Source of the DNA: a bacterium | Lineage (GTDB): Bacteria > Patescibacteriota > Microgenomatia > Levybacterales > UBA12049 | DNA length: 64,000 nt | NCBI GenBank assembly: GCA_021777565.1 | Contig: JAJYDJ010000001.1 | Location: 88,431-152,430, forward strand | Direction of reading: 5' to 3' | In this document: positions 1 to 64,000 of the stretch, piece by piece | Layout of the letters: every line of letters begins with the position of its first letter | How positions within the stretch are numbered: position 1 is the stretch's first letter | The notes under the pieces: generated by a model | Databases searched by the model: none | What the model saw: only the letters and a program-made list of their open reading frames with translations | What the model was told of the DNA's origin: nothing | Made by a program: the position numbers and the translations under genes

Positions 1-1
1 A

Positions 2-568
2 GTGGCACAGGTATATGCAGAGCAACCAATGACCTTTGGAGCACTCGAAGAGAATGGTAGAGCGCTCGAAGCTCTTCAGGCACAGCGAGCTAAACTTAAT
101 TCAGGTAAAGATGCAGCTGCTATTGCACTGATCGATGCAAGAATTGCACGACGACAAGCACAGGCAGAGGCAATGCGTGGATTTGTTGTTGCTGGGATGA
201 ACGAGTCTGAGACAGCACCAGAACCAGTGCCGCTTCATCTGTCCTATCATCTCGCACCCACACCAGCAGAACAAACGTACTGGTGGCAAATAGCACAAAA
301 ACTTGGTGTTAGGCTAACCCCAGATACAATTGCCGAAGGGATGGCCTCTCTTCATATTACGCAACAATATGAGGCAATGACAGATGCTGTTGCCGCATTT
401 CAGGCAGATAGAACACGAGTACAACGAGGCGATATGAGTGATGAATCAATGTCTGCGTACGAAGCAAGCAGACAGAGACTTTTTGATGCGTTTGTTCAAC
501 TTCAGGGGACGGTTGTGGTACGATCTATGCACAGTGCTGATGCACGAAGATACCGAGCTTCGGCATAA
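2..568 (+). CDS. Hypothetical protein (5'-truncated by window edge)
   Basis: Open frame running from the window start; no recognisable motif. Confidence 0.4.
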   Translation: MAQVYAEQPMTFGALEENGRALEALQAQRAKLNSGKDAAAIALIDARIARRQAQAEAMRGFVVAGMNESETAPEPVPLHLSYHLAPTPAEQTYWWQIAQKLGVRLTPDTIAEGMASLHITQQYEAMTDAVAAFQADRTRVQRGDMSDESMSAYEASRQRLFDAFVQLQGTVVVRSMHSADARRYRASA

Positions 569-587
569 CATGTGATATAGTAGTCTT

Positions 588-1139
588 ATGCAGGACTATA
601 TTATTCTCTGCGATGAGTCAGGTAATCACTTAGGCACAGCGCCGAAACTAGACTCACATAACGATCACACGCCACTGCATCTTGCTTTCTCGATCTTTAT
701 CTTTCGTAAAAATGGTGATGTCCTGCTTCAGCAGAGGAGTCATCTGAAAAAAACATGGCCTCTGATGTGGTCAAATACCTGCTGTGGGCATCAGAAGTTG
801 GATGAAGATTTAAAAACTACGGCACTGAAACGGCTTGAGTTTGAAATAGGGATTACTCAGGCAGATATAACTCTCATGCTTCCAAAGTTTCGTTACACCT
901 GTGAAAAAGATGGCATTGTGGAAAATGAAATTTGCCCTGTCTTTGTTGGGACGACTGAGCAAGAACCAACAGCAAACCCTGATGAAGTAGAAGCATGTGC
1001 CTGGATGCCATGGAGTGAGTGGATGGAAATTGTGAACAGGGATGATCAGGATTATTCTTACTGGTCCAAAAAAGAAACAAAAGAGCTTCTTGAGACGCCA
1101 GCCTTCCAAGACTTTTTAAAACAATTTAAGGAATCATAA
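588..1139 (+). CDS. idi: Isopentenyl-diphosphate delta-isomerase, type 1 (Nudix fold)
   Basis: ATG start; 'WSNTCCGH' catalytic Cys motif and a Glu-rich Nudix-like region typical of IDI-1; about 183 aa. Confidence 0.8.
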   Translation: MQDYIILCDESGNHLGTAPKLDSHNDHTPLHLAFSIFIFRKNGDVLLQQRSHLKKTWPLMWSNTCCGHQKLDEDLKTTALKRLEFEIGITQADITLMLPKFRYTCEKDGIVENEICPVFVGTTEQEPTANPDEVEACAWMPWSEWMEIVNRDDQDYSYWSKKETKELLETPAFQDFLKQFKES

Positions 1140-1695
1140 TTCCAAACTTACCAAGAAGCCTCACAATAGTATTCACAGGGAGTCCAACGACATTGTTATA
1201 ATCGCCATCAATTTTTTCAATCAGTGCGGCGCCAAGCCCTTGGATTTTGTATGCCCCTGAAGCATCTAGGTCATCTTCCTTCTCAATGTACCTTTCAATT
1301 TCTTCCTGAGTAAACGGTCTCATGACGATATTGGTGACGGTTGCTTCAGTCATCTCTTGGTCTTTGGTCAGGACGGTTGTCCCTGAGACTGCTTGATGCG
1401 TCTTGCCACTGAGCATGGTCAGCATTTCTCGAGCTTTTTCTTTGGTATGGGGCTTTCCAAGAAGTGCTCCTTCATAAACCACAAAAATATCATTGGCAAT
1501 AATAAGGGCATCAGGATGAGTTTTGAGTACATCATGCGCTTTGCCTGATGAAAGCTTTTTCGCCAGTTCTTCAGGAGTGAGGGGAAGTGTCATGTCTTCT
1601 TCATAACTACTGGGGATGGTTTCAAAGACAAGACCAAGTTGTTCAAGAATTTGTTTTTTACGAGGGGATTGTGAGGCAAGAATAATCTGTTGCAT
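1126..1695 (-). CDS. maf: Maf-like nucleoside triphosphate pyrophosphatase (septum formation protein Maf)
   Basis: N-terminal 'IILASQSPRKKQIL' Maf signature; about 189 aa. Confidence 0.8.
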   Translation of the reverse strand: MQQIILASQSPRKKQILEQLGLVFETIPSSYEEDMTLPLTPEELAKKLSSGKAHDVLKTHPDALIIANDIFVVYEGALLGKPHTKEKAREMLTMLSGKTHQAVSGTTVLTKDQEMTEATVTNIVMRPFTQEEIERYIEKEDDLDASGAYKIQGLGAALIEKIDGDYNNVVGLPVNTIVRLLGKFGIMIP

Positions 1696-1772
1696 AGCAA
1701 AAGTGTAGCAAAATAGTCTCGTAGAGACAATGTGCTATAATCTGTGACAAATCTCACTTGTGAGTAAAAGAT

Positions 1773-2261
1773 ATGTCCTACGATGATCAGTATTCTTATG
1801 TCGGTAGTGAAGAGCCTTCTGGGGAAGAGGCGATGTTTCGGCTCGCGATGGAAATTGAGGCCAAACGTGAAGCCCTCGCCCAAGACCCTTTGGAAATGGC
1901 AGGAATTCGACTGGTAACCTTTGTCTCTACCTCTGCGGGGAAAGATGAGCATGGCGAACAAAGGACTCGTCAACCACGTGAAGTAGTGTTATTAGTTATG
2001 AAACACCCACTGTCTTCTCGAAGAGGCGTACTGGCCTATACGGTACAGGAGGATCATTTAGTACCACGTACTCAGGATAGAGGTGTTTTATCTGCTGGAG
2101 ATCAGCTGGCTTCAGAGCATTTGTGGGATATAGATGAGACTGATCGTACTGAAGATACACTCATTCAACGTGCATGGAGGAATTATGAAACACGAGAAAG
2201 TATTTTTCAGATGGAACTAGAACTACATCGAATGGAGCGTGAAGCGCGTACTGCAGAATAA
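1773..2261 (+). CDS. Hypothetical protein
   Basis: ATG start, 162-aa ORF, acidic, no motif recognised. Confidence 0.4.
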   Translation: MSYDDQYSYVGSEEPSGEEAMFRLAMEIEAKREALAQDPLEMAGIRLVTFVSTSAGKDEHGEQRTRQPREVVLLVMKHPLSSRRGVLAYTVQEDHLVPRTQDRGVLSAGDQLASEHLWDIDETDRTEDTLIQRAWRNYETRESIFQMELELHRMEREARTAE

Positions 2262-2263
2262 GC

Positions 2264-2989
2264 TTATTTTCTCTTGTAAGAAATATATCCAACGAATACT
2301 GCGATAAGAACTCCTAAGAAAAGACTTACTACTCCAGTCCCAATACCCATACCACCAACTGATTGTGGTTTACCTACCCAGTCAGCAAATGAGGCACCAA
2401 AGGGACGTGTCAAAATATAGGCGATCCAGAACATAGCTACTTCATTAAGCCTGAGCGAGAAATAACCAATGGCGGGGAGTGCAAAAAGAATGGCAAAAAG
2501 TACTCCTGAAGTAAAGTAGCCCAGGTGCAGTGTGGTGGCAGTCATATCACCAACGGCTGTACCCAGAGCAAAGGTAGTGATAATAGTTGCCCAGTAGAAA
2601 AGCTCACGACGAACTGTGTAAATACTATGAATAGAGAGTGTTTTCTCAACGCTATACCAGACCACAAAAATGACAGCAAGGGACAGGGCAAAAAAGATTG
2701 ATGAGATGAGGTAAGGGATACCAAACCCCACATGGAGTACATCTGCTGCCATAGTCCCAAAGATGGCAACCATGACGACTGCCAACCAATACACCCATGG
2801 AATATATTTCTTCACCACAAATTGCAGTACAAGTGCAATGAGGAGGCCAACTCCACCCAGTCCTACTGCGATAATAGGATCAATTTTCTGAACTAAATAA
2901 TCAGAGGTGACTTCACCCATGGCAGTGGTAAGAAGTTTTATAATCCAAAAGAAGATAGTGACTTCAGGAACTTTCTTAAGAATGTTCAT
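2264..2989 (-). CDS. Polytopic membrane protein (unknown function)
   Basis: Multiple hydrophobic helices. Start placed at the internal ATG (MNILKKV...) immediately after the stop of the upstream gene rather than at the overlapping ORF start 3148. Confidence 0.5.
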   Translation of the reverse strand: MNILKKVPEVTIFFWIIKLLTTAMGEVTSDYLVQKIDPIIAVGLGGVGLLIALVLQFVVKKYIPWVYWLAVVMVAIFGTMAADVLHVGFGIPYLISSIFFALSLAVIFVVWYSVEKTLSIHSIYTVRRELFYWATIITTFALGTAVGDMTATTLHLGYFTSGVLFAILFALPAIGYFSLRLNEVAMFWIAYILTRPFGASFADWVGKPQSVGGMGIGTGVVSLFLGVLIAVFVGYISYKRK

Positions 2990-2990
2990 A

Positions 2991-3494
2991 TTATTCTTCA
3001 GGGATAACATATCCCAAGACATCAAAGTCTGGATGCCAGATTTCAAGCATATCTGTAGAGTCCTTGGCGTCGCGAATGAAAGGTGAGGTAGTAATATATT
3101 TCTCTCTAAATGCCGCAAAGTCTGGAACTGCATAATCTCCACAGCCAACCTGTAGACGATACGGGTCTACAATACGAACTCCCAGTGACGTTATATGTTG
3201 GTCATGAATCATTTGATCAACATGAACATAAAGGTTTTTATCTGAAGTGAAAGGCTCCTGTGGACCTTTTTTCTCAATGAGATTATATAAAAAGTCATAT
3301 TCTTCAGGGTAATGGGCAAATACTTTTACAATACTTACAGGAAGGGTTTGGTCGAGTACTTTCTGGGAGAGTTTTTGTAGTTCATCAACAAGATAGAGTA
3401 GTGATTCTTGGAGTTTCTCTTCACTCGTGATGGGGCTAAATCGATAAAAAGCAGACATGTGACTATTGTAGTAGATTTTTATGTGATTTACCAC
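2991..3494 (-). CDS. Hypothetical protein
   Basis: 167-aa ORF, tightly spaced with the downstream membrane protein gene. Confidence 0.4.
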   Translation of the reverse strand: MVNHIKIYYNSHMSAFYRFSPITSEEKLQESLLYLVDELQKLSQKVLDQTLPVSIVKVFAHYPEEYDFLYNLIEKKGPQEPFTSDKNLYVHVDQMIHDQHITSLGVRIVDPYRLQVGCGDYAVPDFAAFREKYITTSPFIRDAKDSTDMLEIWHPDFDVLGYVIPEE

Positions 3495-3552
3495 ACAAAT
3501 AACGTCTTATATTAGTTGAAAATATGCCTCATTTATAGTATACTCAGCTTCC

Positions 3553-4416
3553 ATGTACGAAGTAGAACCACAGGTATTGCATGAACGAGCTGAAATGCTT
3601 GCTGCAGTACTTACTGAATTTGACCAAGAGCATCCAGGAGAACTGCATGATCTTAATTTTGTGGAACAAAGAGAATATGAAGATCTCTGCTTAGTCTTTT
3701 TGGGTCTCAAACCTGCTACTACTCCTATTGGATCAGGACAAGAGCTACATCCTGACCTGATCGATCTCATGGCCAAGGCACTTGGCGAAGGTGCTGATGC
3801 TCATTTGCGCGTGGAGTATCAGTGGAATATGCCTCAAGTCATCTGGAATCCAGAACTCGTGAGGAGAGTTTTAGGTGAACACCCTGATATGGAATCCGCA
3901 CAAGCAGTTTTAGAAGCGCTAGATGGCGGAGAAGCATTGACGCAGTATCTATTTTGGTTAGATAGCTCGGAAGAAGTTGCAGATAGAGCGCTTTCTGGTA
4001 TGCTCTTTGGATTTCCACCAGCAGCTGCTGAAGGGATGATGGATCTTACTGATCAAATGGTTGAGATTATCCACGGCCTAGCATATGGAGAAAGACGTCA
4101 ATATCGGCAGGAAATCCCCGTTGGATGGGTCCTTTTTGACACTGAAGATTCACCAAATCCTCCTGACCGTGATCGATTTGGGGGAAGGGGCCCACGAGAG
4201 ATTTTCCTTGAAGAATGTGATCGATTGGTAGCAGCAGGGCAACTAGATCAAGCATTTGTCGATCAAGTACGACAACTCCATCCTGCCAATGTCCCTGGAA
4301 ATCCATATATTACCTTGGGGGATGCAACAGTCTTGGACGAAGGGAAACTTCGTTCACAATGGGCGCTTGCAGGAATACAAGGACAACTAAATCATATGTT
4401 TGGCGTGGTGGAATAA
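3553..4416 (+). CDS. Hypothetical acidic protein
   Basis: ATG preceded by TATACT-N8 (leaderless-type promoter); 287 aa. Confidence 0.45.
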   Translation: MYEVEPQVLHERAEMLAAVLTEFDQEHPGELHDLNFVEQREYEDLCLVFLGLKPATTPIGSGQELHPDLIDLMAKALGEGADAHLRVEYQWNMPQVIWNPELVRRVLGEHPDMESAQAVLEALDGGEALTQYLFWLDSSEEVADRALSGMLFGFPPAAAEGMMDLTDQMVEIIHGLAYGERRQYRQEIPVGWVLFDTEDSPNPPDRDRFGGRGPREIFLEECDRLVAAGQLDQAFVDQVRQLHPANVPGNPYITLGDATVLDEGKLRSQWALAGIQGQLNHMFGVVE

Positions 4417-4417
4417 C

Positions 4418-4687
4418 TTAGAGATTTCTTCGGCCTTCGTATTCAGGGTCAACATCATTTAAATTTGGACAAGACATTGATCTGGCTTCTACGCGTGCAT
4501 CTGCAATTTGTCGTGCGGCGGTGAGTGCTTGCTCGGAGAGAATAGCTCCACTTGGCATCTGAAAGTTGATGGATTGGGGGCTTTCTAGTGGGGGGACACT
4601 GTGCGCAATCGTTTCAGCACGACGGCGAAAAAGACATTCTGTTGTCCCTGCAAGTTGGCAATCAAAACACATACGGTCAGGTTTCAT
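4418..4687 (-). CDS. Hypothetical small protein
   Basis: 89-aa ORF filling a gap between well-supported genes; Cys-x2-Cys near N-terminus. Confidence 0.25.
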   Translation of the reverse strand: MKPDRMCFDCQLAGTTECLFRRRAETIAHSVPPLESPQSINFQMPSGAILSEQALTAARQIADARVEARSMSCPNLNDVDPEYEGRRNL

Positions 4688-4768
4688 CTTGGTGCGAGTA
4701 TATCAAAGCCCTATATTACTTTCAATAACAAGAGGTACGGTTGTGAGTTGATATAGAAACGTAACTGA

Positions 4769-5470
4769 CTAGAGGGGATAGAGAGTTCCGTCATAGCGTA
4801 GAAATTTCCCATTAAACTCGTCCTTCCAATTCTGAGCAATAGCCAGTATCTTTTGTGCCTGGTCATAGGGCATATCGGTACCAACAGGATTCATGTCTGT
4901 TTTGACACTGCCAGGATGGACGGCATAGGTTTTTATGTTAGTTGGCAAATCAGTCAAACTGCAAAACGTCATCATGTTCAGTGCTGTCTTACTGGCGCGG
5001 TAGCCATAATTTGCTGACGTATTTGGAATCTCATCATGATAGGAAGCCCTACAACTGGAAACATTCACAACAAAACTTTTTTCAGCTTTCATAAGGAGTG
5101 GAAGATAGGTTTTGACCATTAAAAGTGGGGCTATGGTATTAATGCTAATCATGTTTAGTAACGATTCACGATCCAGATCCTGAAGCAGTGTTACTTTTTC
5201 TTTGTGATTGTTGGTTGCACTATCTTTGTTCACACCTGCGTTATTAACTAGGAAGTCCAGATGATCGGTCTGCACACTCACCAGTTCAAAACTTTGTGCG
5301 ATAGATGTATCAGATGAAAGGTCGAGGGGAATGACATGCAGGTTCTCTCGCTGTGGGGTGTTTTGAGGCTGTCTCTCTCCAGAAAAGACCACATATCCCC
5401 GGTCTAAAAGATAGTCAACAAATCCTTTTCCAAGGCCTTTCCCGCCACCGGTAACGAATGCTGTCATCAT
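4769..5470 (-). CDS. Short-chain dehydrogenase/reductase (SDR) family oxidoreductase
   Basis: N-terminal Rossmann 'TGGGKGLGKG' (TGxxxGxG); catalytic 'YRASK' (YxxxK) in the C-terminal half. Confidence 0.8.
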   Translation of the reverse strand: MMTAFVTGGGKGLGKGFVDYLLDRGYVVFSGERQPQNTPQRENLHVIPLDLSSDTSIAQSFELVSVQTDHLDFLVNNAGVNKDSATNNHKEKVTLLQDLDRESLLNMISINTIAPLLMVKTYLPLLMKAEKSFVVNVSSCRASYHDEIPNTSANYGYRASKTALNMMTFCSLTDLPTNIKTYAVHPGSVKTDMNPVGTDMPYDQAQKILAIAQNWKDEFNGKFLRYDGTLYPL

Positions 5471-5487
5471 GAGTTTAGTATAGCAAA

Positions 5488-5919
5488 TTAACTCACGGTA
5501 CGCCTGAGTGAGACACGCTCTGGATCACTCGTATCAGCCTCCAGCCTATCTTTCCACTCTCCCTGTCTGAGATAGGAGAGTCCATTATCTGTGCCTCGTG
5601 TACGCTCTGCTCTTCGTGAGCTGGTGTATTGGCCAATAATGCCTTGATCGAGCATCTGACCAAGCGCTTCAGCACCGAGATATTTGACGTGACCAGGCAA
5701 TACCTCAAGAACTGCACCAGTCTCACCATCACATCTGACTTTGTTTGAGAAAAAGGTTGTTCTGGTGAAAGTTCCGGTCTCCTCGTCCCATGAACCCTTC
5801 ATGGTTATGACCTCACCGCCTGCAGTAACTCGAAATTTTGCTTCATCACCTGCAATATCCTGCTCGATACGTGCGCGTTTGCCTGCGTGGGAAAATACTC
5901 CTGCCTCTTCAAATGCCAT
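5488..5919 (-). CDS. Hypothetical protein
   Basis: 143-aa ORF; ATG preceded by TATACT-N8. Confidence 0.4.
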   Translation of the reverse strand: MAFEEAGVFSHAGKRARIEQDIAGDEAKFRVTAGGEVITMKGSWDEETGTFTRTTFFSNKVRCDGETGAVLEVLPGHVKYLGAEALGQMLDQGIIGQYTSSRRAERTRGTDNGLSYLRQGEWKDRLEADTSDPERVSLRRTVS

Positions 5920-5987
5920 AGAGGGGTAGTATACCTATTTTTGAAGCAGAAATCAATCCTATAATAGTCGATGAAGAGGAAGAGAGA

Positions 5988-6746
5988 CTATCTGTACCTA
6001 CTGTCTTTTCTCAACTCTTCTTCTGAAGGAGCAGTATTCCAATCCTCAACAAATAGTTCTTCAGCGAACCCTTTGGGGTAAATCCCAGGTTTGACCGCCA
6101 AGAGGGTAGTGCTGATCCCATCGTCGTAGGTAACCACGTCGTAGTTAAATGGTTCGCCCTCCAATATCGCTTCCATCCTGTCTGCTGTCTGAAATCCTGT
6201 CCTTTGGTTAAATGCGAGTTCATCACCGGTTGCATTATGTCTAGCAAAGCATGCTTTGATAACCCCACCTGGAGCCAAGTACCTATCCATTTGGTACGCA
6301 ACTAGCTCTGGGGCTGCACTATAGGCGATTGAATTTGATCCCAAAAATGCTCCAACTGTTCCTGGCTCTATGCCTGGCAAAGATAGTCCTTCTGCTGAAG
6401 TCATGTGGGTACGGGCTCTCCCTAAGTATCGATCTACTTGTGTTGGCATGCTCAGCACGGTGGCATGAAAATTAAGTCCTCTTGCCTGCTCAGTCCGTGA
6501 AAGTTCAAAAATACCACGCGTAGTGCCTTCACCCAAACCAACAATCGTGGGTCTGCCAATACATTTGAGATGGGCTAGTGTAGCATTCAAACCGCCAAGC
6601 CCGCCTATATAATAGGCTGCTTCGCGGTCAGTAATGTATGCTGGCTCTGATTTGGTCCTTTCAATTTCTCTGATTCTTCGAATCTGTGCTGCTGCGGCAT
6701 TGCGCTCAACGGATCCTTTCTCGATAGCTGTCTCAACATGAGTCAT
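5988..6746 (-). CDS. Hypothetical protein, possibly a SAM-dependent methyltransferase-like fold
   Basis: 'VGLGEGTTRG' (GxGxG) and 'LAPGGVIK' resemble methyltransferase motifs I and post-II; weak. Confidence 0.35.
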   Translation of the reverse strand: MTHVETAIEKGSVERNAAAAQIRRIREIERTKSEPAYITDREAAYYIGGLGGLNATLAHLKCIGRPTIVGLGEGTTRGIFELSRTEQARGLNFHATVLSMPTQVDRYLGRARTHMTSAEGLSLPGIEPGTVGAFLGSNSIAYSAAPELVAYQMDRYLAPGGVIKACFARHNATGDELAFNQRTGFQTADRMEAILEGEPFNYDVVTYDDGISTTLLAVKPGIYPKGFAEELFVEDWNTAPSEEELRKDSRYR

Positions 6747-6845
6747 TTGCGAAAGATATCAGAGAAGCGAGGAGAAGTCAACCTATAATAAATTCTTTGA
6801 TTTTTAAAGATCCTGTGATCTTACTTTTTTTGTTATAATTTCTTA

Positions 6846-7826
6846 ATGTTTCCTGACGTGTTGGTCCCCACATTGCAGAATAAAGAGAAGGCGGCGTTGC
6901 TATTAAAAAGTTACGGGAAAGATACCCTTTCATACTTTCATCTCCAGGAAGAACGTCAACATTTTTTCTCTCCTTCTGGAAAGTCCTTTCTGTCATTTAA
7001 GGTGCTTAACCGTGTCGCTATCGTCGCCGCGGATCCCGTGGGCCTCTCATCTGAGCTCCCAATCCTTCTGAAAGCATTCCTTGATTATACTAAGACATGG
7101 AAGTTAGTGCCGTGTTTTGTCGGACTAAGTGCCACATACATCTCATGTATACAATCCTATGGACTTAAGACGAAAAAAATCGGGGAGGAGGCAATTTTGT
7201 GCACAGAGCATTTTCAAAGAGAAAATTTGAAGAAAAAAGTGAAACATACACTGCGACATTTGGAAAAAGAAAATAGTGAGGTGTTCTTTTTTACATCCAA
7301 AAATTTGCCAGATGCAATACGCCAACAATTGAAGATGATTTCTCAGAGTTGGATTCAGAAAAAAGGTGGAAAAGAGAAAGGATTTTCAATGACCCTGAAA
7401 AGACTGCCTAATGAATCAGATGAGGATTGTCTTTTTGCCGTTGCGATGCATAGGGATCTTGCCTTGGGATATCTTTGTTTTGTGCCAATTTATAAGTCAG
7501 CAACATTGTCTTTGGATCAAGCTCGTCAAAAGAGTGATGCACCCAACGGGCTCAATGAACTTTTGATCATAAAATCTGCAGAATACTTTAGAGAAAGAGG
7601 TATAAAGAAATTAAGTCTGAATTTTGCTGCATTCTCACAGGTCACAACGCCAAAAACAGGAATAAAAAAAACAGTGTATGAAATCTTGGGAAATCTATAT
7701 AAAAGTAATACGCTTAGAAAGTTTAATGAAAAATTTCTGCCTTCATGGGAAGATAGGTATATTGCCTATCAGAGCCTTGGTCACATGCCACTATGTTTAC
7801 TCGCCATTTTACGTGCAGAGAGATAG
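6846..7826 (+). CDS. DUF2156-type domain protein (C-terminal aminoacyl-phosphatidylglycerol synthase/LPG-synthase-like domain, stand-alone)
   Basis: Reads like the soluble C-terminal aminoacyl-transferase domain of MprF-family enzymes without the flippase TM domain. I recognise the fold family but cannot point to a named motif. TATAAT-N6-ATG start. Confidence 0.6.
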   Translation: MFPDVLVPTLQNKEKAALLLKSYGKDTLSYFHLQEERQHFFSPSGKSFLSFKVLNRVAIVAADPVGLSSELPILLKAFLDYTKTWKLVPCFVGLSATYISCIQSYGLKTKKIGEEAILCTEHFQRENLKKKVKHTLRHLEKENSEVFFFTSKNLPDAIRQQLKMISQSWIQKKGGKEKGFSMTLKRLPNESDEDCLFAVAMHRDLALGYLCFVPIYKSATLSLDQARQKSDAPNGLNELLIIKSAEYFRERGIKKLSLNFAAFSQVTTPKTGIKKTVYEILGNLYKSNTLRKFNEKFLPSWEDRYIAYQSLGHMPLCLLAILRAER

Positions 7827-8414
7827 TTACTTACTCATAAGCATGTATGCTGCTAATGCAGCCATACCGAAATCCTCGATAAGGGTAATCTTTGTCAAAG
7901 GCACTTTCAGAAGTGTACCAAGACAAGCGCATTGGAACTTTTCATGTCTGACAAGTTTTAGCGCGACTCCAATACCACTAAATACCATGACCATAATTTC
8001 CACCATGAGGATTATACGTACTTGGAAGTTGAGTATCATAGCTATGGCAAAAAATAATTCGATAAATGGATACACATATCCGTATCCGAACAGTCTTTTG
8101 GCAAGAAGGTCATAGGTTGCGTACCCTTCTGCAAACCCTGATAGGTCTATGAGTTTAAACCCAGAGAAAACAAGAAAGAACCCAATCATGAAATTGTAGA
8201 TCACTTTTGTCCCAGAAAATTCTGAGCTGCTGGAGATAATAAGTGATGTGAGAAGAATGAGCCCAATGATAATAAAAAGTGGCATGTAGCTTGCGGCTTT
8301 TTCTCCTTGCGTCTGTCGCTCGGATTTTAAGACGAGCTTCATCCCACACTTGGGGCATGCGCCCGGGGACTTTTGAGTAACTTCAGGGTGCATGGGGCAG
8401 ACGTATGTGTCCAT
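7827..8414 (-). CDS. Heavy-metal-binding domain (YxCPMHPE...CPKCGM) fused to a MauE/DoxX-like membrane domain
   Basis: N-terminal 'YVCPMHPEV...CPKCGM' motif; four or more TM helices with 'CACLGT' (CxCxG) as in MauE. Confidence 0.55.
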   Translation of the reverse strand: MDTYVCPMHPEVTQKSPGACPKCGMKLVLKSERQTQGEKAASYMPLFIIIGLILLTSLIISSSSEFSGTKVIYNFMIGFFLVFSGFKLIDLSGFAEGYATYDLLAKRLFGYGYVYPFIELFFAIAMILNFQVRIILMVEIMVMVFSGIGVALKLVRHEKFQCACLGTLLKVPLTKITLIEDFGMAALAAYMLMSK

Positions 8415-8519
8415 ACCTCTATGATAGCAGACCCGTCAAGCAAAAATGGATATCCGTAGGCAGCCTATTGGGGATTGAGGATCCTTGCGCTCAGGTGGAA
8501 TATATCCTATAATACTAAA

Positions 8520-9008
8520 ATGACTACTGAATGTTCATTCCAAATTTATCATAATGATGGATTACAGACTATTGACGGGTCTATCATCCGAGAGGTTGCT
8601 CAGCTTTCCAGGGATTGGGAAATCGAGCACCAAGGTGGTGATACTACACGTGTCCCTGCAGTTAGTGAGTATGAGCAGACCCTACAGGCAGACTGTGAAC
8701 TGAGTGATCGTACGATAATCGTTTTAGCTACCTTTGTAGGTACGGTTGTAGGGTATATTGTTGCTAATTCTCATCGTACAGATTCTGCTACAATGGCCCT
8801 TCAAGATATGTATGTAGGTGCAGAACATAGGCAGATGGGAATTGGAAGGAAACTGTTAAACTCATTGGAGGATGAAGCAAAGCAGGCCGGTGTTACGACG
8901 GTCGTTGCAGAAATACAAACCAGTGAAGGGAGACAACTTCTTTTGGGCAGTGGGTATGTATCAGATTCTGATGATGCTATCGCATCCCATATCCTCACGC
9001 AAGAGTAA
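8520..9008 (+). CDS. GNAT family N-acetyltransferase
   Basis: 'RQMGIGRKLL' acetyl-CoA binding motif (R/QxxGxG/A); TATAAT-N6-ATG start. The ORF-track start 8475 is a TTG. Confidence 0.7.
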   Translation: MTTECSFQIYHNDGLQTIDGSIIREVAQLSRDWEIEHQGGDTTRVPAVSEYEQTLQADCELSDRTIIVLATFVGTVVGYIVANSHRTDSATMALQDMYVGAEHRQMGIGRKLLNSLEDEAKQAGVTTVVAEIQTSEGRQLLLGSGYVSDSDDAIASHILTQE

Positions 9009-9020
9009 GGCGGGATAGAT

Positions 9021-9599
9021 TCAGCCTTTTCTAAATATCTGGAGTCCTTCTTTAAAACCGTAATAGACAATGATGAAACCGGCTAGAGGGTCTGCCCACC
9101 AAAGCCCAAATACAGCATTTAATAAAAGACCAACCAGAACAGAGGTTGCAAGAAGGCCATCAACTATGGTTACTTTTGCTTCCTTCTTCAAGACAGGGTT
9201 ATCGAGTGCTTGTCCCACTTTTGATTTACCAAAAGCAAGTAGGTACATAGCAATGGCAGTAGCGAAAATCCAAAAAATGCCTAAAACTGAGGTGTGGGCA
9301 TGAAACCTGGTGAGAATGACAACTGCTGATTGAATAAATATATAGAGTGCAAGGAGCAAAAAGGCAACACAGATAAGATTTTCAGCGAGTTTTTCTTTAT
9401 CTTTATTGATCGATTTTAGCTGCCATACAACAACAATGGAGGCAAATATCTCAATGACACTGTCTATGCCAAACCCTGCCAATGCCACGGACTTGGCAGA
9501 AAATGCCGTTGTGAGGACAATCCAACATCCAACAACATTCCAAAAAAGAGTTATATACTCTAGCCAAAGACCGTGAGTGATAGAGCCTCCTTTAGTCAT
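9021..9599 (-). CDS. Cation diffusion facilitator-like transmembrane domain protein
   Basis: 'SVALAGFGIDSVIE' (TM2-like) and 'LWWADPLAGFII' (TM5 'wxaDP' CDF signature); no cytoplasmic C-terminal domain. Confidence 0.55.
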   Translation of the reverse strand: MTKGGSITHGLWLEYITLFWNVVGCWIVLTTAFSAKSVALAGFGIDSVIEIFASIVVVWQLKSINKDKEKLAENLICVAFLLLALYIFIQSAVVILTRFHAHTSVLGIFWIFATAIAMYLLAFGKSKVGQALDNPVLKKEAKVTIVDGLLATSVLVGLLLNAVFGLWWADPLAGFIIVYYGFKEGLQIFRKG

Positions 9600-9800
9600 G
9601 TGTTTAGTATACCAAAAACCGAAGCAAGAAAGTCTAGATAATGCCTTGTTTTTTCTCTTGCAGGGGTGGAGGGAATATGAGCTTGCTCGCTTTGCTGCGC
9701 TTCCTCATGTAATTGAGGATAGTGATCCTCGCTTTGCTCGTTTTCACTATCTACTCAATTATCTGAACCCATGGGCTTGATTCTACACCCACTCAAAAAT

Positions 9801-9832
9801 AAAAAGACCAGACTAAAGTCTGGCATTTTATT
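9801..9832. terminator. Bidirectional rho-independent terminator hairpin
   Basis: AAAAA-GACCAGAC-TAAA-GTCTGG-C-ATTTTATT: 6-7 bp stem flanked by an A-run and a T-run. It lies downstream of the minus-strand Nudix gene. Confidence 0.5.
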
Positions 9833-9834
9833 CT

Positions 9835-9870
9835 GCAGGGGCTAGTGGACTTTGTTAGAACTCATTTTAT
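9835..9870. repeat. Imperfect direct repeat, copy A (gcaggggctagtgGactTTgttAgaac...)
   Basis: About 80% identical over about 35 nt to 13885-13920. Sits in an intergenic 3'UTR region. Confidence 0.6.
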
Positions 9871-9899
9871 GAGTGGAATAGCATTTTACTCAGGACTCA

Positions 9900-10358
9900 C
9901 TAGCTGAGTCCGACTGCATGGGCCAGAGGGACTTCGTGTCGTGCAAATAGAGCATTTAGGTATTCTTTTAAAGCCAGTATATAAGTCTTTGTAGATTCAG
10001 TAAGATGATGGGTGAGTGATTCATCAAGTGATAAAAATGCAATGGCTTGACCTTCCTCAGCTCCTAACTTAAAGAAATCCTGCTCGTCTTCTGTGATATA
10101 ACTCCAATATACATAAGTTTCTGACTGTTCATTCTTTTTTGCACCAATGTACTGTAGATTCTCTGGCGCATAGTTCACTTCTTCTTGTAGCTCCCGGCGG
10201 ATTGCCTGATCTGGAGATTCACCTTCTTCAATATAACCCCCAGGTAACTGCCATTGATTTGGATCGGCAATAGAAGGGATATTGTCTCTATGAAAGAATA
10301 GAACCTTATTTTGGAATATTATAATGGCTGTGACTACCTTTTTCATAGGGCATGACAT
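9900..10358 (-). CDS. Nudix hydrolase
   Basis: Nudix box 'GGYIEEGESPDQAIRRELQEEV' (GX5EX7REUXEEXGU); ATG at 10358. The ORF-track start 10367 is GTG. Confidence 0.75.
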   Translation of the reverse strand: MSCPMKKVVTAIIIFQNKVLFFHRDNIPSIADPNQWQLPGGYIEEGESPDQAIRRELQEEVNYAPENLQYIGAKKNEQSETYVYWSYITEDEQDFFKLGAEEGQAIAFLSLDESLTHHLTESTKTYILALKEYLNALFARHEVPLAHAVGLS

Positions 10359-10373
10359 ATAATGCACGTGACT

Positions 10374-11360
10374 ATGTGCAATAATCTACGATCTAAAGTT
10401 GAGTTTCTCGCAAGTCTCACACGCTGTCAAGAGTGGAAAGATACAAAGCTCAATTGGTATGTTTTTGCAGCGATCATGTATTTTCTCTCAAGAGGGGTAA
10501 GCCCACTACAACAAAATATAGCCTTTACATATCTAATCGTTCTTTTTTTTATTTATGCTTCCGCAGGAGCAATATCTAATGATTATGGTGATCTAGAACA
10601 GGATAGACTTTTGAAGAAGAAGAAAGCAATTTTGAGCTTAAAAGAGTCCAAAGTAGTTTTGCTCTTACTGATATTATCTGTTGTTTTTGAGATCGTAGTA
10701 CTAAATCTCACTCAAGCATTTGACTTCCGTTTTATACTAATTACCGTTGGCTACGGGATATGCCTTGAATACTCTTTGCCACCGTTGAGGTTTAAAGAGA
10801 GAGGTGTCTGGGGACTTTTGTTTGGTTCTATGGTGCAAAGAGCAATCCCGGTAGCGATACTCTTTACTATCTTCTCATTTTGGACTTTGTCAGGTGTTTT
10901 GTATGTGATATTCCTTATCATGGTTGGATTTCGGGCAATGATAGTCCACCAAATGAAGGATTATGAGAATGACATAAAATCTAGGACAAAAACAATGGCA
11001 ACCAACTCTGGAGTAGAGAGAATGGTAAAGTTGGAAAATGCCTCTTGGATTGTAGAATTATTAACTTTTTTTGTTTTTCTTATTTCTCTTACTCTTCAGA
11101 TGGAGAAATTATTCTTGTTATTCGGGTTTGTTACCTATTTACTAACATGGGGAGGTATTAAGCTGTGGAAGTATTCAATAATTCAGAAACTTAATAAGTT
11201 TAGCATGTCAAATGCTTTTCTAGCAGATTGGTATTACTGGTGGCTCCCAGCGATAGCAGCAGTTGCATTAGGTACGTATACTGGCAATTGGCTAGTACTA
11301 TTTTTTGTTGCTATTATGCAGCGTTTTCACTTTTTTAACCTGATTAAGAAATTTGTATGA
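10374..11360 (+). CDS. UbiA-family aromatic/polyprenyl prenyltransferase (integral membrane)
   Basis: Asp-rich motif 1 'NDYGDLEQD' (NDxxDxxxD) and motif 2 'KDYENDIKS'; 8-9 TM helices. Start at 10362 or 10374 is uncertain. TATAAT overlaps 10358-10363. Confidence 0.65.
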   Translation: MCNNLRSKVEFLASLTRCQEWKDTKLNWYVFAAIMYFLSRGVSPLQQNIAFTYLIVLFFIYASAGAISNDYGDLEQDRLLKKKKAILSLKESKVVLLLLILSVVFEIVVLNLTQAFDFRFILITVGYGICLEYSLPPLRFKERGVWGLLFGSMVQRAIPVAILFTIFSFWTLSGVLYVIFLIMVGFRAMIVHQMKDYENDIKSRTKTMATNSGVERMVKLENASWIVELLTFFVFLISLTLQMEKLFLLFGFVTYLLTWGGIKLWKYSIIQKLNKFSMSNAFLADWYYWWLPAIAAVALGTYTGNWLVLFFVAIMQRFHFFNLIKKFV

Positions 11361-12472
11361 AGATTCTCTATCATGCCATTAATAGTATTGGGGTTGGTCA
11401 TCTAAGTAGGCTTATTGGCGTGGCTGGTGGTATTCGTGAGATTAATCCTGGAGTATCGCAGCTGTTTTTAACTGAAGTCAAAGAGACAAAGTTTCTTAAA
11501 CTGCATAATTTCCCTTACTTCCCGTTGCCTTCCTTTCATGCGGTTCAAAAAGACCAAGAATGGTTAGGGATATTGAAGAGTAAAGAAATGTGGGTGAACA
11601 ATGTTAGCTCTCTCATTCATGCATATAATCCAGATATCATGATCTATGACACGGCAACATGGGCAGAAGTTTCTAATGCAGTGCGCACATGTCAGGTGAA
11701 GCCAAAGGAAGTCTTTATCCTTAGGGCCAGAAGGGATATGAAAAGATATTTTGAAGAGAATCAAGAAATTTTTTCACATTTAGACTTGCTTGTTTTCCCT
11801 CATTCAGAAGATGAATTAAACCCCGCGGAGATACCGCCTTACTTGCGTAAAAAGTACTTTGTGTCTGGAAGCATACTGCGGAGAGATGTCTCAGAAATAA
11901 ATAAAGAGGTGATTGAAGAGAAATATGCAGTAGAGGATGACTCTCAATTTATTATAACTGTGACAAACGGAGGAGGTAATTCATTACAGGAAGATAAAGA
12001 GCATTTCCTTCAGGATGTGCTACAGGCGATTTTTAATTGTGACGACAAGCTTCCTCCAAATTACAAAGTAATTGTTGTCGCTGGACCGCTTCTATTGAAT
12101 ATTACACTTCCTTCAATTCACTTACCACATGGTGAACTCATTATTCGTGAATATGAACCCTTAATGATCGATCTAATGGCGTTATCTAACTTAGTGATTT
12201 GTCGTGGAGGTTACAATACGATTAATGAAGTAATATCAATAAATACGCCAACTATAGCTATCCCTGCAGAGAGACTTTCAGATGACCAATTTAGTAGGGT
12301 AGAAAAAGTTGCTTCAAAGTCTGATAGTATTTTGCCAATAAGAATAGAAATGTTAGAAGATGCCTTGATAAATATTATACCAAAAGCTGTTTCATGGAAG
12401 TTCTGTGTTCCTGAAGTAGATGTGAGAAAGAAAAATAAGCTGAAGCTAGCTGAAAGGATCTTGAGTCTATGA
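11357..12472 (+). CDS. GT-B glycosyltransferase, GT28 C-terminal/PseG-SpsG-like
   Basis: N-terminal 'GVGHLSRL' (GxGHxxR) and C-terminal 'GGYNTINEVISINTPTIAIP' nucleotide-sugar binding region. The start ATG overlaps the UbiA stop. Confidence 0.6.
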   Translation: MKILYHAINSIGVGHLSRLIGVAGGIREINPGVSQLFLTEVKETKFLKLHNFPYFPLPSFHAVQKDQEWLGILKSKEMWVNNVSSLIHAYNPDIMIYDTATWAEVSNAVRTCQVKPKEVFILRARRDMKRYFEENQEIFSHLDLLVFPHSEDELNPAEIPPYLRKKYFVSGSILRRDVSEINKEVIEEKYAVEDDSQFIITVTNGGGNSLQEDKEHFLQDVLQAIFNCDDKLPPNYKVIVVAGPLLLNITLPSIHLPHGELIIREYEPLMIDLMALSNLVICRGGYNTINEVISINTPTIAIPAERLSDDQFSRVEKVASKSDSILPIRIEMLEDALINIIPKAVSWKFCVPEVDVRKKNKLKLAERILSL

Positions 12473-13155
12473 CAGAGCAAGAGCCAGTAGCAATTATTAC
12501 ATGTGGTGGTTTTGCGACACGTATGGGTGGAGAGCCTAAGTATCTTTTGCCTGTAACAGAGTCGGATAGAGTCATTGACCTAGCATTGGACCCAATCACG
12601 CGTCAACCAGAATTAGTAACTAGGCATGTTATTCTCGCTAGTGGGGCTCATAGAGAAGCCGTAGAGGATTATGCAGAAGTGTTGCGAGGCAGACACCCAA
12701 GTATAACTTTTGATATTAGTCATAGTAACCCTGAAGGTCAGTTTCACGCAATTGCACATGCTGCTGAAAAGTATGGAGTAGAAGGCAATGTAATTATCAT
12801 GAATGCAGACGAGATCGTGCCAGGGCTTGATTTAGTGTCAGCGCTGAGGGTGCATACAGACGCTCACCATAGTATTACACGCGTTGTCACAAGGGCAAGC
12901 AATGAAGGGACATCGTCTCTTAATGTTGATGAAGAAGATCGAGCTACGTTTTCTCAAACAAACTTTAGTGTATATGCAACTGGAGTCATTATTATTAGTC
13001 CATATGCAATGCAAATCGCAAAACAGTGTAGGAGTTCCCAGGAGTTTTGGGATATAATGACTACTACGCACCAAATACATGTTATTATCTGTGAAGCATC
13101 CTTGAATGTTAATACACCTGACGATTTAGAGGAAGCACGAAGGCGATTTAGTTGA
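12469..13155 (+). CDS. Nucleotidyltransferase (MobA/IspD-like NTP-transferase domain)
   Basis: 'IITCGGFATRMGGEPKYLLPV' matches GGxxxRMG...K of NTP_transf_3-type enzymes. The start overlaps the upstream stop. Confidence 0.55.
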   Translation: MTEQEPVAIITCGGFATRMGGEPKYLLPVTESDRVIDLALDPITRQPELVTRHVILASGAHREAVEDYAEVLRGRHPSITFDISHSNPEGQFHAIAHAAEKYGVEGNVIIMNADEIVPGLDLVSALRVHTDAHHSITRVVTRASNEGTSSLNVDEEDRATFSQTNFSVYATGVIIISPYAMQIAKQCRSSQEFWDIMTTTHQIHVIICEASLNVNTPDDLEEARRRFS

Positions 13156-13156
13156 T

Positions 13157-13855
13157 ATGAGCGATCTTATAATACCAAAACATCTGGGACTTATTGTTGA
13201 CGGTAATAGACGTTGGGCTAAAGCTCGTAATTTAAGTCCTCTCTATGGTCATGAAGTGGGAATTAGGGATGTGCTCCCTGGTATTATCAATCAGGCACAC
13301 AGGGTTGGAGTAGAGGAGGTTTCAGCTTGGATATTTTCAACAGAGAACTGGGACAGAAGTGATGAAGAGGTAGATCACCTGATGCAGCTTTTTATAAAAT
13401 TCACAGAGAGACTTTTGGATAGAGCAAAAGAGGATAGTATAGAAGTAAAACATGTGGGAAGAAAAGATCGAATTCCATCTCTATTAGTAGAGAGCTTAAT
13501 CAGGCTTGAAAAAGCCACGTTGGGACTTCCTAAAAGGCTCAATCTTTGTATTGATTTTGGTGGCAGGGATGAAATAGCGACAGCTGTTAGAGGCATAGTG
13601 AAAAATTGTGTCTCAGAAGAGAATATAGATGAAGGATTGATAGGTGATTATGTAAATAAATACAACGGTTTTAGGTTTAGTCCGGACCTTATTATTCGCA
13701 CAGGTGGGGCACAGCGTACTAGTGGCTTTATGGTTTGGGAAGCAGCGTATGCAGAGCTTGCTTTTGAAGAAAGTTATTTTCCTGACTTTACGCAGGATCT
13801 TCTAATGAAATGGCTTTCCGAGTACTCTTCGCGTGAAAGAAGATTTGGCAAATAG
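13157..13855 (+). CDS. uppS: Isoprenyl transferase (undecaprenyl-diphosphate synthase family, cis-prenyltransferase)
   Basis: 'HLGLIVDGNRRWA' and 'FSTENWDRSDEEV' UppS signatures. Confidence 0.85.
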   Translation: MSDLIIPKHLGLIVDGNRRWAKARNLSPLYGHEVGIRDVLPGIINQAHRVGVEEVSAWIFSTENWDRSDEEVDHLMQLFIKFTERLLDRAKEDSIEVKHVGRKDRIPSLLVESLIRLEKATLGLPKRLNLCIDFGGRDEIATAVRGIVKNCVSEENIDEGLIGDYVNKYNGFRFSPDLIIRTGGAQRTSGFMVWEAAYAELAFEESYFPDFTQDLLMKWLSEYSSRERRFGK

Positions 13856-13884
13856 ACTATTATCCTGTCTCGACGAGATCATCA

Positions 13885-13920
13885 GCAGGGGCTAGTGAAC
13901 TACGTTGGAAACTTTTATAC
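13885..13920. repeat. Imperfect direct repeat, copy B (gcaggggctagtgAactACgttGgaaac...)
   Basis: Matches 9835-9870. Sits between the uppS operon and the defense/mobile segment. Confidence 0.6.
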
Positions 13921-13947
13921 ACAATATCTCACACTAAATAGTGGACA

Positions 13948-14694
13948 CTAAGGAGTGCTGGTGTTTAGTTCGTTGAATAGTTTGTCCATTTCTGTAACCA
14001 TTTCATTATTTCCTATCTCTTGTGCGTACTTCGATGCTATGCGGATATAGGAAACTATAGCAATGACCAAACCTATTCTTAGTGAGTGCTCAAAATTATC
14101 TTTCCATCGTTTTTTGCTAGAGAATATCTGTGCATCTTCTGATGAGAGGTGGTTCTTCCTGTTTCCTTGTATATATCCTTGAATCAAATCTGCCATCTGT
14201 GTTGTACTAACAATTTTTTCTTTTACCAACTCATCAATCATTCCTTCAACTCCAGTCATAGACCAAGAATTAGCTAGTCGGTCGCTTCTTGTAAAATCTT
14301 TTTTTACGTTCTCAAAGTCATCGATAATTTCTTTCTCAAGGCTGCTATCCATTGCTATACCCAGTTTTTTGAGATATTCAAAGTTGATCCACCTCTCAAC
14401 GTAATAAAATTTGAGAAACTTCATCGCCATATGATCTTTATCCTTGATAACCATGAATTCAATGGAAATCATATCCTCAAATATCCTTCTTGATAAATCG
14501 AGTATTGCATCGCATGAAAGCAAATCATCTTGAAGAAGAGCAATTGAGTGTAGAATAGGATAATTTCTCCTTGCAATTACCATGAGTGTTGCAATGAAGG
14601 GTGGTGTTTTCTCATCAATATCCTCGACTTCCCCAAATTCGTCGGATAAAGAAAGTAATTTGGACAATACTTTTTTTATTTCGTCTGTTCTCAT
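13948..14694 (-). CDS. Hypothetical protein with DUF4145-like 'GNxxxH' motif (possible HEPN-related/Abi-like)
   Basis: 248 aa; 'IQGYIQGNRKNHLS'; located in the AT-rich island. Confidence 0.4.
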   Translation of the reverse strand: MRTDEIKKVLSKLLSLSDEFGEVEDIDEKTPPFIATLMVIARRNYPILHSIALLQDDLLSCDAILDLSRRIFEDMISIEFMVIKDKDHMAMKFLKFYYVERWINFEYLKKLGIAMDSSLEKEIIDDFENVKKDFTRSDRLANSWSMTGVEGMIDELVKEKIVSTTQMADLIQGYIQGNRKNHLSSEDAQIFSSKKRWKDNFEHSLRIGLVIAIVSYIRIASKYAQEIGNNEMVTEMDKLFNELNTSTP

Positions 14695-14757
14695 GAGAAT
14701 AAAATAGCACTTTAATTAAACTCTGTATAGAAAGATGCCCTACGTAGTGTATCTCTA

Positions 14758-15468
14758 TTACCCTATGTTGTCAGGCATCTCATCTTCATATTGCTTTGCA
14801 AGTTCAACATTGTCAATCCAATTAACGGTGAGGTGAATTAGGTCTTTAAGATTATCTAGGTCTTTATCATCCCACTTCCTTACATAGTGCGTCTCATCAT
14901 TTCCTAACCAAGCTGCTCGTCTTGCACATTTCTGAACTTGAGGATCAGCAATGGTGCCAATAACTGTACCAAGAAGGGTACTTTTTATTATTCCAATCTT
15001 TTTTTCTTTTTCAGCTCCATCTATATCAGGGATGAGATAGATCATATAGTCCTTTATGAGAAACTCTAGCGCCTTTCGATATCCTGGACCACATATAAAA
15101 TCGAGATTATTTCCCTCCGCAATTTGCGCTTGATGATATATTTCTTCAAAATCGCTCGAAATTCTATTGATTATTTTACTGAACTTCTCGCGATCTACGA
15201 TTGATAAGATCTCACGGGCATCTAATTCCCATATGTCACCATCGTATACATGATGCCTCGAATAAAATCCAAAGAAATTAAATCCGCACTCATTTCTTGG
15301 ACATTGAAAAACGAGTTGCAACATATTGCTAGTAGCTCTTATAGGAAGACATGCTTTAAAGATTGGTTCAATGCCTTTCTCACACGTAGGACACATATCT
15401 GGAAAACGCTCTATATGTCCTGTTACATGAGATCCATCACTGTCGGTATATTGAACTTTCCTATCCAT
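14758..15468 (-). CDS. Zn-ribbon plus DUF4145-like domain protein
   Basis: N-terminal 'CPTCEKG...CPRNEC'; C-terminal 'YRKALEFLIKDY...AWLGNDETHYVRKW...LIHLTVNWI' resembling DUF4145 (R..lGN..H). Confidence 0.5.
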   Translation of the reverse strand: MDRKVQYTDSDGSHVTGHIERFPDMCPTCEKGIEPIFKACLPIRATSNMLQLVFQCPRNECGFNFFGFYSRHHVYDGDIWELDAREILSIVDREKFSKIINRISSDFEEIYHQAQIAEGNNLDFICGPGYRKALEFLIKDYMIYLIPDIDGAEKEKKIGIIKSTLLGTVIGTIADPQVQKCARRAAWLGNDETHYVRKWDDKDLDNLKDLIHLTVNWIDNVELAKQYEDEMPDNIG

Positions 15469-15564
15469 ATTTCGGCTTCATTGTAGCATAATTCTTCACA
15501 GAACAGTCCAAGTGTGTAAATAAAATATAGTCTTTCATAAATCGTAGTGCTACAATCACCTCAA

Positions 15565-16449
15565 ATGGCAACCACGATAACCCAATCATTCTTAGAATTC
15601 AAAAATAACTTAGAGATAACTGGACTACAAGCAACTACAGTCTCTACAAGGCAAAAAAATGTACAAGATGCGATGCAAGCAAATATGAAAGTAGTAAAGA
15701 CGTTCCTGACGGGATCATATAAACGTCAAACAATGATTGCCCCATTAAATGAGGCAGATATTGATGTATTTGTGGTGCTAGATAATGAGTATTACTATCA
15801 CTACAATAATGGACAGAATGGTGGGCAGGCTGGGTTATTGGATTTAGTTAAAAGGACTTTGCTTCGTACATATACAAGAACTCCAGATATTGCGAGGGAT
15901 GGACAAGCAGTCACTATTCATTTCAGTGATTTTCTGGTTGATGTTGTACCAGGATTTAACAGACATGGAGGTGGATATTTCATTCCTAACTCCATTAAAC
16001 AAGAATGGCTTCGTACAGACCCAACGAAACACATCGAGTTGATCTCTTCTTCAAATATCGCACATGAAAACAAGTTAGTTCCTCTTATAAAGATGATTAA
16101 AGCATGGAATAGGAATACTGGCAGTTTTTTTCGTTCCTTTCATTTGGAAGCATTGGTATTAGAAATTATGCAATTTGTTACTATCACAGACTATCCATCA
16201 GGAGCACGGTACTTCTTTGATAAAGGCAGAACCCTCATTGCTAAGAAAAATCTTGATCCAGCAGGCTATGGTGATGACATTGGTTCATATATAAATAATG
16301 CTGATAAAATCAAAACAGCTGTCACCAAATTTGAAATGGCCTACAATAGGGCTCTAAAAGCTGAGGATTACGCAAGGAGAGGTTATATTTCTGATGCGAT
16401 TGGTCAGTGGAGACTTATCTTTGGAGGTTATTTCCCAACTTATGGCTAA
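15565..16449 (+). CDS. SMODS/CD-NTase-like nucleotidyltransferase (second-messenger synthase candidate)
   Basis: 'GSYKRQTMIAPLNEADIDVFVVL' (GS-x12-DxD), third acidic 'VDVVPGF', Mab21-like 'KAWNRNTGSFFRSFHLEALVLEIM'; TACAAT-N8-ATG start. Confidence 0.65.
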   Translation: MATTITQSFLEFKNNLEITGLQATTVSTRQKNVQDAMQANMKVVKTFLTGSYKRQTMIAPLNEADIDVFVVLDNEYYYHYNNGQNGGQAGLLDLVKRTLLRTYTRTPDIARDGQAVTIHFSDFLVDVVPGFNRHGGGYFIPNSIKQEWLRTDPTKHIELISSSNIAHENKLVPLIKMIKAWNRNTGSFFRSFHLEALVLEIMQFVTITDYPSGARYFFDKGRTLIAKKNLDPAGYGDDIGSYINNADKIKTAVTKFEMAYNRALKAEDYARRGYISDAIGQWRLIFGGYFPTYG

Positions 16450-16993
16450 GAATAAAAAAACAACCGCCACCGAAGTTATCGTTTCAAAGACAAAAGCTGA
16501 AATTATTAAAGAGGCTTTAAGGATTGAAGAGTCAACACGATATGCAGCAAAGAGTCACTATAATGATGGTGCCATGTGGGGATTTTGCCATTTATTGTTG
16601 GGTGTCCCTACAACGGTTCTATCAGCTCTTGTAGCCGTCAAATCTTTTGCACAATTTGATAGTAATCACAATACAGCTGGGATTATTGCATTAGTTGTTG
16701 CAGGGTTAAGTGGACTAATGACTTTTCTTAATCCTAATCAAAAAGCAGCTGTTCACCATAAAGCTGGAAGTGATTATGACTCTTTGAACAATAAAGTTAG
16801 AATCTTTAGAACAATTGATTGCTGGGGCAAAGATGCAGATATTGTTTTAACTGCGAGGTTGAAGGAATTCTCAGAAGAAAAAAGTAAACTACACGCAGAT
16901 AACCCTCAAACATCCTTCATTGGTTATACATTTGCAAAATGGGGCATCAAAAAAGGAGAAGCTGAATTTGTTGTTGATGCTAAAGAGGAATAA
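16442..16993 (+). CDS. Two-transmembrane SLATT-like effector protein
   Basis: The ATG overlaps the SMODS stop by 8 nt; two hydrophobic helices 'WGFCHLLLGVPTTVLSALVAVKSF' and 'AGIIALVVAGLSGLMTFLNP'; about 183 aa. Confidence 0.6.
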   Translation: MAKNKKTTATEVIVSKTKAEIIKEALRIEESTRYAAKSHYNDGAMWGFCHLLLGVPTTVLSALVAVKSFAQFDSNHNTAGIIALVVAGLSGLMTFLNPNQKAAVHHKAGSDYDSLNNKVRIFRTIDCWGKDADIVLTARLKEFSEEKSKLHADNPQTSFIGYTFAKWGIKKGEAEFVVDAKEE

Positions 16994-17160
16994 AATCTCA
17001 CACTTGAGTATAATGGGTATATGCAATCATTAGTTCAAAATGGTATTTGGAACGAAAGGACTTGGAGGAATTCTCTTTGAGACCACAAATGAGCTTTGGC
17101 AGGCATTGAATAACTTTTTGGGAACGTACTTTTATAAAGCTCAGTGGTAGACTAAAACTA

Positions 17161-17589
17161 GTGAATATACATTTGTCACCACAAATCAAAAGTTGGGAAG
17201 AAGTATCAGTTTGCACAGATTTCGTGGCTAAAACACCTAACTATGTGCCAAAACTGCTTCATGCCCTAGAATATTCTTGTACGATCCAAGAGGCATGTCT
17301 GTATGCAGGGGTGCCTCGAAGAACCTTGTATAACCATCTCAAAACAAATCCTGAACTTGTAGAATTAGTCCAAAAAGCAAAGCGCTATCCAATCATACGA
17401 GCAAAATGGCGTATGATGGATATTATTGACCATGGAAATGATCGAGATGCAGGGATGATGATTCGCTGGTTCTTAGAAAGACAACAGCCTGAAGTCTATG
17501 GTAAAAAGGGGAGGATGACAGCATCATACCTAGATGCTTCCGTATCAATTTCAGAAATTCATGAGAATCAATTACCCCTTTTCTCCTGA
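17161..17589 (+). CDS. HTH-domain protein (phage terminase small-subunit-like N-terminus?), non-ATG start or 5'-degraded
   Basis: 'IQEACLYAGVPRRTLYNHLKTNPEL' HTH. The first in-frame ATG is about 85 codons in; the ORF track uses GTG. Confidence 0.35.
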   Translation: MNIHLSPQIKSWEEVSVCTDFVAKTPNYVPKLLHALEYSCTIQEACLYAGVPRRTLYNHLKTNPELVELVQKAKRYPIIRAKWRMMDIIDHGNDRDAGMMIRWFLERQQPEVYGKKGRMTASYLDASVSISEIHENQLPLFS

Positions 17590-17616
17590 TTCAAGAACAC
17601 TTGTAAACTCTATGGA

Positions 17617-18213
17617 TTACTTCTTGGGCGTGGGTGACACAATACCATCATAGACATATCCTGTCGTATTATCCGTCAAATAGGTCTCTACAATGTCTGT
17701 TTCTTGTACTGTGACACCAAACGCGTTTGGTCCAGATTTAATGCCAAGAACCGTGCCCCAGATTGTTATCGAGTCGCCTTTGTTTATTTGCTTGAGTGAC
17801 ATATCTGGATCTAATTCTATATATGCAACAATTCCATTATCACTAACATTCATCCCAGTGGTATTTCCTTTTGAATCTTGAATAAACTCAGAGACTTTTG
17901 CCGTAAACGCAACTGGTTTTGTTTTGTAAAAATTGGGTTGTTTAGCTAAGTCTGCAAGTGTGACATTCTCCATACGTGCCTTGTCTTCATTTGCTTTTGT
18001 TACCCAGTCTGTCGTAGGCTCTGGTGTGGTACTTATTGCCACTGAAGGGGTATCTGTGACTTGTGTGTCTACTTGCTCGGCTTGTGATATATCGCTTGGC
18101 GTAGTAGAGGAATGGATTATACCTACAATCACTCCAGCAACGACAATAACAACACAGATAATCCCAACAAGAGAAAGTCCATCAAAGATAATCTTTGGTT
18201 TTTGATTTGCCAT
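17617..18213 (-). CDS. Membrane-anchored extracytoplasmic protein
   Basis: Strong SD (AAAGGAGGTGAACAT-ATG); N-terminal TM 'IIFDGLSLVGIICVVIVVAGVIVGII' then a Thr/Pro-rich linker. Confidence 0.55.
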   Translation of the reverse strand: MANQKPKIIFDGLSLVGIICVVIVVAGVIVGIIHSSTTPSDISQAEQVDTQVTDTPSVAISTTPEPTTDWVTKANEDKARMENVTLADLAKQPNFYKTKPVAFTAKVSEFIQDSKGNTTGMNVSDNGIVAYIELDPDMSLKQINKGDSITIWGTVLGIKSGPNAFGVTVQETDIVETYLTDNTTGYVYDGIVSPTPKK

Positions 18214-18638
18214 ATGTTCACCTCCTTTCATATGCGCTGTATTGGCTGCAAATAAGTTATTGAGGGAACACAAAAAGCTCCCCCCAGCGATGGATTGCTC
18301 CACCTGCCGTAGTTTCCCACGACAACCTCAACAGCGCTCTGGAGAGAGCTTACTGCTGTTGAGGTTTTGCAACCATGCCTGTCAGAGTGACAAGTTTAGG
18401 TCGATAACTTGTACATGAATTGTACCATAAAGTGGAGTATACAGAAATGGACTTAGCCATAAATTTGAGTATTTTGATCAGACGGCACTTGTGCCGTCTG
18501 CACGATTAGCCACGAAAAAAAAATCATGCAACTGCCCTATAGTAAGCATCTTTGAAGCTAAGGGTAAAAAAAGTTAGTAAAGAAACTAATCCTCATATAT
18601 CTTTGTACTAGATCCAATAAATTCTTATTGGTGTGAAG

Positions 18639-18836
18639 ATGTATATGAAATCTAAATTTGTTTCTCACGGTAACACTGCTTGGCTTAATCCTTATCATGC
18701 TCTTCGCGTTAAAGAAGTATTTGAAAAAAAATATAAAAAGAGGTTATCAGATGAAGAAGTTACTGAAATAGCAAAAAATCTTGTAGGCATGATGGAGATT
18801 ATTTTTAGGATAAATGTTTATGAAAAATGCATATAA
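18639..18836 (+). CDS. Small hypothetical protein
   Basis: About 65-aa ORF in the mobile segment. Confidence 0.3.
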   Translation: MYMKSKFVSHGNTAWLNPYHALRVKEVFEKKYKKRLSDEEVTEIAKNLVGMMEIIFRINVYEKCI

Positions 18837-19053
18837 AACAAAAGATCTTGCAGAGGCTAGCTTTCTGCTTGCAAATGGTAAAAAATTACTCCTCCTTGAA
18901 AGAGATGGTAGAGTTTGCTGGTTTGTCTACCCTGATCGAACAGAGTGTGAAACTTTAGTAAGTTCCTTCTGGTTCAATGATGCTGTTGTTAATGCTAAGA
19001 ATTTCTATGATGCTATCCAGATGCTAAAAGGGCGTATTTTTTCACAAATTTAA
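18814..19053 (+). CDS. Small phage-like hypothetical protein
   Basis: 79 aa; overlaps upstream ORF end; 'ASFLLANGKKLLLLERDGRVCWFVY' pattern seen in small phage/CPR proteins (recollection, unverified). Confidence 0.35.
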   Translation: MFMKNAYKTKDLAEASFLLANGKKLLLLERDGRVCWFVYPDRTECETLVSSFWFNDAVVNAKNFYDAIQMLKGRIFSQI

Positions 19054-19069
19054 TATTTTTGACTTGAAT

Positions 19070-19432
19070 ATGAAAGATGTAAATGAAATATTAAAAACAC
19101 TACCAGTTAACAGTAGTAAAGGCGATAAGCCTACAGTTAACAGTAATACAGTTAACTGTAGTGATAAAAATTTTACTCAAAAGCTTGAAGACTTACTTCA
19201 GGAAGAAAATTTAGACAGCGAAGGAAAAGCGCTCTTATTTGCTCAAGAATTAGACGACAAGAAGAGTCTTGCTTGGTATAAGTTACTTATTAGAGAACAT
19301 GATAATACAAAGCTATTTGAGGCTCTTTCGTATGTTAAACATGCATATCGTGAAGGGAAAATTAAAACCACAAGAGCACACTATTTTAGGGGTATTTTAA
19401 TTAGATGGAAATTTAAGGTAAAATTTTCCTAA
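19070..19432 (+). CDS. Hypothetical protein
   Basis: ATG at 19070 (ORF-track TTG at 19064); ends 2 nt before the recombinase start. Confidence 0.35.
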   Translation: MKDVNEILKTLPVNSSKGDKPTVNSNTVNCSDKNFTQKLEDLLQEENLDSEGKALLFAQELDDKKSLAWYKLLIREHDNTKLFEALSYVKHAYREGKIKTTRAHYFRGILIRWKFKVKFS

Positions 19433-19433
19433 T

Positions 19434-20960
19434 ATGCTTCGCTATTTTATTTATTGTCGTAAGTCTTCTGAAGCGAGGGATCGGCAGGCACTCTCTATTG
19501 AAGCACAGAGAAGAGAGTTATCAGAATACGCCGAACGAAATAATTTGAAGGTTGTACAGATATTTGAAGAATCACAGTCTGCATATAAGTTAGGTCGTCC
19601 GATCTTCGATAAAATGATGAAAATGTGTGGGGAAGGATTGGCGAACGGAATACTCACTTGGAAGCCCGACAGACTCGCTAGAAACGCCCTAGACGGTGGT
19701 AAAGTCATTCAAGCACTAGATGATAAGGTTCTGCAAGAAATACGCACTCCATACGAAATATTTAAGCAAGAAGATAATCGTATGATGCTCTACGTGTTAT
19801 TTGGTATGTCCAATGACTTCTCACGACAAATTAGTGCAAATGTGAAGCGCGGGAATAGACAGAAGTATGTGAGAGGAGAATTCCTCGGAAAAGCTCCGGT
19901 AGGATATGTAAATGCTCAAATTGGTAACTCTCGTAATATCGTTCCAGACCCCGCAAAAGCCCCACTGGTAAGAAAACTGTTTGAGGAGTACTCGACAGGG
20001 AAATATTCAGTGATGCAAATTCTTACCATGGCACATGATCTCAATCTCACGTCTGTTTTTGGGAATAAATTTGTCAAAAGTGAGATGTATAGAGTCCTTA
20101 AATGTCCTGTCTATTACGGGGTATTTCAACATGGAGGAGAATTTCATAAAGGAAGCTATGAACCACTCATTTCTAAAGAATTATATAATAAAGTGCAAGA
20201 TGTTCTGGCAAATAGAAGTAAGCCGAAAAAACAAGATTGGATACATCCTTACATCGGCCTTATCAAATGTAAAAACTGTGGATGTGCGATCACTTGTACA
20301 ACAAAAGTGAAGCGATATAAACGCACAAATCGCACCGCTTCTTATACCTATTACCATTGTACAAAAAGAAGAGGCCCTTGTGACCAGTCAGCTGTTACCG
20401 AGAGTGAACTAGAGCGAATGCTTTATGAGCAAGTCGCTCAAATACATATTGATAAAGAGATTTGGGATTTAGGAGTGGAGTTATTAAAAGCAAAACATTC
20501 AAATGAATTTCAAGAGCATGAAAAACTAAAATTTAGTTTGACATTCGAAATTGAGAAGTTAGATAAGTGTTTAGAAAAACTTCTGACCATGCGTTTGAAT
20601 GAAGAGATTACGGCAAGTGAGTATGCAGATCAGAAGAAAGTGTTTATCGATAAAAGATTAGAGCTTCAGGAAAAAATGAATGACAGAGATCATTCAACCT
20701 CAAATTGGTTGGAACTCGCTGAAAACTTCTTTGAGACGGCATATCACGCACGAGAGGTCATGGAAAGTGATGATATGGATGCAAAGAGGGAATTAGTGCA
20801 AACTGTCGGTTGGAACCTCTTTTTAGACAATCAAAAACTCGAATTTAGCTTCAAAAAACCGTATGATGTACTACTCGTACCTGAAATAAAGGATAACGTG
20901 CAGGGGTGGAGGGAATCGAACCCCCAGTCGCGGTTTTGGAGACCGCTGGTTTACCGTTAA
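19434..20960 (+). CDS. Large serine recombinase (resolvase/invertase N-domain, recombinase domain, Zn-ribbon)
   Basis: 'YCRKSSEARDRQALSIEAQ' catalytic Ser region, 'DRLARN', Cys-rich 'CKNCGC...YYHC' zinc ribbon. The 3' end overlaps tRNA-Trp. Confidence 0.85.
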   Translation: MLRYFIYCRKSSEARDRQALSIEAQRRELSEYAERNNLKVVQIFEESQSAYKLGRPIFDKMMKMCGEGLANGILTWKPDRLARNALDGGKVIQALDDKVLQEIRTPYEIFKQEDNRMMLYVLFGMSNDFSRQISANVKRGNRQKYVRGEFLGKAPVGYVNAQIGNSRNIVPDPAKAPLVRKLFEEYSTGKYSVMQILTMAHDLNLTSVFGNKFVKSEMYRVLKCPVYYGVFQHGGEFHKGSYEPLISKELYNKVQDVLANRSKPKKQDWIHPYIGLIKCKNCGCAITCTTKVKRYKRTNRTASYTYYHCTKRRGPCDQSAVTESELERMLYEQVAQIHIDKEIWDLGVELLKAKHSNEFQEHEKLKFSLTFEIEKLDKCLEKLLTMRLNEEITASEYADQKKVFIDKRLELQEKMNDRDHSTSNWLELAENFFETAYHAREVMESDDMDAKRELVQTVGWNLFLDNQKLEFSFKKPYDVLLVPEIKDNVQGWRESNPQSRFWRPLVYR

Positions 20961-20972
20961 CCGACACCCCCG
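20902..20972 (-). tRNA. tRNA-Trp (anticodon CCA)
   Basis: Minus-strand cloverleaf: acceptor GGGGGTG/CACCCCT, anticodon stem GCGGT/ACCGC, loop CTCCAAA, T-loop TTCGATT; no encoded CCA. Confidence 0.8.
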
Positions 20973-20993
20973 TATTGATCGTATTTTAGCATA

Positions 20994-21015
20994 AAAAAAC
21001 CTCGCTGTGCGAGGT
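20994..21015 (-). terminator. Rho-independent terminator downstream of rpmG
   Basis: Minus strand reads CCTCGC-ACA-GCGAGG followed by TTTTTTTAT. Confidence 0.6.
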
Positions 21016-21040
21016 CGTGCGTGAGATATGATCTCTCAAA

Positions 21041-21220
21041 TTACTTCAGTTTTTCAACTTCTTTGTGCTCAGTAACCTTACGGCACTTACTGCAGAACTT
21101 GCTTAGCTTCAATTTGTCAGGTGTATTGACACGGTTTCTTTCCGTGACGTAATTACGATGCTTACACACCGTGCACACGAGGCCAATTTGGAAACGATTC
21201 TCACCTTTTTTCTTTGCCAT
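21041..21220 (-). CDS. rpmG: 50S ribosomal protein L33
   Basis: 'MAKKKGENRFQIGLVCTVCKHRNYVTERNRVNTPDKLKLSKFCSKCRKVTEHKE' is the L33 zinc-ribbon signature; TATAAT-N6-ATG. Confidence 0.9.
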   Translation of the reverse strand: MAKKKGENRFQIGLVCTVCKHRNYVTERNRVNTPDKLKLSKFCSKCRKVTEHKEVEKLK

Positions 21221-21246
21221 GACGATATTATATCGCAAATTTTGTC

Positions 21247-21276
21247 TTGTGGCTAGATGGGGGTTTTTGGTACAAT
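21247..21276 (+). promoter_or_regulatory. Sigma70-like promoter for the tRNA operon (TTGTGG-N18-TACAAT)
   Basis: The -10 ends 8 nt before the tRNA-Thr 5' end. Confidence 0.4.
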
Positions 21277-21284
21277 ACGAAGGT

Positions 21285-21359
21285 GCCGACATAGCTCAGC
21301 GGTAGAGCAGCTGTTTTGTAAACAGCAGGTCATCAGTCCGAATCTGATTGTCGGCTCCA
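21285..21359 (+). tRNA. tRNA-Thr (anticodon TGT)
   Basis: Acceptor GCCGACA/TGTCGGC, anticodon stem GCTGT/ACAGC, loop TTTGTAA, T-loop TCCGAAT, encoded CCA. Confidence 0.85.
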
Positions 21360-21385
21360 ATCTGTTATAATGTTCCATACGTAAT

Positions 21386-21473
21386 GCTGAGTTGGCGGAG
21401 CAGTCAATCGCACCTGACTGTAGATCAGGCGACCGGAAGGTCTACGGGAGTGCAAATCTCTCACTCAGCACCA
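21386..21473 (+). tRNA. tRNA-Tyr (anticodon GTA), class II with long variable arm
   Basis: Acceptor GCTGAGT/ACTCAGC, anticodon stem CCTGA/TCAGG, loop CTGTAGA, 16-nt variable arm, encoded ACCA. Confidence 0.85.
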
Positions 21474-21475
21474 AT

Positions 21476-21547
21476 GCCGATGTGGCTCAGTGGTAGAGCA
21501 TCTTCTTGGTAAGAAGAAGGTCATGGGTCCGATTCCCATCATCGGCT
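21476..21547 (+). tRNA. tRNA-Thr (anticodon GGT)
   Basis: Acceptor GCCGATG/CATCGGC, anticodon stem TCTTC/GAAGA, loop TTGGTAA, T-loop TCCGATT; CCA not encoded. Confidence 0.85.
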
Positions 21548-21567
21548 CTGCGAGAATCACGAAAATA

Positions 21568-22128
21568 TTATTTCTGCACTATTTGGGCTCCAGCAGGAAG
21601 ATTGAAGAGATCATCAGAAAGATTTGTTTCATTCTGGCAATATTTGTCAAAACCGGCCGTTGGGTTGGACAGTGTCTGGGCAAGGTTCATCTGAATGGTA
21701 CTTGCCATGGAGGCATTATTATTGGTGATTTCGTTCATGATGATTTGCCCAAAGTCTGACTGCTGCTTGTTGGTATAGGCGGTGACACTGGTGGATCCAG
21801 GAATCCATGAGTAAAGGGCATTATCCTTAAATACCACAATTTTGTTGGTGGCACCTTGAGAGAGAATCTTTGCTTTCCCTTGCTTGAGATCTAAGTGCAG
21901 TGAGAGGGTTGGGGAAACTTGCATCTCACATGATGCTTGGACTGCCTGCAAGTCCTGCTGTTGATTGGATGGGGTGACGGTTGGAGCCTTGGCTCTGTTT
22001 TGTGTCGGCAGGCCACTTGCGCGAGATACATACCCAATACCTGCGGTAAGGATACAAATCCCGATAAGGAGCACAAGATAGCGCGCGATATACATAGATG
22101 ATTGCTTTTTGGCCAGTGATACTGGCAT
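21568..22128 (-). CDS. Membrane-anchored hypothetical protein
   Basis: N-terminal TM 'YLVLLIGICILTAGIGYV'; Gln/Thr/Asn-rich extracellular part. Confidence 0.5.
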   Translation of the reverse strand: MPVSLAKKQSSMYIARYLVLLIGICILTAGIGYVSRASGLPTQNRAKAPTVTPSNQQQDLQAVQASCEMQVSPTLSLHLDLKQGKAKILSQGATNKIVVFKDNALYSWIPGSTSVTAYTNKQQSDFGQIIMNEITNNNASMASTIQMNLAQTLSNPTAGFDKYCQNETNLSDDLFNLPAGAQIVQK

Positions 22129-22362
22129 AGGATAATTTCGCTCTTTTCAGTCGAGATTGTAACCTGCTTTTCCCCGAGTGGTTATTCTAGGAAGGAGGTC
22201 TGTATAGACACGTCCATACAAAACAATTCCTCATGTCCGTTTTTAGGCGGATTACCATCGCTGAAAAGGTATAGAGGAAAAAATCCTAGGTTACCTCCAA
22301 CATCAAAGAGCAACTTTATTCTGGCAAATACAAGAGGGGTATGTCAATGTGTCTTGGGGAGA

Positions 22363-22635
22363 CTACTTAATAATATTCACATTAGGGTCAGCTTGGACTG
22401 TGGTTGGAGTAGCTACGGGCGTATTGGCCATTTTGATCTTTGTCGCCACACCCAAAACAGCCCTCTGTGTCCCTTGTGCAACGGCAAGAAGAGGGACAAT
22501 GAGAATAAGGCTTAACCCAAGACTAATAAGAAGTTTTTTCCATAAAGAAATATCATTATTTCGATGATGAACAACCGTCTTTGAAACAGACTTCGCAGTG
22601 TGTTTTTTCACTCCTTTTATTTTCTTAGCAGGCAT
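22363..22635 (-). CDS. Small membrane protein
   Basis: Lys-rich N-terminus then one TM helix; 90 aa. Confidence 0.4.
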   Translation of the reverse strand: MPAKKIKGVKKHTAKSVSKTVVHHRNNDISLWKKLLISLGLSLILIVPLLAVAQGTQRAVLGVATKIKMANTPVATPTTVQADPNVNIIK

Positions 22636-22691
22636 TAATATCAGCTTAACAAGTGTAATTCACGCTTGTCAATGGGGAATTGTGGTCTGTG

Positions 22692-23333
22692 TTACATGCC
22701 CATAATGCTGCGGGCACTGATGAAGAGTTGATACAGAAATTGTTGCAGTGAAAATCCACCGATTGGAAAGGAAAGAAGGATTAAAAGAATAAAGATTCCA
22801 ATAGACCCGATGGAAAGATAGGCGTCAGCTTCTCTGCGTGGTAGCAGTAAGGAAAAGATTTTGGATCCATCAAGCGGTGGGATGGGGAGAAGATTAAAAA
22901 TCGCTAGAAATAGATTGTATGTAAAAATGATTGTCAGGAGAACATCAGCGATAGTAAAAAAGATACCGCCGATATGGATAAAGATAAGTGCCTTCAGGAT
23001 AAGAGCGGCACTGATAGCAATAAGTACGTTCGTTAAGGGTCCAGCAAGAGCAACGATAGCCACATCTTTACGCCCTTCTTTGAGATTAAATTCATCAATA
23101 GGCACCGGCTTGGCGCCGCCAAAAATAACGGGAGAACCGCTCAAAAGAAGGAGGGAAGGCAAAATAATACTCATGAACGGGTCAATGTGTTTTCTTGGGT
23201 CAAGCGTAAGCCTTCCTGAGAGCCTGGCAGTTGGGTCACCAAGGCGTTCTGCGACATATCCATGGGCAATTTCATGCAGAATTGCTGAGAAGAGAAGGAC
23301 AGGCAGACCGATGATAAGTTGTACTATGTCCAT
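22692..23333 (-). CDS. Site-2 protease family (peptidase M50) zinc metalloprotease
   Basis: 'HEIAHG' HExxH and 'NLLPIPPLDG' (LDG) motifs; polytopic. Confidence 0.75.
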   Translation of the reverse strand: MDIVQLIIGLPVLLFSAILHEIAHGYVAERLGDPTARLSGRLTLDPRKHIDPFMSIILPSLLLLSGSPVIFGGAKPVPIDEFNLKEGRKDVAIVALAGPLTNVLIAISAALILKALIFIHIGGIFFTIADVLLTIIFTYNLFLAIFNLLPIPPLDGSKIFSLLLPRREADAYLSIGSIGIFILLILLSFPIGGFSLQQFLYQLFISARSIMGM

Positions 23334-23426
23334 AGAATAATTCTTCTTAAGAAAATGAGATTCTTCGCTGCGCTCAGAATGACAAGGCGCATTGAGTTTT
23401 CCTTGTACCTATGATATCATACTCCC

Positions 23427-23621
23427 ATGGCAATGCGATGTATGAACTGCGACAAAGGCGTGCAATATGGGCACAAGGTAAGTCATGCCAAAAATCGTAC
23501 TAACCGTGTTTTTAAACCTAATTTGCACTCAGTACGTGTAAAAGTAGGAACTACTTTTCGTCGTATGAAACTCTGCACCAAGTGTCAGAGAATTGTAAAA
23601 TCTGCCACCGCTACGGTGTAA
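23427..23621 (+). CDS. rpmB: 50S ribosomal protein L28
   Basis: 'CMNCDKGVQYGHKVSHAKNRTNRVFKPNLH' L28 signature; TATCAT-N6-ATG. Confidence 0.85.
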   Translation: MAMRCMNCDKGVQYGHKVSHAKNRTNRVFKPNLHSVRVKVGTTFRRMKLCTKCQRIVKSATATV

Positions 23622-23622
23622 T

Positions 23623-24042
23623 ATGGCTTCTTCTGAAGGTACTTCTGGCTCAACGGATTTCGTCTCAATTTGTCCTGCTGGTCTTGATGCCCTCGTTGAC
23701 GCTCAACAGGTGGGTGTGCAGCGCTCGTTTCAGCTTCCAAGTGGTGACCACATGCTTGTGGTAGCCGAAAGTTGGGAAGTAGCAGGACCGTGTGCACTCA
23801 TTCCAATGGCTTTAAATGGGGAGGAACGTGCAGATGTCAGTGATCTTGGGGGGTATGCACAGGTGTTACCAAATGCCATGCACGAGTATCCTGATGCTGG
23901 GGAAGATGAGGATACCAGAACCCTGGATGAGGCAGTGAACGCAACTGCAAGTGGACAAACATTATGTTCCCGCCGATGTGGTAGGTGTGGACTGGTGGTA
24001 TCAGCGATGTCACTAGGCCCTGAGACCAAGGATGATGAGTAA
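23623..24042 (+). CDS. Hypothetical acidic protein with C-terminal CxxCGRCG motif
   Basis: ATG 1 nt after the rpmB stop. Locally GC-rich; an overlapping antisense ORF exists, so coding strand is uncertain. Confidence 0.35.
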   Translation: MASSEGTSGSTDFVSICPAGLDALVDAQQVGVQRSFQLPSGDHMLVVAESWEVAGPCALIPMALNGEERADVSDLGGYAQVLPNAMHEYPDAGEDEDTRTLDEAVNATASGQTLCSRRCGRCGLVVSAMSLGPETKDDE

Positions 24043-24855
24043 CTCTCCGCCTTTGCTGTAGCCATTGAGGAAGTCCTTGAACCCTACGGCCTTTTTCCCT
24101 TCTACTTGAATTTTTTCTCCCGGAAGAAGCTTGATAACTTTTTCTCCATTCCCATCAAGATCGTACGTAAACCACACCCCAGGCCATGGATAGTATGCTC
24201 TGATCATCCGATCAAGCGTTTCGGGGGCTGGAGGAGTTTCTAGATCAATATGACCAGATGCGCGGTCTAGCATTGGAGTAAAAGTTGCCTTATCATGCTC
24301 CTGTTCTGTTGGCATCACATCTTTGCCTTCCTGGATCATATCGAGTGTCTCCTGAAGGACAGGGATGCTTGCCTTGAAAAGGATGTCATAGAGTTCTGGA
24401 GTCGTAATGTTTTGTGGGATTGTTGCCTGTGCTTGTCCAAACAAGGGGCCATGATCCATCTTCGCATCTAGGCGCATCACGCTCACACCGGTTTCTTTTT
24501 GTCCGTCAAGAAGAGCCTGCTGAACGGGTGTAGAGCCCCGATAGTGAGGAAGAAGGGACGGGTGAATGTTAATAATGCCATAAGGAAAGATATCCAGAAG
24601 CGACTGTGGAACAATGAGTCCAAAGCTTGCCAGCACGGCAACAGGCGCATCAATGGTTTTTATCTGCTTCTGTACGTCAGGAGACTTCACTGAGTCAACT
24701 GAAAGAAATGGAATAGCCTGTTCTGTACAGTATCCAACAACTGGATGATGGGACTGCCTCTCGGTCGTTACAACAAGTGCTAACTCATAGTTTTTTTGTA
24801 AAAACTCAATAACTGGGAGAACATAGGCAGAACTACCAAAAAAAACTACTTTCAT
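24013..24855 (-). CDS. fmt: Methionyl-tRNA formyltransferase
   Basis: 'IINIHPSLLPHYRGSTPVQQALLDG' Fmt catalytic signature. Confidence 0.9.
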   Translation of the reverse strand: MKVVFFGSSAYVLPVIEFLQKNYELALVVTTERQSHHPVVGYCTEQAIPFLSVDSVKSPDVQKQIKTIDAPVAVLASFGLIVPQSLLDIFPYGIINIHPSLLPHYRGSTPVQQALLDGQKETGVSVMRLDAKMDHGPLFGQAQATIPQNITTPELYDILFKASIPVLQETLDMIQEGKDVMPTEQEHDKATFTPMLDRASGHIDLETPPAPETLDRMIRAYYPWPGVWFTYDLDGNGEKVIKLLPGEKIQVEGKKAVGFKDFLNGYSKGGELLIILGLRA

Positions 24856-25394
24856 ATCTTCATCTCATCAAACACTTCTTCACCACTACTGTCTTTGTGA
24901 GACTTATACAGTGTATTCCCTTGCTCTATGACATGTCGAGGGAAGAGAATGCCTTGTAAATGGTCATATTCATGCTGGAGAATGACTGCAAAGAAGCCGG
25001 TAAACGTTTTTTCATGATGCTCACCATTCTCATCTGTCCAGGATGCTTTTACTTTTGGTGCACGACGGACTTTCCCCCAGATATTTTTCAGTGACAGACA
25101 GCCTTCCATATAGCGGGGGATTTTATTGGGTTTTTTGTCTGCGTCTTTGGGATAGATAGGGGTAATAATAGGATTAATAAAAACAAAAAATGGCGCTTCA
25201 GGGTCTTCTTTCACTAGAAAGAGCTGGATGCTGTGCCCAACTTGTGGTGCGGCCAGACCAATACCTTCAGGATCATACTGATCAAGAAGTGTTTTTTTCA
25301 TTTCTTTAACAAGTTTTTTGATAGAGGCGTCGACATGTTCAACCGGTTTGGCAGTTGTTGCAAGAACTGGATCTGGGGATTGGATTATTTTCAT
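24852..25394 (-). CDS. def: Peptide deformylase
   Basis: 'GIGLAAPQVG', 'EGCLS', 'HEYDHLQG' motifs; overlaps the fmt start (def-fmt operon). Confidence 0.9.
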   Translation of the reverse strand: MKIIQSPDPVLATTAKPVEHVDASIKKLVKEMKKTLLDQYDPEGIGLAAPQVGHSIQLFLVKEDPEAPFFVFINPIITPIYPKDADKKPNKIPRYMEGCLSLKNIWGKVRRAPKVKASWTDENGEHHEKTFTGFFAVILQHEYDHLQGILFPRHVIEQGNTLYKSHKDSSGEEVFDEMKI

Positions 25395-25414
25395 GGTGCT
25401 ATTATAACATAGCG

Positions 25415-27586
25415 CTATGGCTGTTCACCCCAACTGGTGAGTGTATCCTTCACTTTTTGATTATCGCCAAAGGTAGTGAGGAGATACCGGAGCTCACTTA
25501 CTGCTTCTGCTTCTTTTTGTTGATCAACAACTTTGCCTGCAGGATCGGTTGCCTGTTCGTGAAGGATTACACCAAGGGCAAAATACGCATCCTGATAAAT
25601 TGGACGAAGTTGGATAGTCTTTCTCAACATCGCAACAGCTTCGTCATTTTTGCCATTCTGGGAAAGAATAAGTCCATAATTGTAGGCAATCTTGGCATCA
25701 GTTGGAGCGAGCATGTGAGCGGTCTGGATGGCTTTAAGGGCTTGCGGCATAAATTGAGCAAAAGCAGTATCGTTAAGCTGTGCGAGGGTATACATAATAC
25801 GTACTCTGGTTTTCCAATAAGTCACGATATTTGGGTGTTGAGTGATGGTTTGGTCACTGAGCTCTACGGCTTGCTTGGCCAGTTGTGCTGCCTGAGAAGC
25901 ATCTTTGTTGGCTGCGTAGGCGCTGGCGAGGATAGCGGTATTGACGGAAAGTTCATCGCTAAATGTTGGTTCGTCGGGTCTGGCAGTGTAGGCATCCATG
26001 AGTGGCTGATAGGCACGATCGTATGCATTGGCGTGGTCAAGATTAAATCCATAGGCATAGGCTCGATCTGCGGCCCAATAGTTCATGAGGATCAGAATAA
26101 GGTAAACCCCAACAACTGCGCTGAGAAGGAAGCCACCATATTGCAGGGTAGTAAAACGGACTTGTTTGAAAGAAATCTCTTTTTGTGGCTCTGAAGTAAG
26201 AAGTATGGCAAGAGCTGGGAATACAAAGAGAAAAAGGTTAATCACGACAACCGAGAATCCAAAAAAGTTAGAGACAATCATCGTGACATATCCACCAAGC
26301 AGTGAGAGCACAAGAATCTTTGTGTGATCAGAATTTTTTGTTTTGAGAATGATTTTACTCATGAGAAAAACTGCCATACCAATCACAGCCAAGTAGGTGA
26401 GAAGTCCTATTGCACCAGTAGTTGCAAGATAGTTCAGGTATTCATTGTGAGCTTTGTTATAAAGATAATCCCACTCGGATGTCATGTTATGCCCTGCTGG
26501 TCTATATAAATAGTAGACAAAGGCAAATGTCTCAACACCTGATCCAAAAAGTGGATAATGCCTCCATGCATCCAGTGCGCCCCTCCAGACATAGAGACGG
26601 ATAGTACCACTGTCTGTCCCGCCCAGCTCACCAACAGGTTGGGCGGTCGTTGGCGCAGTAATCTTGGCAACTGGATGTGCTTTTTCTATCATTGCTTGGC
26701 GAATGCCAGGATAAGTAAATTTATCAAGCTGATTAAATGGGGTACCAGTGAAGAAAGTAATAACAACTATTACTGCAAAGATACTTCCGATAACATATCC
26801 TGCTTGCTTGATGTTTTTTGTATGCATCCAGAGATATCCGGCTGCCATGACTCCTAGTCCTGCAATAAGTCCCAAAAATCCTCCACGTGAGCTGGTGTAA
26901 AGAAAACAGAGATAAAACAACACACTTAGGAGCCCATATCCTGCAGTCACGTAGTATCTCTTCTCTTGCCAATAATTCAGTGCAAATCCCAGTGAGAGAG
27001 GGACAAGGGAGACAAGATAGGCGGCTAACCAATCTGGTTGGCCGAGCGTTGAGAAAATACGTACTTTTGGCTGAAATGCATCTGTCCAACACGATACATC
27101 CAATGTCCCACGGAATATATAGCAGGTTGGGTCATAGCCAAAATGACTGGGGAGTCCCCACAGACATACGGCAAGTCCTGAAAGCAGCGTCACTTGCAAA
27201 AGACGCGTCACTTTCATGCCATGCCAATTACTGATAAGTGCATAGTAGATGAATATATAGGAGAGAATGGAGAACATGCCGCCGTTGAATCGCGAATAGT
27301 ACCCCCACCAAGAGACATGGGTATCCAGAGACATAAACGTAGACAAAAGTTGTGAAATGATGAAAAGAACGAGTGGGATATCAAGAATGGTACGTTTAAA
27401 AATAACGCGTTTCTCAGCGATCATGCGCCATATCCAAAGTACACCGACAATGATGGCAAAGATGAACGTCAGCCACATTTTATTAAATTCAAATAATTCT
27501 GATGTGTCACCCCAGAAGGTAAGAGGAACGAGAAAAAAGTAGATATAAAATGACCAACGAATAAGTTTGGGGAGAAGACTCATCAT
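25415..27586 (-). CDS. O-antigen ligase/polymerase-like membrane domain fused to C-terminal TPR repeats
   Basis: About 10 or more TM helices plus a Wzy_C-like loop; C-terminal TPR-like repeats. Start placed at the MMSLLPK ATGs; the ORF track extends to 27658. Confidence 0.65.
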   Translation of the reverse strand: MMSLLPKLIRWSFYIYFFLVPLTFWGDTSELFEFNKMWLTFIFAIIVGVLWIWRMIAEKRVIFKRTILDIPLVLFIISQLLSTFMSLDTHVSWWGYYSRFNGGMFSILSYIFIYYALISNWHGMKVTRLLQVTLLSGLAVCLWGLPSHFGYDPTCYIFRGTLDVSCWTDAFQPKVRIFSTLGQPDWLAAYLVSLVPLSLGFALNYWQEKRYYVTAGYGLLSVLFYLCFLYTSSRGGFLGLIAGLGVMAAGYLWMHTKNIKQAGYVIGSIFAVIVVITFFTGTPFNQLDKFTYPGIRQAMIEKAHPVAKITAPTTAQPVGELGGTDSGTIRLYVWRGALDAWRHYPLFGSGVETFAFVYYLYRPAGHNMTSEWDYLYNKAHNEYLNYLATTGAIGLLTYLAVIGMAVFLMSKIILKTKNSDHTKILVLSLLGGYVTMIVSNFFGFSVVVINLFLFVFPALAILLTSEPQKEISFKQVRFTTLQYGGFLLSAVVGVYLILILMNYWAADRAYAYGFNLDHANAYDRAYQPLMDAYTARPDEPTFSDELSVNTAILASAYAANKDASQAAQLAKQAVELSDQTITQHPNIVTYWKTRVRIMYTLAQLNDTAFAQFMPQALKAIQTAHMLAPTDAKIAYNYGLILSQNGKNDEAVAMLRKTIQLRPIYQDAYFALGVILHEQATDPAGKVVDQQKEAEAVSELRYLLTTFGDNQKVKDTLTSWGEQP

Positions 27587-27672
27587 GATTTTTAGTATAT
27601 CAGAACTTTTATTTCTTTGTTGCAATAAGGAAATAATGTGCGATAATCCAGCTTCCATGCTATAATCAGCTC

Positions 27673-28818
27673 ATGCAATTTGTAAATAACTTCTTCGGCC
27701 TTTTCTCCCACGATATCGGTATAGATTTGGGCACTGCGAATACGCTCGTTTGGGTCAGAGGGAAGGGCATTGTTATCCGTGAACCGTCCGTTGTTGCTAG
27801 GCACAGAAAAACAAAAGAAGTGATCGCCATTGGGACTGAGGCAAAATTAATGGTCGGGAAGACACCAGCAACGATAGAAACTGTGCGCCCACTTCGTGAA
27901 GGAGTCATCGCTGATTTTGATGCTGCCCGTGTGATGGTAGAACACTATGTAAAAGAAGTAAAATCCCGTCGTAATGATATGACAGCCGCCCTAGCAAGAC
28001 CTCGAGTTGCTATTGGCATCCCTTCATCCAGTACTGAAGTGCAGCGTCGTGCGGTCTGGGAGGCTGCCTTATCAGCAGGTGCTCGAGAAGCATTTTTAGT
28101 TGAAGAACCAATGGCTGCGGCAATTGGCGCTGGAGTCTCTGTTTTTGCCCCAACTGGTGTGATGGTAGTTGATATGGGGGGAGGCACCACAGAAATTGCG
28201 ATTATTTCTCTGGGTGGTATTGTGGTAAGCAGGTCACTTCCTATCGCTGGCGATAATTTTGACGAAGCGATTGTTCACTATATCCGCCTCAGGCACGGAT
28301 TGTTGATTGGCGAGAGAACAGCAGAAGAATTAAAAATAAGTATTGGCAGTGCCTATGAGCTAACCCCAAAACAAGAAAAAGCGAAAAAGAAGAAGAAAGA
28401 AGATGAAGAAGAGGCAGAAGAAACTGAAGAAGAAGAAAGTGAAGAAAAGAAAACTGGTGAAAAGGTTGCTGTTATTCGCGGGCGTGATTTAGAAACAGGA
28501 CTACCAAAAAGTATTCGTATTCACACCCATGAAGTCAGGGAAGCACTTATGCCGGTTTTGATGGAAATTATTAGTGCGATTATGGACATTGTCCATGATG
28601 CACCACCAGAGTTGACCAGTGATATTTTGGAGCATGGCATATTGGTAACTGGTGGTGGATCACTACTTCCTGGAGTTGATCGACTGATTGTTGAACATAC
28701 CAAAATCCCAGTACTGCTTGCAGAAGATCCACTTACGACAGTGGTGAGAGGTTGTGGGAAGGTTTTGGAAGATATGCCAATGCTTGATCGCGTCAAAGTA
28801 ACGGGTGGATTGAAGTAA
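27673..28818 (+). CDS. mreB: Rod shape-determining protein MreB (with acidic low-complexity insertion)
   Basis: 'GIDLGTANTLVWV', 'VVDMGGGTTEIAII' actin-fold motifs; insertion 'KEKAKKKKKEDEEEAEETEEEESEEKK'; TATAAT-N6-ATG. Confidence 0.9.
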   Translation: MQFVNNFFGLFSHDIGIDLGTANTLVWVRGKGIVIREPSVVARHRKTKEVIAIGTEAKLMVGKTPATIETVRPLREGVIADFDAARVMVEHYVKEVKSRRNDMTAALARPRVAIGIPSSSTEVQRRAVWEAALSAGAREAFLVEEPMAAAIGAGVSVFAPTGVMVVDMGGGTTEIAIISLGGIVVSRSLPIAGDNFDEAIVHYIRLRHGLLIGERTAEELKISIGSAYELTPKQEKAKKKKKEDEEEAEETEEEESEEKKTGEKVAVIRGRDLETGLPKSIRIHTHEVREALMPVLMEIISAIMDIVHDAPPELTSDILEHGILVTGGGSLLPGVDRLIVEHTKIPVLLAEDPLTTVVRGCGKVLEDMPMLDRVKVTGGLK

Positions 28819-28849
28819 CAAGCTTCTTCTGTTGTGCTATTATAGCTGC

Positions 28850-30568
28850 ATGAAAGTGGGACCATCATTCTCCAATAATATTTATAGTCCAAAAACAAAA
28901 AGTCGCAGCATTGAGTCAGAACCAACACAAAAACCGTGGTTATTGTTTGCTCTTTTAATAGGATTTCTTCTTTTCCTTAGTGGACGTTTATTCTTACTTC
29001 AAATTATCAATGGATTTTCCTATCGTCAGCTCTCAGATGTGAATAGAACCAAAACAATAACGATTCCTGCCCCACGAGGTATTTTTACTGACCGTAATGG
29101 GGTCCCTCTTGTTGAAAACATTGCTTCCAGCGCCAGTCTTTTGAAAAACCAAATTGATCCATCAGCATTTTTAGCACAACGAGCATACCCCTATGGGTCA
29201 ACCTTTGCTCATGTGTTAGGGTATGTAGGGAAAATTAGCGCTGATGATCTGAACGATCCTACCTATGCGGGATATACTGCGAATAATTATGTCGGCCGTG
29301 CAGGTCTGGAGGAATATTATGAATCTGATCTTCGAGGTGTTGATGGGAGAAGACTGATTGAAGTAAATGCTCAAGGGAATTTCATTCGTGTCCTTGGCGA
29401 TGCAGACCCAATCCCAGGAGCAACGCTCCAGACTACCCTTGATTTGAAAATGCAGCAAGCCGCGGTGGCAGCCATGAGAGATGTTAAGAAAGGGGCTGCG
29501 GTTGTCTCAACCCCACAAGGAGAAATTTTGGCAATTGTTAGTAAGCCTGATTATGACCCTAATCTTTTCTCCCTTGGTCATCAGTTGCCGGGAGCGACCG
29601 TGAGTGCTTACCCGAGCGTTGCGTCAATTGTAAGAGACAATGAGAACCAACCACTTCTGGATCGAGCGATCGCAGGACTATACCCTCCAGGATCAACGTT
29701 CAAACTTATTGTCGCAACTGGGGCTTTGGAAGAACACCTGATTGATGCAAATTTTGTGGTCGAAGATACCGGCATTTTGACACTTGGCGGATTCTCTTTC
29801 GCCAACTGGTACTACACCCAATATGGTAAAGTTGATGGACTCGTAAATGTAGTAAAAGCAATTCAAAGATCAAATGATATTTTCTTTTATAAGGTCGGAA
29901 GTATGCTTGGTGCTGACAGAATTGCTGCCTGGGCAACTAAATTTCATTTGGGACAAAAAACGGGTATCGATCTTTTTGGAGAGGCAAAAGGGCTCGTCCC
30001 AACGAAGGAGTGGAAACAACAGGTACTCCATGAAGATTGGTACACGGGGGATGATTACCATTATGGTATTGGACAAGGATTTCTTCTGGTAACGCCACTG
30101 CAAGTGAATTTGTATACTCAAGCAATTGCCAACAATGGCACTATTTACCAGCCTCATCTGCTGTTACACACCAGTCCAAAAGTATTGGCAACACATATCA
30201 TGCAACAAAGTACGATTGATCTGCTGCGACAAGGGATGATTGCGGTGTGTAGTCCAGGCGGGGTCGCTTGGCCACTCTTTAACTACAGTACGAACCAGCA
30301 AATCACTGGAGGGCTTGGTGATGACTATTATGAACTGCCCTCTTCTGCTTCAGCAAAACCAAATAGTGTGGGTGTACGAATTGCCTGTAAGACAGGTACT
30401 GCAGAACATGGTGATACTACGCAGGAGCCCCATGCCTGGATTACTGTCATGGCACCCGCGTACCACCCACAAATTATTATTACCGTGCTTTCAGAAAGTA
30501 GTGGAGAAGGGTCCAATGTGGCAGGCCCTATCGCCAAGCAAATCCTTGATGCCTGGTTTAATAAGTAA
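28850..30568 (+). CDS. mrdA: Penicillin-binding protein 2 (peptidoglycan D,D-transpeptidase)
   Basis: SxxK 'STFK', SxN 'SND', KTG 'KTGTAE'; N-terminal TM. ATG at 28850 (ORF-track TTG at 28832). Confidence 0.85.
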   Translation: MKVGPSFSNNIYSPKTKSRSIESEPTQKPWLLFALLIGFLLFLSGRLFLLQIINGFSYRQLSDVNRTKTITIPAPRGIFTDRNGVPLVENIASSASLLKNQIDPSAFLAQRAYPYGSTFAHVLGYVGKISADDLNDPTYAGYTANNYVGRAGLEEYYESDLRGVDGRRLIEVNAQGNFIRVLGDADPIPGATLQTTLDLKMQQAAVAAMRDVKKGAAVVSTPQGEILAIVSKPDYDPNLFSLGHQLPGATVSAYPSVASIVRDNENQPLLDRAIAGLYPPGSTFKLIVATGALEEHLIDANFVVEDTGILTLGGFSFANWYYTQYGKVDGLVNVVKAIQRSNDIFFYKVGSMLGADRIAAWATKFHLGQKTGIDLFGEAKGLVPTKEWKQQVLHEDWYTGDDYHYGIGQGFLLVTPLQVNLYTQAIANNGTIYQPHLLLHTSPKVLATHIMQQSTIDLLRQGMIAVCSPGGVAWPLFNYSTNQQITGGLGDDYYELPSSASAKPNSVGVRIACKTGTAEHGDTTQEPHAWITVMAPAYHPQIIITVLSESSGEGSNVAGPIAKQILDAWFNK

Positions 30569-30624
30569 GGCCCCTGTGATAAATCGCACCAGTTTCTCAA
30601 CATAGCTTCTTTATACTCATCTGT

Positions 30625-31701
30625 ATGGATGAGCGATTTTTTTATCTTCCTTTTGTCCTGTGTCCTCAGATTGGACCAAGCCGATTTACAAAGTTATTGA
30701 AATATTTTGGCACTGCTAAAGAAGCATTTGGCGCTGATGAAAAGTCACTACTGGCAAGTGGAATAGGGCAATCCTCAGTAGGATCATTGATAGATTTTCG
30801 AAAGACCTTTTCTTTAGAAAAGTGCATCCAAGATTTAGAAAAAAAACATATTTCGTTTGTGACGACACAAGAGAGAGACTATCCAGAGTTATTGAAAGAA
30901 GCCGCCGCCCCACCTCTCGTGTTGTTTTATAAAGGATATGCGGATGCGCTGAAAAAGAGGCCAACGATTGGGGTCGTGGGGACGCGCAAAATCAGTTCCT
31001 ATGGCATCAGCGTAACACAGAGTTTTGTAAAAGAATTAGTAGCGGCAGGGTGTGTCATTGTTTCAGGGCTTGCATTTGGTGTCGACAGCGTCGCACACGA
31101 AGCAACTCTTGCAGCACAAGGAGTTACCATTGCAGTTCTTGGAAGCGGGGTAGATATCTGTAGCCCCGTAGAACATCAACGATTATATGATCGCATCATC
31201 GCCAATAATGGCATCGTTGTCAGTGCATTCCCGCCAGGGACTGTCCCCAGTCGCTTTACATTTCCTGCACGCAATAGTATTATTGCCGGGCTGTCTGAAG
31301 CACTTTTGGTCACTGAAGCAGCCGCAGATAGTGGGTCACTTATTACTGCCACTGCGGAACGGAGACTTAGCCGTCCGGTCTGTGCGGTTCCGGGGCCAGT
31401 TACTCATAGTCTTTCAGTGGGAACTAATATGCTCCTGAGAGAAGGAAGTCAGGTGGCAACGGGTGCTGATGATATCTTGCATGCAATCAAAAGGAAGGTG
31501 CATTTTGAAACTGTTCGTGTGAAAAACGCTTTATCGCTGGGACAACAAGAAATTCTTGAGGCACTCAAATGTGAAGACTTGCATTTTGATCAGATAGTCC
31601 GGACAATAGGTAAACCAGCATCATATATTGGGAGTCAATTATCCATGTTGGAGTTACTAGGATACATAAAAAATAATGGGGGAATATATAGTATCGTCTG
31701 A
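30625..31701 (+). CDS. dprA: DNA processing protein DprA (Smf)
   Basis: 'IGVVGTRKISSYG...VIVSGLAFGVDSVAHEATL' Rossmann-like DprA core. Confidence 0.85.
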   Translation: MDERFFYLPFVLCPQIGPSRFTKLLKYFGTAKEAFGADEKSLLASGIGQSSVGSLIDFRKTFSLEKCIQDLEKKHISFVTTQERDYPELLKEAAAPPLVLFYKGYADALKKRPTIGVVGTRKISSYGISVTQSFVKELVAAGCVIVSGLAFGVDSVAHEATLAAQGVTIAVLGSGVDICSPVEHQRLYDRIIANNGIVVSAFPPGTVPSRFTFPARNSIIAGLSEALLVTEAAADSGSLITATAERRLSRPVCAVPGPVTHSLSVGTNMLLREGSQVATGADDILHAIKRKVHFETVRVKNALSLGQQEILEALKCEDLHFDQIVRTIGKPASYIGSQLSMLELLGYIKNNGGIYSIV

Positions 31702-31742
31702 ATTGTGAAAAATTTTTCTGATATACTATGTTCTAGTTAAAT

Positions 31743-33857
31743 ATGAAATTAGTTATTGTAGAATCACCAACCAAAGCAAAAACTATCGGGAAATTCCTGG
31801 GGAGTGAATTTGTCGTAAAAGCTTCTATGGGACATGTGATGGATCTGCCCAAGTCAAAACTAGGTGTTGATACGCTGAACAATTTTAATCCTCAATTTGA
31901 GATAAGCGAGGGCAAAAAGAGTACAATTTCCGAGCTTCAAAAGCTGGCTTCTGAGTCAGACGGCGTTATCCTAGCATCTGATCCTGATCGTGAAGGAGAA
32001 GCCATCGCGTATCACATAAGCCAACTCCTCCGAGAGAAACTATCGGCTAAGAAGTCTAAGGCAAAATCAGCAAAAAACGAGACCTCATCTTCGGGAATAC
32101 CATTCCAGCGTATTGTTTTCCACGAAATCACGAAAGATGCCATCCGTAATGCATTGGAGCACCCAGGTGTGATAGACACCCATTTAGTAGATGCGCAGAC
32201 GGCACGTCGAGTGCTAGATCGACTTGTGGGATACAAACTCTCACCAATTTTATGGCAGAAAGTTCGTCGTGGTCTTTCAGCAGGACGTGTCCAAAGTGTT
32301 GCCCTGCGCCTTATTGTAGAAAGAGAAAAAGAAATTGAAAAATTTGGTAAGGAACCATACTGGACTATCACCGCGACCCTTTCCAAAGACAAAAAAGAAG
32401 TTGAGTTTGAACTGGTTTCTATTAATGATGAAAAAATTGAGCAGCAGAATTCATTTCAATTATATGATGGTGATTACACTGTCACCAAAACAACCATTAC
32501 TACTCAGGAAAAAGCAGATACGATTCTTGAAGCATTGAAGAAAAAAGAATTTGTTGTCAGTGATGTGGCAAAGAAGGAAACAAAGCGTAGCCCTCAGCCG
32601 CCATTTACAACCTCAACACTGCAACAGCAGGCTTCTCAGCGGTTTGGGTTCTCAGGGAAACGAACCATGAGTCTCGCACAAAAACTTTATGAAGAAGGAT
32701 TTATTACCTATCATCGTACTGACAGCGTTCATCTGGCCGAGACCTCAGTTACGCAGATGAGAGATTTTGTGGTGAAGAAATTTGGTGAATCCTATGTGCC
32801 TGAAAAAGTACGTCTTTTTTCAACCAAACAGAAATTAGCACAAGAAGCACATGAAGCAATTCGCCCAACTGATGTAAATAAAACTGAAGAGTATGTACGT
32901 GATAGTCTCGGTGCTGCGTATGCCAAAATCTATCAGCTTATTTGGTCACGAGCCCTTGCTTCACAAATGGCAGATGCACGAGTAGAGTCGACGACTGTCC
33001 TGGTCGAGACTAAACCGGTACCTGAAAAATATGTTTTTAAAACAACAGGGTCGATTTTACTTTTTGAAGGATTTCTTAAAGTGAATCCGTTTGGACTCAG
33101 TGATCGACAACTTCCTGATTTTGTTTCAGGTGAAACCATCCCGACAGTACAGACGATTGCTATAGCTCATGAGACACCTGCGCCACCGCGCTATAACGAC
33201 GCATCACTGATTAAGTCACTAGAAGAAGAAGGCATTGGTCGTCCAAGTACCTATGCGACGATTATTTCAGTGTTGGAAGAGCGCACCTATGTAGAAAGAA
33301 AAGATGGTAGATTTTACCCAACGGCGGTAGGTAATGCAGTAAATGATTTCCTCGTGAAATATTTCTCAACGATTGATGACGTGCCATTTACCGCGAGTAT
33401 GGAAGACCAGTTAGATGAAGTTGCTGAAGGTAAAAAAGATTGGGTACCAGTCATCAGGGAATTCTACACACCATTTGAAAAACAATTAACTGAAGTATCA
33501 AAAACGGCAGAAAGAGTTCAAATTGCTACTGAAGATACAGGTGAAATCTGCCCACTTGATGGAGCTCCCTTGGTCATACGTACTGGTCGATTTGGTAAAT
33601 TTATTTCCTGTAAAAATTTCCCGACCTGTGAATATAAGAAAGCATATGTTGAAGAAACGAACTTCCTGTGTCCAAAAGATGGAGGGAAAATTATCGCACG
33701 CAAAACCAAAAAAGGACGTACGTTTTATGGATGCAATAACTATCCCAACTGTGATTTTGCTGTCTGGAAGCTCTCTGATATTAAAAAAGGGGTAGGGAAT
33801 GAAACAGATTCTGCGAAAAAAACGACACGAAAGAGGACGGCAAAAAAGACGAAATAA
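31743..33857 (+). CDS. topA: DNA topoisomerase I
   Basis: Toprim 'LVIVESPTKAKTI', C-terminal C4 zinc fingers and a Lys-rich tail. Confidence 0.9.
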   Translation: MKLVIVESPTKAKTIGKFLGSEFVVKASMGHVMDLPKSKLGVDTLNNFNPQFEISEGKKSTISELQKLASESDGVILASDPDREGEAIAYHISQLLREKLSAKKSKAKSAKNETSSSGIPFQRIVFHEITKDAIRNALEHPGVIDTHLVDAQTARRVLDRLVGYKLSPILWQKVRRGLSAGRVQSVALRLIVEREKEIEKFGKEPYWTITATLSKDKKEVEFELVSINDEKIEQQNSFQLYDGDYTVTKTTITTQEKADTILEALKKKEFVVSDVAKKETKRSPQPPFTTSTLQQQASQRFGFSGKRTMSLAQKLYEEGFITYHRTDSVHLAETSVTQMRDFVVKKFGESYVPEKVRLFSTKQKLAQEAHEAIRPTDVNKTEEYVRDSLGAAYAKIYQLIWSRALASQMADARVESTTVLVETKPVPEKYVFKTTGSILLFEGFLKVNPFGLSDRQLPDFVSGETIPTVQTIAIAHETPAPPRYNDASLIKSLEEEGIGRPSTYATIISVLEERTYVERKDGRFYPTAVGNAVNDFLVKYFSTIDDVPFTASMEDQLDEVAEGKKDWVPVIREFYTPFEKQLTEVSKTAERVQIATEDTGEICPLDGAPLVIRTGRFGKFISCKNFPTCEYKKAYVEETNFLCPKDGGKIIARKTKKGRTFYGCNNYPNCDFAVWKLSDIKKGVGNETDSAKKTTRKRTAKKTK

Positions 33858-33860
33858 TCC

Positions 33861-34901
33861 TTACTGCAATTGATTCTTCTGGATCCAACTCCATGCTTCC
33901 TGGACAAGTGAGAGCATCGCTGGATCATTCCCAGCTGTTTGGTGTACATCACATGCTGGTCCCATACTAAATGCGGCAACACCAGTTACATGAATTTGCT
34001 GATATGCCTGCAGTACTGCATCGATATCACTGGGTTGGAGTTGTTCAACAACATCTGCAATTGGTGTATGACAATCACTAAAACTGTATCGTTGTCCTTC
34101 AAATGCTTGATAGACGCCAACTATTGGGGGAGGGGTTTTGCCGGTCGGAAGTTGATCTTGTTGGACGAGCTGTGCCATTTGAGGGATGAGCGTATTGGCA
34201 ACATTGGCAGTGCCGCCATCATAGTGTGGATAGGGATAGAAAAAGATGACATCAGCAATGCCATAGGTATAGTTGTGTTGCAATCCGACTGGCTCTCCAT
34301 ATCCCGCAAGAATCAAATGTGATGGATCAGGATCAATTGAGCGAATAAGATCATGCAGTTGCTGCAAGGCTGGTTTCATATCACAGTAATTGCCTGCACT
34401 ATCTCGTACATCATCGTCCTTGATCCAGTATCCGCCAAAAATAGGACTCTGGTAGTTATTGGTAATAAGATTTTTGGCATTTTGCAAATCTCCTGACGTT
34501 ATGACACAGGTCCCTGGTTGATAGGAGATGGCGCTAAAAAGCGTCATGTATGCTTTCATATTATGTGCAAGAAGTGCCTGTCCGACAGAAGAACCGGCAG
34601 CGAAAACACTGGGGTCATAACTGATGATATAGCTCATGCCATTTTGGGCAGCCAGGTCGACATCACTTACTGAGGAGGCAATAAAAGCGCCATGGATACC
34701 AGGACCTTTGAGGGCAGTGAGAGAAAAAATCTGTAATCCGTTGGTATTGGGATTGGGGGTTGGGGCTACCATGGCAAGGGCGGCACCGCTGAGATCTTGG
34801 GGATTTACCCGGCTAAAATTGATTCCTCCGGTGAGATATACCGCGAAGGTAAGAATGATGACAATGATATAAATTTCACTATTATCGAGAAGGTGGCGCA
34901 T
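33861..34901 (-). CDS. Membrane-anchored/secreted hypothetical protein
   Basis: N-terminal TM; 346 aa; no clear motif. Confidence 0.5.
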   Translation of the reverse strand: MRHLLDNSEIYIIVIILTFAVYLTGGINFSRVNPQDLSGAALAMVAPTPNPNTNGLQIFSLTALKGPGIHGAFIASSVSDVDLAAQNGMSYIISYDPSVFAAGSSVGQALLAHNMKAYMTLFSAISYQPGTCVITSGDLQNAKNLITNNYQSPIFGGYWIKDDDVRDSAGNYCDMKPALQQLHDLIRSIDPDPSHLILAGYGEPVGLQHNYTYGIADVIFFYPYPHYDGGTANVANTLIPQMAQLVQQDQLPTGKTPPPIVGVYQAFEGQRYSFSDCHTPIADVVEQLQPSDIDAVLQAYQQIHVTGVAAFSMGPACDVHQTAGNDPAMLSLVQEAWSWIQKNQLQ

Positions 34902-34940
34902 ATATACAGTGTCGCAGATACTTACCTTTGGGGCAAGCTA

Positions 34941-35822
34941 TTATTGGCTGATTTGTGGCCATGCATTCAGAACCGCATTGAGATAGTCAGAATACACTTG
35001 CCATGTTGCATCGGAATAGCTGCCTAGGCCAAATGGTTTGCCTTTTGGATCAGCGGGGACGGTAGCGGGGCTGAGTGCATCGGCATCTATGTAGGCACTA
35101 ATTTTGGGATCACGGGAAATAATAGAAATACCTTGTGTATTAAGCGCCCCCACGGTAGCAGGCGGGATGTAGCTGCTGCCAATTTTTTGTGTAACCGGGG
35201 ATGCGATACTTTGTAGGTTATACCCAGCACCATAAATATTTTGTACTGCCTCATCAATGAGTGTCTGTGCGCCAGCAAATTGATGTCCCATCCCCAGCTG
35301 CCAGGCACCAGAACTGGTATCGGGACAAACACCAGTTGGACTATACTGGCTGCCACCAAGAGAAGGGCAGTAGCTAAATGTCCAGAAATCAAATCCAGCT
35401 CTCCCAACTTCTACACCATACCACCACAACACCAGTGGCAAGTCCACGTGGTTACTTGGGTGAGCAGTATTATATGCCTGCACACCAGCAAGGGCATAGG
35501 GATAAGCTGCCTGCAGTCTTTGAAGTGTTGCTGGATCAATAGTCAGCTGTTGATCTGGAGTAACAAAATGATAGGTCGTGATGTAGTACTGCATGTCTAC
35601 ACTGGCGGGTGGTGCATAGGTTGTCTGCACGGCAAATGTGTTCATCTGCAAGGCTGATGGATTGGTAGACGTTGTCGCTGGCTGAAGTGTTTGGCTCACT
35701 ATTGTCGTCGGGTCGACAGGGGATTTGTAGTTCGTGTCCACAAGCCCTCCAGCAAGAATAAATCCAATGACTACACAGGCAAGAAGGATGATTACTTCGA
35801 TCACTCCGGATTGTTGCTTCAT
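34941..35822 (-). CDS. Membrane-anchored/secreted hypothetical protein
   Basis: N-terminal TM; 293 aa. Confidence 0.5.
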   Translation of the reverse strand: MKQQSGVIEVIILLACVVIGFILAGGLVDTNYKSPVDPTTIVSQTLQPATTSTNPSALQMNTFAVQTTYAPPASVDMQYYITTYHFVTPDQQLTIDPATLQRLQAAYPYALAGVQAYNTAHPSNHVDLPLVLWWYGVEVGRAGFDFWTFSYCPSLGGSQYSPTGVCPDTSSGAWQLGMGHQFAGAQTLIDEAVQNIYGAGYNLQSIASPVTQKIGSSYIPPATVGALNTQGISIISRDPKISAYIDADALSPATVPADPKGKPFGLGSYSDATWQVYSDYLNAVLNAWPQISQ

Positions 35823-36053
35823 ACAATTATTGTAGCAAAGTTAGGCGCCAATAATTTCTCTAAAGGCATCACGAAGCGCGTTTTTGATAATTTGAAGCAC
35901 TGAAACAATGAATCCGATGATGGCTCTGAGAACCCATGGGCCATAATTAACCGTGTATTTACGAATTGTCCCAAAAAATTCTGCACTCGTCATTAGGTAC
36001 AGTATGCGCTCCTTTTGCTTCATATGCAACGGCACTCATGGTATACTAGCCTC

Positions 36054-36590
36054 ATGTATAAAAGAAACGCAGGCCAGCTTCGCCACGAACCGGTGAACGA
36101 AGAAGAAAAAAGTAAATTAAAGAAAAATCCTATCTATATTATCTGTGATAACATCTTGGACACATATAATACTGGTTCAATTTTTCGCTTAGCAGATGCA
36201 GTTGCCGCGACAAAAGTATATTTGTGTGGGGTGACTGAAACACCACCAAATACGAGGATAAAAAAAGCATCAATAAATACAACCGAATGGGTAGACTGGG
36301 AATACTGTACAACAACCAAAGAAGCAATTGAAAAAGTGCGCCAGGAAGTCCTAGGGGTGCAAGTGGTAGTCATCGAGCAGGACGAGAAGAGTGTCCCATT
36401 TGATAAGGCAATGTATCAAACACCAGTGGCCTTTGTCGCGTGTAATGAAAGTACGGGTGCGACACCAGATGTTTTGGAAGCAGCAGATCTGATCGTTGAG
36501 ATGCCGATGTTTGGAGTTAATGTGTCGCTTAACGTAATGGTAAGTCTGGGGATAGTGCTCTATATGGCCGTGAGTAAATTGGAATTCTAA
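36054..36590 (+). CDS. SpoU/TrmH-family RNA 2'-O-methyltransferase (SPOUT)
   Basis: 'NTGSIFRLADAVAA', 'VIEQDEKSVP', 'NESTGATPDVL...VNVSLNVMVSLGIVLY'; TATACT-N6-ATG (ORF-track TTG at 36015). Confidence 0.75.
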   Translation: MYKRNAGQLRHEPVNEEEKSKLKKNPIYIICDNILDTYNTGSIFRLADAVAATKVYLCGVTETPPNTRIKKASINTTEWVDWEYCTTTKEAIEKVRQEVLGVQVVVIEQDEKSVPFDKAMYQTPVAFVACNESTGATPDVLEAADLIVEMPMFGVNVSLNVMVSLGIVLYMAVSKLEF

Positions 36591-37882
36591 TTCCCGAGTA
36601 GTGCAACAGTTCTTCTAGCTATAGCTGGTGCCGCATACATCTGCATGGTTCTTTCTCGAAGTGCCTGAGTATCAAGGGCAGGCTTGCCACTTGATAGGTA
36701 GTTGTGAATTCTTTGAGCTATATCAGCGTGGAGCACTATACTCGGGAGCACGAGTGCATTATAGTCGGTTGTTTCCATCATCGCGGGGTCTGTAGATATG
36801 GCCGCAGGGCATCCACAAAGGGCTGCTTCCAGTGGGGTCAGACTAAACCCTTCATTGGTAAACAACGCCAAAAGAAGATCAGAATGTTGAAAAAGCCATG
36901 GCATATAACTCCATTCAACCCCCCCTAAAAATAAGAGTGAACAGGTCTGAGGGTCAGTCTGATGGATAAGCTCTTGAATACGTTGCCAATAGAGTACATT
37001 CTCAGGTTTTCTCTCATCCGGCGTCCCAGTGACAATGAGTGCCACATGTCGTCCATACCGTTTCTGATATTCCTGGCAGACCGCTATGGCATGCTCGATC
37101 CCTTTTTGACCTACGATACGTGCGGGTACCACAATACGCAGCGCATCATGATCACCAAAAAGAATTTGTTCTGCCATCTGTTCAGTCTGTGGGAGCTGGT
37201 AGTGCGCGGTAAATTCGTGAAATGCTGGGGCTAACTCGGTAATAGTGTGTGGTGCCGGATGTACGGCTGCCAAGAATTGATCATCTATCGGATTACCAAT
37301 AACCTCAATGTGATAGTCAGGGACATGCGCCCCCTGGTCTCTCATCTTCTCTAGTTGGTCCACAAATTGTGCCCTTCGTGTTTCACTAATAAGTGCAATA
37401 CGGGTGCCATCAACGGTAGGGAGAAGGCGTTGGAGTTGCTCGGTACTGGCTCGTCTGGCATCATGGACCCAGAGCACCACTGGTTCGCCACCATCTCGTT
37501 CCCTTTGATCTGCCATTTCTGCCATGGCAACGCCAAAGGGAGGATTATGCCCGGCAGCATTGGTCGTATTATGGGCAATAACAGCTCCACCCCCAGAGAT
37601 ATCTTCAACTTGATCAACAATTCTGGCCACTGTTGCTGGGTCTACATCAGTTTGTCCAGCTGCCCAGGTTGGGTGGGCAGCACTACGAATATCGGGAACG
37701 ACGACGATGTCGTGGCTCTCTGGATCAGAATGGTCTGTTGCGCCAACAATTAATGTGGTGTGAATTCCTTCTGCTTGCAGCAGTTCCCGTTGGGTTGCAA
37801 TGACGCGCTCGACACCAGGAAGGGCACTGCCTGCTTGGTGGCCGTTGGATGAAAAGTGTGCGATAGATACTTCTTCTGTCAT
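36587..37882 (-). CDS. Glycosyltransferase family 4-like
   Basis: EX7E motif 'EGFSLTPLEAALCGCP'. Confidence 0.7.
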   Translation of the reverse strand: MTEEVSIAHFSSNGHQAGSALPGVERVIATQRELLQAEGIHTTLIVGATDHSDPESHDIVVVPDIRSAAHPTWAAGQTDVDPATVARIVDQVEDISGGGAVIAHNTTNAAGHNPPFGVAMAEMADQRERDGGEPVVLWVHDARRASTEQLQRLLPTVDGTRIALISETRRAQFVDQLEKMRDQGAHVPDYHIEVIGNPIDDQFLAAVHPAPHTITELAPAFHEFTAHYQLPQTEQMAEQILFGDHDALRIVVPARIVGQKGIEHAIAVCQEYQKRYGRHVALIVTGTPDERKPENVLYWQRIQELIHQTDPQTCSLLFLGGVEWSYMPWLFQHSDLLLALFTNEGFSLTPLEAALCGCPAAISTDPAMMETTDYNALVLPSIVLHADIAQRIHNYLSSGKPALDTQALRERTMQMYAAPAIARRTVALLGN

Positions 37883-37908
37883 ATATGAAAAATGTTTCTG
37901 ACGACTTG

Positions 37909-39258
37909 TCAGCGGATATACGAGGTTAGGTTGTGGGCAAGGAGTGTATCATCATGGTATTTCTTTGCCAGGGCATAATTGCGGGTGGCAAGGGCTTCTA
38001 AACTCACAGGGTCCTGTAAATGAGCAAGTGTGGCACGTGCTGCAAAAGTAAGCACCCGTTTTGGGACAAGGAAAAATTGATCTTTCTTTTCTACGGTGTG
38101 CCCGAGGGACACGTATTCATACCCTTCTGGCTGAATGTCACTTAAGAATACCGGATACTCAAAAAGTACGGTTAGTTTTTTGAAATAAAATGCTTCAAGG
38201 AGTTGGTTCCCAAACCCTTCCCAGATAGACGTATAGGTAACGATATCTGCAATCGGGTAACTATCCCAGAAGGAATACTCATTTTCTTTTGGTTTTCGAT
38301 CAACTGAAGTGAGGACATCGCTAGCCCACAGGATATTGACGTGAAGTCGTTTGGCAAGCATATCTAGTTGTGCTTGATAATCAGATTCGGCTGCTTCTAC
38401 AAAATTTGGGAGCACAAGCCATACCTTGTTTTTTGTGGTAAATGGACGAGCGAGGATATGTACTGGCATCTCTTCTCTGAGAACTTTCTCGAACTCACTG
38501 GTAAAATAGATCGCATTCTCAATTGCCTTGCGCCTGGCGATTCGAGTTGCATGTAAAATAACGACGTCATTAGGTCCGATACCGAGTTTTTTTCTTACTG
38601 CGGCCTCTCGTGTTGGATTTGGTTTATATGGTGTTTTGTAGTCAAAGTAGTCTGCGATACAGTGGGCACTGATAGAACGTCTTTTCAAAAGTTCTTTTTC
38701 TGCCAGTGAGTTTATGACTTCATGGGCTTTGATATACGGTCGTTTTGGAGGAAGTTCAGTCAGAATATTTTGTATAAATGGATATGGGGAGTGTGAGAAC
38801 CGCTCTCTCTCAAACCAAAAATCATGATGAAGGGCAACGACTGGGGTTTTGAGCTCATCTAAGGCCTTAATGACTGCCGTTGTGCCAGGGAGGTTATAGG
38901 CATGTGAGAAAAGATTATGGATAAAAATCAGGTCTGGTTTTTCTTTTTTGACTAACGCCAAAAACTTCTTATATATTTTTTCTTCAAGTTCACGATACCT
39001 CTGTACGAGGTCTTGTTCAGAGACTTTGCCATCGCCAAACATAATTTCACGAATATTGGTGATCTCCGGATTTTTCAAGTCCAGCTCAGGAATAATGCAG
39101 GTACTTTTTCTCTTTAATCCATCAACTCCGGCGCAGAGAACGACTTTGGTATTCAGCTTTTTGAACGTACGAGCTCGCTTCTCAATCTCGAGGCTAACTC
39201 CGTCCCGTTCACCGATGCGGTAGTGCACAATAAGGACCCTCTGAGAAGGTTTTTTCAT
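37909..39258 (-). CDS. Glycosyltransferase family 4-like
   Basis: 'EGFGNQLLEAF' EX7E-type motif; start at the ATG (MKKPSQ) at 39258. The ORF track extends to 39495. Confidence 0.7.
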   Translation of the reverse strand: MKKPSQRVLIVHYRIGERDGVSLEIEKRARTFKKLNTKVVLCAGVDGLKRKSTCIIPELDLKNPEITNIREIMFGDGKVSEQDLVQRYRELEEKIYKKFLALVKKEKPDLIFIHNLFSHAYNLPGTTAVIKALDELKTPVVALHHDFWFERERFSHSPYPFIQNILTELPPKRPYIKAHEVINSLAEKELLKRRSISAHCIADYFDYKTPYKPNPTREAAVRKKLGIGPNDVVILHATRIARRKAIENAIYFTSEFEKVLREEMPVHILARPFTTKNKVWLVLPNFVEAAESDYQAQLDMLAKRLHVNILWASDVLTSVDRKPKENEYSFWDSYPIADIVTYTSIWEGFGNQLLEAFYFKKLTVLFEYPVFLSDIQPEGYEYVSLGHTVEKKDQFFLVPKRVLTFAARATLAHLQDPVSLEALATRNYALAKKYHDDTLLAHNLTSYIR

Positions 39259-39370
39259 AGATACATTATACAAGAAATAAAACCCGTCGCATGACACTCG
39301 ACAGCGACAAATTCCTGACAATCTGACAAAATTGAAAAAGAAGCATGAAAAATCGTATAATATGGCTACC

Positions 39371-40663
39371 ATGGAAGACTTCATGCCTGAATTGAGATAT
39401 CCTCTCTCATTCCGAGAAGAAGACGCGGCAAAACTCGGGGAACTTCTCCAGCAGAATAAATCAGTAGAACTAATTGGTATGAAGCGAGTGGGCATCAGTA
39501 ACTTTCTTCAATTTTTTGTATTTCACAAAGGGATACAGGCAAAATATTTGGCTGAGCATACGCACCCATTATGTGTCTTGGTTGACCTGAACGATTTAGT
39601 CGAGCGTGAACTTTTTGCATTTTGGAGACTTCTGCTAAAACGTATTGTTGACGCCGCGGAGGATGAACCACACTTAGATAAAGAAGTTGTGAAGAGAATG
39701 CATACTATTTTCCTCGAGTGTATACAGACGGGGGATTCATTCATGACCTATGATGGGGTGAAAGAATGTATTACCCTTTTGGCTCAACAAAAAAGGTACA
39801 TAGTCCTTTTCTTTAATCGCTTTCACCGCCTACATGACTCAATGTCACTTGAATTTTTCCACAACTTATTAAGCTTGCAGAATGCATCACAAAAAAGACT
39901 TTCATTTGTTTTTACCAACTATAGACCACTCTCTTACATGCTTGGGGATATGTTTGTAAAAAACAACATTACCTTCCCGACGATCCTGACAGTAAAGCCT
40001 GCAAAGACAAAGGATATGCATGTTGTTCTCAAAAGTCTCGAAACGCAGTATCGTCTGGAGTTGGAACCACATATTCGTGAAGCTATTCTGACTCAGTCAG
40101 GTGGGCATATTTATTACCTCACGATTGCCTGTATTCTCTTGAAAGAACTCGAGGGCAAATCAGGTATTACTGCTGATCAAATCATAGAGCTTCTTCGACA
40201 GGACGAACGCGTGAAATCTCTCTCTGAAGAACTGTGGGAAAGCCTCTCTTCTAAAGAACAACAGGTATTTATGAAAATGCTTAAAAAAGAGTCGATCACA
40301 GCAAGCGACAAGCAAGCTGCAGCGTACTTGTGGGATATGGGATTTATTGTTGGTACCACCACCGTCTTTAGTCCATTATTCTCACATTTTGTCCTTTCGC
40401 AAAGAACTGTTGCGGAGGAAAATGATATGACCTTTACCAAAAAAGAAGCACTTCTTTTTGAGGCACTCAGAAAAAGAGTTTTTGAAGTATGTACCAGAGA
40501 GGAAATTATTGATGAAGTTTGGCCTGAATACAAGGCCTATGGTATTTCAGATTGGTCAATTGATAGGCTTATCTCGAGGGTCAGAGTAAAGCTAAAAAAA
40601 CAAAATAATCCGTATGAAATTTTGACTATTAGAACGCGTGGATATAGATTGGTAACCGTTTAA
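39371..40663 (+). CDS. ATPase-domain protein with C-terminal OmpR/PhoB-type winged-helix DNA-binding domain
   Basis: C-terminal 'LFEALRKRVFEVCTREEIIDEVWP...DRLISRVRVKLKK...RGYRLV' is a trans_reg_C signature; N-terminal P-loop-like 'GMKRVGIS'. Start uncertain (39332 TTG, 39362 or 39371 ATG). Confidence 0.55.
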   Translation: MEDFMPELRYPLSFREEDAAKLGELLQQNKSVELIGMKRVGISNFLQFFVFHKGIQAKYLAEHTHPLCVLVDLNDLVERELFAFWRLLLKRIVDAAEDEPHLDKEVVKRMHTIFLECIQTGDSFMTYDGVKECITLLAQQKRYIVLFFNRFHRLHDSMSLEFFHNLLSLQNASQKRLSFVFTNYRPLSYMLGDMFVKNNITFPTILTVKPAKTKDMHVVLKSLETQYRLELEPHIREAILTQSGGHIYYLTIACILLKELEGKSGITADQIIELLRQDERVKSLSEELWESLSSKEQQVFMKMLKKESITASDKQAAAYLWDMGFIVGTTTVFSPLFSHFVLSQRTVAEENDMTFTKKEALLFEALRKRVFEVCTREEIIDEVWPEYKAYGISDWSIDRLISRVRVKLKKQNNPYEILTIRTRGYRLVTV

Positions 40664-42324
40664 TTCCTCTGAGTAACTACGTAGTAAGGGTCTGATTTCA
40701 CATCATCCAACCAGTAAAAAATCTTCACCACGTGTGCATCCTTGAGATTAAGATCGCCAAGGTGAATACCACAATACACTGACAGTGATCCAGTCGGCAT
40801 CGTTTTGGTATCGATATATCCCGGGAACAAGGTAATCCCAGAAACAGTTCCTGTTGGGGGAACCATCTCGTCATACGCATCAAAGGGACTAATGCGATAA
40901 TTACTAAATCGTTCTGTTTTGAATGCATTATTCCAGGTGATCATATCTTTGCTTGGAAGGTTGGCAAAATACCACAGGTGCAGCGCGTCATTACCCCAAT
41001 TCTGGCAGGTGTGATCGTTGAGGAAATAAATTTTTTGTGATGGATTTTTTTGTAATTGTAAACGAATAAACTGTCCGAGTCGTGTCTGTGCAGGGGTAAA
41101 CTCTGCCACAGAAGTTGTTCTGAAATGTACAAAATAAATGTGAGCAAAAAGTCCCGCTTGATAGACAAAAAGCAGTGTCACACATCCCCAGAAGAAAGTT
41201 TGGAAAAGTAATTTCTGTTTGGCCATTCTCTCCATAATCCAAAGCACACCAAAACTAATAACAATCGGCAGTGAGATAGTCATGAGTGGCACGATGCGGG
41301 TTGCGTAAGGGGTTTGAGACGTCAGTGCTGAAGGGAAACCGGCAATCAGTGTAAACGTTACAAGAAACATCCAAGACCACTGTTTGATTGAAAAGTTTTT
41401 GATGACATACCAAAGTCCAACGAGATATGGCACAAAAAGAAATTGTAAAAATATGCCATTCTCTTTTGTCCCATGGCGATAGGCAAAGACAACGCCTTTA
41501 TCAAAAAGAAGTTCCAGATTCCAATTGCGAAGAAGTGAGGTTGAGATACTATTGATACGATCTGTAAGATACGCCCATCCTTTCAGGTCAGTATTCCCCA
41601 TAAGGTAACTTAACGGCCGGCTGTCAAGTTTGGCAAAAATCAGGGATGGAAGAAAGCTGATGACATTGGCAAGCATAAATCCGGCGAGTAACAACCAGAC
41701 CTGTTTTTTCTTTCTTTCACGGATAAACCAAATAGCCAGTAACAGAACAGTAAAAACTGGCAAGATGAAACGTGGCGCAGGATAGGTCCAGTTGGCGACA
41801 AAAAGTGCGGCAAGCCCGAGTGGGATCCAGAGTCTGAGTTTCACCTTGTTTAAAATTTGCCAGAGAGCGACGAGGTAGAGAAGAATAAAAAATGTTGCAA
41901 AGGTGGTCTCGTAGGCAATACGCGCAAAATGAATCGCGAAAAGACTCAGTGAGAGCATGCTCATGCTGATCCATGACAAGTCTTTCTTCTCAGGGAACAA
42001 CAAGCGCACAAAGTAACCAAGTAAAAAGATGGTGGCAATAGAAGCCAGAAGGGAGGGGAGGCGGATAGCCAAAAGGGTTGGACCCAGAAAACGATAGCTT
42101 AGCGCTGCTGCATAAATATATCCTGGAAGTTTATAATCTGTCGCGTCTTCAAAGACAAACGGGAAGGCTCTTCCATATTGGTCAGTCCCATTCTCAATGA
42201 GTGATTTGGCATCAACTGCCATGTTGATTTCATCAATAAAAAATCCACCAGGGAGAGAGTTGACCTGATAGAGCCTGAATGCAATACCGATACCAATAAG
42301 AATAATAAAAATTAACTTCTTCAT
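40660..42324 (-). CDS. GT-C fold membrane glycosyltransferase (GT39/GT83, PMT/ArnT-like)
   Basis: N-terminal 'YQVNSLPGGFFIDEINMAVDAKSL' DE motif in loop 1; 10 or more TM helices. Confidence 0.7.
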   Translation of the reverse strand: MKKLIFIILIGIGIAFRLYQVNSLPGGFFIDEINMAVDAKSLIENGTDQYGRAFPFVFEDATDYKLPGYIYAAALSYRFLGPTLLAIRLPSLLASIATIFLLGYFVRLLFPEKKDLSWISMSMLSLSLFAIHFARIAYETTFATFFILLYLVALWQILNKVKLRLWIPLGLAALFVANWTYPAPRFILPVFTVLLLAIWFIRERKKKQVWLLLAGFMLANVISFLPSLIFAKLDSRPLSYLMGNTDLKGWAYLTDRINSISTSLLRNWNLELLFDKGVVFAYRHGTKENGIFLQFLFVPYLVGLWYVIKNFSIKQWSWMFLVTFTLIAGFPSALTSQTPYATRIVPLMTISLPIVISFGVLWIMERMAKQKLLFQTFFWGCVTLLFVYQAGLFAHIYFVHFRTTSVAEFTPAQTRLGQFIRLQLQKNPSQKIYFLNDHTCQNWGNDALHLWYFANLPSKDMITWNNAFKTERFSNYRISPFDAYDEMVPPTGTVSGITLFPGYIDTKTMPTGSLSVYCGIHLGDLNLKDAHVVKIFYWLDDVKSDPYYVVTQRN

Positions 42325-42881
42325 TGTTTTCTTTGTAAACGCTTCAACACGTCTGCAATACCAAAAAATTCAAATGCACGAAGCATAATAACGAGCGGAA
42401 TAAGTTTGACTGGATTTTGATAGGGCAAAAAAAGTGCTGCTGCCAGGACAGAAAGAAGCAGGAGAAGTGGGACAATTTTTGGAAGACGTTTGAAGTCTCG
42501 AATCCATGCCACCAGCGCGATCAAGAAAAAAGGAAGTTCAATTGCCGGTAGTATGGGGGTTGATGATTCATTATCACGTGCATAAAAACTCAGTGGCGTC
42601 AGAGAGTAGAGATAGGAAAGATCAGTCACCTGAGAAATGTTCACAAAATAATCTTCAAGAAACAGGGTTGCCTTGTTATGAAACACTCTCGTGAGGAGTA
42701 CCTGGGAAGAGTCGTGGTCAAAATTGGTCATGATGCCGATACGTGCAGTGACAGAACTATCTTTCAAGAAAAATGTTAGATGATCATGCCAGGCGGTTTT
42801 CGGGATAGCAACAACATACCACGCAGTCGTTATCAAAAGAAATACAGTCAAAAGTATGCCTTTCATAGTGGGGTATGTCAC
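42321..42881 (-). CDS. Membrane protein, co-transcribed with the GT-C enzyme
   Basis: Stop/start overlap with 40660-42324; multiple TM helices. Confidence 0.5.
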   Translation of the reverse strand: MTYPTMKGILLTVFLLITTAWYVVAIPKTAWHDHLTFFLKDSSVTARIGIMTNFDHDSSQVLLTRVFHNKATLFLEDYFVNISQVTDLSYLYSLTPLSFYARDNESSTPILPAIELPFFLIALVAWIRDFKRLPKIVPLLLLLSVLAAALFLPYQNPVKLIPLVIMLRAFEFFGIADVLKRLQRKQ

Positions 42882-42981
42882 TAGTGTCCCATATTTCTGG
42901 CATGAAGAAAAGAGGAGTAACTTGTGATCTACTTCACATTTGTTGACAAATACGTTACTGTTGAGAGAGACCCGAGAGGTG

Positions 42982-43200
42982 GTGATACGTCTGAAAAATT
43001 TTAAATTTACTTGTACTTGTGGGCAAATCGTTATCGTTCAAGCTGACAGTAAGGAAGAGGCACTCTTAAAGCTCATGGAAGTGGTCGATACTGATCTGGT
43101 AAAGCATATGAGCGAAAAACATCCTGGTGAACCAATCCCACCGGTGAGAAATGCAAAGGAATATGTGGATGAACATACGGTTGAAGTGATCGAGGAATAA
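42982..43200 (+). CDS. DUF1059-like small metal-binding protein
   Basis: 'FKFTCTCGQIV...HMSEKH' Cys/His pattern; GTG start with GAGAGG SD-like sequence (ORF-track 42940 non-ATG). Confidence 0.5.
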   Translation: MIRLKNFKFTCTCGQIVIVQADSKEEALLKLMEVVDTDLVKHMSEKHPGEPIPPVRNAKEYVDEHTVEVIEE

Positions 43201-43204
43201 CAAC

Positions 43205-46200
43205 TTATCCTAGATATGATGGACTTTTAATATCACGTAAATACGTGAGCAATTTGGAGAATGAAATAGTAGCAACTCCCACACGGGTATCTGCGGCGCC
43301 ATAGTAAATATACAGGGTATCGTCTTTCACGACTGCACCACACGGGAAGACAACGTTATTCACGATCCCTGAAATCTCATACTGCTGATCTGGTTCCATA
43401 ATAGGCCATGGCGTGCGAGAAAGGACAATTGATGGGTCTTTCAAATCCAGAAGCATCGCCCCAACACGGTAAATATGGCTTAATTTACTCACGCCATGAT
43501 AGAGAAGCAGCCACCCATCTGGTGTTTTGATAGGCGGAGCACTGACACCAATTTTTTCACTATCCCAAGAATCTCCACGTGGGGGGATATAGGCATGGGT
43601 ATGCATCCAGTGGGTGTCATCAATTTGAGTGAAATCCTCGACAAAGCTCAATGCGATAGAGTTTTGCAGTCTATGAATCACACAGAATCTTTCACCAAAT
43701 TTTTCTGGAAAAAGTGCGGCATCTTTGTCATCAATTCCTGGCGGAGATAACAGAATTGGATCAGCCCAGTTATATTCGCGAGCGTGAAAATTGTCGATAC
43801 TTATCGATGTGAGCGCGACGCGGGGAGGTTCAACACCATTGTAGGCAGTGTAGGTAAGGTATAAGGTCTTATCAACGATCGTTGCTCGTGGGTCTTCACA
43901 CCCTGAATTATTGCCAGGATTTTTCTTGCGCTCAAATTCGGCACGAGGTACATAAATTGGGATTTCGCCACGTTTACTAATAGTAAGTCCATCTTTGGTA
44001 TCAGCATGACCAAGCACAGAGGTATTGTCTGTCGACATTGCCCGATACAAAATATGCAGTTCCTTATCTCTCGCAGCAGTACAATCTTCTGGGCTGATAC
44101 AGATGACAGCTGGATTAAAGACTGCTTTCTCTTCCCATTGATGCTCAGGTATTGGTGATAACAGTGGAGTGTCATATTTTTTTACACGGATTGGGACAAC
44201 GGCATTGGTACGCATATGGGCATACACATCATCAATATCAAAAGTGGCTAGCGCGCAGTACTGATCCGCAGCACCATAGTAAACATATAGAAGTCCACTG
44301 ACTATTGCAGCACCTGTTGGGAAGACAACTCGTGGTGCAATACCATTAATCTCATACGTCGCCTCAGGAGTAAGAATAGGACTTTCTGTCCAGGCAATAA
44401 TATTGTATGGGTTGTTTAGATCAAGAAGGACTGCCTCCACACCTAGGATACGTTTATCGGGCCTATCATAATGTTGCATGTGGCTGTAAATAAAAAGCCA
44501 TCCTTTTTCTGTCTTGATCGGGACTGCGCCAACTTCTACCTGGTCTGAGGTCATACGTCTCACAGGAAGGATGTGTTTATCAAGCTCGCGATACCACTGA
44601 TTCCAGTACATCTCGTCCCACATGTCTTCTTTTTTGTCGAAAGTGGCAATACAAATTTGATCGGGCTTTGGTGGCACATCCGTGTCAACGGTCAAAAGAG
44701 CAACATACTTCCCATTAATTTTCTCTGATAAAAGTACCATGGCTTTGGCATTAAATGGCGTAATAAGATGTTTCTCAGGTTTTCCAGAAAGGTCAGTGAA
44801 GAGAGCAAGGCCAACTTTAATGTTATCCGGGCCATAGGGGAATCCACCCAGAGCCGTGTAGAAGACAAAATACTCATTATCCACTTTACAGATACGAGGG
44901 TCTTCACACCCATATCTGTCCCAATCCTCAGACGGGACAACAAGCTGTCGTCGACGAGTGAAGTGAATACCATCTTTGGTGTCAGCAATGCCAACGGTGC
45001 GCAGATTCAGTTTATGACCTTCATAGTCCTGCTCAGCACTGTCTGCACGGTAGACAAAGCGCACTGCATGAGGCTCAATGAGTATTGATCCATTCATTGT
45101 CCCTTGGGCTTCCCATGGATGCTCTGGATCAGGAGAAAGAATAGGATTTTGGGTACTTCGTGCTGCCTTTTTGGTATCAAAGAGTGACTGAATAATCGGG
45201 TGGCTCAATTTTGCTACTTCAGAATATTTCAGCTCAGAGAGGAACTGTTCGAGATTGGCTGTCGCGACACAGACATGCCAATCAGCGCCACCATAGTATA
45301 CGTATAACGTGTCGCCGATCACGACTGCTCCACAGGGATAGACGACGCCACCTTTAAAGCCTTCCCATTCATACCAGGCTTCTGGTTCAAGAATAGGTGC
45401 CTTACTTCTGGCAATCACTTTTGTAGGATCATCAAGGTCCAGAAGCATTGCCCCGACCAGATATCGTCCGGCTCCTTCTTGATCACACGTGCCATGATAA
45501 ATCAGAAGCCATCCATCTTTTGTTTTGATAGGAGGTGCACCAGCGGCAATTTTACGACTGTCCCACATATCAGGACGGGGAGAGATTTTAAATTCACCTT
45601 TAAGGAAATTATCCTTCCCATCAAATTCCAGACTGTCGACAAAGTCAATCAAAATGTCAGGGAAGATGCGGTGCATGACGACATATTTACCGTTTACTTT
45701 CTCTGGGAAAATAACGGCATTTTTATCAATGACCCCAGGAGGGGAGATGAGGACTGGCTTTTCCCAGAGCCAGCGTTTGTTAAGAAAATCTGCTGCTGCG
45801 ATAGAGGTGAGAGCGATACGAGGTTGGTCATAGCCGTTAAAGGCCACATAGGTCATGTAGAATCTATCACCAATGCGCGTAATGCGAGCGTCTTCGACAC
45901 CACCACAGCCACCGGCTGACATGTACTCTGTTACGACTTCTTCAGGCTTTATATATGGTGTGTACTCAAATGGCTCACTCGGACGATAGATTGGTTCTTC
46001 AAGTCTTTCATCAATATGGATACCGTCACTACTGGACGCATATCCCACTACTGATACCCAGTCATCTCCTTGTGCACGGTAGAGAATGTGAACTTTGCCA
46101 CTGTCATAGATTGCGGCGGGGTTAAAGGTGCCATGAGATTCCCAGGCGGTGGGCTGTGGCGCGATGAGCGGATTGGTTTCAGGACGTGCAAGATGCAAGG

Positions 46201-47050
46201 ACACGGAACTATCCTGCATGCCCGTCCCAACATGGTACACAGCATAGGCTACACTGAAGATCCCAAGTTGTGGCACATGCCAGTATGAGAGGATTGTATT
46301 TTCTACAAGGATAGTCCCCAGTGGATAGGCTTCCTGTTGCATCCAGTCCTCAGGGACTACCCAAATGGGCTCAGCACATCGCCAGAGGACATGCTGGGGA
46401 TTTTTAGGATCAAGAAGCGCAACGCCAACTCGATATTCTGATCCATTGTCTGTGTGGTAGAGAACCAGGATACCTTTTGGTGTGAGGAATGTGTTGGCGA
46501 TATGAATTTCTCGAGTGTCAAAATACCCCTCTCGAGGCTCAAGAACAGTTCCTTGATTGGCCCAGGTGATGAGATCTGAGGAAGTATAGATATCTATCGT
46601 TTTTTCTCCACCAAGTAGAATAGATTGCCTTTTGTAGGTATAGTCAGTAACGATGACTCCACTCGTCTCTGCCTGTATCATCGGTCCTTCCAGTGTCCAG
46701 TGATACAGATCTTTGGACCATGCTTTGCATAATTTCGTCTTTCCTTTTTCATCGACCCTAGTGTAGAGAAGAAGAAAGTGTTGTCCGTACTCAGAAATAG
46801 TAAAGTTGTAGATGTGTGAAAGATTCTCATACGTATGTGGCGCTGTCTCAATAGAAAATGTTCTTGGATCGGCTTGGAAAGAATACCCATCGTCACTGGT
46901 CGCGATATGAAACGTCTCATTGGTGTCTTGTGAGGATTGGAAGTAGAGATAGGCAGTACCAGGAGTTGCGAAGATACCAAGACCCCTCAGATGTGGGTCT
47001 CTTTTGAGTGTCCCAATTAGTACTTTATTCACCACCGTTGAATCGCCCAT
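43205..47050 (-). CDS. Multidomain beta-propeller protein with three tandem GH130-like (glycoside phosphorylase) modules and an N-terminal propeller domain
   Basis: Repeated 'EDARITRIGDRFYMTY', 'EDPRICKVDNEYFVFY', 'EDPRATIVDKTLYLTY' and 'PIKT(K/E/P)DGWLLIYHG' motifs; 1281 aa; no signal peptide. Confidence 0.65.
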   Translation of the reverse strand: MGDSTVVNKVLIGTLKRDPHLRGLGIFATPGTAYLYFQSSQDTNETFHIATSDDGYSFQADPRTFSIETAPHTYENLSHIYNFTISEYGQHFLLLYTRVDEKGKTKLCKAWSKDLYHWTLEGPMIQAETSGVIVTDYTYKRQSILLGGEKTIDIYTSSDLITWANQGTVLEPREGYFDTREIHIANTFLTPKGILVLYHTDNGSEYRVGVALLDPKNPQHVLWRCAEPIWVVPEDWMQQEAYPLGTILVENTILSYWHVPQLGIFSVAYAVYHVGTGMQDSSVSLHLARPETNPLIAPQPTAWESHGTFNPAAIYDSGKVHILYRAQGDDWVSVVGYASSSDGIHIDERLEEPIYRPSEPFEYTPYIKPEEVVTEYMSAGGCGGVEDARITRIGDRFYMTYVAFNGYDQPRIALTSIAAADFLNKRWLWEKPVLISPPGVIDKNAVIFPEKVNGKYVVMHRIFPDILIDFVDSLEFDGKDNFLKGEFKISPRPDMWDSRKIAAGAPPIKTKDGWLLIYHGTCDQEGAGRYLVGAMLLDLDDPTKVIARSKAPILEPEAWYEWEGFKGGVVYPCGAVVIGDTLYVYYGGADWHVCVATANLEQFLSELKYSEVAKLSHPIIQSLFDTKKAARSTQNPILSPDPEHPWEAQGTMNGSILIEPHAVRFVYRADSAEQDYEGHKLNLRTVGIADTKDGIHFTRRRQLVVPSEDWDRYGCEDPRICKVDNEYFVFYTALGGFPYGPDNIKVGLALFTDLSGKPEKHLITPFNAKAMVLLSEKINGKYVALLTVDTDVPPKPDQICIATFDKKEDMWDEMYWNQWYRELDKHILPVRRMTSDQVEVGAVPIKTEKGWLFIYSHMQHYDRPDKRILGVEAVLLDLNNPYNIIAWTESPILTPEATYEINGIAPRVVFPTGAAIVSGLLYVYYGAADQYCALATFDIDDVYAHMRTNAVVPIRVKKYDTPLLSPIPEHQWEEKAVFNPAVICISPEDCTAARDKELHILYRAMSTDNTSVLGHADTKDGLTISKRGEIPIYVPRAEFERKKNPGNNSGCEDPRATIVDKTLYLTYTAYNGVEPPRVALTSISIDNFHAREYNWADPILLSPPGIDDKDAALFPEKFGERFCVIHRLQNSIALSFVEDFTQIDDTHWMHTHAYIPPRGDSWDSEKIGVSAPPIKTPDGWLLLYHGVSKLSHIYRVGAMLLDLKDPSIVLSRTPWPIMEPDQQYEISGIVNNVVFPCGAVVKDDTLYIYYGAADTRVGVATISFSKLLTYLRDIKSPSYLG

Positions 47051-47219
47051 ATATGCTCGCTTTCAGGAAGTAGTAACTTTATAGTAACATATTTCACCCC
47101 CCTTATTTAGTTCTGGTATCGAAAACTGACATATCCCTGAAATTCTTGATTTTATGATACGTAATTTTATATTGAATTGACGTGACACACCTCACTCATC
47201 TTTGGTACAATGGGATACC

Positions 47220-48404
47220 ATGCTGAAGGGAAATAAAACTCTATTTATTGTCGCACTTATCGCTATCGTCAATGCGTTAGGCTACGGGATTATCATCCCG
47301 ATTTTGTATACGTATTCTCAGCGTTTTGGGTTAACCGTGTTTCAAAATGGTCTTTTGTTTACAACCTTTTCTTTGTGTCAATTTGTCTCAGCGCCATTTA
47401 TCGGTAGATTGTCAGATAAATATGGACGACGCCCGACATTGACTGTTTCTATTGCTGGTACGGCTTTGTCGTTCTTTACCATGGCATTTGCGCCAAGTAT
47501 TTTTTATCTTTTTCTCGCCCGTATTATTGATGGTGTGACAGCAGGGAATTTCCCAGTACTTTCTGCAGTCATCTCAGATACGCTGGAGCCTAAAGACCGG
47601 GCGAAGGGATTTGGGGTGGTCGGAGCAGCTTTCGGATTTGGATTCGTTTTTGGCCCTGCTATCTCTGCATTAACTTTTGGCATTAACCCCGCGCTGCCAT
47701 TTCTGATCTCAGGCATTATTACTGTGATTGCCACCATCATGACCTGGATGCTATTACCAGAAACGAACAAACACATGGGACAGGTAGAGCATAAACACAT
47801 GTTTGATTTTTCAGGTCTGTATCATGCACTCTTTGACCACAATGTAAATTTGCTTTTGATTATTGGTCTGGTGTACTCACTGGTATTCTCAGCCTACATT
47901 ACAATCTTTCAGCCATATGCCAATAACGTATTGCATTACACAGGTACCCAGCTGTCTCTTTTCTTCACGGGTATCGGTGTAATTGGTATTATCACGCAGG
48001 TTGCACTGATTGGACGATTTACCAAATGGTTTGGTCCACGACTTTTGTACTCGCTCTCACTTTTCTCAAGCATTTTAGTTTTTCTTGGGATGTATGCCTC
48101 TGGTCGTGGGGTGATCTTTGTACTCTTCGGACTTTTGTTTGCTCTAGTAAATTCATTTATCAGTCCATTAACCCAGACTCTTTTGTCCAATGAAACAGAT
48201 GATAAGTCCCAGGGGTCAATGCAGGGGATTAGTGCATCGTATGCAAGTATTGGCCAAATCATTGGGCCAATTATCGGCGGATTTATGGCATCACTTTCTC
48301 TGTCAGTGCCGTTCTTGGGCATTGCAGGGTTAGCACTTCTTTGTTTTCTCATATCACTTGGCATTCACAAGCCAAAAGTACGCGTCCATGCATTTGAAAA
48401 ATAA
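47220..48404 (+). CDS. MFS transporter
   Basis: 'GRLSDKYGRRP' MFS loop 2-3 motif; 12 TM helices; TACAAT-N9-ATG (ORF-track TTG at 47202). Confidence 0.8.
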   Translation: MLKGNKTLFIVALIAIVNALGYGIIIPILYTYSQRFGLTVFQNGLLFTTFSLCQFVSAPFIGRLSDKYGRRPTLTVSIAGTALSFFTMAFAPSIFYLFLARIIDGVTAGNFPVLSAVISDTLEPKDRAKGFGVVGAAFGFGFVFGPAISALTFGINPALPFLISGIITVIATIMTWMLLPETNKHMGQVEHKHMFDFSGLYHALFDHNVNLLLIIGLVYSLVFSAYITIFQPYANNVLHYTGTQLSLFFTGIGVIGIITQVALIGRFTKWFGPRLLYSLSLFSSILVFLGMYASGRGVIFVLFGLLFALVNSFISPLTQTLLSNETDDKSQGSMQGISASYASIGQIIGPIIGGFMASLSLSVPFLGIAGLALLCFLISLGIHKPKVRVHAFEK

Positions 48405-48407
48405 CCT

Positions 48408-48869
48408 ATGAGTGTCTTTGAAGAAATTCAGCAACTTCTGACAGAAAAACATATTGAGTATCATCTTTCAGAACATGAGAAAGTTCGTACTAGTGAAGAA
48501 GCCGCAAAAGCTCGTGGTCTTGATCCCAAAACAGGTGCCAAGGCAATGGTTGTGAAGTTACCGGAGGAGTATATCTTATGCGTCTTGCCGGGTAATTGTG
48601 TGATCGATTGGAAAAAATTGAAGCTCCATCTTGGGGTAAAAAGAATTCGGCTGGCAACAGAAGAAGAAGCCGAAAGCATAACCCATGTCGAAATGGGATG
48701 TGTACCACCACTTGGGAATGTACTGCACTTAAAAACCTATCTTGATCCAAAAGTTCTGGAAAATGAATGGATTAATTTTAACCCGGGGAGTCGAACTCGC
48801 ACGATTCAGATGCGAAGTAGTGATTTGGTTACTTTGGCAGAACCAGAAATCCTTCCGTTTACCCTCTAG
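48408..48869 (+). CDS. YbaK/ProX-type aminoacyl-tRNA deacylase domain protein
   Basis: About 153 aa; 'KAMVVKL...GCVPPLG' pattern of the YbaK editing domain. Confidence 0.6.
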   Translation: MSVFEEIQQLLTEKHIEYHLSEHEKVRTSEEAAKARGLDPKTGAKAMVVKLPEEYILCVLPGNCVIDWKKLKLHLGVKRIRLATEEEAESITHVEMGCVPPLGNVLHLKTYLDPKVLENEWINFNPGSRTRTIQMRSSDLVTLAEPEILPFTL

Positions 48870-48889
48870 ATTTTGATACGATTGCACAT

Positions 48890-49396
48890 ATGGGGCGAAA
48901 AGTGATAGTGAATGATCTCATGCAAAAAAACTACGTGTATGAGTGCACCGAGCCGATGGGCAAAAACTTTGCTCCCGATTTTCATCCCGAACTTACTCCA
49001 CAGGAAATGCTCGCACTTGGGGTGTTTGGTGGAAAATACATGACCGATTGCAGAGAGGAGTTCCCAGAAGAATGGTATGTGCATGCAAAGTTGTGTCACC
49101 AGTTTCATGACCCTCATCTTAATTTTTTTGGTGTGAATGCTTCACAACCACTTTCTGTTTGGCGACAAAAGGGATGGATTTATCCAGATGATCCACGCGG
49201 GTGGTTTCAGTGGTATTGTCGCTATTTTATGGGAAGACGAATACCGGATGAAGATGCTCGGCAGATAAAAAGGTGGAGGGCGATCAGAAGACATGTGTCT
49301 CAAGTTAAAAAAAATTGTAGCAAGGGGGATTTCTCTTGCCATAGAAAACAAAGACAGGCACTACTGCACTGGGCATACGACAGCAGGTTGCTTTAA
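48890..49396 (+). CDS. Hypothetical protein
   Basis: 168 aa, Trp/Cys-rich. Confidence 0.45.
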   Translation: MGRKVIVNDLMQKNYVYECTEPMGKNFAPDFHPELTPQEMLALGVFGGKYMTDCREEFPEEWYVHAKLCHQFHDPHLNFFGVNASQPLSVWRQKGWIYPDDPRGWFQWYCRYFMGRRIPDEDARQIKRWRAIRRHVSQVKKNCSKGDFSCHRKQRQALLHWAYDSRLL

Positions 49397-49405
49397 ATAG
49401 CAAAA

Positions 49406-49443
49406 CTCGTGATGAAAACCCCAAATGACATTTTCATCACGAG
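49406..49443. terminator. Bidirectional terminator, 13-bp perfect stem
   Basis: CTCGTGATGAAAA-(12 nt)-TTTTCATCACGAG between convergent genes. Confidence 0.6.
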
Positions 49444-49450
49444 TTGATTC

Positions 49451-49729
49451 TTATACCGCAGGTGTTTCTTCTGCTGGCATTGCTTCACTTTCACCCTCTT
49501 CTGGGAGAGAGTTGTAGGTCTGCATGAACTGGTTACGCCATGCTTCCATCTTTGCTGGGTCTTGCTGAGCTTCATCCATCATTTGCTTTGCTTCCTGATG
49601 GGTAGTATCTCCCTGGGCAAGCATGTCCGTAATATGTTGGCCACCTTTACTCATCATCTCTTCAGGGGTTGCTGCTTCGATGACGGCATCGCATGGACCA
49701 CCCATTTGTCGACAAGTCATTTTCTTCAT
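49451..49729 (-). CDS. DUF1059-like small metal-binding protein
   Basis: 'MKKMTCRQMGGPCDAVIEA...GGQH' pattern. ATG at 49729; the ORF track extends to 49750. Confidence 0.5.
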   Translation of the reverse strand: MKKMTCRQMGGPCDAVIEAATPEEMMSKGGQHITDMLAQGDTTHQEAKQMMDEAQQDPAKMEAWRNQFMQTYNSLPEEGESEAMPAEETPAV

Positions 49730-49859
49730 AGTATTCACCTCCTTTCTCACTGTTTACTATAAAGAACAAAATGAGATATGACAAGTAAAAGTGTGATAAA
49801 AATCATTTTACCTATTTACAACACTGCTATAAGTCTTCTACGCTAGATATGGATTTTAT

Positions 49860-50453
49860 ATGTTGGTCAGAAAAGTGTTGTTGTTAATTTTTTTTATTCT
49901 CGTAGGTTTAACCGTAGGACTTGTCTGGTACGCTACCCACTTTAAAGCATATGCCCCTCTCGCACCAGTTCTGTATCCATTAACTACGTACACGAATGCA
50001 AAGTATGGATTTTCTATCTCCTATCCTGTCTCTCTTGCTCTTCGAGAATTCCCGGATAGCCCAACTGGTGGGGGATTTCGTCCCTCAGATAAGCCCAATG
50101 ACCCACAATATGAGGTTATCACTGTCAATGTGATTCCCAAGGTCTCGGATATCCCCTTTGATGAGTATGTGAAAACTGCAGCGGCACAAGAGATACAAAA
50201 TTACACCCATCTGGATTCGCTCGGGGAGATACATACAACGAGTGGGCTCCTTGGGTATACCACTACCTGGCAGGTTACATCACCCGCAGTATTTGGCCTC
50301 CAGCCAAAACCAAAAACATTTATCTCTCTGCCTATTACTTATTTTGATCTTCCCAAAAGTAATCCTCCTGCGACTGTACAAGTCTGGATCTCAGACCCAT
50401 CTTACATGAGGCAATACGAGGTCATGATTAAAAGCTTCACCTTAACTGAGTAG
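49860..50453 (+). CDS. Membrane-anchored hypothetical protein ('TNAKYGFSISYP' family)
   Basis: N-terminal TM; shares the 'NAK(Y/F)G(F/Y)(S/T)I.YP' motif with 57477-58244. Confidence 0.5.
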   Translation: MLVRKVLLLIFFILVGLTVGLVWYATHFKAYAPLAPVLYPLTTYTNAKYGFSISYPVSLALREFPDSPTGGGFRPSDKPNDPQYEVITVNVIPKVSDIPFDEYVKTAAAQEIQNYTHLDSLGEIHTTSGLLGYTTTWQVTSPAVFGLQPKPKTFISLPITYFDLPKSNPPATVQVWISDPSYMRQYEVMIKSFTLTE

Positions 50454-50493
50454 GTGTCTTGCAAATCACAGATAGTCGTTTCATACTGAAATT

Positions 50494-51756
50494 GTGTTTA
50501 AGTTTTTTACTACACTCTTAATGGGGCTGAGCACATTTCTAAGTCCTATTACCCATACACTCACGGGTACATCTGCGATTACCAGTACTCCCCAACAGAC
50601 CATAACCCAGGATGCACTGGTACAAATGGCAGGGAATCCCTATGCAGATGGCAACCTGCCTCTTGGAGATAAAAAATATGTGACTGATGCTCCAAAGCAA
50701 GGATATATTTATTTGTGTAATGTGCAAACGAGCACTGGTGGTGGCGCACAGAAGGCTGGTCCTTGGATTCATGGGAATACATGGAATTATATAGAGAAAA
50801 TCGCGGTGAATGGTCATGTGTCCTGGCCCACCGCAACATTTTCTAATTCTGTGAATGGTGATACGAGGACACTCAGTGGAAATGATTTGCCAAACCATAA
50901 TACCGGTATTTTCCCAATTGCTTCGACCGATCCTGCCTCGGCCTATGATAAGAACCCAAATTCTATCAAGCCGCAGAACTTCACATTGTCTCTTCCTGTG
51001 ACACCAACGTATTCGGATATACCCCATTGTATGGGTGGGGAAGTAGGAGTAATGCTCACTGGCGTTGCGTTATTTAATGGTTTTGATGCAGAGTATCGTG
51101 ATGCTGCTGCCAATGAAGTCCAGGATAGTTGTGATGGTCATCCCCAAGAAAGTGGCGAGTATCATTATCACAGTCTAAGCAGTTGTATTACGGATACGAG
51201 TGAGACAACGATCATTGGGTATGCGCTTGATGGATTTCCAATTACTGGGCCAAAAGTCGCAGAAGGCAAATACCTGACAACCGCCAATCTGGACGAGTGC
51301 CATGGAATTACCAGTGAAATTATGGTTGATGGTAATAAAGTCGTAATGTATCACTACGTGATGACTCAGGACTTCCCATACTCGGTGAGTTGCTTTAGAG
51401 GACAGCCTGTTAGTATGCAAGTCATGCAGCAATCTATGCAGCAGGGACAGGGTCAGCAAGGCCAACAAGGGAGGCCAGGCATGACTATCTCTGGTCAACC
51501 GGCCCAGATCACTGGCCAACCACCACAAGCGGCGATCACTGCCTGTACGGGAGTAGCTACAGGGACAACATGTAGTTTTGCAGGACCAAGAGGCACGATT
51601 ACCGGCACGTGCCAAACGCCTCCCAATCAGAAAAATATGATTTGTGTACCAAGTAACACGGCTCGTCCTCAAGGGACCTGCACGCCACGACCTGCGTGTT
51701 TGAATGCCAAACCACCCTGCATGATCGCGGTAACTTCTAACATGTGTCCTCAATAA
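50494..51756 (+). CDS. YHYH-motif secreted protein with Gln/Gly-rich linker and Cys-rich C-terminus
   Basis: 'SGEYHYHSLSSC'; low-complexity 'QQGQGQQGQQGRPG'; GTG start as in the ORF track. Confidence 0.5.
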   Translation: MFKFFTTLLMGLSTFLSPITHTLTGTSAITSTPQQTITQDALVQMAGNPYADGNLPLGDKKYVTDAPKQGYIYLCNVQTSTGGGAQKAGPWIHGNTWNYIEKIAVNGHVSWPTATFSNSVNGDTRTLSGNDLPNHNTGIFPIASTDPASAYDKNPNSIKPQNFTLSLPVTPTYSDIPHCMGGEVGVMLTGVALFNGFDAEYRDAAANEVQDSCDGHPQESGEYHYHSLSSCITDTSETTIIGYALDGFPITGPKVAEGKYLTTANLDECHGITSEIMVDGNKVVMYHYVMTQDFPYSVSCFRGQPVSMQVMQQSMQQGQGQQGQQGRPGMTISGQPAQITGQPPQAAITACTGVATGTTCSFAGPRGTITGTCQTPPNQKNMICVPSNTARPQGTCTPRPACLNAKPPCMIAVTSNMCPQ

Positions 51757-51804
51757 GGACATTCAGAAGAATAGGGTGGTGACAGTGTTATACTTGGATT
51801 TGCT

Positions 51805-54150
51805 ATGGATCATGGATTAACCTCTCAAGAAGCTACAAAATTAGTCAAAACATCTGGATATAATGAAATTCCAGAGAAACACACATATCTTTTTACAAAA
51901 ATACTGAAAAATATTTTCTCTCCCATTGGTGGCATGTTACTGCTGGCGTCAGCTTTGTCATTTATATTAGGAAAAACGTTTGATGGATATTTCATTCTGA
52001 TACTTCTTGGGATAAACATCATCATTACCCTCTGGCAGGAGAATAAAGCAGATACGGCGATTAGAAAGCTCAATGAGCACCTTGCGCAGCAGGTCAAAAC
52101 ACTTCGCGATGGGAAGTGGCAATCTATCCCATCACGACTTTTGGTCCCAGGGGACGTCATTCAACTTGCTTCAGGAGAAGTCATCCCGGCTGATGGAGAA
52201 GTGGGTGAAGCACACCACGTGTCAGTGAATGAATCAGCGCTGACTGGAGAGTCACTGCCAAAAGACAAAAAGGCAAAAGATGCCGTGTTCTCGGGATCAT
52301 TCCTGACAACAGGAATTGCAACCATTACGATTACTGCAACTGGTGTGCATACCAAGTTTGGCAAGACGGTTTTTTCAGTAGAAAGGCTACGTAAAAAAAG
52401 CCTTTTGGAACAGGATATTCTTAGTATTTCCAGATTCCTTACGGTTCTGAGTCTAATCGCTGTTGCACTTCTTAGTATTGTTTTCTACCTGCGCCATGCG
52501 CCGCTTCTTGAGTTATTGACGTTGGACTTAAGTCTTATTATCGCGGGTATTCCTATCAGTCTGCCAACCGTTATGACACTCATTATAGAGTTTGGGGTTC
52601 TTGCGCTCGCTGCCAAGGATGTTATTGTCAGACGACTCTCGGCTCTGGAAGACTTGGCGAATGTAAATTTCCTGCTTACTGATAAGACGGGGACACTGAC
52701 AAAAAATAAAATTACCGTGCAGGATGTGTATGCATATGACGGGTTTACTCACGAAGATGTACTACTTTATAGTGCGCTTCCGGCGACACTGGAAAGTGAC
52801 AATCCGATCGATCAAGCACTCCTTGAGAAAATAAAGGAGTCTCGTATACACCTGCCTCACTTTGAAAAAACTGATTTGACCCCTGCTGACTCTGAGCGTA
52901 AGCGAACGACACTTGTAGCCACGCTTAATAAGCAAATACAAACGATTTCGGTAGGTGCCCCGCAAATTATCGCGCAGTATTGTTCTTTGGACAAAAAAAC
53001 AAAAGAAAAGTTCAGTCGGGAAGTCGAGAATCTTGCTCAAGGCGGCTATCGTACGCTCGCAGTTGCGCTGGGGAAGGGAAAAGTGGAAAAAAACATGCAG
53101 ATTGTTGGGCTTATTGCCCTCTCTGACACGCTCAGAAGCGATGCAAAATCTGTTATCGAATTTCTTGAAGAAAATGGCATTGAGGTGTCGATGGTCACTG
53201 GCGACAATCGCGCTATTGCTGCAAATATAGCCAAACAGCTTTCTCTAGACGAAGGGACAGTTGTCACCAAGGATGTCTTAGACAAAGAAGGGATAGCGAA
53301 CATCCCTGCATCATTGTATGAAAAGACTGGTGCTTTTGCTGAAGTATTACCAGAGGACAAACTTCATTTGGTAGAAAGAGCAAAACAGTTCTTTGTCATC
53401 GCAGCAAATGGGGATGGCGTGAATGATTTGCCAGCGATTAAGGCTGCCAATGTCGGCATTGCGGTACAAAATGCAGTCACCGCACTGAAAGCAACGGCAG
53501 ATATTGTTTTGTTATCAGCAGGCATCAAGGTTATTCGTGATGCCATTATTGAAAGCCGTAAAATCTTTGAACGATTGTATACCTACTCCTTGTATCGTAT
53601 CTCCGAAAGTCTGCGTCTCATTCTGACGATTGGCATTCTAGGCGTGTTCTATGGTGTATACCCAATGACGGCGCTGCAGATTATTCTCCTAGCGCTTCTG
53701 AATGACTTACCAATTATTGCGCTGGCATCAGATCATGTGAAGACAACCAATCGTCCAGCAAAAATTGATGCAAAGAAACGATTTATCCTGAGTTCATCTT
53801 TTGGGTTGGTAGGGGTAGCAAATAGTTTATTGTTATTCTTTCTGGTGCGAAGTGTCTGGATGTTGCCTTGGGAAGTGGTACAGACCATGTATTTTCTTAA
53901 ATTGACTGTATCAGGGCATATGCTCATTTATGTGGCTCATACAAAAGAGCGCTGGTGGAAATTCTTCCCGAGTCATCAGGTGATCTTGGCGACGACACTG
54001 ACCCAAATTGTGGCTACGGGGCTAGCATACACAGGATTTCTCATGTCAGGCAGACTCTCTCTCTGGCAGATTGGCTTTGTCTGGGTGTGGTCATTTTTCT
54101 GGATGCAGGTGAGTGAAGTCATGAAAGTAGTACAAGAGAAAATTACGTAG
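51805..54150 (+). CDS. P-type cation-transporting ATPase (P3A/P2-like)
   Basis: 'DKTGTLT' phosphorylation site, 'TGDN', 'GDGVNDLPA'. Confidence 0.85.
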   Translation: MDHGLTSQEATKLVKTSGYNEIPEKHTYLFTKILKNIFSPIGGMLLLASALSFILGKTFDGYFILILLGINIIITLWQENKADTAIRKLNEHLAQQVKTLRDGKWQSIPSRLLVPGDVIQLASGEVIPADGEVGEAHHVSVNESALTGESLPKDKKAKDAVFSGSFLTTGIATITITATGVHTKFGKTVFSVERLRKKSLLEQDILSISRFLTVLSLIAVALLSIVFYLRHAPLLELLTLDLSLIIAGIPISLPTVMTLIIEFGVLALAAKDVIVRRLSALEDLANVNFLLTDKTGTLTKNKITVQDVYAYDGFTHEDVLLYSALPATLESDNPIDQALLEKIKESRIHLPHFEKTDLTPADSERKRTTLVATLNKQIQTISVGAPQIIAQYCSLDKKTKEKFSREVENLAQGGYRTLAVALGKGKVEKNMQIVGLIALSDTLRSDAKSVIEFLEENGIEVSMVTGDNRAIAANIAKQLSLDEGTVVTKDVLDKEGIANIPASLYEKTGAFAEVLPEDKLHLVERAKQFFVIAANGDGVNDLPAIKAANVGIAVQNAVTALKATADIVLLSAGIKVIRDAIIESRKIFERLYTYSLYRISESLRLILTIGILGVFYGVYPMTALQIILLALLNDLPIIALASDHVKTTNRPAKIDAKKRFILSSSFGLVGVANSLLLFFLVRSVWMLPWEVVQTMYFLKLTVSGHMLIYVAHTKERWWKFFPSHQVILATTLTQIVATGLAYTGFLMSGRLSLWQIGFVWVWSFFWMQVSEVMKVVQEKIT

Positions 54151-54157
54151 TACTTAC

Positions 54158-54979
54158 TTAGTGTTGGAAAAGCTCATTCATTCGTTGCTTCTCAGTAGAT
54201 GTATCACCTACGCGTACTCCTGTAAACACGTGTTCCTGGACGAATTGATCTTGTCCGTCTGAGAAGTATGGTCCATCGCCTTGGAATTGACAGGTGTTAG
54301 AGAGTCTCATCTCTTTGGAGATAATCATATCTTGTCTATTGGTAAGCCCGGGGAATGCTTTCTGATATTCTGCAAAAACAGCATCGCTCATGTAGTTAAA
54401 GATGGAATCCATCTTTTTATATGGCTCACAGTTATGATCTTTGCACTCTGGTGGAAGCGCAAGTACGCCAACGCGTACATCCATACTTTCAAATTGTTGA
54501 TTTGGATCTTCTTTGGTTGCATACCCAAGCAGGGTGCCAGCAGTAACTTTATGTGGCCATCCCTCAAACTGAGGTAAAACTTTTGAATGCAAAACACTGA
54601 GTCTCCATTGATTCATCCACCACCATGGAAATTGAGTAGAAAGTGGGTAGATACTGATGCCCTCTGGTCCACCATCAAATACATATCCATCAAATGGCGC
54701 ATAAATTGCAAGTTGTCCATCGCCAATGCCTGGCTTGCCATAAAAATAATGTTGAGTATTACTATGTGGTTCATCTGACCAGGCTGGCACTGTCTCATGA
54801 CCATCACAACTTCTGAATTTAGAAACTGTGTAAATTTGTGACAAGTCCACAATATTGTGTGTAATGACAAAATCGCTTGGTGGGTGAGGGGGGATGAATT
54901 GGGAAACAACACAGACAAGAGCAAGAAGTCCTAGTGGAATGAGGATGATACACGCAATTATCTTTGTGATCTTCATCAT
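54158..54979 (-). CDS. Membrane-anchored/secreted hypothetical protein
   Basis: N-terminal TM 'IIACIILIPLGLLALVCVV'; Trp-rich. Confidence 0.5.
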   Translation of the reverse strand: MMKITKIIACIILIPLGLLALVCVVSQFIPPHPPSDFVITHNIVDLSQIYTVSKFRSCDGHETVPAWSDEPHSNTQHYFYGKPGIGDGQLAIYAPFDGYVFDGGPEGISIYPLSTQFPWWWMNQWRLSVLHSKVLPQFEGWPHKVTAGTLLGYATKEDPNQQFESMDVRVGVLALPPECKDHNCEPYKKMDSIFNYMSDAVFAEYQKAFPGLTNRQDMIISKEMRLSNTCQFQGDGPYFSDGQDQFVQEHVFTGVRVGDTSTEKQRMNELFQH

Positions 54980-55088
54980 ATTTTAAGTATGGACTCAAAC
55001 TCTGTCCAAGTGCAAGGACTGTTTTGACAAGCGAAATGATTCACTATTGTTTTGAATATGTGTTTGCTATACTTTTATTGTACCCATC

Positions 55089-56732
55089 ATGTCAAAAAAA
55101 TTTATTTATATTTCACTTTTCCTCATAGTTCTTTTTGGTGGATTTATCAGGTTTTATCATCTCGGGACGCTGCCCAGCGGATTTCATTTTGATGAGGCAT
55201 CACTGGGATACAATGCCTATAGTCTTTTACTGACTGGTAAAGATGAATACGGCGTGAAGTATCCATTGGTGTTGCAGTCTTTTGGAGATTATAAACCAGC
55301 TCTCTATGCCTATATGGATATTCCACTGGTCAAGATGTGGGGACTGACTATTTTTGCAACTCGTTTCCCATCAGCACTCTTTGGAACGTTAAGTATTCTC
55401 ATCATGTTCTTTCTGGCAAGACAGATTACTCAAAAGGATAAAGATGCACTGCTGGCAAGTTTGCTTCTGGCGATAACACCATGGCATATTTTTATCTCAC
55501 GCACTGCGACGGAAGCGACGGTCGCACTCTTTTTCTTAATGAGCATCTTTGCACTCGCTCTGTATATGCATGCGCAAAAAAACATAAAATACTGGGCGAT
55601 AGCACTGGTGGTTCTGTGTTCTGGCATTGCGATACTAACCTATGCAGGTGCACGCCTCTTTGTCCCGATGCTTCTTGTCCTGGCATTCTTTCTGCCAAGA
55701 GCAAAAAAAGCATTCTACATCTCACTGGTCTCTGCCTTTGTCATCGTCGTGCTGGGTATCCTTTGGTATAACAAAAGTGCTTCCATCACACGATTTGACC
55801 AGGTAAGTATTTTTACCAAAGAAGATACTCAGGCGGCCATGAGTCTGCAAATTCGAGAAGAGGGAAGTGTCTCTCCACTCATTACGCGTATCTTTCATAA
55901 CAAGTTAGTGAACTATACCCGTGTCTTCCTCTATGACTATGACCAGTATATGAGTTTGGATTTCCTTGCACTGCATGGGGGGTATCCACCACGTATTCAT
56001 ATCGCTGATCTGGGAGAATTTTATTTATGGGAGATACCGTTCCTGTTGATTGGTGTCTACATGGTCTTCAGACAGAAAAAAACAATCTGGTTTGTTATTC
56101 TGGCATGGTGGCTGATCCTTCTGGCACCCGCAGCCTCAACCTCTGACGCGATCCCGAATGTGTATCGTGCCAGTCCTGTCATCCCGGCAATCGTACTTCT
56201 GATTACCTATGGCATTTCGCAGTTTCGTCTAGGGAAATATAACAAACTTCTTTTTGCTGCGATCATTCTCGCAGGGATTTTTGAGTTCGGGTATGGTGTC
56301 AATCAATACAGTGTGCATGGAGAAGTACACCAGCCATGGTACCAGGGATATACCTATAAAGAGCTAGATAGTATCCTGCACACCTATGATGGCCAACCGT
56401 ATGCACACTATCTGATCACGAAATACAACTCGACACCCTACATCTATCTCTTGTTCTATGACAAATATAATCCTGCGCTCTATCAGAGTCAGGGATCACC
56501 TCGCGATCTGCTCAATTTCTCATCCTTTGGCAGATACATGTTCACTGAAGAGTCATGTCCATCAACACTCAGTACTGAGCAGCTCAAACATGGGGTGACG
56601 TCTACCAATACGGTTTTTGTGGATGCCGGAATTTGTGATGAGAGTGGGAACAACAGTGGCCTTACTAAGACAACAAGGCTGATTAGATGGCAGGATGGCT
56701 CCGAATCTTTCTACGTGGTAACCTACAAGTAA
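55089..56732 (+). CDS. GT-C fold membrane glycosyltransferase (GT39/GT83-like)
   Basis: 'YHLGTLPSGFHFDEASLGYNAYSLL' first-loop DE motif; paralog of 40660-42324. Confidence 0.7.
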   Translation: MSKKFIYISLFLIVLFGGFIRFYHLGTLPSGFHFDEASLGYNAYSLLLTGKDEYGVKYPLVLQSFGDYKPALYAYMDIPLVKMWGLTIFATRFPSALFGTLSILIMFFLARQITQKDKDALLASLLLAITPWHIFISRTATEATVALFFLMSIFALALYMHAQKNIKYWAIALVVLCSGIAILTYAGARLFVPMLLVLAFFLPRAKKAFYISLVSAFVIVVLGILWYNKSASITRFDQVSIFTKEDTQAAMSLQIREEGSVSPLITRIFHNKLVNYTRVFLYDYDQYMSLDFLALHGGYPPRIHIADLGEFYLWEIPFLLIGVYMVFRQKKTIWFVILAWWLILLAPAASTSDAIPNVYRASPVIPAIVLLITYGISQFRLGKYNKLLFAAIILAGIFEFGYGVNQYSVHGEVHQPWYQGYTYKELDSILHTYDGQPYAHYLITKYNSTPYIYLLFYDKYNPALYQSQGSPRDLLNFSSFGRYMFTEESCPSTLSTEQLKHGVTSTNTVFVDAGICDESGNNSGLTKTTRLIRWQDGSESFYVVTYK

Positions 56733-56801
56733 CGACAGTAAAATTTTGTACTTCTTTGATCTCTTGCATAGATTTATTCTGATCTGATAGTTTGGTTGGA
56801 G

Positions 56802-57434
56802 ATGGGGAAAGTGAAAACTCACATACCACGTTTTATTGTTTTTGAAGGACCTGATGGGGTGGGTAAAACCTCACTTGCAGAGAAGCTTGTTGCATATCTG
56901 TCAAAAGAAGTAGGGGAGAATAAGCTCCTCTTTGATTGCTCCCCTGGGAAGACTCCTGGGACGATAGGAAAAGTTGTGTATGATATTCGGCACAATAGGT
57001 TGGATGTTGCTCCCAAAAAAGAGCAGTTGGCCCCTGAATCACTTCAGCTGTTACACGTTGCAGCTCACGTTGATAAAATTCTTTCTACTCTAAAACCACA
57101 TTTCAAAAAAGGAGGTTATGTAGTCCTAGACAGATTCTGGTGGAGTGCCTATGCGTATGGTCGTCTGGATGGGCTCAAGCCAACCCAGATGTTTCGTCTA
57201 TTACAACCAGAACTGATGACATGGGAAGGCACCCCGAGCCCACTGGTTTTTTATATCCATCGTAAGAAAAGTCTCAGCCCGGGGGAATATGATCAAGAGC
57301 AGCACTTCCATTTGTTACAGAGATACTACAAAGAACTTATTCGGCATGAGAGAAAAAGAAAAATAAAAATTATTGAGATTGAGAATGAGGATTTTGACAC
57401 AGCCTTTGCACAGATACTGAGAGCGCTTGAGTAG
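56802..57434 (+). CDS. Thymidylate kinase family P-loop kinase
   Basis: 'IVFEGPDGVGKTS' P-loop and 'LDRFWWSAYAY' (DRY/F...S.AYQ) Tmk motif. Confidence 0.6.
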   Translation: MGKVKTHIPRFIVFEGPDGVGKTSLAEKLVAYLSKEVGENKLLFDCSPGKTPGTIGKVVYDIRHNRLDVAPKKEQLAPESLQLLHVAAHVDKILSTLKPHFKKGGYVVLDRFWWSAYAYGRLDGLKPTQMFRLLQPELMTWEGTPSPLVFYIHRKKSLSPGEYDQEQHFHLLQRYYKELIRHERKRKIKIIEIENEDFDTAFAQILRALE

Positions 57435-57476
57435 GGTATATTTGCGTTTCTTTTTGTAAGGTGTCATACTTTTTGT

Positions 57477-58244
57477 ATGGACCAATCAGCACCACAGCCA
57501 GCCACCCCAGAAGTCCCAGTCCCACCAACTCCCATGCCACAAGTGCCACAAATGCCACCAACGCCAGTAGTCATGCCATCTCCATCTGGTAGTAAAATGC
57601 CGTATATTCTTTTGGTAATTGTTCTTGTCCTCGTGTTTTCTGGAGTCTCGTACTATCTAGGGACAAAGACTGCCGGTTTACTGCCGATGGGGTATCAAAG
57701 ACCTACGGAACAGACCAAGATGGCGTATCCGACACAGCAAGTATTACCAAGTGCGACGCCTACTCCTGACCCAACTGCAAGCTGGCAAGTATTTACGAAT
57801 GCAAAATTTGGCTACACGATTAAATATCCAACTGGGTTGGTGCCAAATGAGCAAAATACCTATTACCACTATGTTGAATTCAAGGCACAAAATGCGACTG
57901 GGCAACTTCCTACGTATGTGGTGTCAGCAATCCCTGCTACCTTCACGGCGGCCAATCCTGCCGCATATAACTACATGTCCGCTGACTGGATCAGTAGTAT
58001 TAGTGCCGTTCCTGTGGGGCAAACAAAGACGATGGACCAGGCGGCGATGTTTACGCGTTTGCCAGATATGACGGTGGATGGCCAGAGCGCGGTCGCGATA
58101 GAAGTAGTAGCAACGGGATACAAGCAGCAGCGTGTGTACATAAAGGCAAATGGCAATATCTACATGATCTCAAATTACTTCCAGACTCCGGCAGAACTTA
58201 CTGACTTCCAGCTCTTCCTCTCAACCTTCAAGCTGACCCAATAA
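57477..58244 (+). CDS. Pro-rich membrane-anchored hypothetical protein ('TNAKFGYTIKYP' family)
   Basis: Pro-rich N-terminus, one TM, shared motif with 49860-50453; CATACT-N6-ATG. Confidence 0.5.
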   Translation: MDQSAPQPATPEVPVPPTPMPQVPQMPPTPVVMPSPSGSKMPYILLVIVLVLVFSGVSYYLGTKTAGLLPMGYQRPTEQTKMAYPTQQVLPSATPTPDPTASWQVFTNAKFGYTIKYPTGLVPNEQNTYYHYVEFKAQNATGQLPTYVVSAIPATFTAANPAAYNYMSADWISSISAVPVGQTKTMDQAAMFTRLPDMTVDGQSAVAIEVVATGYKQQRVYIKANGNIYMISNYFQTPAELTDFQLFLSTFKLTQ

Positions 58245-58273
58245 GCCACCCAGTCCCGTGGTATACTTCTTAT

Positions 58274-58747
58274 ATGGAAGAAAAAGCAAGACGCATCATC
58301 TCTAAGAATCTTTTTATGACCCTTGCCTCTGTCTCTATGGATGGAGAGCCATGGAGTACACCAGTTTTCTATGCCACGGATAGTACTATGAAAAAATTCT
58401 TCTGGTACTCGAGGAAAGACACCGTGCATTCACAAAACATTAAGTCTAATACGAAAGTCACTGCATCACTATTTTCACTAGATGGTGAGGATGCTATGAC
58501 TGGCGTATATCTCAAAGGCTATGCTCATGAAGTTGAAGAGACAGAATTAGATGAAGCGATCGCTGCCTACATCGCAAAAGCTGCACAAACTGATGAAGAA
58601 AAAGAGTTGCTATCTCGTAAAGAAGACTTTCTTGGTGATGCGCCACTTCGCATGTATGTCATGGAAGTGGAGGAATGTTCCATTTCCGGTGAGGCTTCCA
58701 AGTGGAATGGGAAATGGATGGACACGAGAGAGAACGTAAACCTGTAA
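58274..58747 (+). CDS. Pyridoxamine 5'-phosphate oxidase-like FMN-binding split-barrel protein
   Basis: 'LFMTLASVSMDGEPWSTPVFYA' family pattern; TATACT-N6-ATG. Confidence 0.6.
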   Translation: MEEKARRIISKNLFMTLASVSMDGEPWSTPVFYATDSTMKKFFWYSRKDTVHSQNIKSNTKVTASLFSLDGEDAMTGVYLKGYAHEVEETELDEAIAAYIAKAAQTDEEKELLSRKEDFLGDAPLRMYVMEVEECSISGEASKWNGKWMDTRENVNL

Positions 58748-58750
58748 TAT

Positions 58751-58774
58751 GCAATCTTAGTAGGATTGCTTTTC
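58751..58774 (+). terminator. Rho-independent terminator
   Basis: GCAATC-TTAGTAG-GATTGC followed by TTTT. Confidence 0.55.
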
Positions 58775-58869
58775 TGAGACATAAGATTTATCTTCTTCTG
58801 TAGGATCTACAAAGTCGTCATACAGACATATGGCAGCATTGAATCTATGTATAGATAGGAGGTGAAAGC

Positions 58870-59172
58870 ATGAAGAACAGAAATGAACTTGAGATTGCAG
58901 CGAGCGCGAACAATGCATTTGTAGCAATTGAGTCAGCAAAGGAAGAAACATCAAATGAAAGCGATGAGGATATACTATCTCGGCTTGAGAATCTAGTAAG
59001 GGGAATCATAAAAGGTGAGTACAAACTCGTTGAAGACCTTAGAAAGATAATCGAGTCAGAAGAAATGAATAGTATATTTTCTTTTGAGGTTACTGCAGGT
59101 GGATTGTCATTACCCTTAGAAAGATTTTTGCGAGACCTCATTGATGCAGTGAAGACCAAGGTGAGCGCATAA
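58870..59172 (+). CDS. Hypothetical protein
   Basis: AGGAGGTG SD 6 nt upstream of the ATG; 100 aa. Confidence 0.45.
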   Translation: MKNRNELEIAASANNAFVAIESAKEETSNESDEDILSRLENLVRGIIKGEYKLVEDLRKIIESEEMNSIFSFEVTAGGLSLPLERFLRDLIDAVKTKVSA

Positions 59173-59203
59173 TCTGCTATAACCACCTCATGAATTTGTC
59201 AGT
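59172..59203. repeat. Direct repeat copy 1: duplicate of the ychF promoter and start (ctgctataaCcacctcATGaatttgtcAgt)
   Basis: 29/31 identical to 59686-59716; would encode only MNLSVAEYRKKI*. Confidence 0.7.
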
Positions 59204-59224
59204 AGCTGAATACAGAAAGAAGAT

Positions 59225-59677
59225 TTAGTTCTGTGGGGTGGCGGGGGCTTCACTTAGATCCATGAAAAAGAGTTCCCATGCATGTCCATCAAGATCACTG
59301 AATGCCTTTCCATACATGAAGTCATCTTCTGGTCCTTTTTCATCTAGGTTAGTTCCGCCGGCTTCTAAGGCTTTTCTGTGAAGTTCATCAACTTTTTCTC
59401 TGGACTCACACGAAAGAGCAAACATCGCTTCCTTTTGTGCACGCGCATCAGCAATTTGTACTTCTGGGATAAAACTGTGAAAGAAATCTTCTGTTAGAAG
59501 CATGACAAAGATCCCATTTTTTTCATCCAGCATGAGAGCAGCGCCTTTATCGTTGGTAAATTGGGGATTAAACGCAAATCCTAATTTCTCCCAAAATATT
59601 TTTGAAGCTGGTAAATCTTTAACTGGAAGATTAATAAAAATTTGATGTCCCATCATACTCAGCATACCATACATCAA
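59225..59677 (-). CDS. Glyoxalase/bleomycin-resistance (VOC) family protein
   Basis: About 150 aa VOC-like fold; bracketed by the 31-bp direct repeats. Confidence 0.65.
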   Translation of the reverse strand: MMYGMLSMMGHQIFINLPVKDLPASKIFWEKLGFAFNPQFTNDKGAALMLDEKNGIFVMLLTEDFFHSFIPEVQIADARAQKEAMFALSCESREKVDELHRKALEAGGTNLDEKGPEDDFMYGKAFSDLDGHAWELFFMDLSEAPATPQN

Positions 59678-59683
59678 AAATAA

Positions 59684-59716
59684 TTTCCTGCTATAATCAC
59701 CTCATGAATTTGTCTG
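59684..59716. repeat. Direct repeat copy 2: native ychF promoter (TATAAT) and start codon
   Basis: Matches 59172-59203. Confidence 0.7.
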
Positions 59717-60801
59717 TTGGAATTGTCGGGTTACCAAATGTCGGGAAGTCGACGCTTTTTAATGCGCTTTTGAAAAAGCAGCAGGCGCTCGCTGCCAATT
59801 ATCCCTTTGCTACTATCGAGCCCAATGTGGGTATCGTCGCCGTGCCAGATGAGAGACTCGTGAAACTAGCTGAGATCACGAAAGATGAAGAAAAGATGGC
59901 AAGTCTACCACCACTTAAGCCTGCTACCGTGGAGTTTGTCGACATCGCAGGTCTGGTCAAGGGTGCATCAGAGGGAGCAGGGCTTGGTAATAAATTTCTC
60001 TCCCACATAAGAGAGGTGAGTGTGATCGCACATGTCGTCCGGGCATTTGAAGACGCCAATATCATAAAAGAAGGTGCAGTCGACCCCAAAAGTGATTATG
60101 AAACTATCGTCACTGAGCTCATCCTTGCAGACTTGCAGACGGTGAATAAAGTGCTTGAGAATCGCAAAATGGAGCCACAAAGAAAGTCTGGTGCAGAAAA
60201 ACTTTTAGCAGTTCTCAATGAAGGCAAACCAGCCCGTTACGCAGTACTCACTGATGAAGAGCGCGAGATGGTAAAAGATTTGTTTCTTCTCTCATCAAAA
60301 CCTGAAGTTATTGTCCTCAATGTCTCAGAAGAACAATACACACCAGAAGGTATCGAGAAAGCGATCGAGGAGTATGTCAAGAACACGGGGCATGATCGTG
60401 AGTCACTGGTCGTCATCTGTGCGAAGATAGAGTCGGATCTGGCGGGATTATCAGATACTGAGCAAAAAGAATATCTGGAGAGTATGGGACTTGAAAAATC
60501 GGGTCTTGAAAGGCTTATTCAGAAAGCATATGACAATCTTGGACTGATGAGTTTTCTCACCTGTGGAGAGAAAGAAGTACGTGCCTGGACTATCAAAAAA
60601 GGTCTGTCTGCACCTCTGGCGGCAGGGGAGATCCACACTGACTTTATCAAGAAGTTTATTAAGGCAGAAGTCGTGAGCTATAGTGACTTTGTAGAGAACA
60701 ATGGATGGAAAGGCAGTCGTGAAAAAGGGAAAGCACGGATTGAAGGAAAAGAATACATCATGCATGATGGTGATGTTGTCGAATTTAAGATAGGAAGTTA
60801 A
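59704..60801 (+). CDS. ychF: Redox-regulated ATPase YchF (Obg-like GTPase family)
   Basis: 'VGIVGLPNVGKSTLFNAL' G1 motif; C-terminal TGS domain; TATAAT-N6-ATG. Confidence 0.9.
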   Translation: MNLSVGIVGLPNVGKSTLFNALLKKQQALAANYPFATIEPNVGIVAVPDERLVKLAEITKDEEKMASLPPLKPATVEFVDIAGLVKGASEGAGLGNKFLSHIREVSVIAHVVRAFEDANIIKEGAVDPKSDYETIVTELILADLQTVNKVLENRKMEPQRKSGAEKLLAVLNEGKPARYAVLTDEEREMVKDLFLLSSKPEVIVLNVSEEQYTPEGIEKAIEEYVKNTGHDRESLVVICAKIESDLAGLSDTEQKEYLESMGLEKSGLERLIQKAYDNLGLMSFLTCGEKEVRAWTIKKGLSAPLAAGEIHTDFIKKFIKAEVVSYSDFVENNGWKGSREKGKARIEGKEYIMHDGDVVEFKIGS

Positions 60802-61457
60802 TGTACATTGCGGATGCCACTTGACCCCAAGATTCCTAGATCCCGGTAAAAAAAGTAGAGATAATTTCCTTGATGCACAGGGACATCACTAAAAGAGGAG
60901 ATGTCTGGGAATGCTTCTAGTGTCGGATATCGATATTTACGTTTTACTGTGGGGACTTGTGCGTACTCTTTGACTTCTCTCCAACTAACAGGAAGTGCAA
61001 CAAGTGAACATTCTTTCTTGATGTGTCTGATCTGTATCACTCCGATTGATTTTAGTCCTAGGAGCCGTGCTAGCCAAATACGATGTAAGCCATCCAGCAC
61101 AATTGATACCTCTTTTTTTTGCTCGACATCATAGTAGGTCTCAACAATTGGGGGAGTCATCGTAAAGGATTGACCTGCAAAGTCATATCTAATGCTACTT
61201 CGCAAGTCAAAAATGTTAAGTGAGAAATCTTGAAAAAGTGGAGAGAGTTTTTTTTGTACAGTTAGTTGCTCGGCGAGTACATAGAGGGCAATCGGTTGCA
61301 GAGTAGTAATGGCGGCATGTTTTGGTTCAATAATTGCATCTTCATACGGCTTGATGTGTGTGTCACCCATGAGCCGCACATTGCGCAGCATATGTTCTAC
61401 TTCATGAAAGCTGTGTAAGGACGTAATACGTAATGCTGAATTATTGTCATTCTCCAT
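60798..61457 (-). CDS. Hypothetical protein with ParB/sulfiredoxin-like motif
   Basis: 'IVLDGLHRIWLARLLGL...IQI' resembles the ParB/Srx 'DGHHR' fold. Confidence 0.4.
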   Translation of the reverse strand: MENDNNSALRITSLHSFHEVEHMLRNVRLMGDTHIKPYEDAIIEPKHAAITTLQPIALYVLAEQLTVQKKLSPLFQDFSLNIFDLRSSIRYDFAGQSFTMTPPIVETYYDVEQKKEVSIVLDGLHRIWLARLLGLKSIGVIQIRHIKKECSLVALPVSWREVKEYAQVPTVKRKYRYPTLEAFPDISSFSDVPVHQGNYLYFFYRDLGILGSSGIRNVH

Positions 61458-61549
61458 ATCCCAGAGAGCACAGAAGGCTCTGTGGGTCTTTATAGAGGTT
61501 TTTTAGTTGAAGAGCTTGATCGTTCCTGACTGTTCTTAACAAACACGCA

Positions 61550-62614
61550 CTATGCCTGGAGAAGATATCCTTTGCCTTTGGCAACTTTAATAGTTGCACT
61601 TGGTTCTAGCTTAACTAACTTTTTCTTCATACGATACATCAATTGGCTGATGGCCCATTCTGAATACTTAATCTCCCAATCATCTTCTCCCCAAATTGCT
61701 TTTGCGATATCGTTTTTGGAGACAATTTTACCTGTCTGTTGGCACAGTAAATCGTAGACTCTCTCTTCAAGGAACGAAAAGTCTCTCTTATTTGCATGGA
61801 TCATACGATACATGTCACTTAGAAGAGGATTAAAAAATTTGTCTCCTTGGAGGAGGCCGATCTGGCGCAGCTGTGTCTTCTCAGTGTTGGTAAGTTGTCC
61901 GTGTACAACCTTATCAATAATCTCTGCGGGGAAATCTTTTAAAATGGAAGAAAGCTTATATACCATTGAAGGTTGTGCCAGGAGGAATGTTGAGGTGAAA
62001 CGGGCATCTGGATTCTCCAAACGCAGGAGCGTAAGTGCTTTGACCAACCCTGCATGACCACAACTAAGTTCAAAAATTTCTTTCTTCTCGTCTTCACTCA
62101 AGTTGCTTTTAATCTTATTTGTATGTTCCGCAATGATTTGTTTTGCGTCGTTGTAATTTACTAAATGAAGCATTGTAAGATATTGCATAAGGGCTTTGGA
62201 TGTTACATTGAAGGCACTGTATACTTCTTTTGTTCCAGAGAAAAGGTAAAATATGAATCCTTCCTGATGCTTATAACGTAAGTTATCTAGTGCATCCACA
62301 AGCCAGGATGCATCTTCTGTCAGAAAAATGTTGATACAAGCAATCACAGGCGTATCTTGCTTCTGGAGGATAGCGATGAACTCTCTCAGTTCTTCTACAG
62401 AGATGGTGTTACAGACGAAGAGTTCGTATTCCTTAGGACGATTGCTCTCAAGATACTGCACGACCGCAGTAAACAAATGATCTTTCCCAACGCCAGCCAT
62501 ACCTATAAACGTGGCTGGTTCATGGAGAAGTACCTTTTGCTTAACATTCTTAAGCAGCTTTTTGTCGCGATCCACAATGGCTCCTGGAAGGCGTGGGATT
62601 GCATATGGTGGCAT
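61550..62614 (-). CDS. P-loop ATPase with C-terminal OmpR/PhoB-type winged-helix domain (paralog of 39371-40663)
   Basis: Walker A 'GMAGVGKD'; C-terminal 'DIAKAIWGEDDWEIKYSEWAISQLMYRMKKKL...KGKGYLL'. Confidence 0.55.
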   Translation of the reverse strand: MPPYAIPRLPGAIVDRDKKLLKNVKQKVLLHEPATFIGMAGVGKDHLFTAVVQYLESNRPKEYELFVCNTISVEELREFIAILQKQDTPVIACINIFLTEDASWLVDALDNLRYKHQEGFIFYLFSGTKEVYSAFNVTSKALMQYLTMLHLVNYNDAKQIIAEHTNKIKSNLSEDEKKEIFELSCGHAGLVKALTLLRLENPDARFTSTFLLAQPSMVYKLSSILKDFPAEIIDKVVHGQLTNTEKTQLRQIGLLQGDKFFNPLLSDMYRMIHANKRDFSFLEERVYDLLCQQTGKIVSKNDIAKAIWGEDDWEIKYSEWAISQLMYRMKKKLVKLEPSATIKVAKGKGYLLQA

Positions 62615-62724
62615 GGGGGTATTCTACCAGATTATAAGTCTATTTTCATGTGTGCCAGAGAAAGAATAAAAACTGCTGTAGTTTGATGTCTTTTCTGTTG
62701 GAAGAATCTTGGTATACTTTTTTT

Positions 62725-63312
62725 ATGGTTCTTTCAGATCGTGATATTAAAAAATCTATTGAAGCAAAAGAACTCATCATCAGATCAGAATCTCCTCTCG
62801 CATTCCAACCTTCCTCTCTGGATGTTCATCTGTCTCCACATATCCTTACTTTTGTCAGAAGGCGATTTAAAGACGCAGTTCTTGATCTAAAAAAGCCAGT
62901 AGAAGATTATATGGAAGAGGAAGTAATTGAAGAGCATAAAGGAACCATTATTTATCCTCATGAGTTTATTCTTGGTGTGACAGAGGAATGGTTCCACCTA
63001 CCAAATTCTTTGCTTGCCAATGTGGAGGGGAAGAGCAGTTTGGGACGTTTGGGCTTGGTCATTCATGCGACGGCAGGATTTGTTGATCCAGGATTTTCCG
63101 GACATATTACGTTGGAGATTACCAATCTTACCAATTTACCGATGATTATTTATGCCCATATGCCTATCGGACAAGTACGGTTCTCTCCACTCAGTTCACC
63201 TGCAGAGCACGTGTATGGAGAGAAAATGTTGGGGAGTAAAACATACAAAAATGAATACAGTCCTAAGCCAAAACCGATCGCGAGCCAATACTGGAAAAAT
63301 TTAGCAAAGTAA
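62725..63312 (+). CDS. dcd: dCTP deaminase
   Basis: 'MVLSDRDIKKSI', 'GKSSLGRLGL', 'DPGFSGHITLEI' Dcd motifs; TATACT-N6-ATG (ORF-track GTG at 62650). Confidence 0.85.
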   Translation: MVLSDRDIKKSIEAKELIIRSESPLAFQPSSLDVHLSPHILTFVRRRFKDAVLDLKKPVEDYMEEEVIEEHKGTIIYPHEFILGVTEEWFHLPNSLLANVEGKSSLGRLGLVIHATAGFVDPGFSGHITLEITNLTNLPMIIYAHMPIGQVRFSPLSSPAEHVYGEKMLGSKTYKNEYSPKPKPIASQYWKNLAK

Positions 63313-63313
63313 T

Positions 63314-63745
63314 ATGAAGATAAAACGTATTGATACTACTCTTCCTCTCCCGGGGTATCAGACGCCTGGGGCAGTAGGGTTTGATCTGTATGTCAGAGAA
63401 ACTATTATTGTGCCGCCTCACGAGTTAAAACTTATTCCAGTAAACAATATCATTGAAGTTCCCAAAGGGTGCGTACTGCTTCTTTTTTCACGTAGTTCAA
63501 CACCCATCAAGAAGGGTCTTATGATGGCCAATGGTGTAGGAGTGATTGATCAAGATTTTTGTGGAGACGCTGATGAGCTCCAAATTGAGGCATTTAATTT
63601 TACAGACAAGGAAGTCATGGTTGAAAGAGGGGAACGCATTGCTCAAGGCATGATTGTAAGAGTAGTACAAGAGGTCTTTGAAGAAGTTGATCATATGTCA
63701 GAGCCATCCCGCGGTGGCTTTGGCACAACGGGAGGAGAATCATGA
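63314..63745 (+). CDS. dut: dUTP diphosphatase
   Basis: dUTPase motifs 'AVGFDLY', 'GVIDQDFCGD', 'RGGFGTTGG'. Confidence 0.85.
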   Translation: MKIKRIDTTLPLPGYQTPGAVGFDLYVRETIIVPPHELKLIPVNNIIEVPKGCVLLLFSRSSTPIKKGLMMANGVGVIDQDFCGDADELQIEAFNFTDKEVMVERGERIAQGMIVRVVQEVFEEVDHMSEPSRGGFGTTGGES

Positions 63746-64000
63746 GCGACTCACTCATCTCAGAACAAGTGAAGCAGTATTACGACAACGCGTATCTCCC
63801 TGAGCATTTTACCCAGGAGGAGGAACGTTTTCTTAGGCCGTTCTTTACTAACCTTGACAAGCCTGTTTTCGTCATTAAAAATCTCCCATCAGAAGTAAAG
63901 GGGGCAGTGGCATCCCGTTATAGCCGAGCAACAGCAAGCCTGAGAAGATTATTCCTGAATGAGTATCTCAATCCTATTATTTATCCAGATATGCAGAAAG
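63742..64000 (+). CDS. Hypothetical protein, 3'-truncated by window edge (pyrimidine-metabolism context)
   Basis: ATGA overlap with the dut stop; open to the end of the window; 'ASRYSRA' is weakly reminiscent of the ThyX SxRY motif but no RHR is seen. Confidence 0.35.
   Translation, partial: MSDSLISEQVKQYYDNAYLPEHFTQEEERFLRPFFTNLDKPVFVIKNLPSEVKGAVASRYSRATASLRRLFLNEYLNPIIYPDMQK

Follow-up and report, generated by a model that had tools for sequence, protein, structure and literature searches.

A divergent Nudix hydrolase gene and four co-directional plus-strand genes at 10362-13855 of the window (the whole 64-kb stretch of DNA that was analysed) appear to form one accessory, horizontally mobile cassette, most likely for the synthesis of a glycosylated isoprenoid membrane lipid, a reading to which we give a probability of about 0.5. 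The four genes encode, in this order, a UbiA-superfamily prenyltransferase (UbiA), a GT-B glycosyltransferase (GT), an NTP-transferase and a UppS-type cis-prenyl diphosphate synthase (UppS).

A translationally coupled operon with a divergent Nudix gene

The four tightly packed ORFs that the preliminary description had assigned to one operon were confirmed. Stop and start codons were said to overlap throughout; this holds for 11357/11360 and 12469/12472, which are true ATGA overlaps, but not for 13155/13157, where the TGA of the NTP-transferase gene ends at 13155 and, after one spacer base, the ATG of uppS starts at 13157, leaving a 1-nt gap. A terminator scan found no terminator within the operon up to the flanking 29-nt repeat. 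The four genes are a real, translationally coupled operon, and the divergently oriented Nudix gene belongs to the cassette as its fifth, conserved gene.

Table 1. Positions in the window of the cassette genes and the other features of the island.
Feature	Position	Strand	Basis
18-nt exact direct repeat TGCAGGGGTGGAGGGAAT, left copy, att-like island boundary	9659..9676	.	repeat search
Terminator-like hairpin, bidirectional, 3' of Nudix gene	9807..9824	.	hairpin scan
29-nt imperfect direct repeat D1a, left; GCAGGGG core in common with tRNA-Trp 3' end	9832..9860	.	
MutT-like Nudix hydrolase, 148 aa, Nudix box intact	9900..10346	-	profile search
UbiA-superfamily intramembrane prenyltransferase, 332 aa, uncharacterised clade	10362..11360	+	PF01040, clade alignment, structure model
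GT-B glycosyltransferase, 371 aa, Glyco_tran_28_C domain	11357..12472	+	profile search, structure model
MobA-like (NTP_transf_3) nucleotidyltransferase, 228 aa	12469..13155	+	profile search
UppS-type cis-prenyl diphosphate synthase, 232 aa, distinct cassette subclade	13157..13855	+	profile search, alignment
29-nt imperfect direct repeat D1b, right	13882..13910	.	
Weak DUF5677 protein	13948-14694	-	
phrog_1305 "DNA binding" protein	14758-15468	-	
CBASS oligonucleotide cyclase and SLATT 2TM effector	15547..16993	+	
Small-terminase-like protein	17161..17589	+	
Large serine recombinase/integrase; 3' end overlaps opposite-strand tRNA-Trp	19434..20960	+	
18-nt direct repeat, right copy (tRNA-Trp 3' end; tRNA-Trp gene 20900-20971, minus strand)	20899..20916	.	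repeat search

The cassette lies in an integrated island

The cassette is part of an 11.2-kb island that carries genes for a serine integrase and a small-terminase-like protein, together with a CBASS system and a LOOT RNA (Table 1). The island ends are marked by an exact 18-nt repeat, and no other exact 18-mer repeat occurs in the window. In agreement with the AT-rich character ascribed to the block, GC content amounts to 39.0% in the cassette and 38.0% in the whole island, against 43.7% outside the island, where the lowest 4-kb window reaches 41.1%. Repeats, integrase and low GC content thus lend good support to the horizontal acquisition that had been suggested, and extend it to the entire tRNA-Trp-associated integrated element. 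The direct repeats said to flank the block correspond to D1a and D1b, which match at 24 of 29 positions (a pair this good occurs in 1% of same-size Markov-random sequences, p ~0.01), but these enclose the Nudix gene as well as the operon. All 8 contigs sharing the flanking CDF protein contain the island, and a variant lacking it ("empty site") was not found. Since the island encodes neither a flippase nor a GT-C, surface display is not supported by its gene content.

The gene set recurs in divergent lineages

In ~9 divergent lineages the same genes are found again in changed arrangements, with identities of 26-62%, which argues for a functional linkage between them. The recurring sub-modules are Nudix/UbiA-GT (as in L083 and L163-165) and NTP-UppS (as in L170), while L167 carries UbiA-GT-NTP, L082 a UppS fragment with Nudix and UbiA, and L169 Nudix-X/NTP-UppS, with an unrelated 487-aa protein replacing UbiA-GT. 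Because three lineages carry UbiA-GT without NTP-UppS and L169 is without UbiA-GT, the five genes are not an obligate unit, with NTP-UppS as an optional sub-module. The neighbourhood check found the operon linkage conserved among close relatives; at ~160 loci of distant UbiA relatives, no cassette genes were found as neighbours.

The cassette enzymes

UbiA matched PF01040 with 57 bits (cut-off 34), and both Asp-rich motifs attributed to it are present (NDYGDLEQD, N73..D81; KDYEND, D200..D204). Their columns are invariant in a 31-sequence alignment of the clade, whose motifs read NDxxDxxxD, YSxPPxRFKERG and HQxxDxxxD, and N73, D77, D81, D200 and D204 are retained in every cassette copy. The structure model (pLDDT 93.5) adopts the UbiA fold, with AfUbiA (4tq3/4tq4) and DGGGPS (6m31/7bpu) as the nearest structures in Foldseek. 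Profile comparison placed the clade nearest to ChlG (9e-17), AfUbiA (1e-8) and DGGGPS (2e-6), all of which use prenyl diphosphates, suggesting a prenyl diphosphate donor for the cassette enzyme as well. The housekeeping identities MenA, CyoE/heme O, UbiA, ChlG and DGGGPS were rejected, each scoring far below its curated cut-offs, and the protein stands outside these clades. Among the genes next to distant clade members are those for trans-polyprenyl synthases (6/108), radical-SAM/B12 enzymes, P450s and GT2s, a neighbourhood of specialised isoprenoid-lipid chemistry.

For the GT, the earlier "PseG" label had to be dropped (24.8 bits, cut-off 153.6), while its likeness to GT28 was upheld by the Glyco_tran_28_C match (40 bits, cut-off 22) and by the GT-B fold of the model (pLDDT 81). 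Towards the N-terminus the protein has the conserved motif NSIGxGHLSR, and towards the C-terminus RGGYNTxNE. Structural matches are natural-product GT1 enzymes and MurG, with identity to any solved GT below 18%, and a word-indexed search among 5.8 billion proteins found only 4 relatives. These structural neighbours all glycosylate lipophilic or lipid-linked acceptors, which would fit a glycolipid product. The NTP-transferase call was borne out as well (NTP_transf_3, 33.8 bits, cut-off 27), the best full-length similarity being to CTP:inositol-1-phosphate cytidylyltransferase. None of the UbiA, GT, nucleotidyltransferase and Nudix proteins reached a curated subfamily model. The Nudix gene was absent from the gene list of the preliminary description; it is present in 5/5 cassette copies with that flank visible.

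UppS matched Prenyltransf (3e-60) and the equivalog-level TIGR00055 (188 bits, cut-off 110), and shows the canonical motifs reported for it (DGNRRWA, FSTENW, RTGG.QR.SGF, ERRFG), with one deviation, an Ala at the E. coli E198 position, that might lower its activity. Members of its cassette subclade are 62, 58 and 53% identical, compared with ~44% for Patescibacteria housekeeping UppS, and carry Ile or Leu (Ile here) at the position of E. coli UppS A69, where the C15-forming Rv1086 has Leu. As an argument for a short chain this residue is weak, because the plant C20 enzyme CPT2 keeps Ala there in the alignment. The nearest UppS relatives also indicate, if only indirectly, that the small host genome probably belongs to the Patescibacteria/CPR. 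Going by the retained UbiA residues, the modelled folds of UbiA and GT, the TIGR00055 score of UppS and the intact Nudix box, the cassette enzymes look active.

A predicted route to a glycosylated isoprenoid lipid

From the observed gene content, catalytic motifs, folds, translational coupling, recurrence and integrated-element location, we infer all substrates, the step order and the product of the following pathway. The UppS-like enzyme would condense IPP to a Z-prenyl diphosphate, possibly shorter than C55, since in the cassette subclade a bulky Ile/Leu occupies the site that sets the chain-length limit in Rv1086. The intramembrane UbiA enzyme would bind this prenyl diphosphate via its two Asp-rich Mg2+ sites and prenylate an acceptor that is probably phosphorylated or hydroxyl/carboxyl-bearing. 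The MobA-like nucleotidyltransferase would supply an NDP-activated head-group donor, which the GT would transfer to the lipid, and the MutT-like Nudix enzyme may trim prenyl-PP to prenyl-P or act likewise on a product diphosphate, or, alternatively, free the acceptor from a nucleotide-linked precursor.

This order of events resembles the archaeal ether-lipid pathway, in which a prenyl-PP synthase likewise precedes UbiA-type transfer onto a polar backbone and nucleotide-dependent addition of a head group, and whose enzymes are among the nearest structures and profiles to the cassette UbiA. However, UbiA falls far below the cut-offs of all DGGGPS equivalog models, the chain synthase is of the cis (UppS) and not the trans type, the nucleotidyltransferase is soluble and MobA-like, and the cassette has no GGGPS/PcrB or CarS homologue. 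With ChlG/BchG, its best profile match, UbiA has the YSxPPLxLK loop and both Asp-rich motifs in common, but scores 22-63 bits against cut-offs of 212-436; the tetrapyrrole context is absent, and HQxxDxxxD and KERG are signatures peculiar to the cassette clade. Similarly, the GT shares the GT-B fold, the Glyco_tran_28_C domain and the N-terminal G-x-G-H loop with MurG/GT28 and GT1 natural-product enzymes, but reaches only 33 bits with MurG (cut-off 250).

The cassette is probably a surface or membrane conversion trait, as it adjoins the att site of an island that is phage-like and carries defence genes. Two known systems serve as leads only: temperate phages carry lysogenic-conversion glycosylation cassettes such as gtrABC beside int/att, and moenomycin-type phosphoglycolipids are built from a prenyl chain and a phosphorylated small acceptor through GT steps, a scheme that the predicted route would share. 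Like gtrABC-type cassettes, the present one is a small, putative envelope-glycolipid module, and the integrated element whose att site it adjoins is phage-like, but it has no GtrA, GtrB or GT-C and no MoeO5-type TIM-barrel enzyme, its chemistry is predicted, and searches of viral contig collections turned up no copy of it.

Alternative readings

The preliminary description had named the mycobacterial DPA pathway as an example of UbiA-family chemistry. In this pathway, known from mycobacteria and corynebacteria, cis-prenyl diphosphate synthases (Rv1086, Rv2361c) feed the UbiA-superfamily DPPR synthase (UbiA/Rv3806c), and the two likewise yield a lipid-linked sugar. A pathway of this kind would supply envelope glycosylation with a glycan donor or carrier linked to polyprenyl phosphate: UppS would make a long polyprenyl diphosphate, the cytoplasmic Nudix enzyme would convert it to polyprenyl phosphate, UbiA would add a phospho-sugar from a diphosphate-activated donor (e.g. 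PRPP), and the MurG-like GT would extend the lipid-linked sugar with an NDP-sugar from the NTP-transferase. MutT-like Nudix enzymes (plant NUDX1, E. coli NudI/NudJ) hydrolyse prenyl diphosphates, and wherever the flank is visible, the MutT-like protein of the cassette is found linked with UbiA as well as UppS; the GT matches to MurG models and structures point the same way, and among the enzymes of the host are GT-C (PMT_2) and Wzy_C types, which would consume such donors. Moreover, with a UppS of its own the cassette would spare the host carrier pool from depletion. An interplay of carrier supply and consumption is known from the corynebacterial DPA pathway, where carrier sequestration is relieved by a larger decaprenyl-phosphate pool (PMC3937683). 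Nevertheless, DPPR synthase is the weakest UbiA comparison (9e-4, marginal and limited to profile positions 11-129 in the N-terminal third, against 9e-17 for chlorophyll synthase) and does not appear among the top Foldseek matches. A DprE1/DprE2-like epimerase and a PAP2 phosphatase are, like flippase and GT-C, absent from cassette and island, distant UbiA-clade members sit with prenyl-PP synthases, P450s and radical-SAM enzymes instead of glycan-assembly genes, and the bulky A69-position residue speaks against a C50-55 carrier chain. In addition, the mycobacterial genes are neither in one operon nor mobile, and the cassette adds a Nudix enzyme, a GT-B and a MobA-like nucleotidyltransferase. 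We therefore regard a DPA-like carrier pathway as possible but rather doubtful.

The defence-rich setting could instead point to a nucleotide-derived signal or toxin, conceivably a prenylated nucleotide, whose synthesis or breakdown would fall to the Nudix enzyme and the nucleotidyltransferase, in alliance with CBASS and other cargo. The cassette indeed lies beside CBASS, and in L163 beside a TIR_2 gene, and cis-prenyltransferase-fold enzymes can prenylate nucleosides (Rv3378c). Yet the match of the Nudix protein to the PADLOC candidate PDC-S07 (1e-15) is generic Nudix-domain similarity, the other four proteins have no PADLOC or PHROG match, and UppS, ~44% identical to ordinary UppS, has lost none of the IPP-condensation motifs; with GT-B and UbiA more simply fitting lipid glycoconjugate synthesis, such a conflict module seems unlikely. 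About equally unlikely is the absence of any joint pathway, with UppS as the housekeeping undecaprenyl-PP synthase for peptidoglycan and its neighbours as unrelated envelope genes in a compact genome. The TIGR00055 score, the Patescibacteria housekeeping UppS as nearest general relatives, and the island's presence in all 8 contigs with the CDF protein would agree with this, but the rearranged recurrence across divergent lineages, the gene overlaps, the low-GC island with its att-like repeats and integrase, and the separate UppS subclade with active-site-proximal changes all argue against it. Cassette copies without UppS exist, so that in those genomes the housekeeping uppS must sit elsewhere.

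Organization of the cassette and of its island

The preliminary description had read four co-directional genes at 10362-13855 as an operon of a UbiA-family prenyltransferase, a PseG-like glycosyltransferase (GT), an NTP-transferase and a cis-prenyl synthase (UppS), and all four were present in the ORF list. Together with a divergent Nudix gene, the start codon of which lies approximately 15 bp from that of UbiA, they are referred to here as the cassette. A perfect TATAAT is located within the 5′ end of the Nudix gene, approximately 37 nt before the start codon of UbiA, and a bidirectional terminator-like hairpin follows the Nudix gene. The overlapping stop and start codons claimed for the operon proved correct for its first two junctions (ATGA at 11357 and 12469), whereas the third is not an overlap because of a 1-nt spacer.

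The flanking direct repeat was likewise found (29 nt, 24/29 matching), and it encloses the Nudix gene in addition to the operon; 1% of size-matched Markov-random sequences contained an equally good pair. The AT-rich character of the block was borne out as well, with 39.0% GC vs 43.7% outside the island and 41.1% in the lowest 4-kb window there. The 29-nt repeats were absent from the other loci carrying cassette genes. They could be secondary recombination sites, in which case the cassette could be a separately acquired module. Considered as relic tRNA ends, they were weakly supported, sharing with the tRNA-Trp 3′ end a GCAGGGG core and a few further bases. The same core is also found in the att repeat of the island.

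This island is an 11.2-kb element bounded by TGCAGGGGTGGAGGGAAT, the one 18-mer repeated exactly within the 64-kb window, whose right copy corresponds to the 3′ end of tRNA-Trp. A large serine recombinase matching phage integrases (phrog_95, 6e-77) adjoins this tRNA, the last ~61 nt of its gene running antisense through tRNA-Trp, so that both a distal tRNA 3′-end repeat and a recombinase beside the tRNA were found, as in tRNA-integrated elements. Integration at tRNA sites is more typical of tyrosine integrases, which makes the pairing of a serine recombinase with tRNA-Trp unusual. The GC content of the island is 38.0% vs 43.7% outside, where no 11.2-kb window falls below 42.8%. Between cassette and recombinase lie genes for a weak DUF5677 match, a phrog_1305 protein, CBASS, a small-terminase-like protein, a Sie-like/OMP-like protein and DUF5659. 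Judged by the repeats, the integrase, this cargo and the GC content, the cassette thus belongs to the load of a phage-like island that also carries defence genes, and it occupies the att-distal end. Each of the eight contigs that share an identical flanking CDF protein carries the island, so that none of them showed an empty site.

Within the cargo, the oligonucleotide cyclase gene of CBASS overlaps that of its SLATT 2TM effector, and the pair of DUF5677 and phrog_1305 genes may be a further defence or phage-derived module. A LOOT RNA is located directly 5′ of, and slightly overlapping, an ORF with weak likeness to phage outer-membrane and Sie-like proteins, and this placement points to a cis-regulatory or island-borne function of the orphan RNA motif.

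Features of the cassette, the island and the surrounding window (scores vs cut-offs where available)
Feature	Position	Strand	Match or score
LPG_synthase_C protein	6846-7826	+	
18-nt repeat, left copy	9659-9676		
Terminator-like hairpin	9807-9824	both	
29-nt repeat, left copy	9832-9860		
Nudix (MutT-like)	9900-10346	-	PF00293, 66 bits vs 21
TATAAT	10320-10325	+	
UbiA	10362-11360	+	PF01040, 57.2 bits vs cut-off 34.2
GT	11357-12472	+	Glyco_tran_28_C, 40.2 bits vs 22
NTP-transferase	12469-13155	+	NTP_transf_3 (PF12804), 33.8 bits vs 27
UppS	13157-13855	+	Prenyltransf (PF01255) 3e-60; TIGR00055 187.7 bits vs 109.55
29-nt repeat, right copy	13882-13910		
DUF5677 (weak) and phrog_1305 gene pair	13948-15468	-	phrog_1305 'DNA binding protein', 4e-31
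CBASS, two genes	15547-16993	+	cyclase NF041117 1e-58, PADLOC Cyclase 5e-102; SLATT 2TM effector NF033632 1e-27
Sie-like/OMP-like ORF	17617-18303	-	weak
LOOT RNA	18289-18402	-	Rfam RF03000, 82.6 bits vs gathering score 46.4
Serine recombinase/tRNA-Trp region	19434-20971		
18-nt repeat, right copy	20899-20916		
tRNA-Trp	20900-20971	-	
Wzy_C/O-antigen-ligase-like protein with TPR repeats	25415-27658	-	
GH130 protein	43205-47050	-	3e-153
PMT_2 GT-C glycosyltransferase	55089-56732	+	

Placement of the UbiA protein

In a word-indexed search of 5.8 billion proteins, the UbiA protein matched only itself, and an exhaustive HMMER search revealed 1,366 relatives, the best of which shares 37% identity. 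Both Asp-rich motifs quoted in the preliminary description are present and occupy columns that do not vary in the clade alignment: the Mg2+/diphosphate-binding motifs N73-D-x-x-D77-x-x-x-D81 and D200-x-x-x-D204 are kept throughout 31 clade members and four cassette copies. All cassette copies also retain the clade signatures NDxxDxxxD, YSxPPxRFKERG and HQxxDxxxD. The AF2 model (pLDDT 93.5) adopts the all-alpha, multi-TM UbiA fold, with AfUbiA, DGGGPS, UBIAD1 and ApUbiA as its top Foldseek matches (probability 1.00). Against PDB sequences, the clade profile matched chlorophyll synthase (9e-17) ahead of AfUbiA (1e-8), DGGGPS (2e-6) and DPPR synthase (9e-4).

Profile searches placed the protein outside MenA, CyoE/COX10, UbiA/COQ2, ChlG/BchG and DGGGPS by the NCBIfam cut-offs. 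It scored 38 bits vs 269 for PRK12884, 23 vs 313 for ChlG and 22 vs 212 for BchG, and gave no NCBIfam match to MenA or CyoE. Its ten nearest relatives likewise remained below every curated subfamily cut-off, and the clade, with approximately 1,400 members, appears to be wholly uncharacterised.

In the wider clade, UbiA domains are fused to a P450, to a PhyH dioxygenase with TPR, or to GT41 with TPR (proteins P0022, P0024, P0030, P0034, P0050 and P0152). The immediate neighbours there (n=108) include radical-SAM/SPASM/B12 proteins (15), GT2 (8), trans-polyprenyl synthases (6), P450 (5) and FAD oxidoreductases (5), and also methyltransferases. These are neighbourhoods of specialised isoprenoid-lipid tailoring, in which the chain synthase feeds the prenyl diphosphate donor to UbiA.

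Enzymes accompanying UbiA

The UppS protein carries the catalytic motifs DGNxRWA, FSxENW, RxGGExRxS and ERRFG, so that the canonical motifs reported for it stand, except that Ala occupies the E198 position (numbering of the E. coli enzyme). It belongs to a small subclade (62, 58 and 53% identity), followed at ~44% by UppS of Patescibacteria (Shapirobacteria, Roizmanbacteria, Microgenomates). A second deviation concerns the A69 position, which is Ile here and Ile or Leu in the cassette subclade vs A, G or C in housekeeping CPR enzymes, and Leu in the C15-forming Rv1086 (sequence 100% identical to PDB 2vfw). The residue at this position reportedly limits chain length, and an effect of A69L in the E. 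coli enzyme is said to have been observed. The Ile/Leu of the subclade may thus hint at a product shorter than C55; it is a hint only, because Ala is retained at this position in CPT2, a plant C20 enzyme.

For the GT, the word-indexed search of the 5.8 billion proteins yielded four relatives, with NSIGxGHLSR and RGGYNTxNE...PxxRxSDxQ as conserved motifs. Its model (pLDDT 81, pTM 0.82) has the two-Rossmann GT-B fold, and its 372 PDB matches at E ≤1e-3 were all GT-B enzymes, with GT1 natural-product glycosyltransferases, MurG and UDP-GlcNAc 2-epimerases as structural neighbours. The PseG label did not hold (TIGR03590, 24.8 bits vs 153.55), and an identity as MurG was rejected as well (TIGR01133, 33.2 bits vs 250.25).

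The NTP-transferase signature GGxxxRMGGxxKxLL is present as CGGFATRMGGEPKYLL and is conserved in four cassette copies, with IPCT and TIGR00454 as the best matches of all four. The profile of the family aligned from end to end with the A. fulgidus CTP:inositol-1-phosphate cytidylyltransferase (2xme, 3e-5) and with CobY. These alignments suggest that the enzyme may activate a phosphate monoester, such as a sugar-1-phosphate or a polyol phosphate. An identity as IPCT itself was rejected (NF041135, 24 bits vs 580), the 2xme match leading to the substrate class only. Taken as a set, the proteins fail the tests for MurG, PseG, ChlG/BchG, DGGGPS, MenA and DPPR synthase, and pass only at superfamily level and, for UppS, with TIGR00055.

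The Nudix box GX5EX7REUXEEXGU is intact as GGYIEEGESPDQAIRRELQEEVNY, and the catalytic R-E...E-E is conserved in five copies. The protein resembles MutT in a generic way, and MutT, CTP pyrophosphohydrolase, DIPP and NudI are the closest of its relatives with solved structures.

Recurrence of the gene set in other loci

Neighbourhood comparison revealed that the gene set is kept, in shuffled form, in close relatives.

Loci with relatives of cassette genes (identity to the cassette proteins)
Locus	Arrangement	Identity
L083	Nudix, divergent from UbiA-GT	50%, 29%, 46%
L082	Fragments of a recombinase and a transposase, C-terminal half of UppS, Nudix, UbiA	49%, 46%, 33-37%
L163-L165 (a single contig lineage of 44.8 kb)	Nudix, divergent from UbiA-GT, then TIR_2; without NTP-transferase and UppS	36%, 28%, 36%
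L166	UbiA-GT beside pilin-like genes	UbiA 38% (66-aa fragment), GT 33%
L167	UbiA-GT-NTP-transferase	UbiA 36% (44-aa C-terminal fragment), GT 43%, NTP-transferase 35%
L168	Partial upstream ORF, then GT	no UbiA match at E 1e-3; GT 34%
L169	Nudix and 487-aa protein, divergent from NTP-transferase-UppS	Nudix, NTP-transferase, UppS 45%, 43%, 53%
L170	NTP-transferase-UppS	43%, 62%

UbiA and GT are adjacent in all five copies with a confirmed UbiA, the GT of L168 behind its unconfirmed ORF being additional to this count, and NTP-transferase and UppS are adjacent in three of three; GT is followed by the NTP-transferase in 2/5. A Nudix gene is present in each of the five copies in which that flank is visible, and three lineages link it to UppS. 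That the set recurs in rearranged order at 26-62% identity provides good evidence for a functional association, which takes the form of two sub-modules, Nudix/UbiA/GT and NTP-transferase/UppS, with Nudix common to both. The outcome that would have spoken against the preliminary description, a UbiA protein of a housekeeping clade without conserved linkage, was not observed.

Distant relatives differ: among the UbiA loci taken from reference genomes and metagenomes, UppS, NTP-transferase and Nudix neighbours were seen only at the two closest, and no homologue of these three occurred within ~8 kb at 160 loci of distant UbiA relatives. No close copy of the cassette was found in reference genomes (profile scan of genome contigs with an 8-sequence UbiA alignment), nor in viral contigs scanned with UbiA and with GT.

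At L169, a Lys/Ile-rich protein of 487 aa (607-2070 of that locus, minus strand) lies between Nudix and NTP-transferase-UppS, where other lineages have UbiA-GT. This protein had no Pfam match on record, no credible PADLOC match and no PDB sequence match.

A candidate isoprenoid glycoconjugate pathway

The cassette probably encodes an isoprenoid glycoconjugate pathway of unusual composition, carried on a mobile element in a probable CPR host. Beyond the observed genes, motifs, folds, coupling, recurrence and mobility, we infer its substrates, step order and product, and we give a probability of roughly 0.5 to a self-sufficient accessory pathway in which a Z-prenyl chain is transferred to an acceptor and a head group is then attached. 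UppS would form the Z-prenyl diphosphate, UbiA would transfer the prenyl chain to the acceptor, the NTP-transferase would supply an activated head group and the GT-B enzyme would join it on, with the Nudix enzyme either processing a diphosphate intermediate or producing the acceptor.

The main alternative, possible but rather unlikely, is a pathway resembling that of decaprenyl-phospho-arabinose (DPA), in which the Nudix enzyme would make polyprenyl phosphate, UbiA would load a phospho-sugar onto it and the MurG-like GT would extend the product. The host backbone does encode possible consumers of polyprenyl-phosphate-linked sugars, namely the Wzy_C/O-antigen-ligase-like protein and the PMT_2 GT-C glycosyltransferase, and the cassette's own UppS would offset carrier sequestration, a concept described in PMC3937683 and PMC12826051. 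However, the similarity to DPPR synthase (Rv3806c), the UbiA-family enzyme of the DPA pathway, is marginal: the profile match to 8j8j (9e-4) covers positions 11-129, the N-terminal third, and the enzyme lies outside the Foldseek top 50. No DprE1/DprE2 epimerase or phospholipid phosphatase was found in the island or its flanks, flippase partners are missing too, and the gene neighbours seen across the wider UbiA clade also argue against this alternative.

It is highly improbable that the genes share no pathway and that UppS is a housekeeping enzyme; UppS does pass the general UppS family cut-off, and the recurrence of the gene set speaks for association. A role as a defence or nucleotide-signal module can hardly be credited either: CBASS is a neighbour on the same island, and the PADLOC and PHROGs searches gave no match for UbiA, GT, NTP-transferase or UppS.

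A more specific function of the Nudix protein, which accompanies the cassette wherever its flank is visible, is conceivable, although we consider it improbable: it may act as a cytoplasmic prenyl/polyprenyl-diphosphate diphosphatase, turning newly made UppS product into its monophosphate on the cytoplasmic side. To our knowledge, no dedicated bacterial enzyme is established for this cytoplasmic step from prenyl/polyprenyl diphosphate to monophosphate. In a related reading, considered equally improbable, the self-contained kit could let a lipid-auxotrophic CPR bacterium build an archaeal-style, short-chain isoprenoid glycolipid of its own. The cassette offers a test case for prenyl diphosphates as substrates of a bacterial Nudix enzyme, and another for the acceptor of the ChlG/DGGGPS-like UbiA clade.

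All five enzyme families are known and the parts are individually ordinary; it is their combination on a mobile cassette that is unusual. No description of a cassette combining a cis-prenyl synthase, UbiA, a GT-B enzyme, a MobA-like NTP-transferase and Nudix was found in the searchable literature, in which the nearest themes were the DPA pathway, ether-lipid synthesis in archaea and UbiA-containing clusters spread by horizontal transfer, for example the six-gene cluster of eustigmatophytes (PMC5133447). If the host is a CPR bacterium, as suggested by the relatives of its UppS, the 953-kb metagenomic contig from which the window comes and the gene content, a lipid-dependent episymbiont could use this horizontally traded cassette for making or remodelling an isoprenoid glycolipid. 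This would bear on the biology of the envelope, on phage and host recognition and on the economy of carrier lipids.

Two further genes of the window were recorded. A stand-alone LPG_synthase_C protein, corresponding to the C-terminal part of MprF (aminoacyl-phosphatidylglycerol synthase), is encoded just outside the island. Further downstream lies the gene of a 1,281-aa protein with four GH130 (beta-1,4-mannooligosaccharide phosphorylase) stretches, unusually large for GH130.

Follow-up and report, generated by a model that had tools for sequence, protein, structure and literature searches.

Do two genes that lie side by side next to a CBASS operon form a defence system of their own, do they serve the CBASS, or does each of them act alone? 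We addressed this question for two neighbouring genes on the minus strand of a 64,000-nucleotide stretch (the window) of contig JAJYDJ010000001.1, from a bacterium of the Patescibacteriota lineage UBA12049. We refer to the genes as ORF A (13948..14694, 248 aa) and ORF B (14758..15468, 236 aa). An original prediction, made from the sequence of this locus, had described them as a divergently transcribed pair of DUF4145-like proteins, one of them with an N-terminal zinc ribbon, and had proposed that they are either an independent Abi/RNase-type defence pair or accessory or sensor components of the nucleotidyltransferase system.

Organization of the locus

Both ORFs are found in the ORF listing with the positions, strand and motifs originally described. 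They are not, however, divergently transcribed with respect to each other: A and B are co-directional, 63 nt apart, and are divergent solely relative to the SMODS gene. This gene, the CD-NTase of a CBASS (15547..16449, plus strand; PF18144, 1e-26; PADLOC Cyclase PDLC00823, 5e-102), starts with the GTG at 15547, and B starts at 15468, which confirms the 78-nt divergent intergenic region between them (15469..15546); with the ATG at 15565, which one public gene call uses, the gap would be 96 nt. The 2TM/SLATT effector gene lies at 16394..16993 on the plus strand (PADLOC 2TM effector PDLC00712, 1.4e-51; SLATT_4, 1.6e-3), and by PADLOC models the cyclase and the 2TM effector together are a complete type I CBASS. 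A large serine recombinase with Resolvase, Recombinase and Zn_ribbon_recom domains is encoded at 19434..20960 on the plus strand, and the 3' end of its gene overlaps a tRNA-Trp gene on the minus strand (20900-20971).

The GC content is 0.36-0.40 from ~10 kb to 21 kb. The AT-rich island originally described is thus present as a low-GC stretch, but this stretch is not restricted to the defence genes and takes in upstream envelope-biosynthesis genes. The integrative island itself would sit between uppS and tRNA-Trp and would carry the serine recombinase and the complete type I CBASS; at its left end, we found neither att-type repeats nor a duplicated tRNA-Trp fragment. Within the B/CD-NTase intergenic region there is a minus-strand promoter-like site (15520-15491), and no terminator-like site was found between A and B in a scan of the locus in which neither type of site was more frequent than in shuffled sequence.

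ORF B belongs to a family of zinc-ribbon proteins with a conserved C-terminal domain

ORF B contains the motifs CPTC (C26, C29) and CPRNEC (C56, C61), as well as YRKALEFLIKDY, AWLGNDETHYVRKW and LIHLTVNWI. B itself did not match the Pfam DUF4145 model (PF13643) even at E≤10, nor did it match any other Pfam model, and scans with the Pfam, NCBIfam and PADLOC families returned nothing; the sole match was to phrog_1305 (4.3e-31), which carries the PHROG label ‘DNA binding protein’. The relatives of B are more informative. Twenty of 39 close relatives match PF13643, and NCBI names relatives of B ‘DUF4145 domain-containing protein’. The DUF4145-like character proposed for B therefore stands at the level of the family (as does the profile comparison described below), but not for B taken by itself. 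The supposed relationship of DUF4145 to HEPN domains is well founded, as DUF4145 has been documented as one of the HEPN families (PMC3710099).

Several residues are highly conserved within the family. Each of the four Cys is kept in 151-152 of 152 family members, which bears out the N-terminal zinc ribbon. N190, D191 and H194, which lie within the signature motif WLGNDETHYVRKW (residues 187-199; 14872..14910, minus strand), are kept in all 152 members according to the motif tally (151-152 in another tally), and H194 is the predicted catalytic His. R131, E135, K139 and D140 are invariant or nearly so (150-152 of 152). Position 197 is R or K in 142 members (93%), R184 is found in 112 (74%), and position 186 is A, T, V or S, and never Arg or Lys, in all 152. 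The pattern N190-D191-x2-H194-Y-x-R/K is invariant across phyla, together with R131, E135, K139 and D140, which argues for an active site. These motifs of B, like the GNRKNH of A, are not chance features.

The AlphaFold2 model of B (mean pLDDT 89) has two parts: a beta-rich region over residues 3-87, with six beta strands in the zinc-ribbon domain, and a helical region over residues ~98-230. These correspond to the sensor-like zinc-ribbon domain (residues ~1-87; 15208..15468, minus strand) and the DUF4145-type HEPN domain (residues ~98-230; 14779..15177, minus strand). The two domains differ in their conservation, with a mean pairwise identity of 25-31% in the zinc-ribbon domain versus 48-55% in the HEPN part. 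A Foldseek search of the PDB with the model yielded HEPN-domain matches (4nqf, 1wol and 2q00) with probabilities of 0.80-0.99 and weak E-values, and a search of BFVD yielded one real relative, U3PE05; the zinc ribbon has weak, non-significant similarity to ribbons of the TFIIS/RPC10 type. At the family level, the description of B as a zinc-ribbon plus DUF4145/HEPN protein is supported.

Comparison of ORF B with RAZR

The same arrangement, a zinc ribbon and after it a DUF4145-type HEPN domain, is found in RAZR (PD-T7-4), a characterised abortive-infection RNase that consists of one protein (E. coli UMB1727 RRL46918.1; PDB 9Y9C and 9Y6U; Zhang et al. Nature 2026, PMC13017515; Vassallo et al. 2022, PMC9519451). 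RAZR is triggered by ring-shaped portal or Erf-like phage proteins, and its activity involves higher-order oligomerisation, non-specific cleavage of ssRNA and abortive infection (PMC13017515). Its zinc ribbon binds proteins, not DNA, and specificity is determined by this variable domain (ZFD); the catalytic pair is an Arg-x7-His (R146/H154), each residue of which is essential for defence (PMC13017515).

We compared the family alignment of B (A4) with a set of eight RAZR-like proteins (A5), all eight of which match DUF4145. This set was retrieved with a fragment of the RAZR chain 9Y9C_OA, which had in turn been retrieved with a hand-written DUF4145-like probe; the probe itself was not used as evidence. 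The two profiles align over 146 columns, which begin at the second zinc knuckle and extend to the C-terminus, with an hhalign probability of 90% and an E-value of 1.6e-6, and the score of 48 compares with 11-19 for reversed-profile controls. This similarity between profiles points to B as a distant relative of RAZR. The relationship is visible only at this level: phmmer and hmmsearch with B and with profiles A1 and A4 found no RAZR chain in the PDB at E≤10, though 9Y9C_OA was in the library, and 9Y9C and 9Y6U were absent among the best 50 Foldseek matches of the B model to the PDB. The PDB sequence matches that B, A1 and A4 did produce were set aside as non-significant zinc-finger noise. Similarly, no member of the B family is recognised by the PADLOC models of known systems. 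Since neither PADLOC nor HMMER links B to RAZR, we regard the B family as a divergent clade, and one that current defence finders miss, as it has no PADLOC match and often no Pfam match.

B resembles RAZR in several respects. Like RAZR, B is a single protein in the range of ~220-240 aa, in which a Cys4 zinc ribbon at the N-terminus is joined through a linker to a DUF4145-type HEPN domain at the C-terminus. It has the GNxxxH motif, with an invariant His (H194), and it keeps the Arg in the first helix of the HEPN domain, which is R131 in B and R117 in the RAZR-like set. In both, the zinc-ribbon domain varies more than the HEPN domain, and the gene occurs by itself on mobile elements. There are also differences. 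The catalytic Arg of RAZR (RxxGNxxxH) aligns with position 186 of B, at which the family has A, T, V or S; the nearest Arg in B, R184, lies two residues upstream of this position, and R/K197 is present as well. In B, moreover, the Asn is followed by an invariant Asp (NDETHY), the HEPN domain carries an insertion of ~14 residues, the zinc-ribbon domain is longer by ~20 residues, and prophages contain many members of the clade (PHROG 1305).

B relatives are found in viral sequences, with 495 matches in IMG/VR viral contigs and 43 phage records. The clade comprises at least 4,300 protein clusters and is common in prophages; the member described here is found on a contig of ~0.95 Mb. A blastn search with a Pseudomonas homolog of B found no match in E. 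coli genomes. In 156 loci with B homologs, there is no recurrent partner gene, and the commonest neighbour is a cI/Cro-type HTH protein (40 loci). Thus, the distribution of B is that of a stand-alone gene in prophages and mobile elements.

These observations bear on an alternative in which B is a prophage zinc-ribbon protein that binds DNA or regulates, with a catalytically dead HEPN-like scaffold. The ‘DNA binding protein’ label of phrog_1305, repeated in RefSeq phage records, would fit such a role, as would the frequent cI/Cro-type neighbours and the absence of the canonical catalytic Arg of RAZR at the aligned position. The PHROG label is a prediction, however, and a place beside a repressor is typical of prophage superinfection-immunity genes. 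The invariant residues of the HEPN domain and the binding of proteins rather than DNA by the RAZR zinc ribbon also argue against this alternative, and we consider it unlikely.

HEPN domains also occur in other defence proteins. DS-38, an E. coli defence protein validated by experiment, has a HEPN domain and a zinc finger that differs from the PD-T7-4 zinc finger (DefensePredictor, bioRxiv 10.1101/2025.01.08.631726); thus several zinc-finger-HEPN clades act in defence. BxaP (PMC10799925), Ishtar1 (bioRxiv 10.64898/2026.07.06.735840) and the fusions of DUF4145 to restriction endonuclease or helicase domains (PMC3710099) have in common with B the DUF4145-type HEPN effector module, used in abortive infection or against mobile elements. 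They differ from B in their partner domains (HEAT-like, beta-rich C-terminal, restriction endonuclease/helicase) and in domain order, and none has an N-terminal zinc ribbon like that of B.

ORF A is assigned to the DUF5677 family

The original prediction had grouped ORF A with the DUF4145-like proteins on account of its GNRKNH motif (residues 177-182). We find instead that A matches PF18928 (DUF5677) over residues 63-159 (3.4e-5), with a score of 24.4 bits that is below the gathering threshold of 27.1, and that all 47 aligned relatives of A match this model (best E 3.8e-15), while none of the 47 matches DUF4145 or HEPN models. Close homologs of A have precomputed PF18928 matches as well. On these profile matches, A is a DUF5677 and not a DUF4145 protein. 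The AlphaFold2 model of A (pLDDT 95, pTM 0.90) is all-helical, and a Foldseek search of the PDB with this model found generic helical bundles and no fold match. We rejected matches of the A profile to serpins (E ~1e-3) as spurious, since serpins have an alpha/beta fold, unlike the all-alpha A.

The motif itself is well conserved. It is part of the longer motif YIQGNRKNH (residues 174-182; 14149..14175, minus strand), in which H182 is invariant and Y174 nearly so among the 47 relatives; R69 and E73 are also invariant. In the 12 closest relatives, Y174, G177, N178 and K180 are invariant. The YxxGNxxxH of A aligns with the RxxGNxxxH of the RAZR-like proteins, with Tyr in place of Arg, in a comparison of the A family alignment (A3) with A5 for which hhalign reports an E-value of 1.4e-3, a probability of 17% and a score of 29.5, versus 13 for reversed controls. 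Comparison of A3 with the B family yielded nothing, and an equivalence of R69/E73 with the R-x3-E helix of DUF4145 was not borne out by the hhalign alignment. The putative GNRKNH link to DUF4145 is thus weak, and the motif and the weak profile match together hint at a remote HEPN relationship of A.

The gene neighbourhoods of the A family would fit a role in defence. Relatives of A adjoin restriction-modification genes of the MmeI, Eco57I, TaqI or Mrr type, integrases, Tn7-like TniQ/TniB and serine recombinases, and DUF5677 is reported to be enriched next to serine recombinases in defence contexts (PMC12632615). One DUF5677 gene has been tested in E. faecalis and was not among the protective genes (PMC12632615). 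This result, the lack of any fold or family link to an enzyme and the lack of A relatives found in viral contigs would be consistent with A being a housekeeping or structural helical protein, without a role in defence, that is on the island by chance. We regard this as a possible but not a likely explanation of A, given the mobile and restriction-modification neighbourhoods, the rare and patchy family and the invariant R69, E73 and H182. Our best guess, which we hold with low confidence, is that A is a defence or toxin protein in its own right, encoded by a single gene, and that its C-terminal half is a DUF4145/HEPN-like module that has diverged very far.

ORFs A and B do not co-occur with each other or with CBASS genes

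If A and B were a dedicated two-gene system, either toxin-antitoxin or sensor-effector, they might be co-transcribed from a promoter shared with the CBASS operon, and their adjacency on one strand, the short gap free of terminator-like sites and the GNxxxH motif in each of them would fit such a system. However, no relative of A is found in the 156 loci with B homologs, and no B-like or RAZR-like gene is found in 35 loci with A homologs; elsewhere, A and B are adjacent solely on contigs of the same organism. The families are also of very unequal size: we found 4307 homologs of B but ~10 close matches and 103 representative clusters for A. RAZR, moreover, acts as a single gene (PMC13017515). The lack of co-occurrence largely refutes a two-gene A and B system, which we now consider very unlikely. 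Of the independent Abi/RNase defence pair first proposed, the role remains the best reading for B, but the pair is not conserved.

The same loci speak to the proposal that A, B or both serve the CBASS as accessories, sensors or regulators, like Cap proteins, and recur next to SMODS/SLATT genes. The 78-nt region common to B and the CD-NTase and the presence of all of these genes in one island would fit such a role. Relatives of SMODS or SLATT occur in none of the 156 B loci and none of the 35 A loci, and among 149 flanking proteins scanned with PADLOC and Pfam there is no recurrent cyclase; in addition, the cyclase and 2TM effector of this locus are already complete as a type I CBASS. We therefore find no recurrent association of either family with SMODS/SLATT, and we consider a CBASS role of either gene very unlikely. 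As A and B are neither a pair nor part of the CBASS, the locus is a mosaic defence island, not a new multi-gene system.

Discussion

We think it probable that A and B are independent, stand-alone cargo of an integrative defence island of ~7 kb and that B, a single-protein defence candidate, works in a RAZR-like manner. We infer for B an RNase activity, the nature of its trigger and an abortive-infection outcome, as follows. The variable N-terminal Cys4 zinc-ribbon domain would sense a phage protein; binding of this protein would lead to oligomerisation of the conserved DUF4145-type HEPN domain, which would then cleave cellular and phage RNA non-specifically, and infection would be aborted. A, as a DUF5677 protein, would travel alone in restriction-modification and mobile-element contexts.

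A further, more tentative proposal, which we hold to be a good deal less probable than not, is that the B clade forms a branch of its own among zinc-ribbon HEPN immune sensors, with a distinct mechanism, and, separately, that DUF5677 is a very divergent, previously unrecognised family of HEPN-like effectors with the motif YxxGNxxxH. The active site of the B clade may be re-wired, with R/K197, R131 or D191 substituting for the RAZR Arg as the partner of H194, and the phage triggers that its enlarged zinc-ribbon domain recognises may be of a different class.

The characterisation of RAZR reportedly dates from as recently as 2026 and was based on two enterobacterial proteins that are closely related. 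The analysis of this locus corrects a tempting over-reading, in which A and B are taken for a pair or for part of the CBASS, and points to the B clade as a large sister clade of RAZR, which keeps the architecture, with a zinc-ribbon sensor that varies and a HEPN effector that is conserved, but lacks the essential RAZR Arg. This clade would bear both on the generality of ring-scaffolded activation and on the flexibility of the HEPN active site.

The ORFs and the island that carries them

ORFs A (13948-14694, minus strand, 248 aa) and B (14758-15468, minus strand, 236 aa) had been proposed to be a divergently transcribed pair of DUF4145-like defence proteins adjacent to a SMODS module. Both ORFs are listed at exactly these coordinates and contain all of the quoted motifs, CPTC, CPRNEC, YRKALEFLIKDY, AWLGNDETHYVRKW and LIHLTVNWI in B and GNRKNH in A. 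The divergent arrangement holds for B and the CD-NTase gene, with 78 nt between the B start and the GTG start of the CD-NTase, but not for A and B, as A lies downstream of B on the same strand after a 63-nt gap. Similarly, the reported AT-rich island is indeed low in GC (0.36-0.40), but the stretch runs from ∼10 kb to 21 kb of the window, well beyond the A, B and SMODS genes.

The CD-NTase gene (PF18144, 1e-26; PADLOC cyclase, 5e-102) overlaps a gene for a 2TM/SLATT effector (PADLOC, 1.4e-51), and together these two genes make up a complete type I CBASS. The two ORFs as listed share 56 nt (16394-16449); in one public gene call the cyclase begins with ATG 15565 (294 aa) instead of GTG 15547. 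To the right of the CBASS, genes for a terS-like HTH protein, a membrane or Sie-like protein and a DUF5659 protein are followed by a large serine recombinase (19434-20960, plus strand) with a 3′ end that runs into tRNA-Trp, while the left flank of the A/B region is the housekeeping gene uppS. Because of the CBASS, the recombinase reaching into tRNA-Trp on the right and uppS on the left, the region looks like a ∼7-kb integrative island with defence cargo. The 61-nt overlap between the recombinase ORF and tRNA-Trp (20900-20971, minus strand) suggests integration at or into this tRNA gene. The ends of the island could not be located by a search for att-like repeats or a duplicated tRNA fragment, neither of which was found near the left end (13856-13947).

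The terminase-small-subunit-like HTH protein (17161-17589, plus strand) matches phrog_4102 (1.6e-11) and, below threshold, Sf6_terminase (2e-5); phage structural genes are otherwise absent from the island, and the combination of this gene with the recombinase recalls phage satellites or PICI-like elements that carry defence cargo. A strong Rfam match to the LOOT RNA family (RF03000; 82.6 bits, gathering score 46.4) lies within the island at 18289-18402 (minus strand), just upstream of the membrane or Sie-like ORF (17617-18303, minus strand). The DUF5659 gene (18814-19053, plus strand; 9e-9) and an ORF of 122 aa that matched no family (19064-19432, plus strand) directly precede the recombinase and may serve in excision or regulation of the element. 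The island is bordered on its right by a tRNA-Thr(tgt), tRNA-Tyr, tRNA-Thr(ggt) cluster (21285-21548, plus strand), whose two tRNA-Thr genes share 76% identity.

ORF B is probably a distant relative of RAZR

The assignment of B to DUF4145/HEPN holds at the level of its family but not for B itself, since the B sequence alone has no match among Pfam, NCBIfam or PADLOC models, while 20 of 39 aligned close relatives match PF13643 (DUF4145; best E 6e-7). B is matched over its full length by phrog_1305 (4.3e-31), and its 4307 homologs in a set of 5.8 billion proteins come from many phyla, some bearing the NCBI name ‘DUF4145 domain-containing protein’. DUF4145 is an established HEPN family in which zinc-ribbon fusions were already noted in 2013 (PMC3710099). 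In an AF2 model of B (pLDDT 89), an N-terminal domain of six strands is followed by a helical C-terminal domain; Foldseek returned only weak matches for this model, to HEPN-domain crystal structures.

A literature search on DUF4145 led to RAZR/PD-T7-4, an E. coli protein of 219 residues in which a Cys4 zinc ribbon at the N-terminus is joined to a DUF4145/HEPN RNase at the C-terminus. Twenty-four copies of RAZR assemble around a phage protein ring (portal, or Erf-like Gp77) and then cut ssRNA, aborting infection; both R146 and H154 are required, and specificity resides in the zinc-ribbon domain (PMC13017515; PMC9519451). Neither B nor B-family profiles matched the RAZR chain in the searched PDB copy with HMMER. 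We compared profiles, using a 62-residue RAZR fragment as query to collect eight RAZR-like plasmid proteins, all of which strongly match DUF4145. The B family aligned to this set with 90% probability (hhalign, E 1.6e-6). The alignment spans 146 columns, beginning at the second zinc knuckle and reaching the C-terminus, and scores 48 compared to 11-19 for reversed-profile controls.

In this alignment GNDETH of B is paired with GNNAVH of RAZR, and thus H194 is the counterpart of the RAZR catalytic His. Among 152 B-family members, the four Cys, R131, E135, K139, D140, N190, D191 and H194 are invariant or nearly so. Like RAZR, B joins an N-terminal Cys4 zinc ribbon to a DUF4145/HEPN domain, and its zinc-ribbon domain varies far more than its HEPN domain (pairwise identity 25-31% versus 48-55%). 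Unlike RAZR, the B clade has an altered active-site motif: position 186, which aligns with the catalytic Arg, is basic in 0 of the 152 members, while R184, two residues earlier, is found in 74% and R/K197 in 93%. Based on the profile alignment, the motif comparison and the domain variability, we infer that B is a distant RAZR homolog of the same architecture, in a separate clade whose active-site motif has changed.

ORF A belongs to a different family

A had been taken for a second DUF4145-like protein, but it belongs instead with DUF5677: all 47 aligned relatives match DUF5677 (PF18928) and none matches DUF4145 or HEPN models, with A itself scoring 24.4 bits, just under the threshold of 27.1. 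The family is small, with only ∼10 close homologs in 5.8 billion proteins and 103 representative clusters in 1.84 billion. The AF2 model, which is of high confidence (pLDDT 95, pTM 0.90), is all-helical and found no meaningful fold match in the PDB. R69, E73 and H182 are invariant among the relatives and Y174 nearly so, and the YxxGNxxxH motif resembles RxxGNxxxH of DUF4145. Comparison of the A family with the RAZR-like set scored 29.5 (hhalign, E 1.4e-3, probability 17%; reversed controls 13), and no relationship to the B family was detected by profile comparison; a remote HEPN relationship of A is at most a lead.

Across 35 loci, A relatives neighbour MmeI, Eco57I, TaqI or Mrr restriction-modification genes, integrases and large serine recombinases, as well as TniQ/TniB and a reverse transcriptase. 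On two unrelated metagenomic contigs (L161, 3002-8439; L204, 7896-11586), the A relative is 0.1-1.4 kb upstream of a large serine recombinase, and in L161 it also adjoins an MmeI-type restriction-modification enzyme. This arrangement echoes that of the window and the reported enrichment of DUF5677 adjacent to serine recombinases (preprint, PMC12632615); the single DUF5677 member assayed in that study is absent from its list of protective genes (PMC12632615).

A and B are not partners of each other or of CBASS

The original prediction held that A and B could be a defence pair or accessories of CBASS, and neither proposal is borne out by gene neighbourhoods. We fetched 160 B-homolog loci, 80 from genomes (465 confirmed matches) and 80 from viral contigs (495 confirmed matches), and found no relative of A, the CD-NTase or the SLATT effector in either, and hence no recurrent SMODS/SLATT neighbour; likewise, no B-like gene, RAZR-like gene or CD-NTase is found in the 35 A-homolog loci. 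Judged by these loci, A and B are neighbours through the chance make-up of the island, and both genes are outside CBASS. The commonest neighbour of B homologs is a cI/Cro-type HTH protein (40 loci, often divergent), with terminase, portal and integrase genes as further prophage neighbours; genomic neighbours are heterogeneous, with resolvases and a small number of genes linked to defence (mad2, methyltransferases, Old/GajA-like ATPases). Since these neighbours are either prophage genes or a heterogeneous mix free of A and CBASS relatives, B-type genes are carried singly, as cargo, by prophages and mobile elements, a distribution that fits a predicted single-gene superinfection or abortive-infection function.

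The best mechanistic reading of B is a predicted RAZR-like HEPN RNase, which a phage protein would trigger and which, once triggered, would act as RAZR does; this reading carries a real caveat in that the canonical Arg is missing. B would then be a diverged form, at present without annotation, of a defence protein that was characterised only recently, and it adjoins the orphan-family gene A on a mobile island.

Follow-up and report, generated by a model that had tools for sequence, protein, structure and literature searches.

Genome engineering relies heavily on serine integrases, which, by the prevailing view, target protein-coding genes almost without exception. Integration of serine recombinases into tRNA genes is known but rare, according to an account of Mycobacterium AICEs, whose PF07508-type serine recombinases have a tRNA-Leu gene as their integration site (Ghinet et al. 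2011, PMC3218068). It has also been reported that the serine recombinase of the filamentous phage phiRSM1/3 uses as its attP/attB core the 3' end of tRNA-Ser, 13 nt in reverse orientation, beside int (Askora et al. 2011, reviewed in PMC3816273). No literature on serine integrases in Patescibacteria was found, and tRNA is not mentioned in Durrant et al. 2022. Tyrosine-integrase islands likewise occupy the 3' end of a tRNA gene and preserve the tRNA, but through an unrelated enzyme family and chemistry, and the part of the tRNA that they duplicate is tens of bp long. The attP of SSV-type viruses is located within the int gene, which is split upon integration.

The locus described here lies in a 64,000-nt stretch of DNA, referred to as the window. 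We put at roughly 85% the probability of an explanation in which a 7-kb element was placed by its own large serine recombinase (LSR), via attP x attB recombination, directly downstream of tRNA-Trp in a Patescibacteria-like genome, and in which this element (13892-20899) lies innermost in a layered, ~11-kb composite insertion that begins at 9842. The features at the integrase end are as follows.

19434..20960, plus strand: LSR in its integrated form, 508 aa (from the ORF, Pfam and homolog tails)
20900..20971, minus strand: tRNA-Trp(CCA), intact (ARAGORN), its last 7 nt being the recombination core
20998-21016, minus strand: terminator between rpmG and tRNA-Trp

The LSR matches Resolvase PF00239 (2.9e-20), Recombinase PF07508 (4.5e-13) and Zn_ribbon_recom PF13408 (6.8e-07) and contains YCRKSS and DRLARN, in agreement with the first-pass annotation, which had described a 508-aa recombinase with these two motifs and a zinc ribbon. 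R9, S11, R80, R83 and N84, which include the nucleophile serine and the conserved arginines, show little or no variation across 40 homologs. The AlphaFold model of an unintegrated homolog, P0030, has a catalytic domain, a recombinase domain, a zinc ribbon, a long coiled coil (344-448, made of helices 344-391 and 397-448 with beta strands on either side) and a final beta-hairpin (462-476), and from residue 489 its tail has a pLDDT below 50, where the alignment is shallow. The predicted order of resolvase, recombinase and zinc-ribbon domain with an inserted coiled coil is that of a large serine recombinase. The activity predicted for the LSR is attP x attB catalysis, and excision would be expected to need a directionality factor.

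The LSR stop codon, TAA at 20958-20960, lies within tRNA-Trp, with which 61 nt (20 codons and the stop) are shared. The end at 20960 inside a minus-strand tRNA-Trp had been pointed out before, with the tRNA at 20902-20972, which ARAGORN moves to 20900-20971. The last ~20 codons had likewise been seen to be antisense to the tRNA, but their overlap, rather than being confined to the T-arm and acceptor stem, reaches past the anticodon, the W of ...SRFWRP... being TGG, the antisense of CCA. These codons are antisense tRNA-Trp and do not belong to the native recombinase sequence. On the other side, rpmG and tRNA-Trp keep the terminator listed above and a promoter-like site upstream of rpmG, as had been proposed.

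The LSR clade is associated with convergent tRNA genes across the family. The ORF ends in or against a convergent tRNA in 47 of the 96 related loci with an aligned C-terminus, involving 13 amino-acid types, and a co-directional tRNA is found at the LSR end in 0 of 96; since the layout recurs in this way, the reading of the ORF into tRNA-Trp is not due to chance. A further 11 loci have tRNA-like tails, 24 have a conserved native tail instead of a tRNA, and the T-loop is read in a single frame in 30 of 35 cases. Among the best 120 homologs, 65 tails extend into antisense T-loop, 21 of them running through the Trp anticodon, and native tails are found in 4. No tRNA was found anywhere in the native-tail loci, the longest of which extends up to 10 kb beyond the gene. 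Terminal overlap, as a sign of circularity, was absent from all 22 whole contigs compared, those with a native tail and those ending in a tRNA alike.

Displaced tails mark the distal ends of the integrated elements of the window and of loci L171, L174, L191, L195, L205 and L253. The cores lie at the tRNA 3' terminus and measure 7-9 bp in six elements and ~4 bp (GCGG) in L195; such short attL/attR identity is expected of serine integrases, whose cores are typically 5-8 bp (PMC8092301). Integrated family elements are 6.4-11 kb long, and for the element of L251 no left boundary was found within 10 kb. In the window, the arms, cores and scars are arranged as follows, from the tRNA leftwards.

20914..20922, no strand: B' arm motif AATCGAACC (T-loop and T-stem read in antisense), with TCGAAC starting 9 nt past the core
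20900..20906, no strand: attR core GCAGGGG (the tRNA 3' end, ...CCCCTGC, read in antisense)
20860..20899, plus strand: P arm of attP/attR, inside the 3' end of the LSR ORF (...PYDVLLVPEIKDNV)
13904-13912: decayed T-loop-like motif GTTGGAAAC in the inner P' arm, with TGGAAA beginning 14 nt past the core
13886..13951, plus strand: native recombinase tail remnant (P' arm), QGLVNYVGNFYTQYLTLNSGH and a stop, homologous to the unintegrated P0030 tail QGLVNYVRDFFWEI...
13885..13891, no strand: inner attL core GCAGGGG
9900..13855, no strand: 4-kb segment between the attL scars, GC 37-40%, with NUDIX (minus) and UbiA, GT28, nucleotidyltransferase and UppS (plus)
9854-9862: motif GTTAGAACT in the outer P' arm
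9835..9907, plus strand: outer attL scar, with the core GCAGGGG at 9835-9841 and an intact P' arm encoding QGLVDFVRTHFMSGIAFYSGLTS and a stop
9807..9824, minus strand: terminator-like hairpin, 10 nt from the outer core
9659..9676, no strand: exact 18-nt copy of the tRNA-Trp 3' end, TGCAGGGGTGGAGGGAAT (E 9e-5)

In the mechanism that we propose, the LSR would recombine attP with attB, with the crossover in the core shared with the tRNA 3' end, and the tRNA stays intact because the core consists of its own terminal 7 nt. The LSR gene itself spans attP, the P arm being its 3' coding end and the core and P' arm encoding a short tail; this position of attP within the gene is why the integrated ORF extends into the tRNA. 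Upon integration, the tail-coding DNA is carried to the opposite end of the element, where it forms attL, and the ORF continues antisense through the tRNA up to a chance stop. SSV integration leaves int in two pieces, neither of them functional; the exchange in the present element concerns no more than a tail of low model confidence. The main recognition half-site would be the tRNA side of attB (acceptor 3' strand and T-arm), and a T-loop copy in the P' arm, GTT(C/A)GAACC, placed 5 bp further from the crossover, would mark attP as distinct from attB, the cue by which the zinc-ribbon domains of known serine integrases distinguish the two. Sublineages could be retargeted to other tRNAs through altered acceptor-stem specificity, since the geometry of the T-arm is universal.

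The anatomy of the element, its boundaries, the family association, the LSR-free sites and the 5-bp offset are directly observed. The native tail peptide L-x-[DE]-V-R-T-aromatic is kept in 24 loci, and at the DNA level its V-R-T motif is this same copy of the T-loop. In all 8 junction pairs, which come from 7 elements, the motif stands exactly 5 bp further from the core in P' than in B' (six pairs were measured by script, and L174 and L195 by hand from the script's output), an offset seen for the B'/P' arms only. In the LI integrase, the ZD motif occupies positions 16-24 in attP and 11-19 in attB (PMC3783163); the outward shift of the distal motif by 5 bp in attP relative to attB therefore agrees with the zinc-ribbon-domain geometry of LI. 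By analogy, the zinc-ribbon domain may be the reader of the T-loop motif, and AATCGAACC would be its putative binding motif in attB. No clear motif copy was found in the left half-sites (B and P arms) when a mirrored T-loop motif was sought to fix the crossover, and the dyad symmetry is weak (0.319 versus a mean of 0.253, sd 0.029). The crossover is placed within the attR core, tentatively at the AG of GC[AG]GGG.

The first-pass annotation had proposed an integrated element with its attachment site at the tRNA 3' end. The family association, the tail scar and the LSR-free sites described below support this, but the footprint, which had been called classical, does not appear to be that of a tyrosine integrase: a core of just 7 bp is duplicated, which is in keeping with a serine integrase. 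A partial duplicate of the tRNA 3' end, which had been suggested as a check near 13.9 kb, is present as the 7-bp core at 13885-13891, at the start of the displaced-tail scar that reaches to 13951; the 7-bp repeat recurs at 9835, and the 18-nt fragment at 9659-9676 is found besides. A direct-repeat search over 10-24 kb detected no tRNA duplicate, this range being too narrow and the core too short.

The outer scar at 9835 is better preserved than the inner one at 13885. The hairpin next to it probably terminated tRNA-Trp before the insertion and represents the host B arm, the 18-nt copy is the scar of an older event, and the 4-kb segment between the scars may be an older layer or cargo. Because of the outer scar at 9835-9907 and the 18-nt fragment, the foreign DNA probably starts near 9.84 kb. 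The GC content is 36-39% in the AT-rich region versus roughly 41-47% elsewhere, and the drop begins near 10 kb; the segment of 13.9-20.9 kb, previously called markedly AT-rich, is indeed AT-rich, but modestly, and the change does not start at 13.9 kb. The 29 nt to the left of the inner core were considered as a remnant of an older recombinase and, compared by eye, are unlike the 3' end of an LSR gene; no other LSR fragments were found in the window by tblastn.

The insertion site is polymorphic among related genomes. The empty site in relatives that had been suggested as a check is found in L259, L260 and L257, where tRNA-Trp has neither an LSR nor a tail scar, and the gene order fmt-def-L28-M50-tRNA-rpmG is conserved in L259 and L260. 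The tRNA-Trp site of L253 is occupied by a different element with other cargo. The genes secE/nusG, which had been named as possible neighbours of an empty site, do not flank the site in the window, although they flank it in L253 and L260. A UppS search of reference genomes returned relatives with at most 42% identity, too distant for synteny comparison.

Within the same strain, neither an empty site nor an excised circle was found: 10/10 contigs from ~six samples, identified by exact-protein look-ups with the LSR, UppS and a 186-aa neighbour, carry the element, and they are 100% identical save one mismatch in L004. The predicted attP and attB junctions had no exact match in viral contigs. The uniform presence of the element in these samples, the decayed inner P' motif and the lack of a recognised recombination directionality factor in the element would also fit a fixed, immobile remnant, in which the LSR integrated once, excision was lost and the ORF is a read-through relic. 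We regard this as the strongest of the alternatives, if still rather unlikely, since the LSR ORF is uninterrupted and retains every conserved catalytic residue. Excision of the 7-kb unit may have been lost, because its inner P' motif GTTGGAAAC is degraded, but the 11-kb composite could still excise, because the outer attL at 9835 keeps an intact core and P' motif. The element may be mobile at present.

The genes between the inner attL and the LSR are listed below.

13948..15468, minus strand: DUF5677-like protein (13948-14694) and phrog_1305 DNA-binding protein (14758-15468)
15547..16993, plus strand: CBASS type I, with CD-NTase (15547-16449) and 2TM effector (16394-16993)
17161..17589, plus strand: terS-like HTH protein with a GTG start (PHROG terminase small subunit, 1.6e-11)
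17617..18303, minus strand: membrane protein with weak outer-membrane and Sie-like PHROG matches
18633..19432, plus strand: three small ORFs upstream of the LSR (67 aa; DUF5659, 79 aa; 122 aa)

The defence genes, the terminase-like HTH ORF without an ATG start and the small phage-like ORFs had all been anticipated. PADLOC identified the cyclase (5e-102) and the 2TM effector (1.4e-51), Pfam matched SMODS (1e-26) and DUF5659, and a CD-NTase beside a transmembrane effector without ancillary genes makes this CBASS type I. The 67-aa ORF and the DUF5659 ORF are each kept in 6 of the family elements compared, and the small conserved ORFs at 18633-19053 and 17161-17589 are candidate directionality factors. 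Family elements have the integrase at one end and variable defence cargo at the other (CBASS, type III R-M, proteases).

P4-like and PICI satellites are small and defence-carrying and have tyrosine integrases. The elements studied here share with them the small size (6-11 kb), the end-placed integrase, the variable defence hotspot and a terS-like gene, which precedes the LSR in the window as well as in L250, L251 and L253. This resemblance suggests a phage satellite, in which the terS-like protein would serve packaging by a helper phage and the LSR would only integrate. We consider this a little less probable still than an immobile remnant, since capsid, primase, replication, helper-interaction and capsid-remodelling genes were not recognised, and the sole hallmark, the terS-like HTH protein, has matches that are short HTH regions and, in Pfam, fall below the cut-offs. 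This protein is a candidate packaging protein, but a role in directionality or in regulation is just as conceivable.

The exchange of tails might also be a functional switch, in which the native tail modulates activity or stability and the enzyme differs between its free and integrated states, in analogy to the integration-dependent immunity of mycobacteriophages. Conservation of the tail peptide in 24 loci and some synonymous variation ahead of the motif are consistent with such a role, and integration-dependent C-terminal changes have been reported elsewhere (PMC8092301; phiRSS0 ORF13, PMC3816273). However, codon usage in the attP-form motif is biased to GTT (18/22), CGA (13/22, with AGA in 6/22) and ACC (16/22), which suggests a constraint at the DNA level. 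Furthermore, the tail is modelled with a pLDDT below 50 (on a shallow alignment), it varies freely in length and sequence past the motif, and the tRNA-derived tails are arbitrary, which makes a switch improbable. Finally, insertion by a tyrosine-integrase element that left the 18-nt fragment at 9659, or by homologous recombination, with the LSR a mere passenger, is highly improbable: the 18-nt direct repeat and a similar tRNA 3'-half fragment behind the LSR-free tRNA-Trp of L259 would fit it, but neither the ORFs of 12-24 kb nor the Pfam-labelled genes of ~3.2-29.4 kb include a tyrosine recombinase, and the LSR-tRNA layout with its own displaced tail recurs in dozens of unrelated loci and 13 tRNA types.

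Placement by the element's own LSR can be compared with the described systems. The LSR shares the domain order, the short core and the 5-bp attP motif shift with phage-type LSRs (A118/LI, Bxb1, phiC31, SPbeta SprA), but it is very distant in sequence, no deposited phage record being more than 28% identical to it (the SprA match has E 2e-5). It also differs from them in its target, a tRNA gene 3' end rather than a protein-coding gene, in an attP inside the integrase ORF and in a motif confined to the tRNA-side half-sites. The phiRSM1/3 enzyme is small and resolvase/invertase-like, without recombinase or zinc-ribbon domains, and its attP is intergenic with a longer core. The AICEs resemble it in that a PF07508-type serine recombinase places a small element in a tRNA gene; they belong to another phylum and use another tRNA, and the available text of their account describes neither an ORF-spanning attP nor a T-loop mimic (PMC3218068).

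A bolder proposal, which we would call a long shot, is that of an undescribed large clade of serine integrases, abundant in Patescibacteria, that uses the universal acceptor/T-arm geometry of tRNA genes as the attB half-site and mimics the T-loop in its own coding sequence, with the tail exchange acting as a built-in integration-state sensor that biases direction. The clade has thousands of database homologs and targets at least 13 tRNA types in one fixed geometry, and a whole clade on tRNA genes is a notable exception to the rule of protein-coding targets. If it is true that the T-loop is the distal half-site motif and that the acceptor stem sets the choice of tRNA, this would explain the evolutionary retargeting of integrases. 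Applications are possible as well, since the natural sites resemble sequences conserved in all life, including eukaryotic tRNA genes. For the candidate-phyla-radiation bacteria, with their tiny genomes, these findings indicate that defence (CBASS, restriction-modification) is gained via 6-11-kb integrative elements, and that tRNA-Trp is a reused landing site.

The large serine recombinase (LSR) gene and the tRNA-Trp gene of the window converge and overlap, as the first-pass annotation had claimed, and this was borne out by ARAGORN, the ORF call and the Pfam domains:

19434-20960, plus strand, LSR ORF, 508 aa (Resolvase, Recombinase, Zn_ribbon_recom)
20900-20971, minus strand, tRNA-Trp(cca)

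The stop codon of the LSR ORF falls within the tRNA gene; the final 20 codons of the ORF (...VQGWRESNPQSRFWRPLVYR) translate, in antisense, the 3' strand of the acceptor stem, the T-arm, the variable region and the anticodon arm. On the minus strand (20300-20900), a terminator-like site is absent 3' of tRNA-Trp in its present context, and therefore transcription from the tRNA promoter may run antisense into the LSR gene, with transcriptional interference possible.

A protein search with the LSR returned 2,897 homologs at E <= 1e-10, those named being from Microgenomates, Curtissbacteria, Pacebacteria and other Patescibacteria. The best 120 of these are 42-76% identical, except two outliers of ~880 aa at 34%, and their C-termini diverge directly after a conserved motif, ...KKPYDVLLxPxxRxxV. 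In 65 of the 120 the continuation is of the [DE]SN type, which corresponds to GAnTCGAAC, an antisense T-loop, and 21 of those 65 tails reach ...FWR..., the antisense of the Trp anticodon; 46 of the best homologs stop at most 17 residues past the motif, and 4 of the 120 carry a distinct conserved (native) tail. Related loci (160, on viral and metagenome contigs) were collected and scanned by tblastn and ARAGORN, and the 96 with an aligned C-terminal region were classified.

Classes of LSR 3' ends (96 loci)
ORF end in or against a convergent tRNA: 47
tRNA-like tail, no tRNA called: 11
Native tail, no tRNA: 24
Contig stops before the ORF end: 6
Unclear: 8

By the same scans a co-directional tRNA was found at the LSR end in none of the 96. 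Sorted by amino acid, the convergent tRNAs comprised Gln (10), Gly (8), Asn (8), His (5), Trp (3), Ala, Ser, Leu, Glu and Val (2 each), and Thr, Asp and Arg (1 each), and the T-loop was read in the identical frame in 30 of 35 cases. The overlap is a property of the family and not chance. The LSR tails of three loci (L099, L102 and L228), like ...GSDSNRRPIGYTYP..., resemble antisense tRNA where ARAGORN calls none; the tRNA genes there may be unusual or degraded.

A motif of roughly L-x-[DE]-V-R-T-[FYW] is common to the 24 native-tail loci, which contain no tRNA anywhere, the longest reaching 10 kb beyond the gene. One of them, P0030 (62% identical to the window LSR), is followed on its contig by co-directional genes. 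We interpret these loci as attP forms that have not integrated and whose ORF spans attP; an integrated element is then expected to keep displaced tail-coding DNA at its far end (attL). A tail HMM found such DNA there in six loci (L171, L174, L191, L195, L205 and L253). In the window, 13886-13951 encodes QGLVNYVGNFYTQYLTLNSGH and a stop, to be compared with ...VQG/LVNYVRDFFWEI of P0030. Ahead of each tail scar stands a short block that matches the tRNA 3' terminus exactly.

Common cores of attL and attR (tRNA end)
Window, 13885-13891 and 20900-20906: GCAGGGG
L171: TGCAGGGG(C)
L174: TGCTGCGGG
L191: TGCTCCG
L205: GCTCCGAG
L253: GTGCAGG
L195: only about 4 bp, GCGG (by hand)

Since the core is the last nucleotides of the tRNA and the 3' trailer alone is replaced, the tRNA is unaltered by integration. 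Element sizes are 6.4-11 kb. The earlier reading of the locus as a tRNA-overlapping integrated element was right in substance.

No empty site was found in the same strain, the contigs found being all occupied, nor a close relative among species-representative genomes; relatives were located via the neighbouring M50 protease. Two of them, L259 and L260, keep the right flank fmt-def-(L28)-M50-tRNA Thr/Tyr/Thr-rpmG-tRNA-Trp and carry no LSR or tail scar, tRNA-Trp being followed by MgtC in L259 and by Mur ligase, PAP2, nucleotidyltransferase, secE, nusG and rplK in L260; L257 provides a third LSR-free tRNA-Trp. In L253 the same flank holds a 6.4-kb element whose LSR is 72% identical and whose cargo is different, with secE-nusG 4 kb beyond it. 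Thus the size polymorphism named beforehand as a check is present, with LSR-free L259, L260 and L257 against occupied L253. The tRNA Thr-Tyr-Thr cluster beside rpmG (window 21285-21548; L253 11960-12510; L259 11199-11558) has one orientation with respect to rpmG in the window and L260 and the opposite one in L253 and L259; the related genomes differ here by a small local inversion.

The insertion in the window is layered. A six-frame search with the tail peptide found an outer scar at 9835-9907, better preserved than the inner one, with the core GCAGGGG at 9835-9841 followed by QGLVDFVRTHFMSGIAFYSGLTS and a stop. A terminator-like hairpin (9807-9824), plausibly the original terminator after tRNA-Trp, lies 10 nt from this scar, and 9659-9676 repeats 18 nt of the tRNA-Trp 3' end exactly (TGCAGGGGTGGAGGGAAT), at a distance of 11.2 kb from the tRNA and oriented like it. 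Because of these three features, the foreign DNA probably spans 9842-20899. In L259 a similar tRNA 3'-half fragment lies ~30 nt downstream of the LSR-free tRNA-Trp, beside repeated TTCTGGGACAAA; both fragments may be scars of another kind of element. The 4 kb between the scars (9900-13855) are low in GC, encode NUDIX, UbiA, GT28, a nucleotidyltransferase and UppS, and have no genes in common with other elements of the family. UppS is usually regarded as essential for cell-wall synthesis, and because its low-GC cluster lies between two scars, it may sit on inserted DNA. L171 has three tandem native-tail scars (784, 1702 and 2352), spaced at 650-920 bp and upstream of a single element at tRNA-Trp, so reuse of the integration site is typical; the arrangement suggests several rounds of integration with subsequent deletion.

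The attP-form V-R-T codons are GTT (18/22), CGA (13/22) or AGA (6/22), and ACC (16/22), which combine to GTT(C/A)GAACC, the T-loop sequence, with a palindromic core (GTTCGAAC). CGA is usually a rare codon, and its dominance points to a constraint at the DNA level. TCGAAC lies 8-12 nt from the core in B', the tRNA-side arm of attB, and exactly 5 nt farther from it in P', the tail-side arm of attP (six junction pairs by script; L174 and L195 by hand, same output). In the LI integrase the 9-bp motif of the zinc-ribbon domain occupies positions 16-24 in attP and 11-19 in attB (PMC3783163), and applying this geometry here places the crossover inside the identity core. When 29 attP sites were scanned for dyad symmetry, the best admissible centre fell between the A and the G of GCA/GGGG, with a weak signal (0.319 against a mean of 0.253, sd 0.029). 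The zinc-ribbon domain would read the T-loop motif, and acceptor-stem bases would determine tRNA specificity. No clear motif was seen in the left arms, and therefore the sites look asymmetric. The tail might be a folded module or a by-product of attP lying inside the ORF; the AlphaFold model of P0030 (mean pLDDT 81), confident to about residue 488 and below 50 in the tail (489-518), where the underlying alignment is shallow, favours the by-product. About 24 codons ahead of the junction, L183, L187, L191, L196, L202, L205 and other homologs at 33-37% identity conserve an R-[LF]-E-P motif, encoded by TTCGAACC or TTAGAACC. This DNA is another T-loop-like sequence, in a different reading frame and too distant from the core for a normal half-site.

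The claims of the first-pass annotation on the cargo were confirmed:

15547-16993, CBASS of type I, complete with CD-NTase and 2TM effector
18633-19053, ~60-aa ORF; DUF5659 ORF (DUF5659 by Pfam)

The terS-like HTH ORF, also confirmed, has a GTG start codon. The AT-richness held in part: a GC dip exists, but it is modest (36-39% against roughly 41-47% elsewhere) and begins near 10 kb, not at 13.9 kb. The core gene set of the family elements is the LSR with the ~60-aa and DUF5659 ORFs just upstream, often with terS-like and Cro-like HTH genes. The ~60-aa and DUF5659 ORFs (noted for the window, L171, L174, L250, L251 and L253) are each kept in 6 of the elements compared; they are neighbours upstream of the LSR in four of them, the window, L171, L174 and L253. 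These proteins and the terS-like HTH could be regulators or supply a recombination directionality factor. The distal end is variable and rich in defence genes, the position of CBASS in the window being taken by type III restriction-modification in L205 (1111-5227) and by large proteases in L191 and L171, the latter also with Hypoth_Ymh. The CBASS system of the window resides in a ~0.95-Mb Patescibacteria-like genome. Within its element, L174 has a second, shorter recombinase-like ORF (6842-7813, minus strand, 323 aa) that clusters with the LSRs. A satellite lifestyle is only possible, because no capsid or replication genes were recognised in the elements.

Serine integrases usually disrupt protein-coding genes and use cores of 5-8 bp (PMC8092301; PMC5357655). 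For tRNA genes, insertion by serine recombinases is called rare, the cases cited being phiRSM1, with a small serine recombinase at tRNA-Ser, and eight Mycobacterium AICEs at tRNA-Leu (PMC3218068; PMC3816273). Characterised enzymes are distant from the present clade: no deposited phage record exceeds 28% identity, and SPbeta SprA matches at E 2e-5 in a PDB search. In a limited literature search, neither an LSR clade of Patescibacteria that targets tRNA genes, nor an ORF-spanning attP in LSRs, nor a T-loop mimic was found reported; they may be described elsewhere. The element itself is of an ordinary kind, a small integrative defence island; the integrase clade and the architecture of its site are the unusual part, as a variation on something already known.
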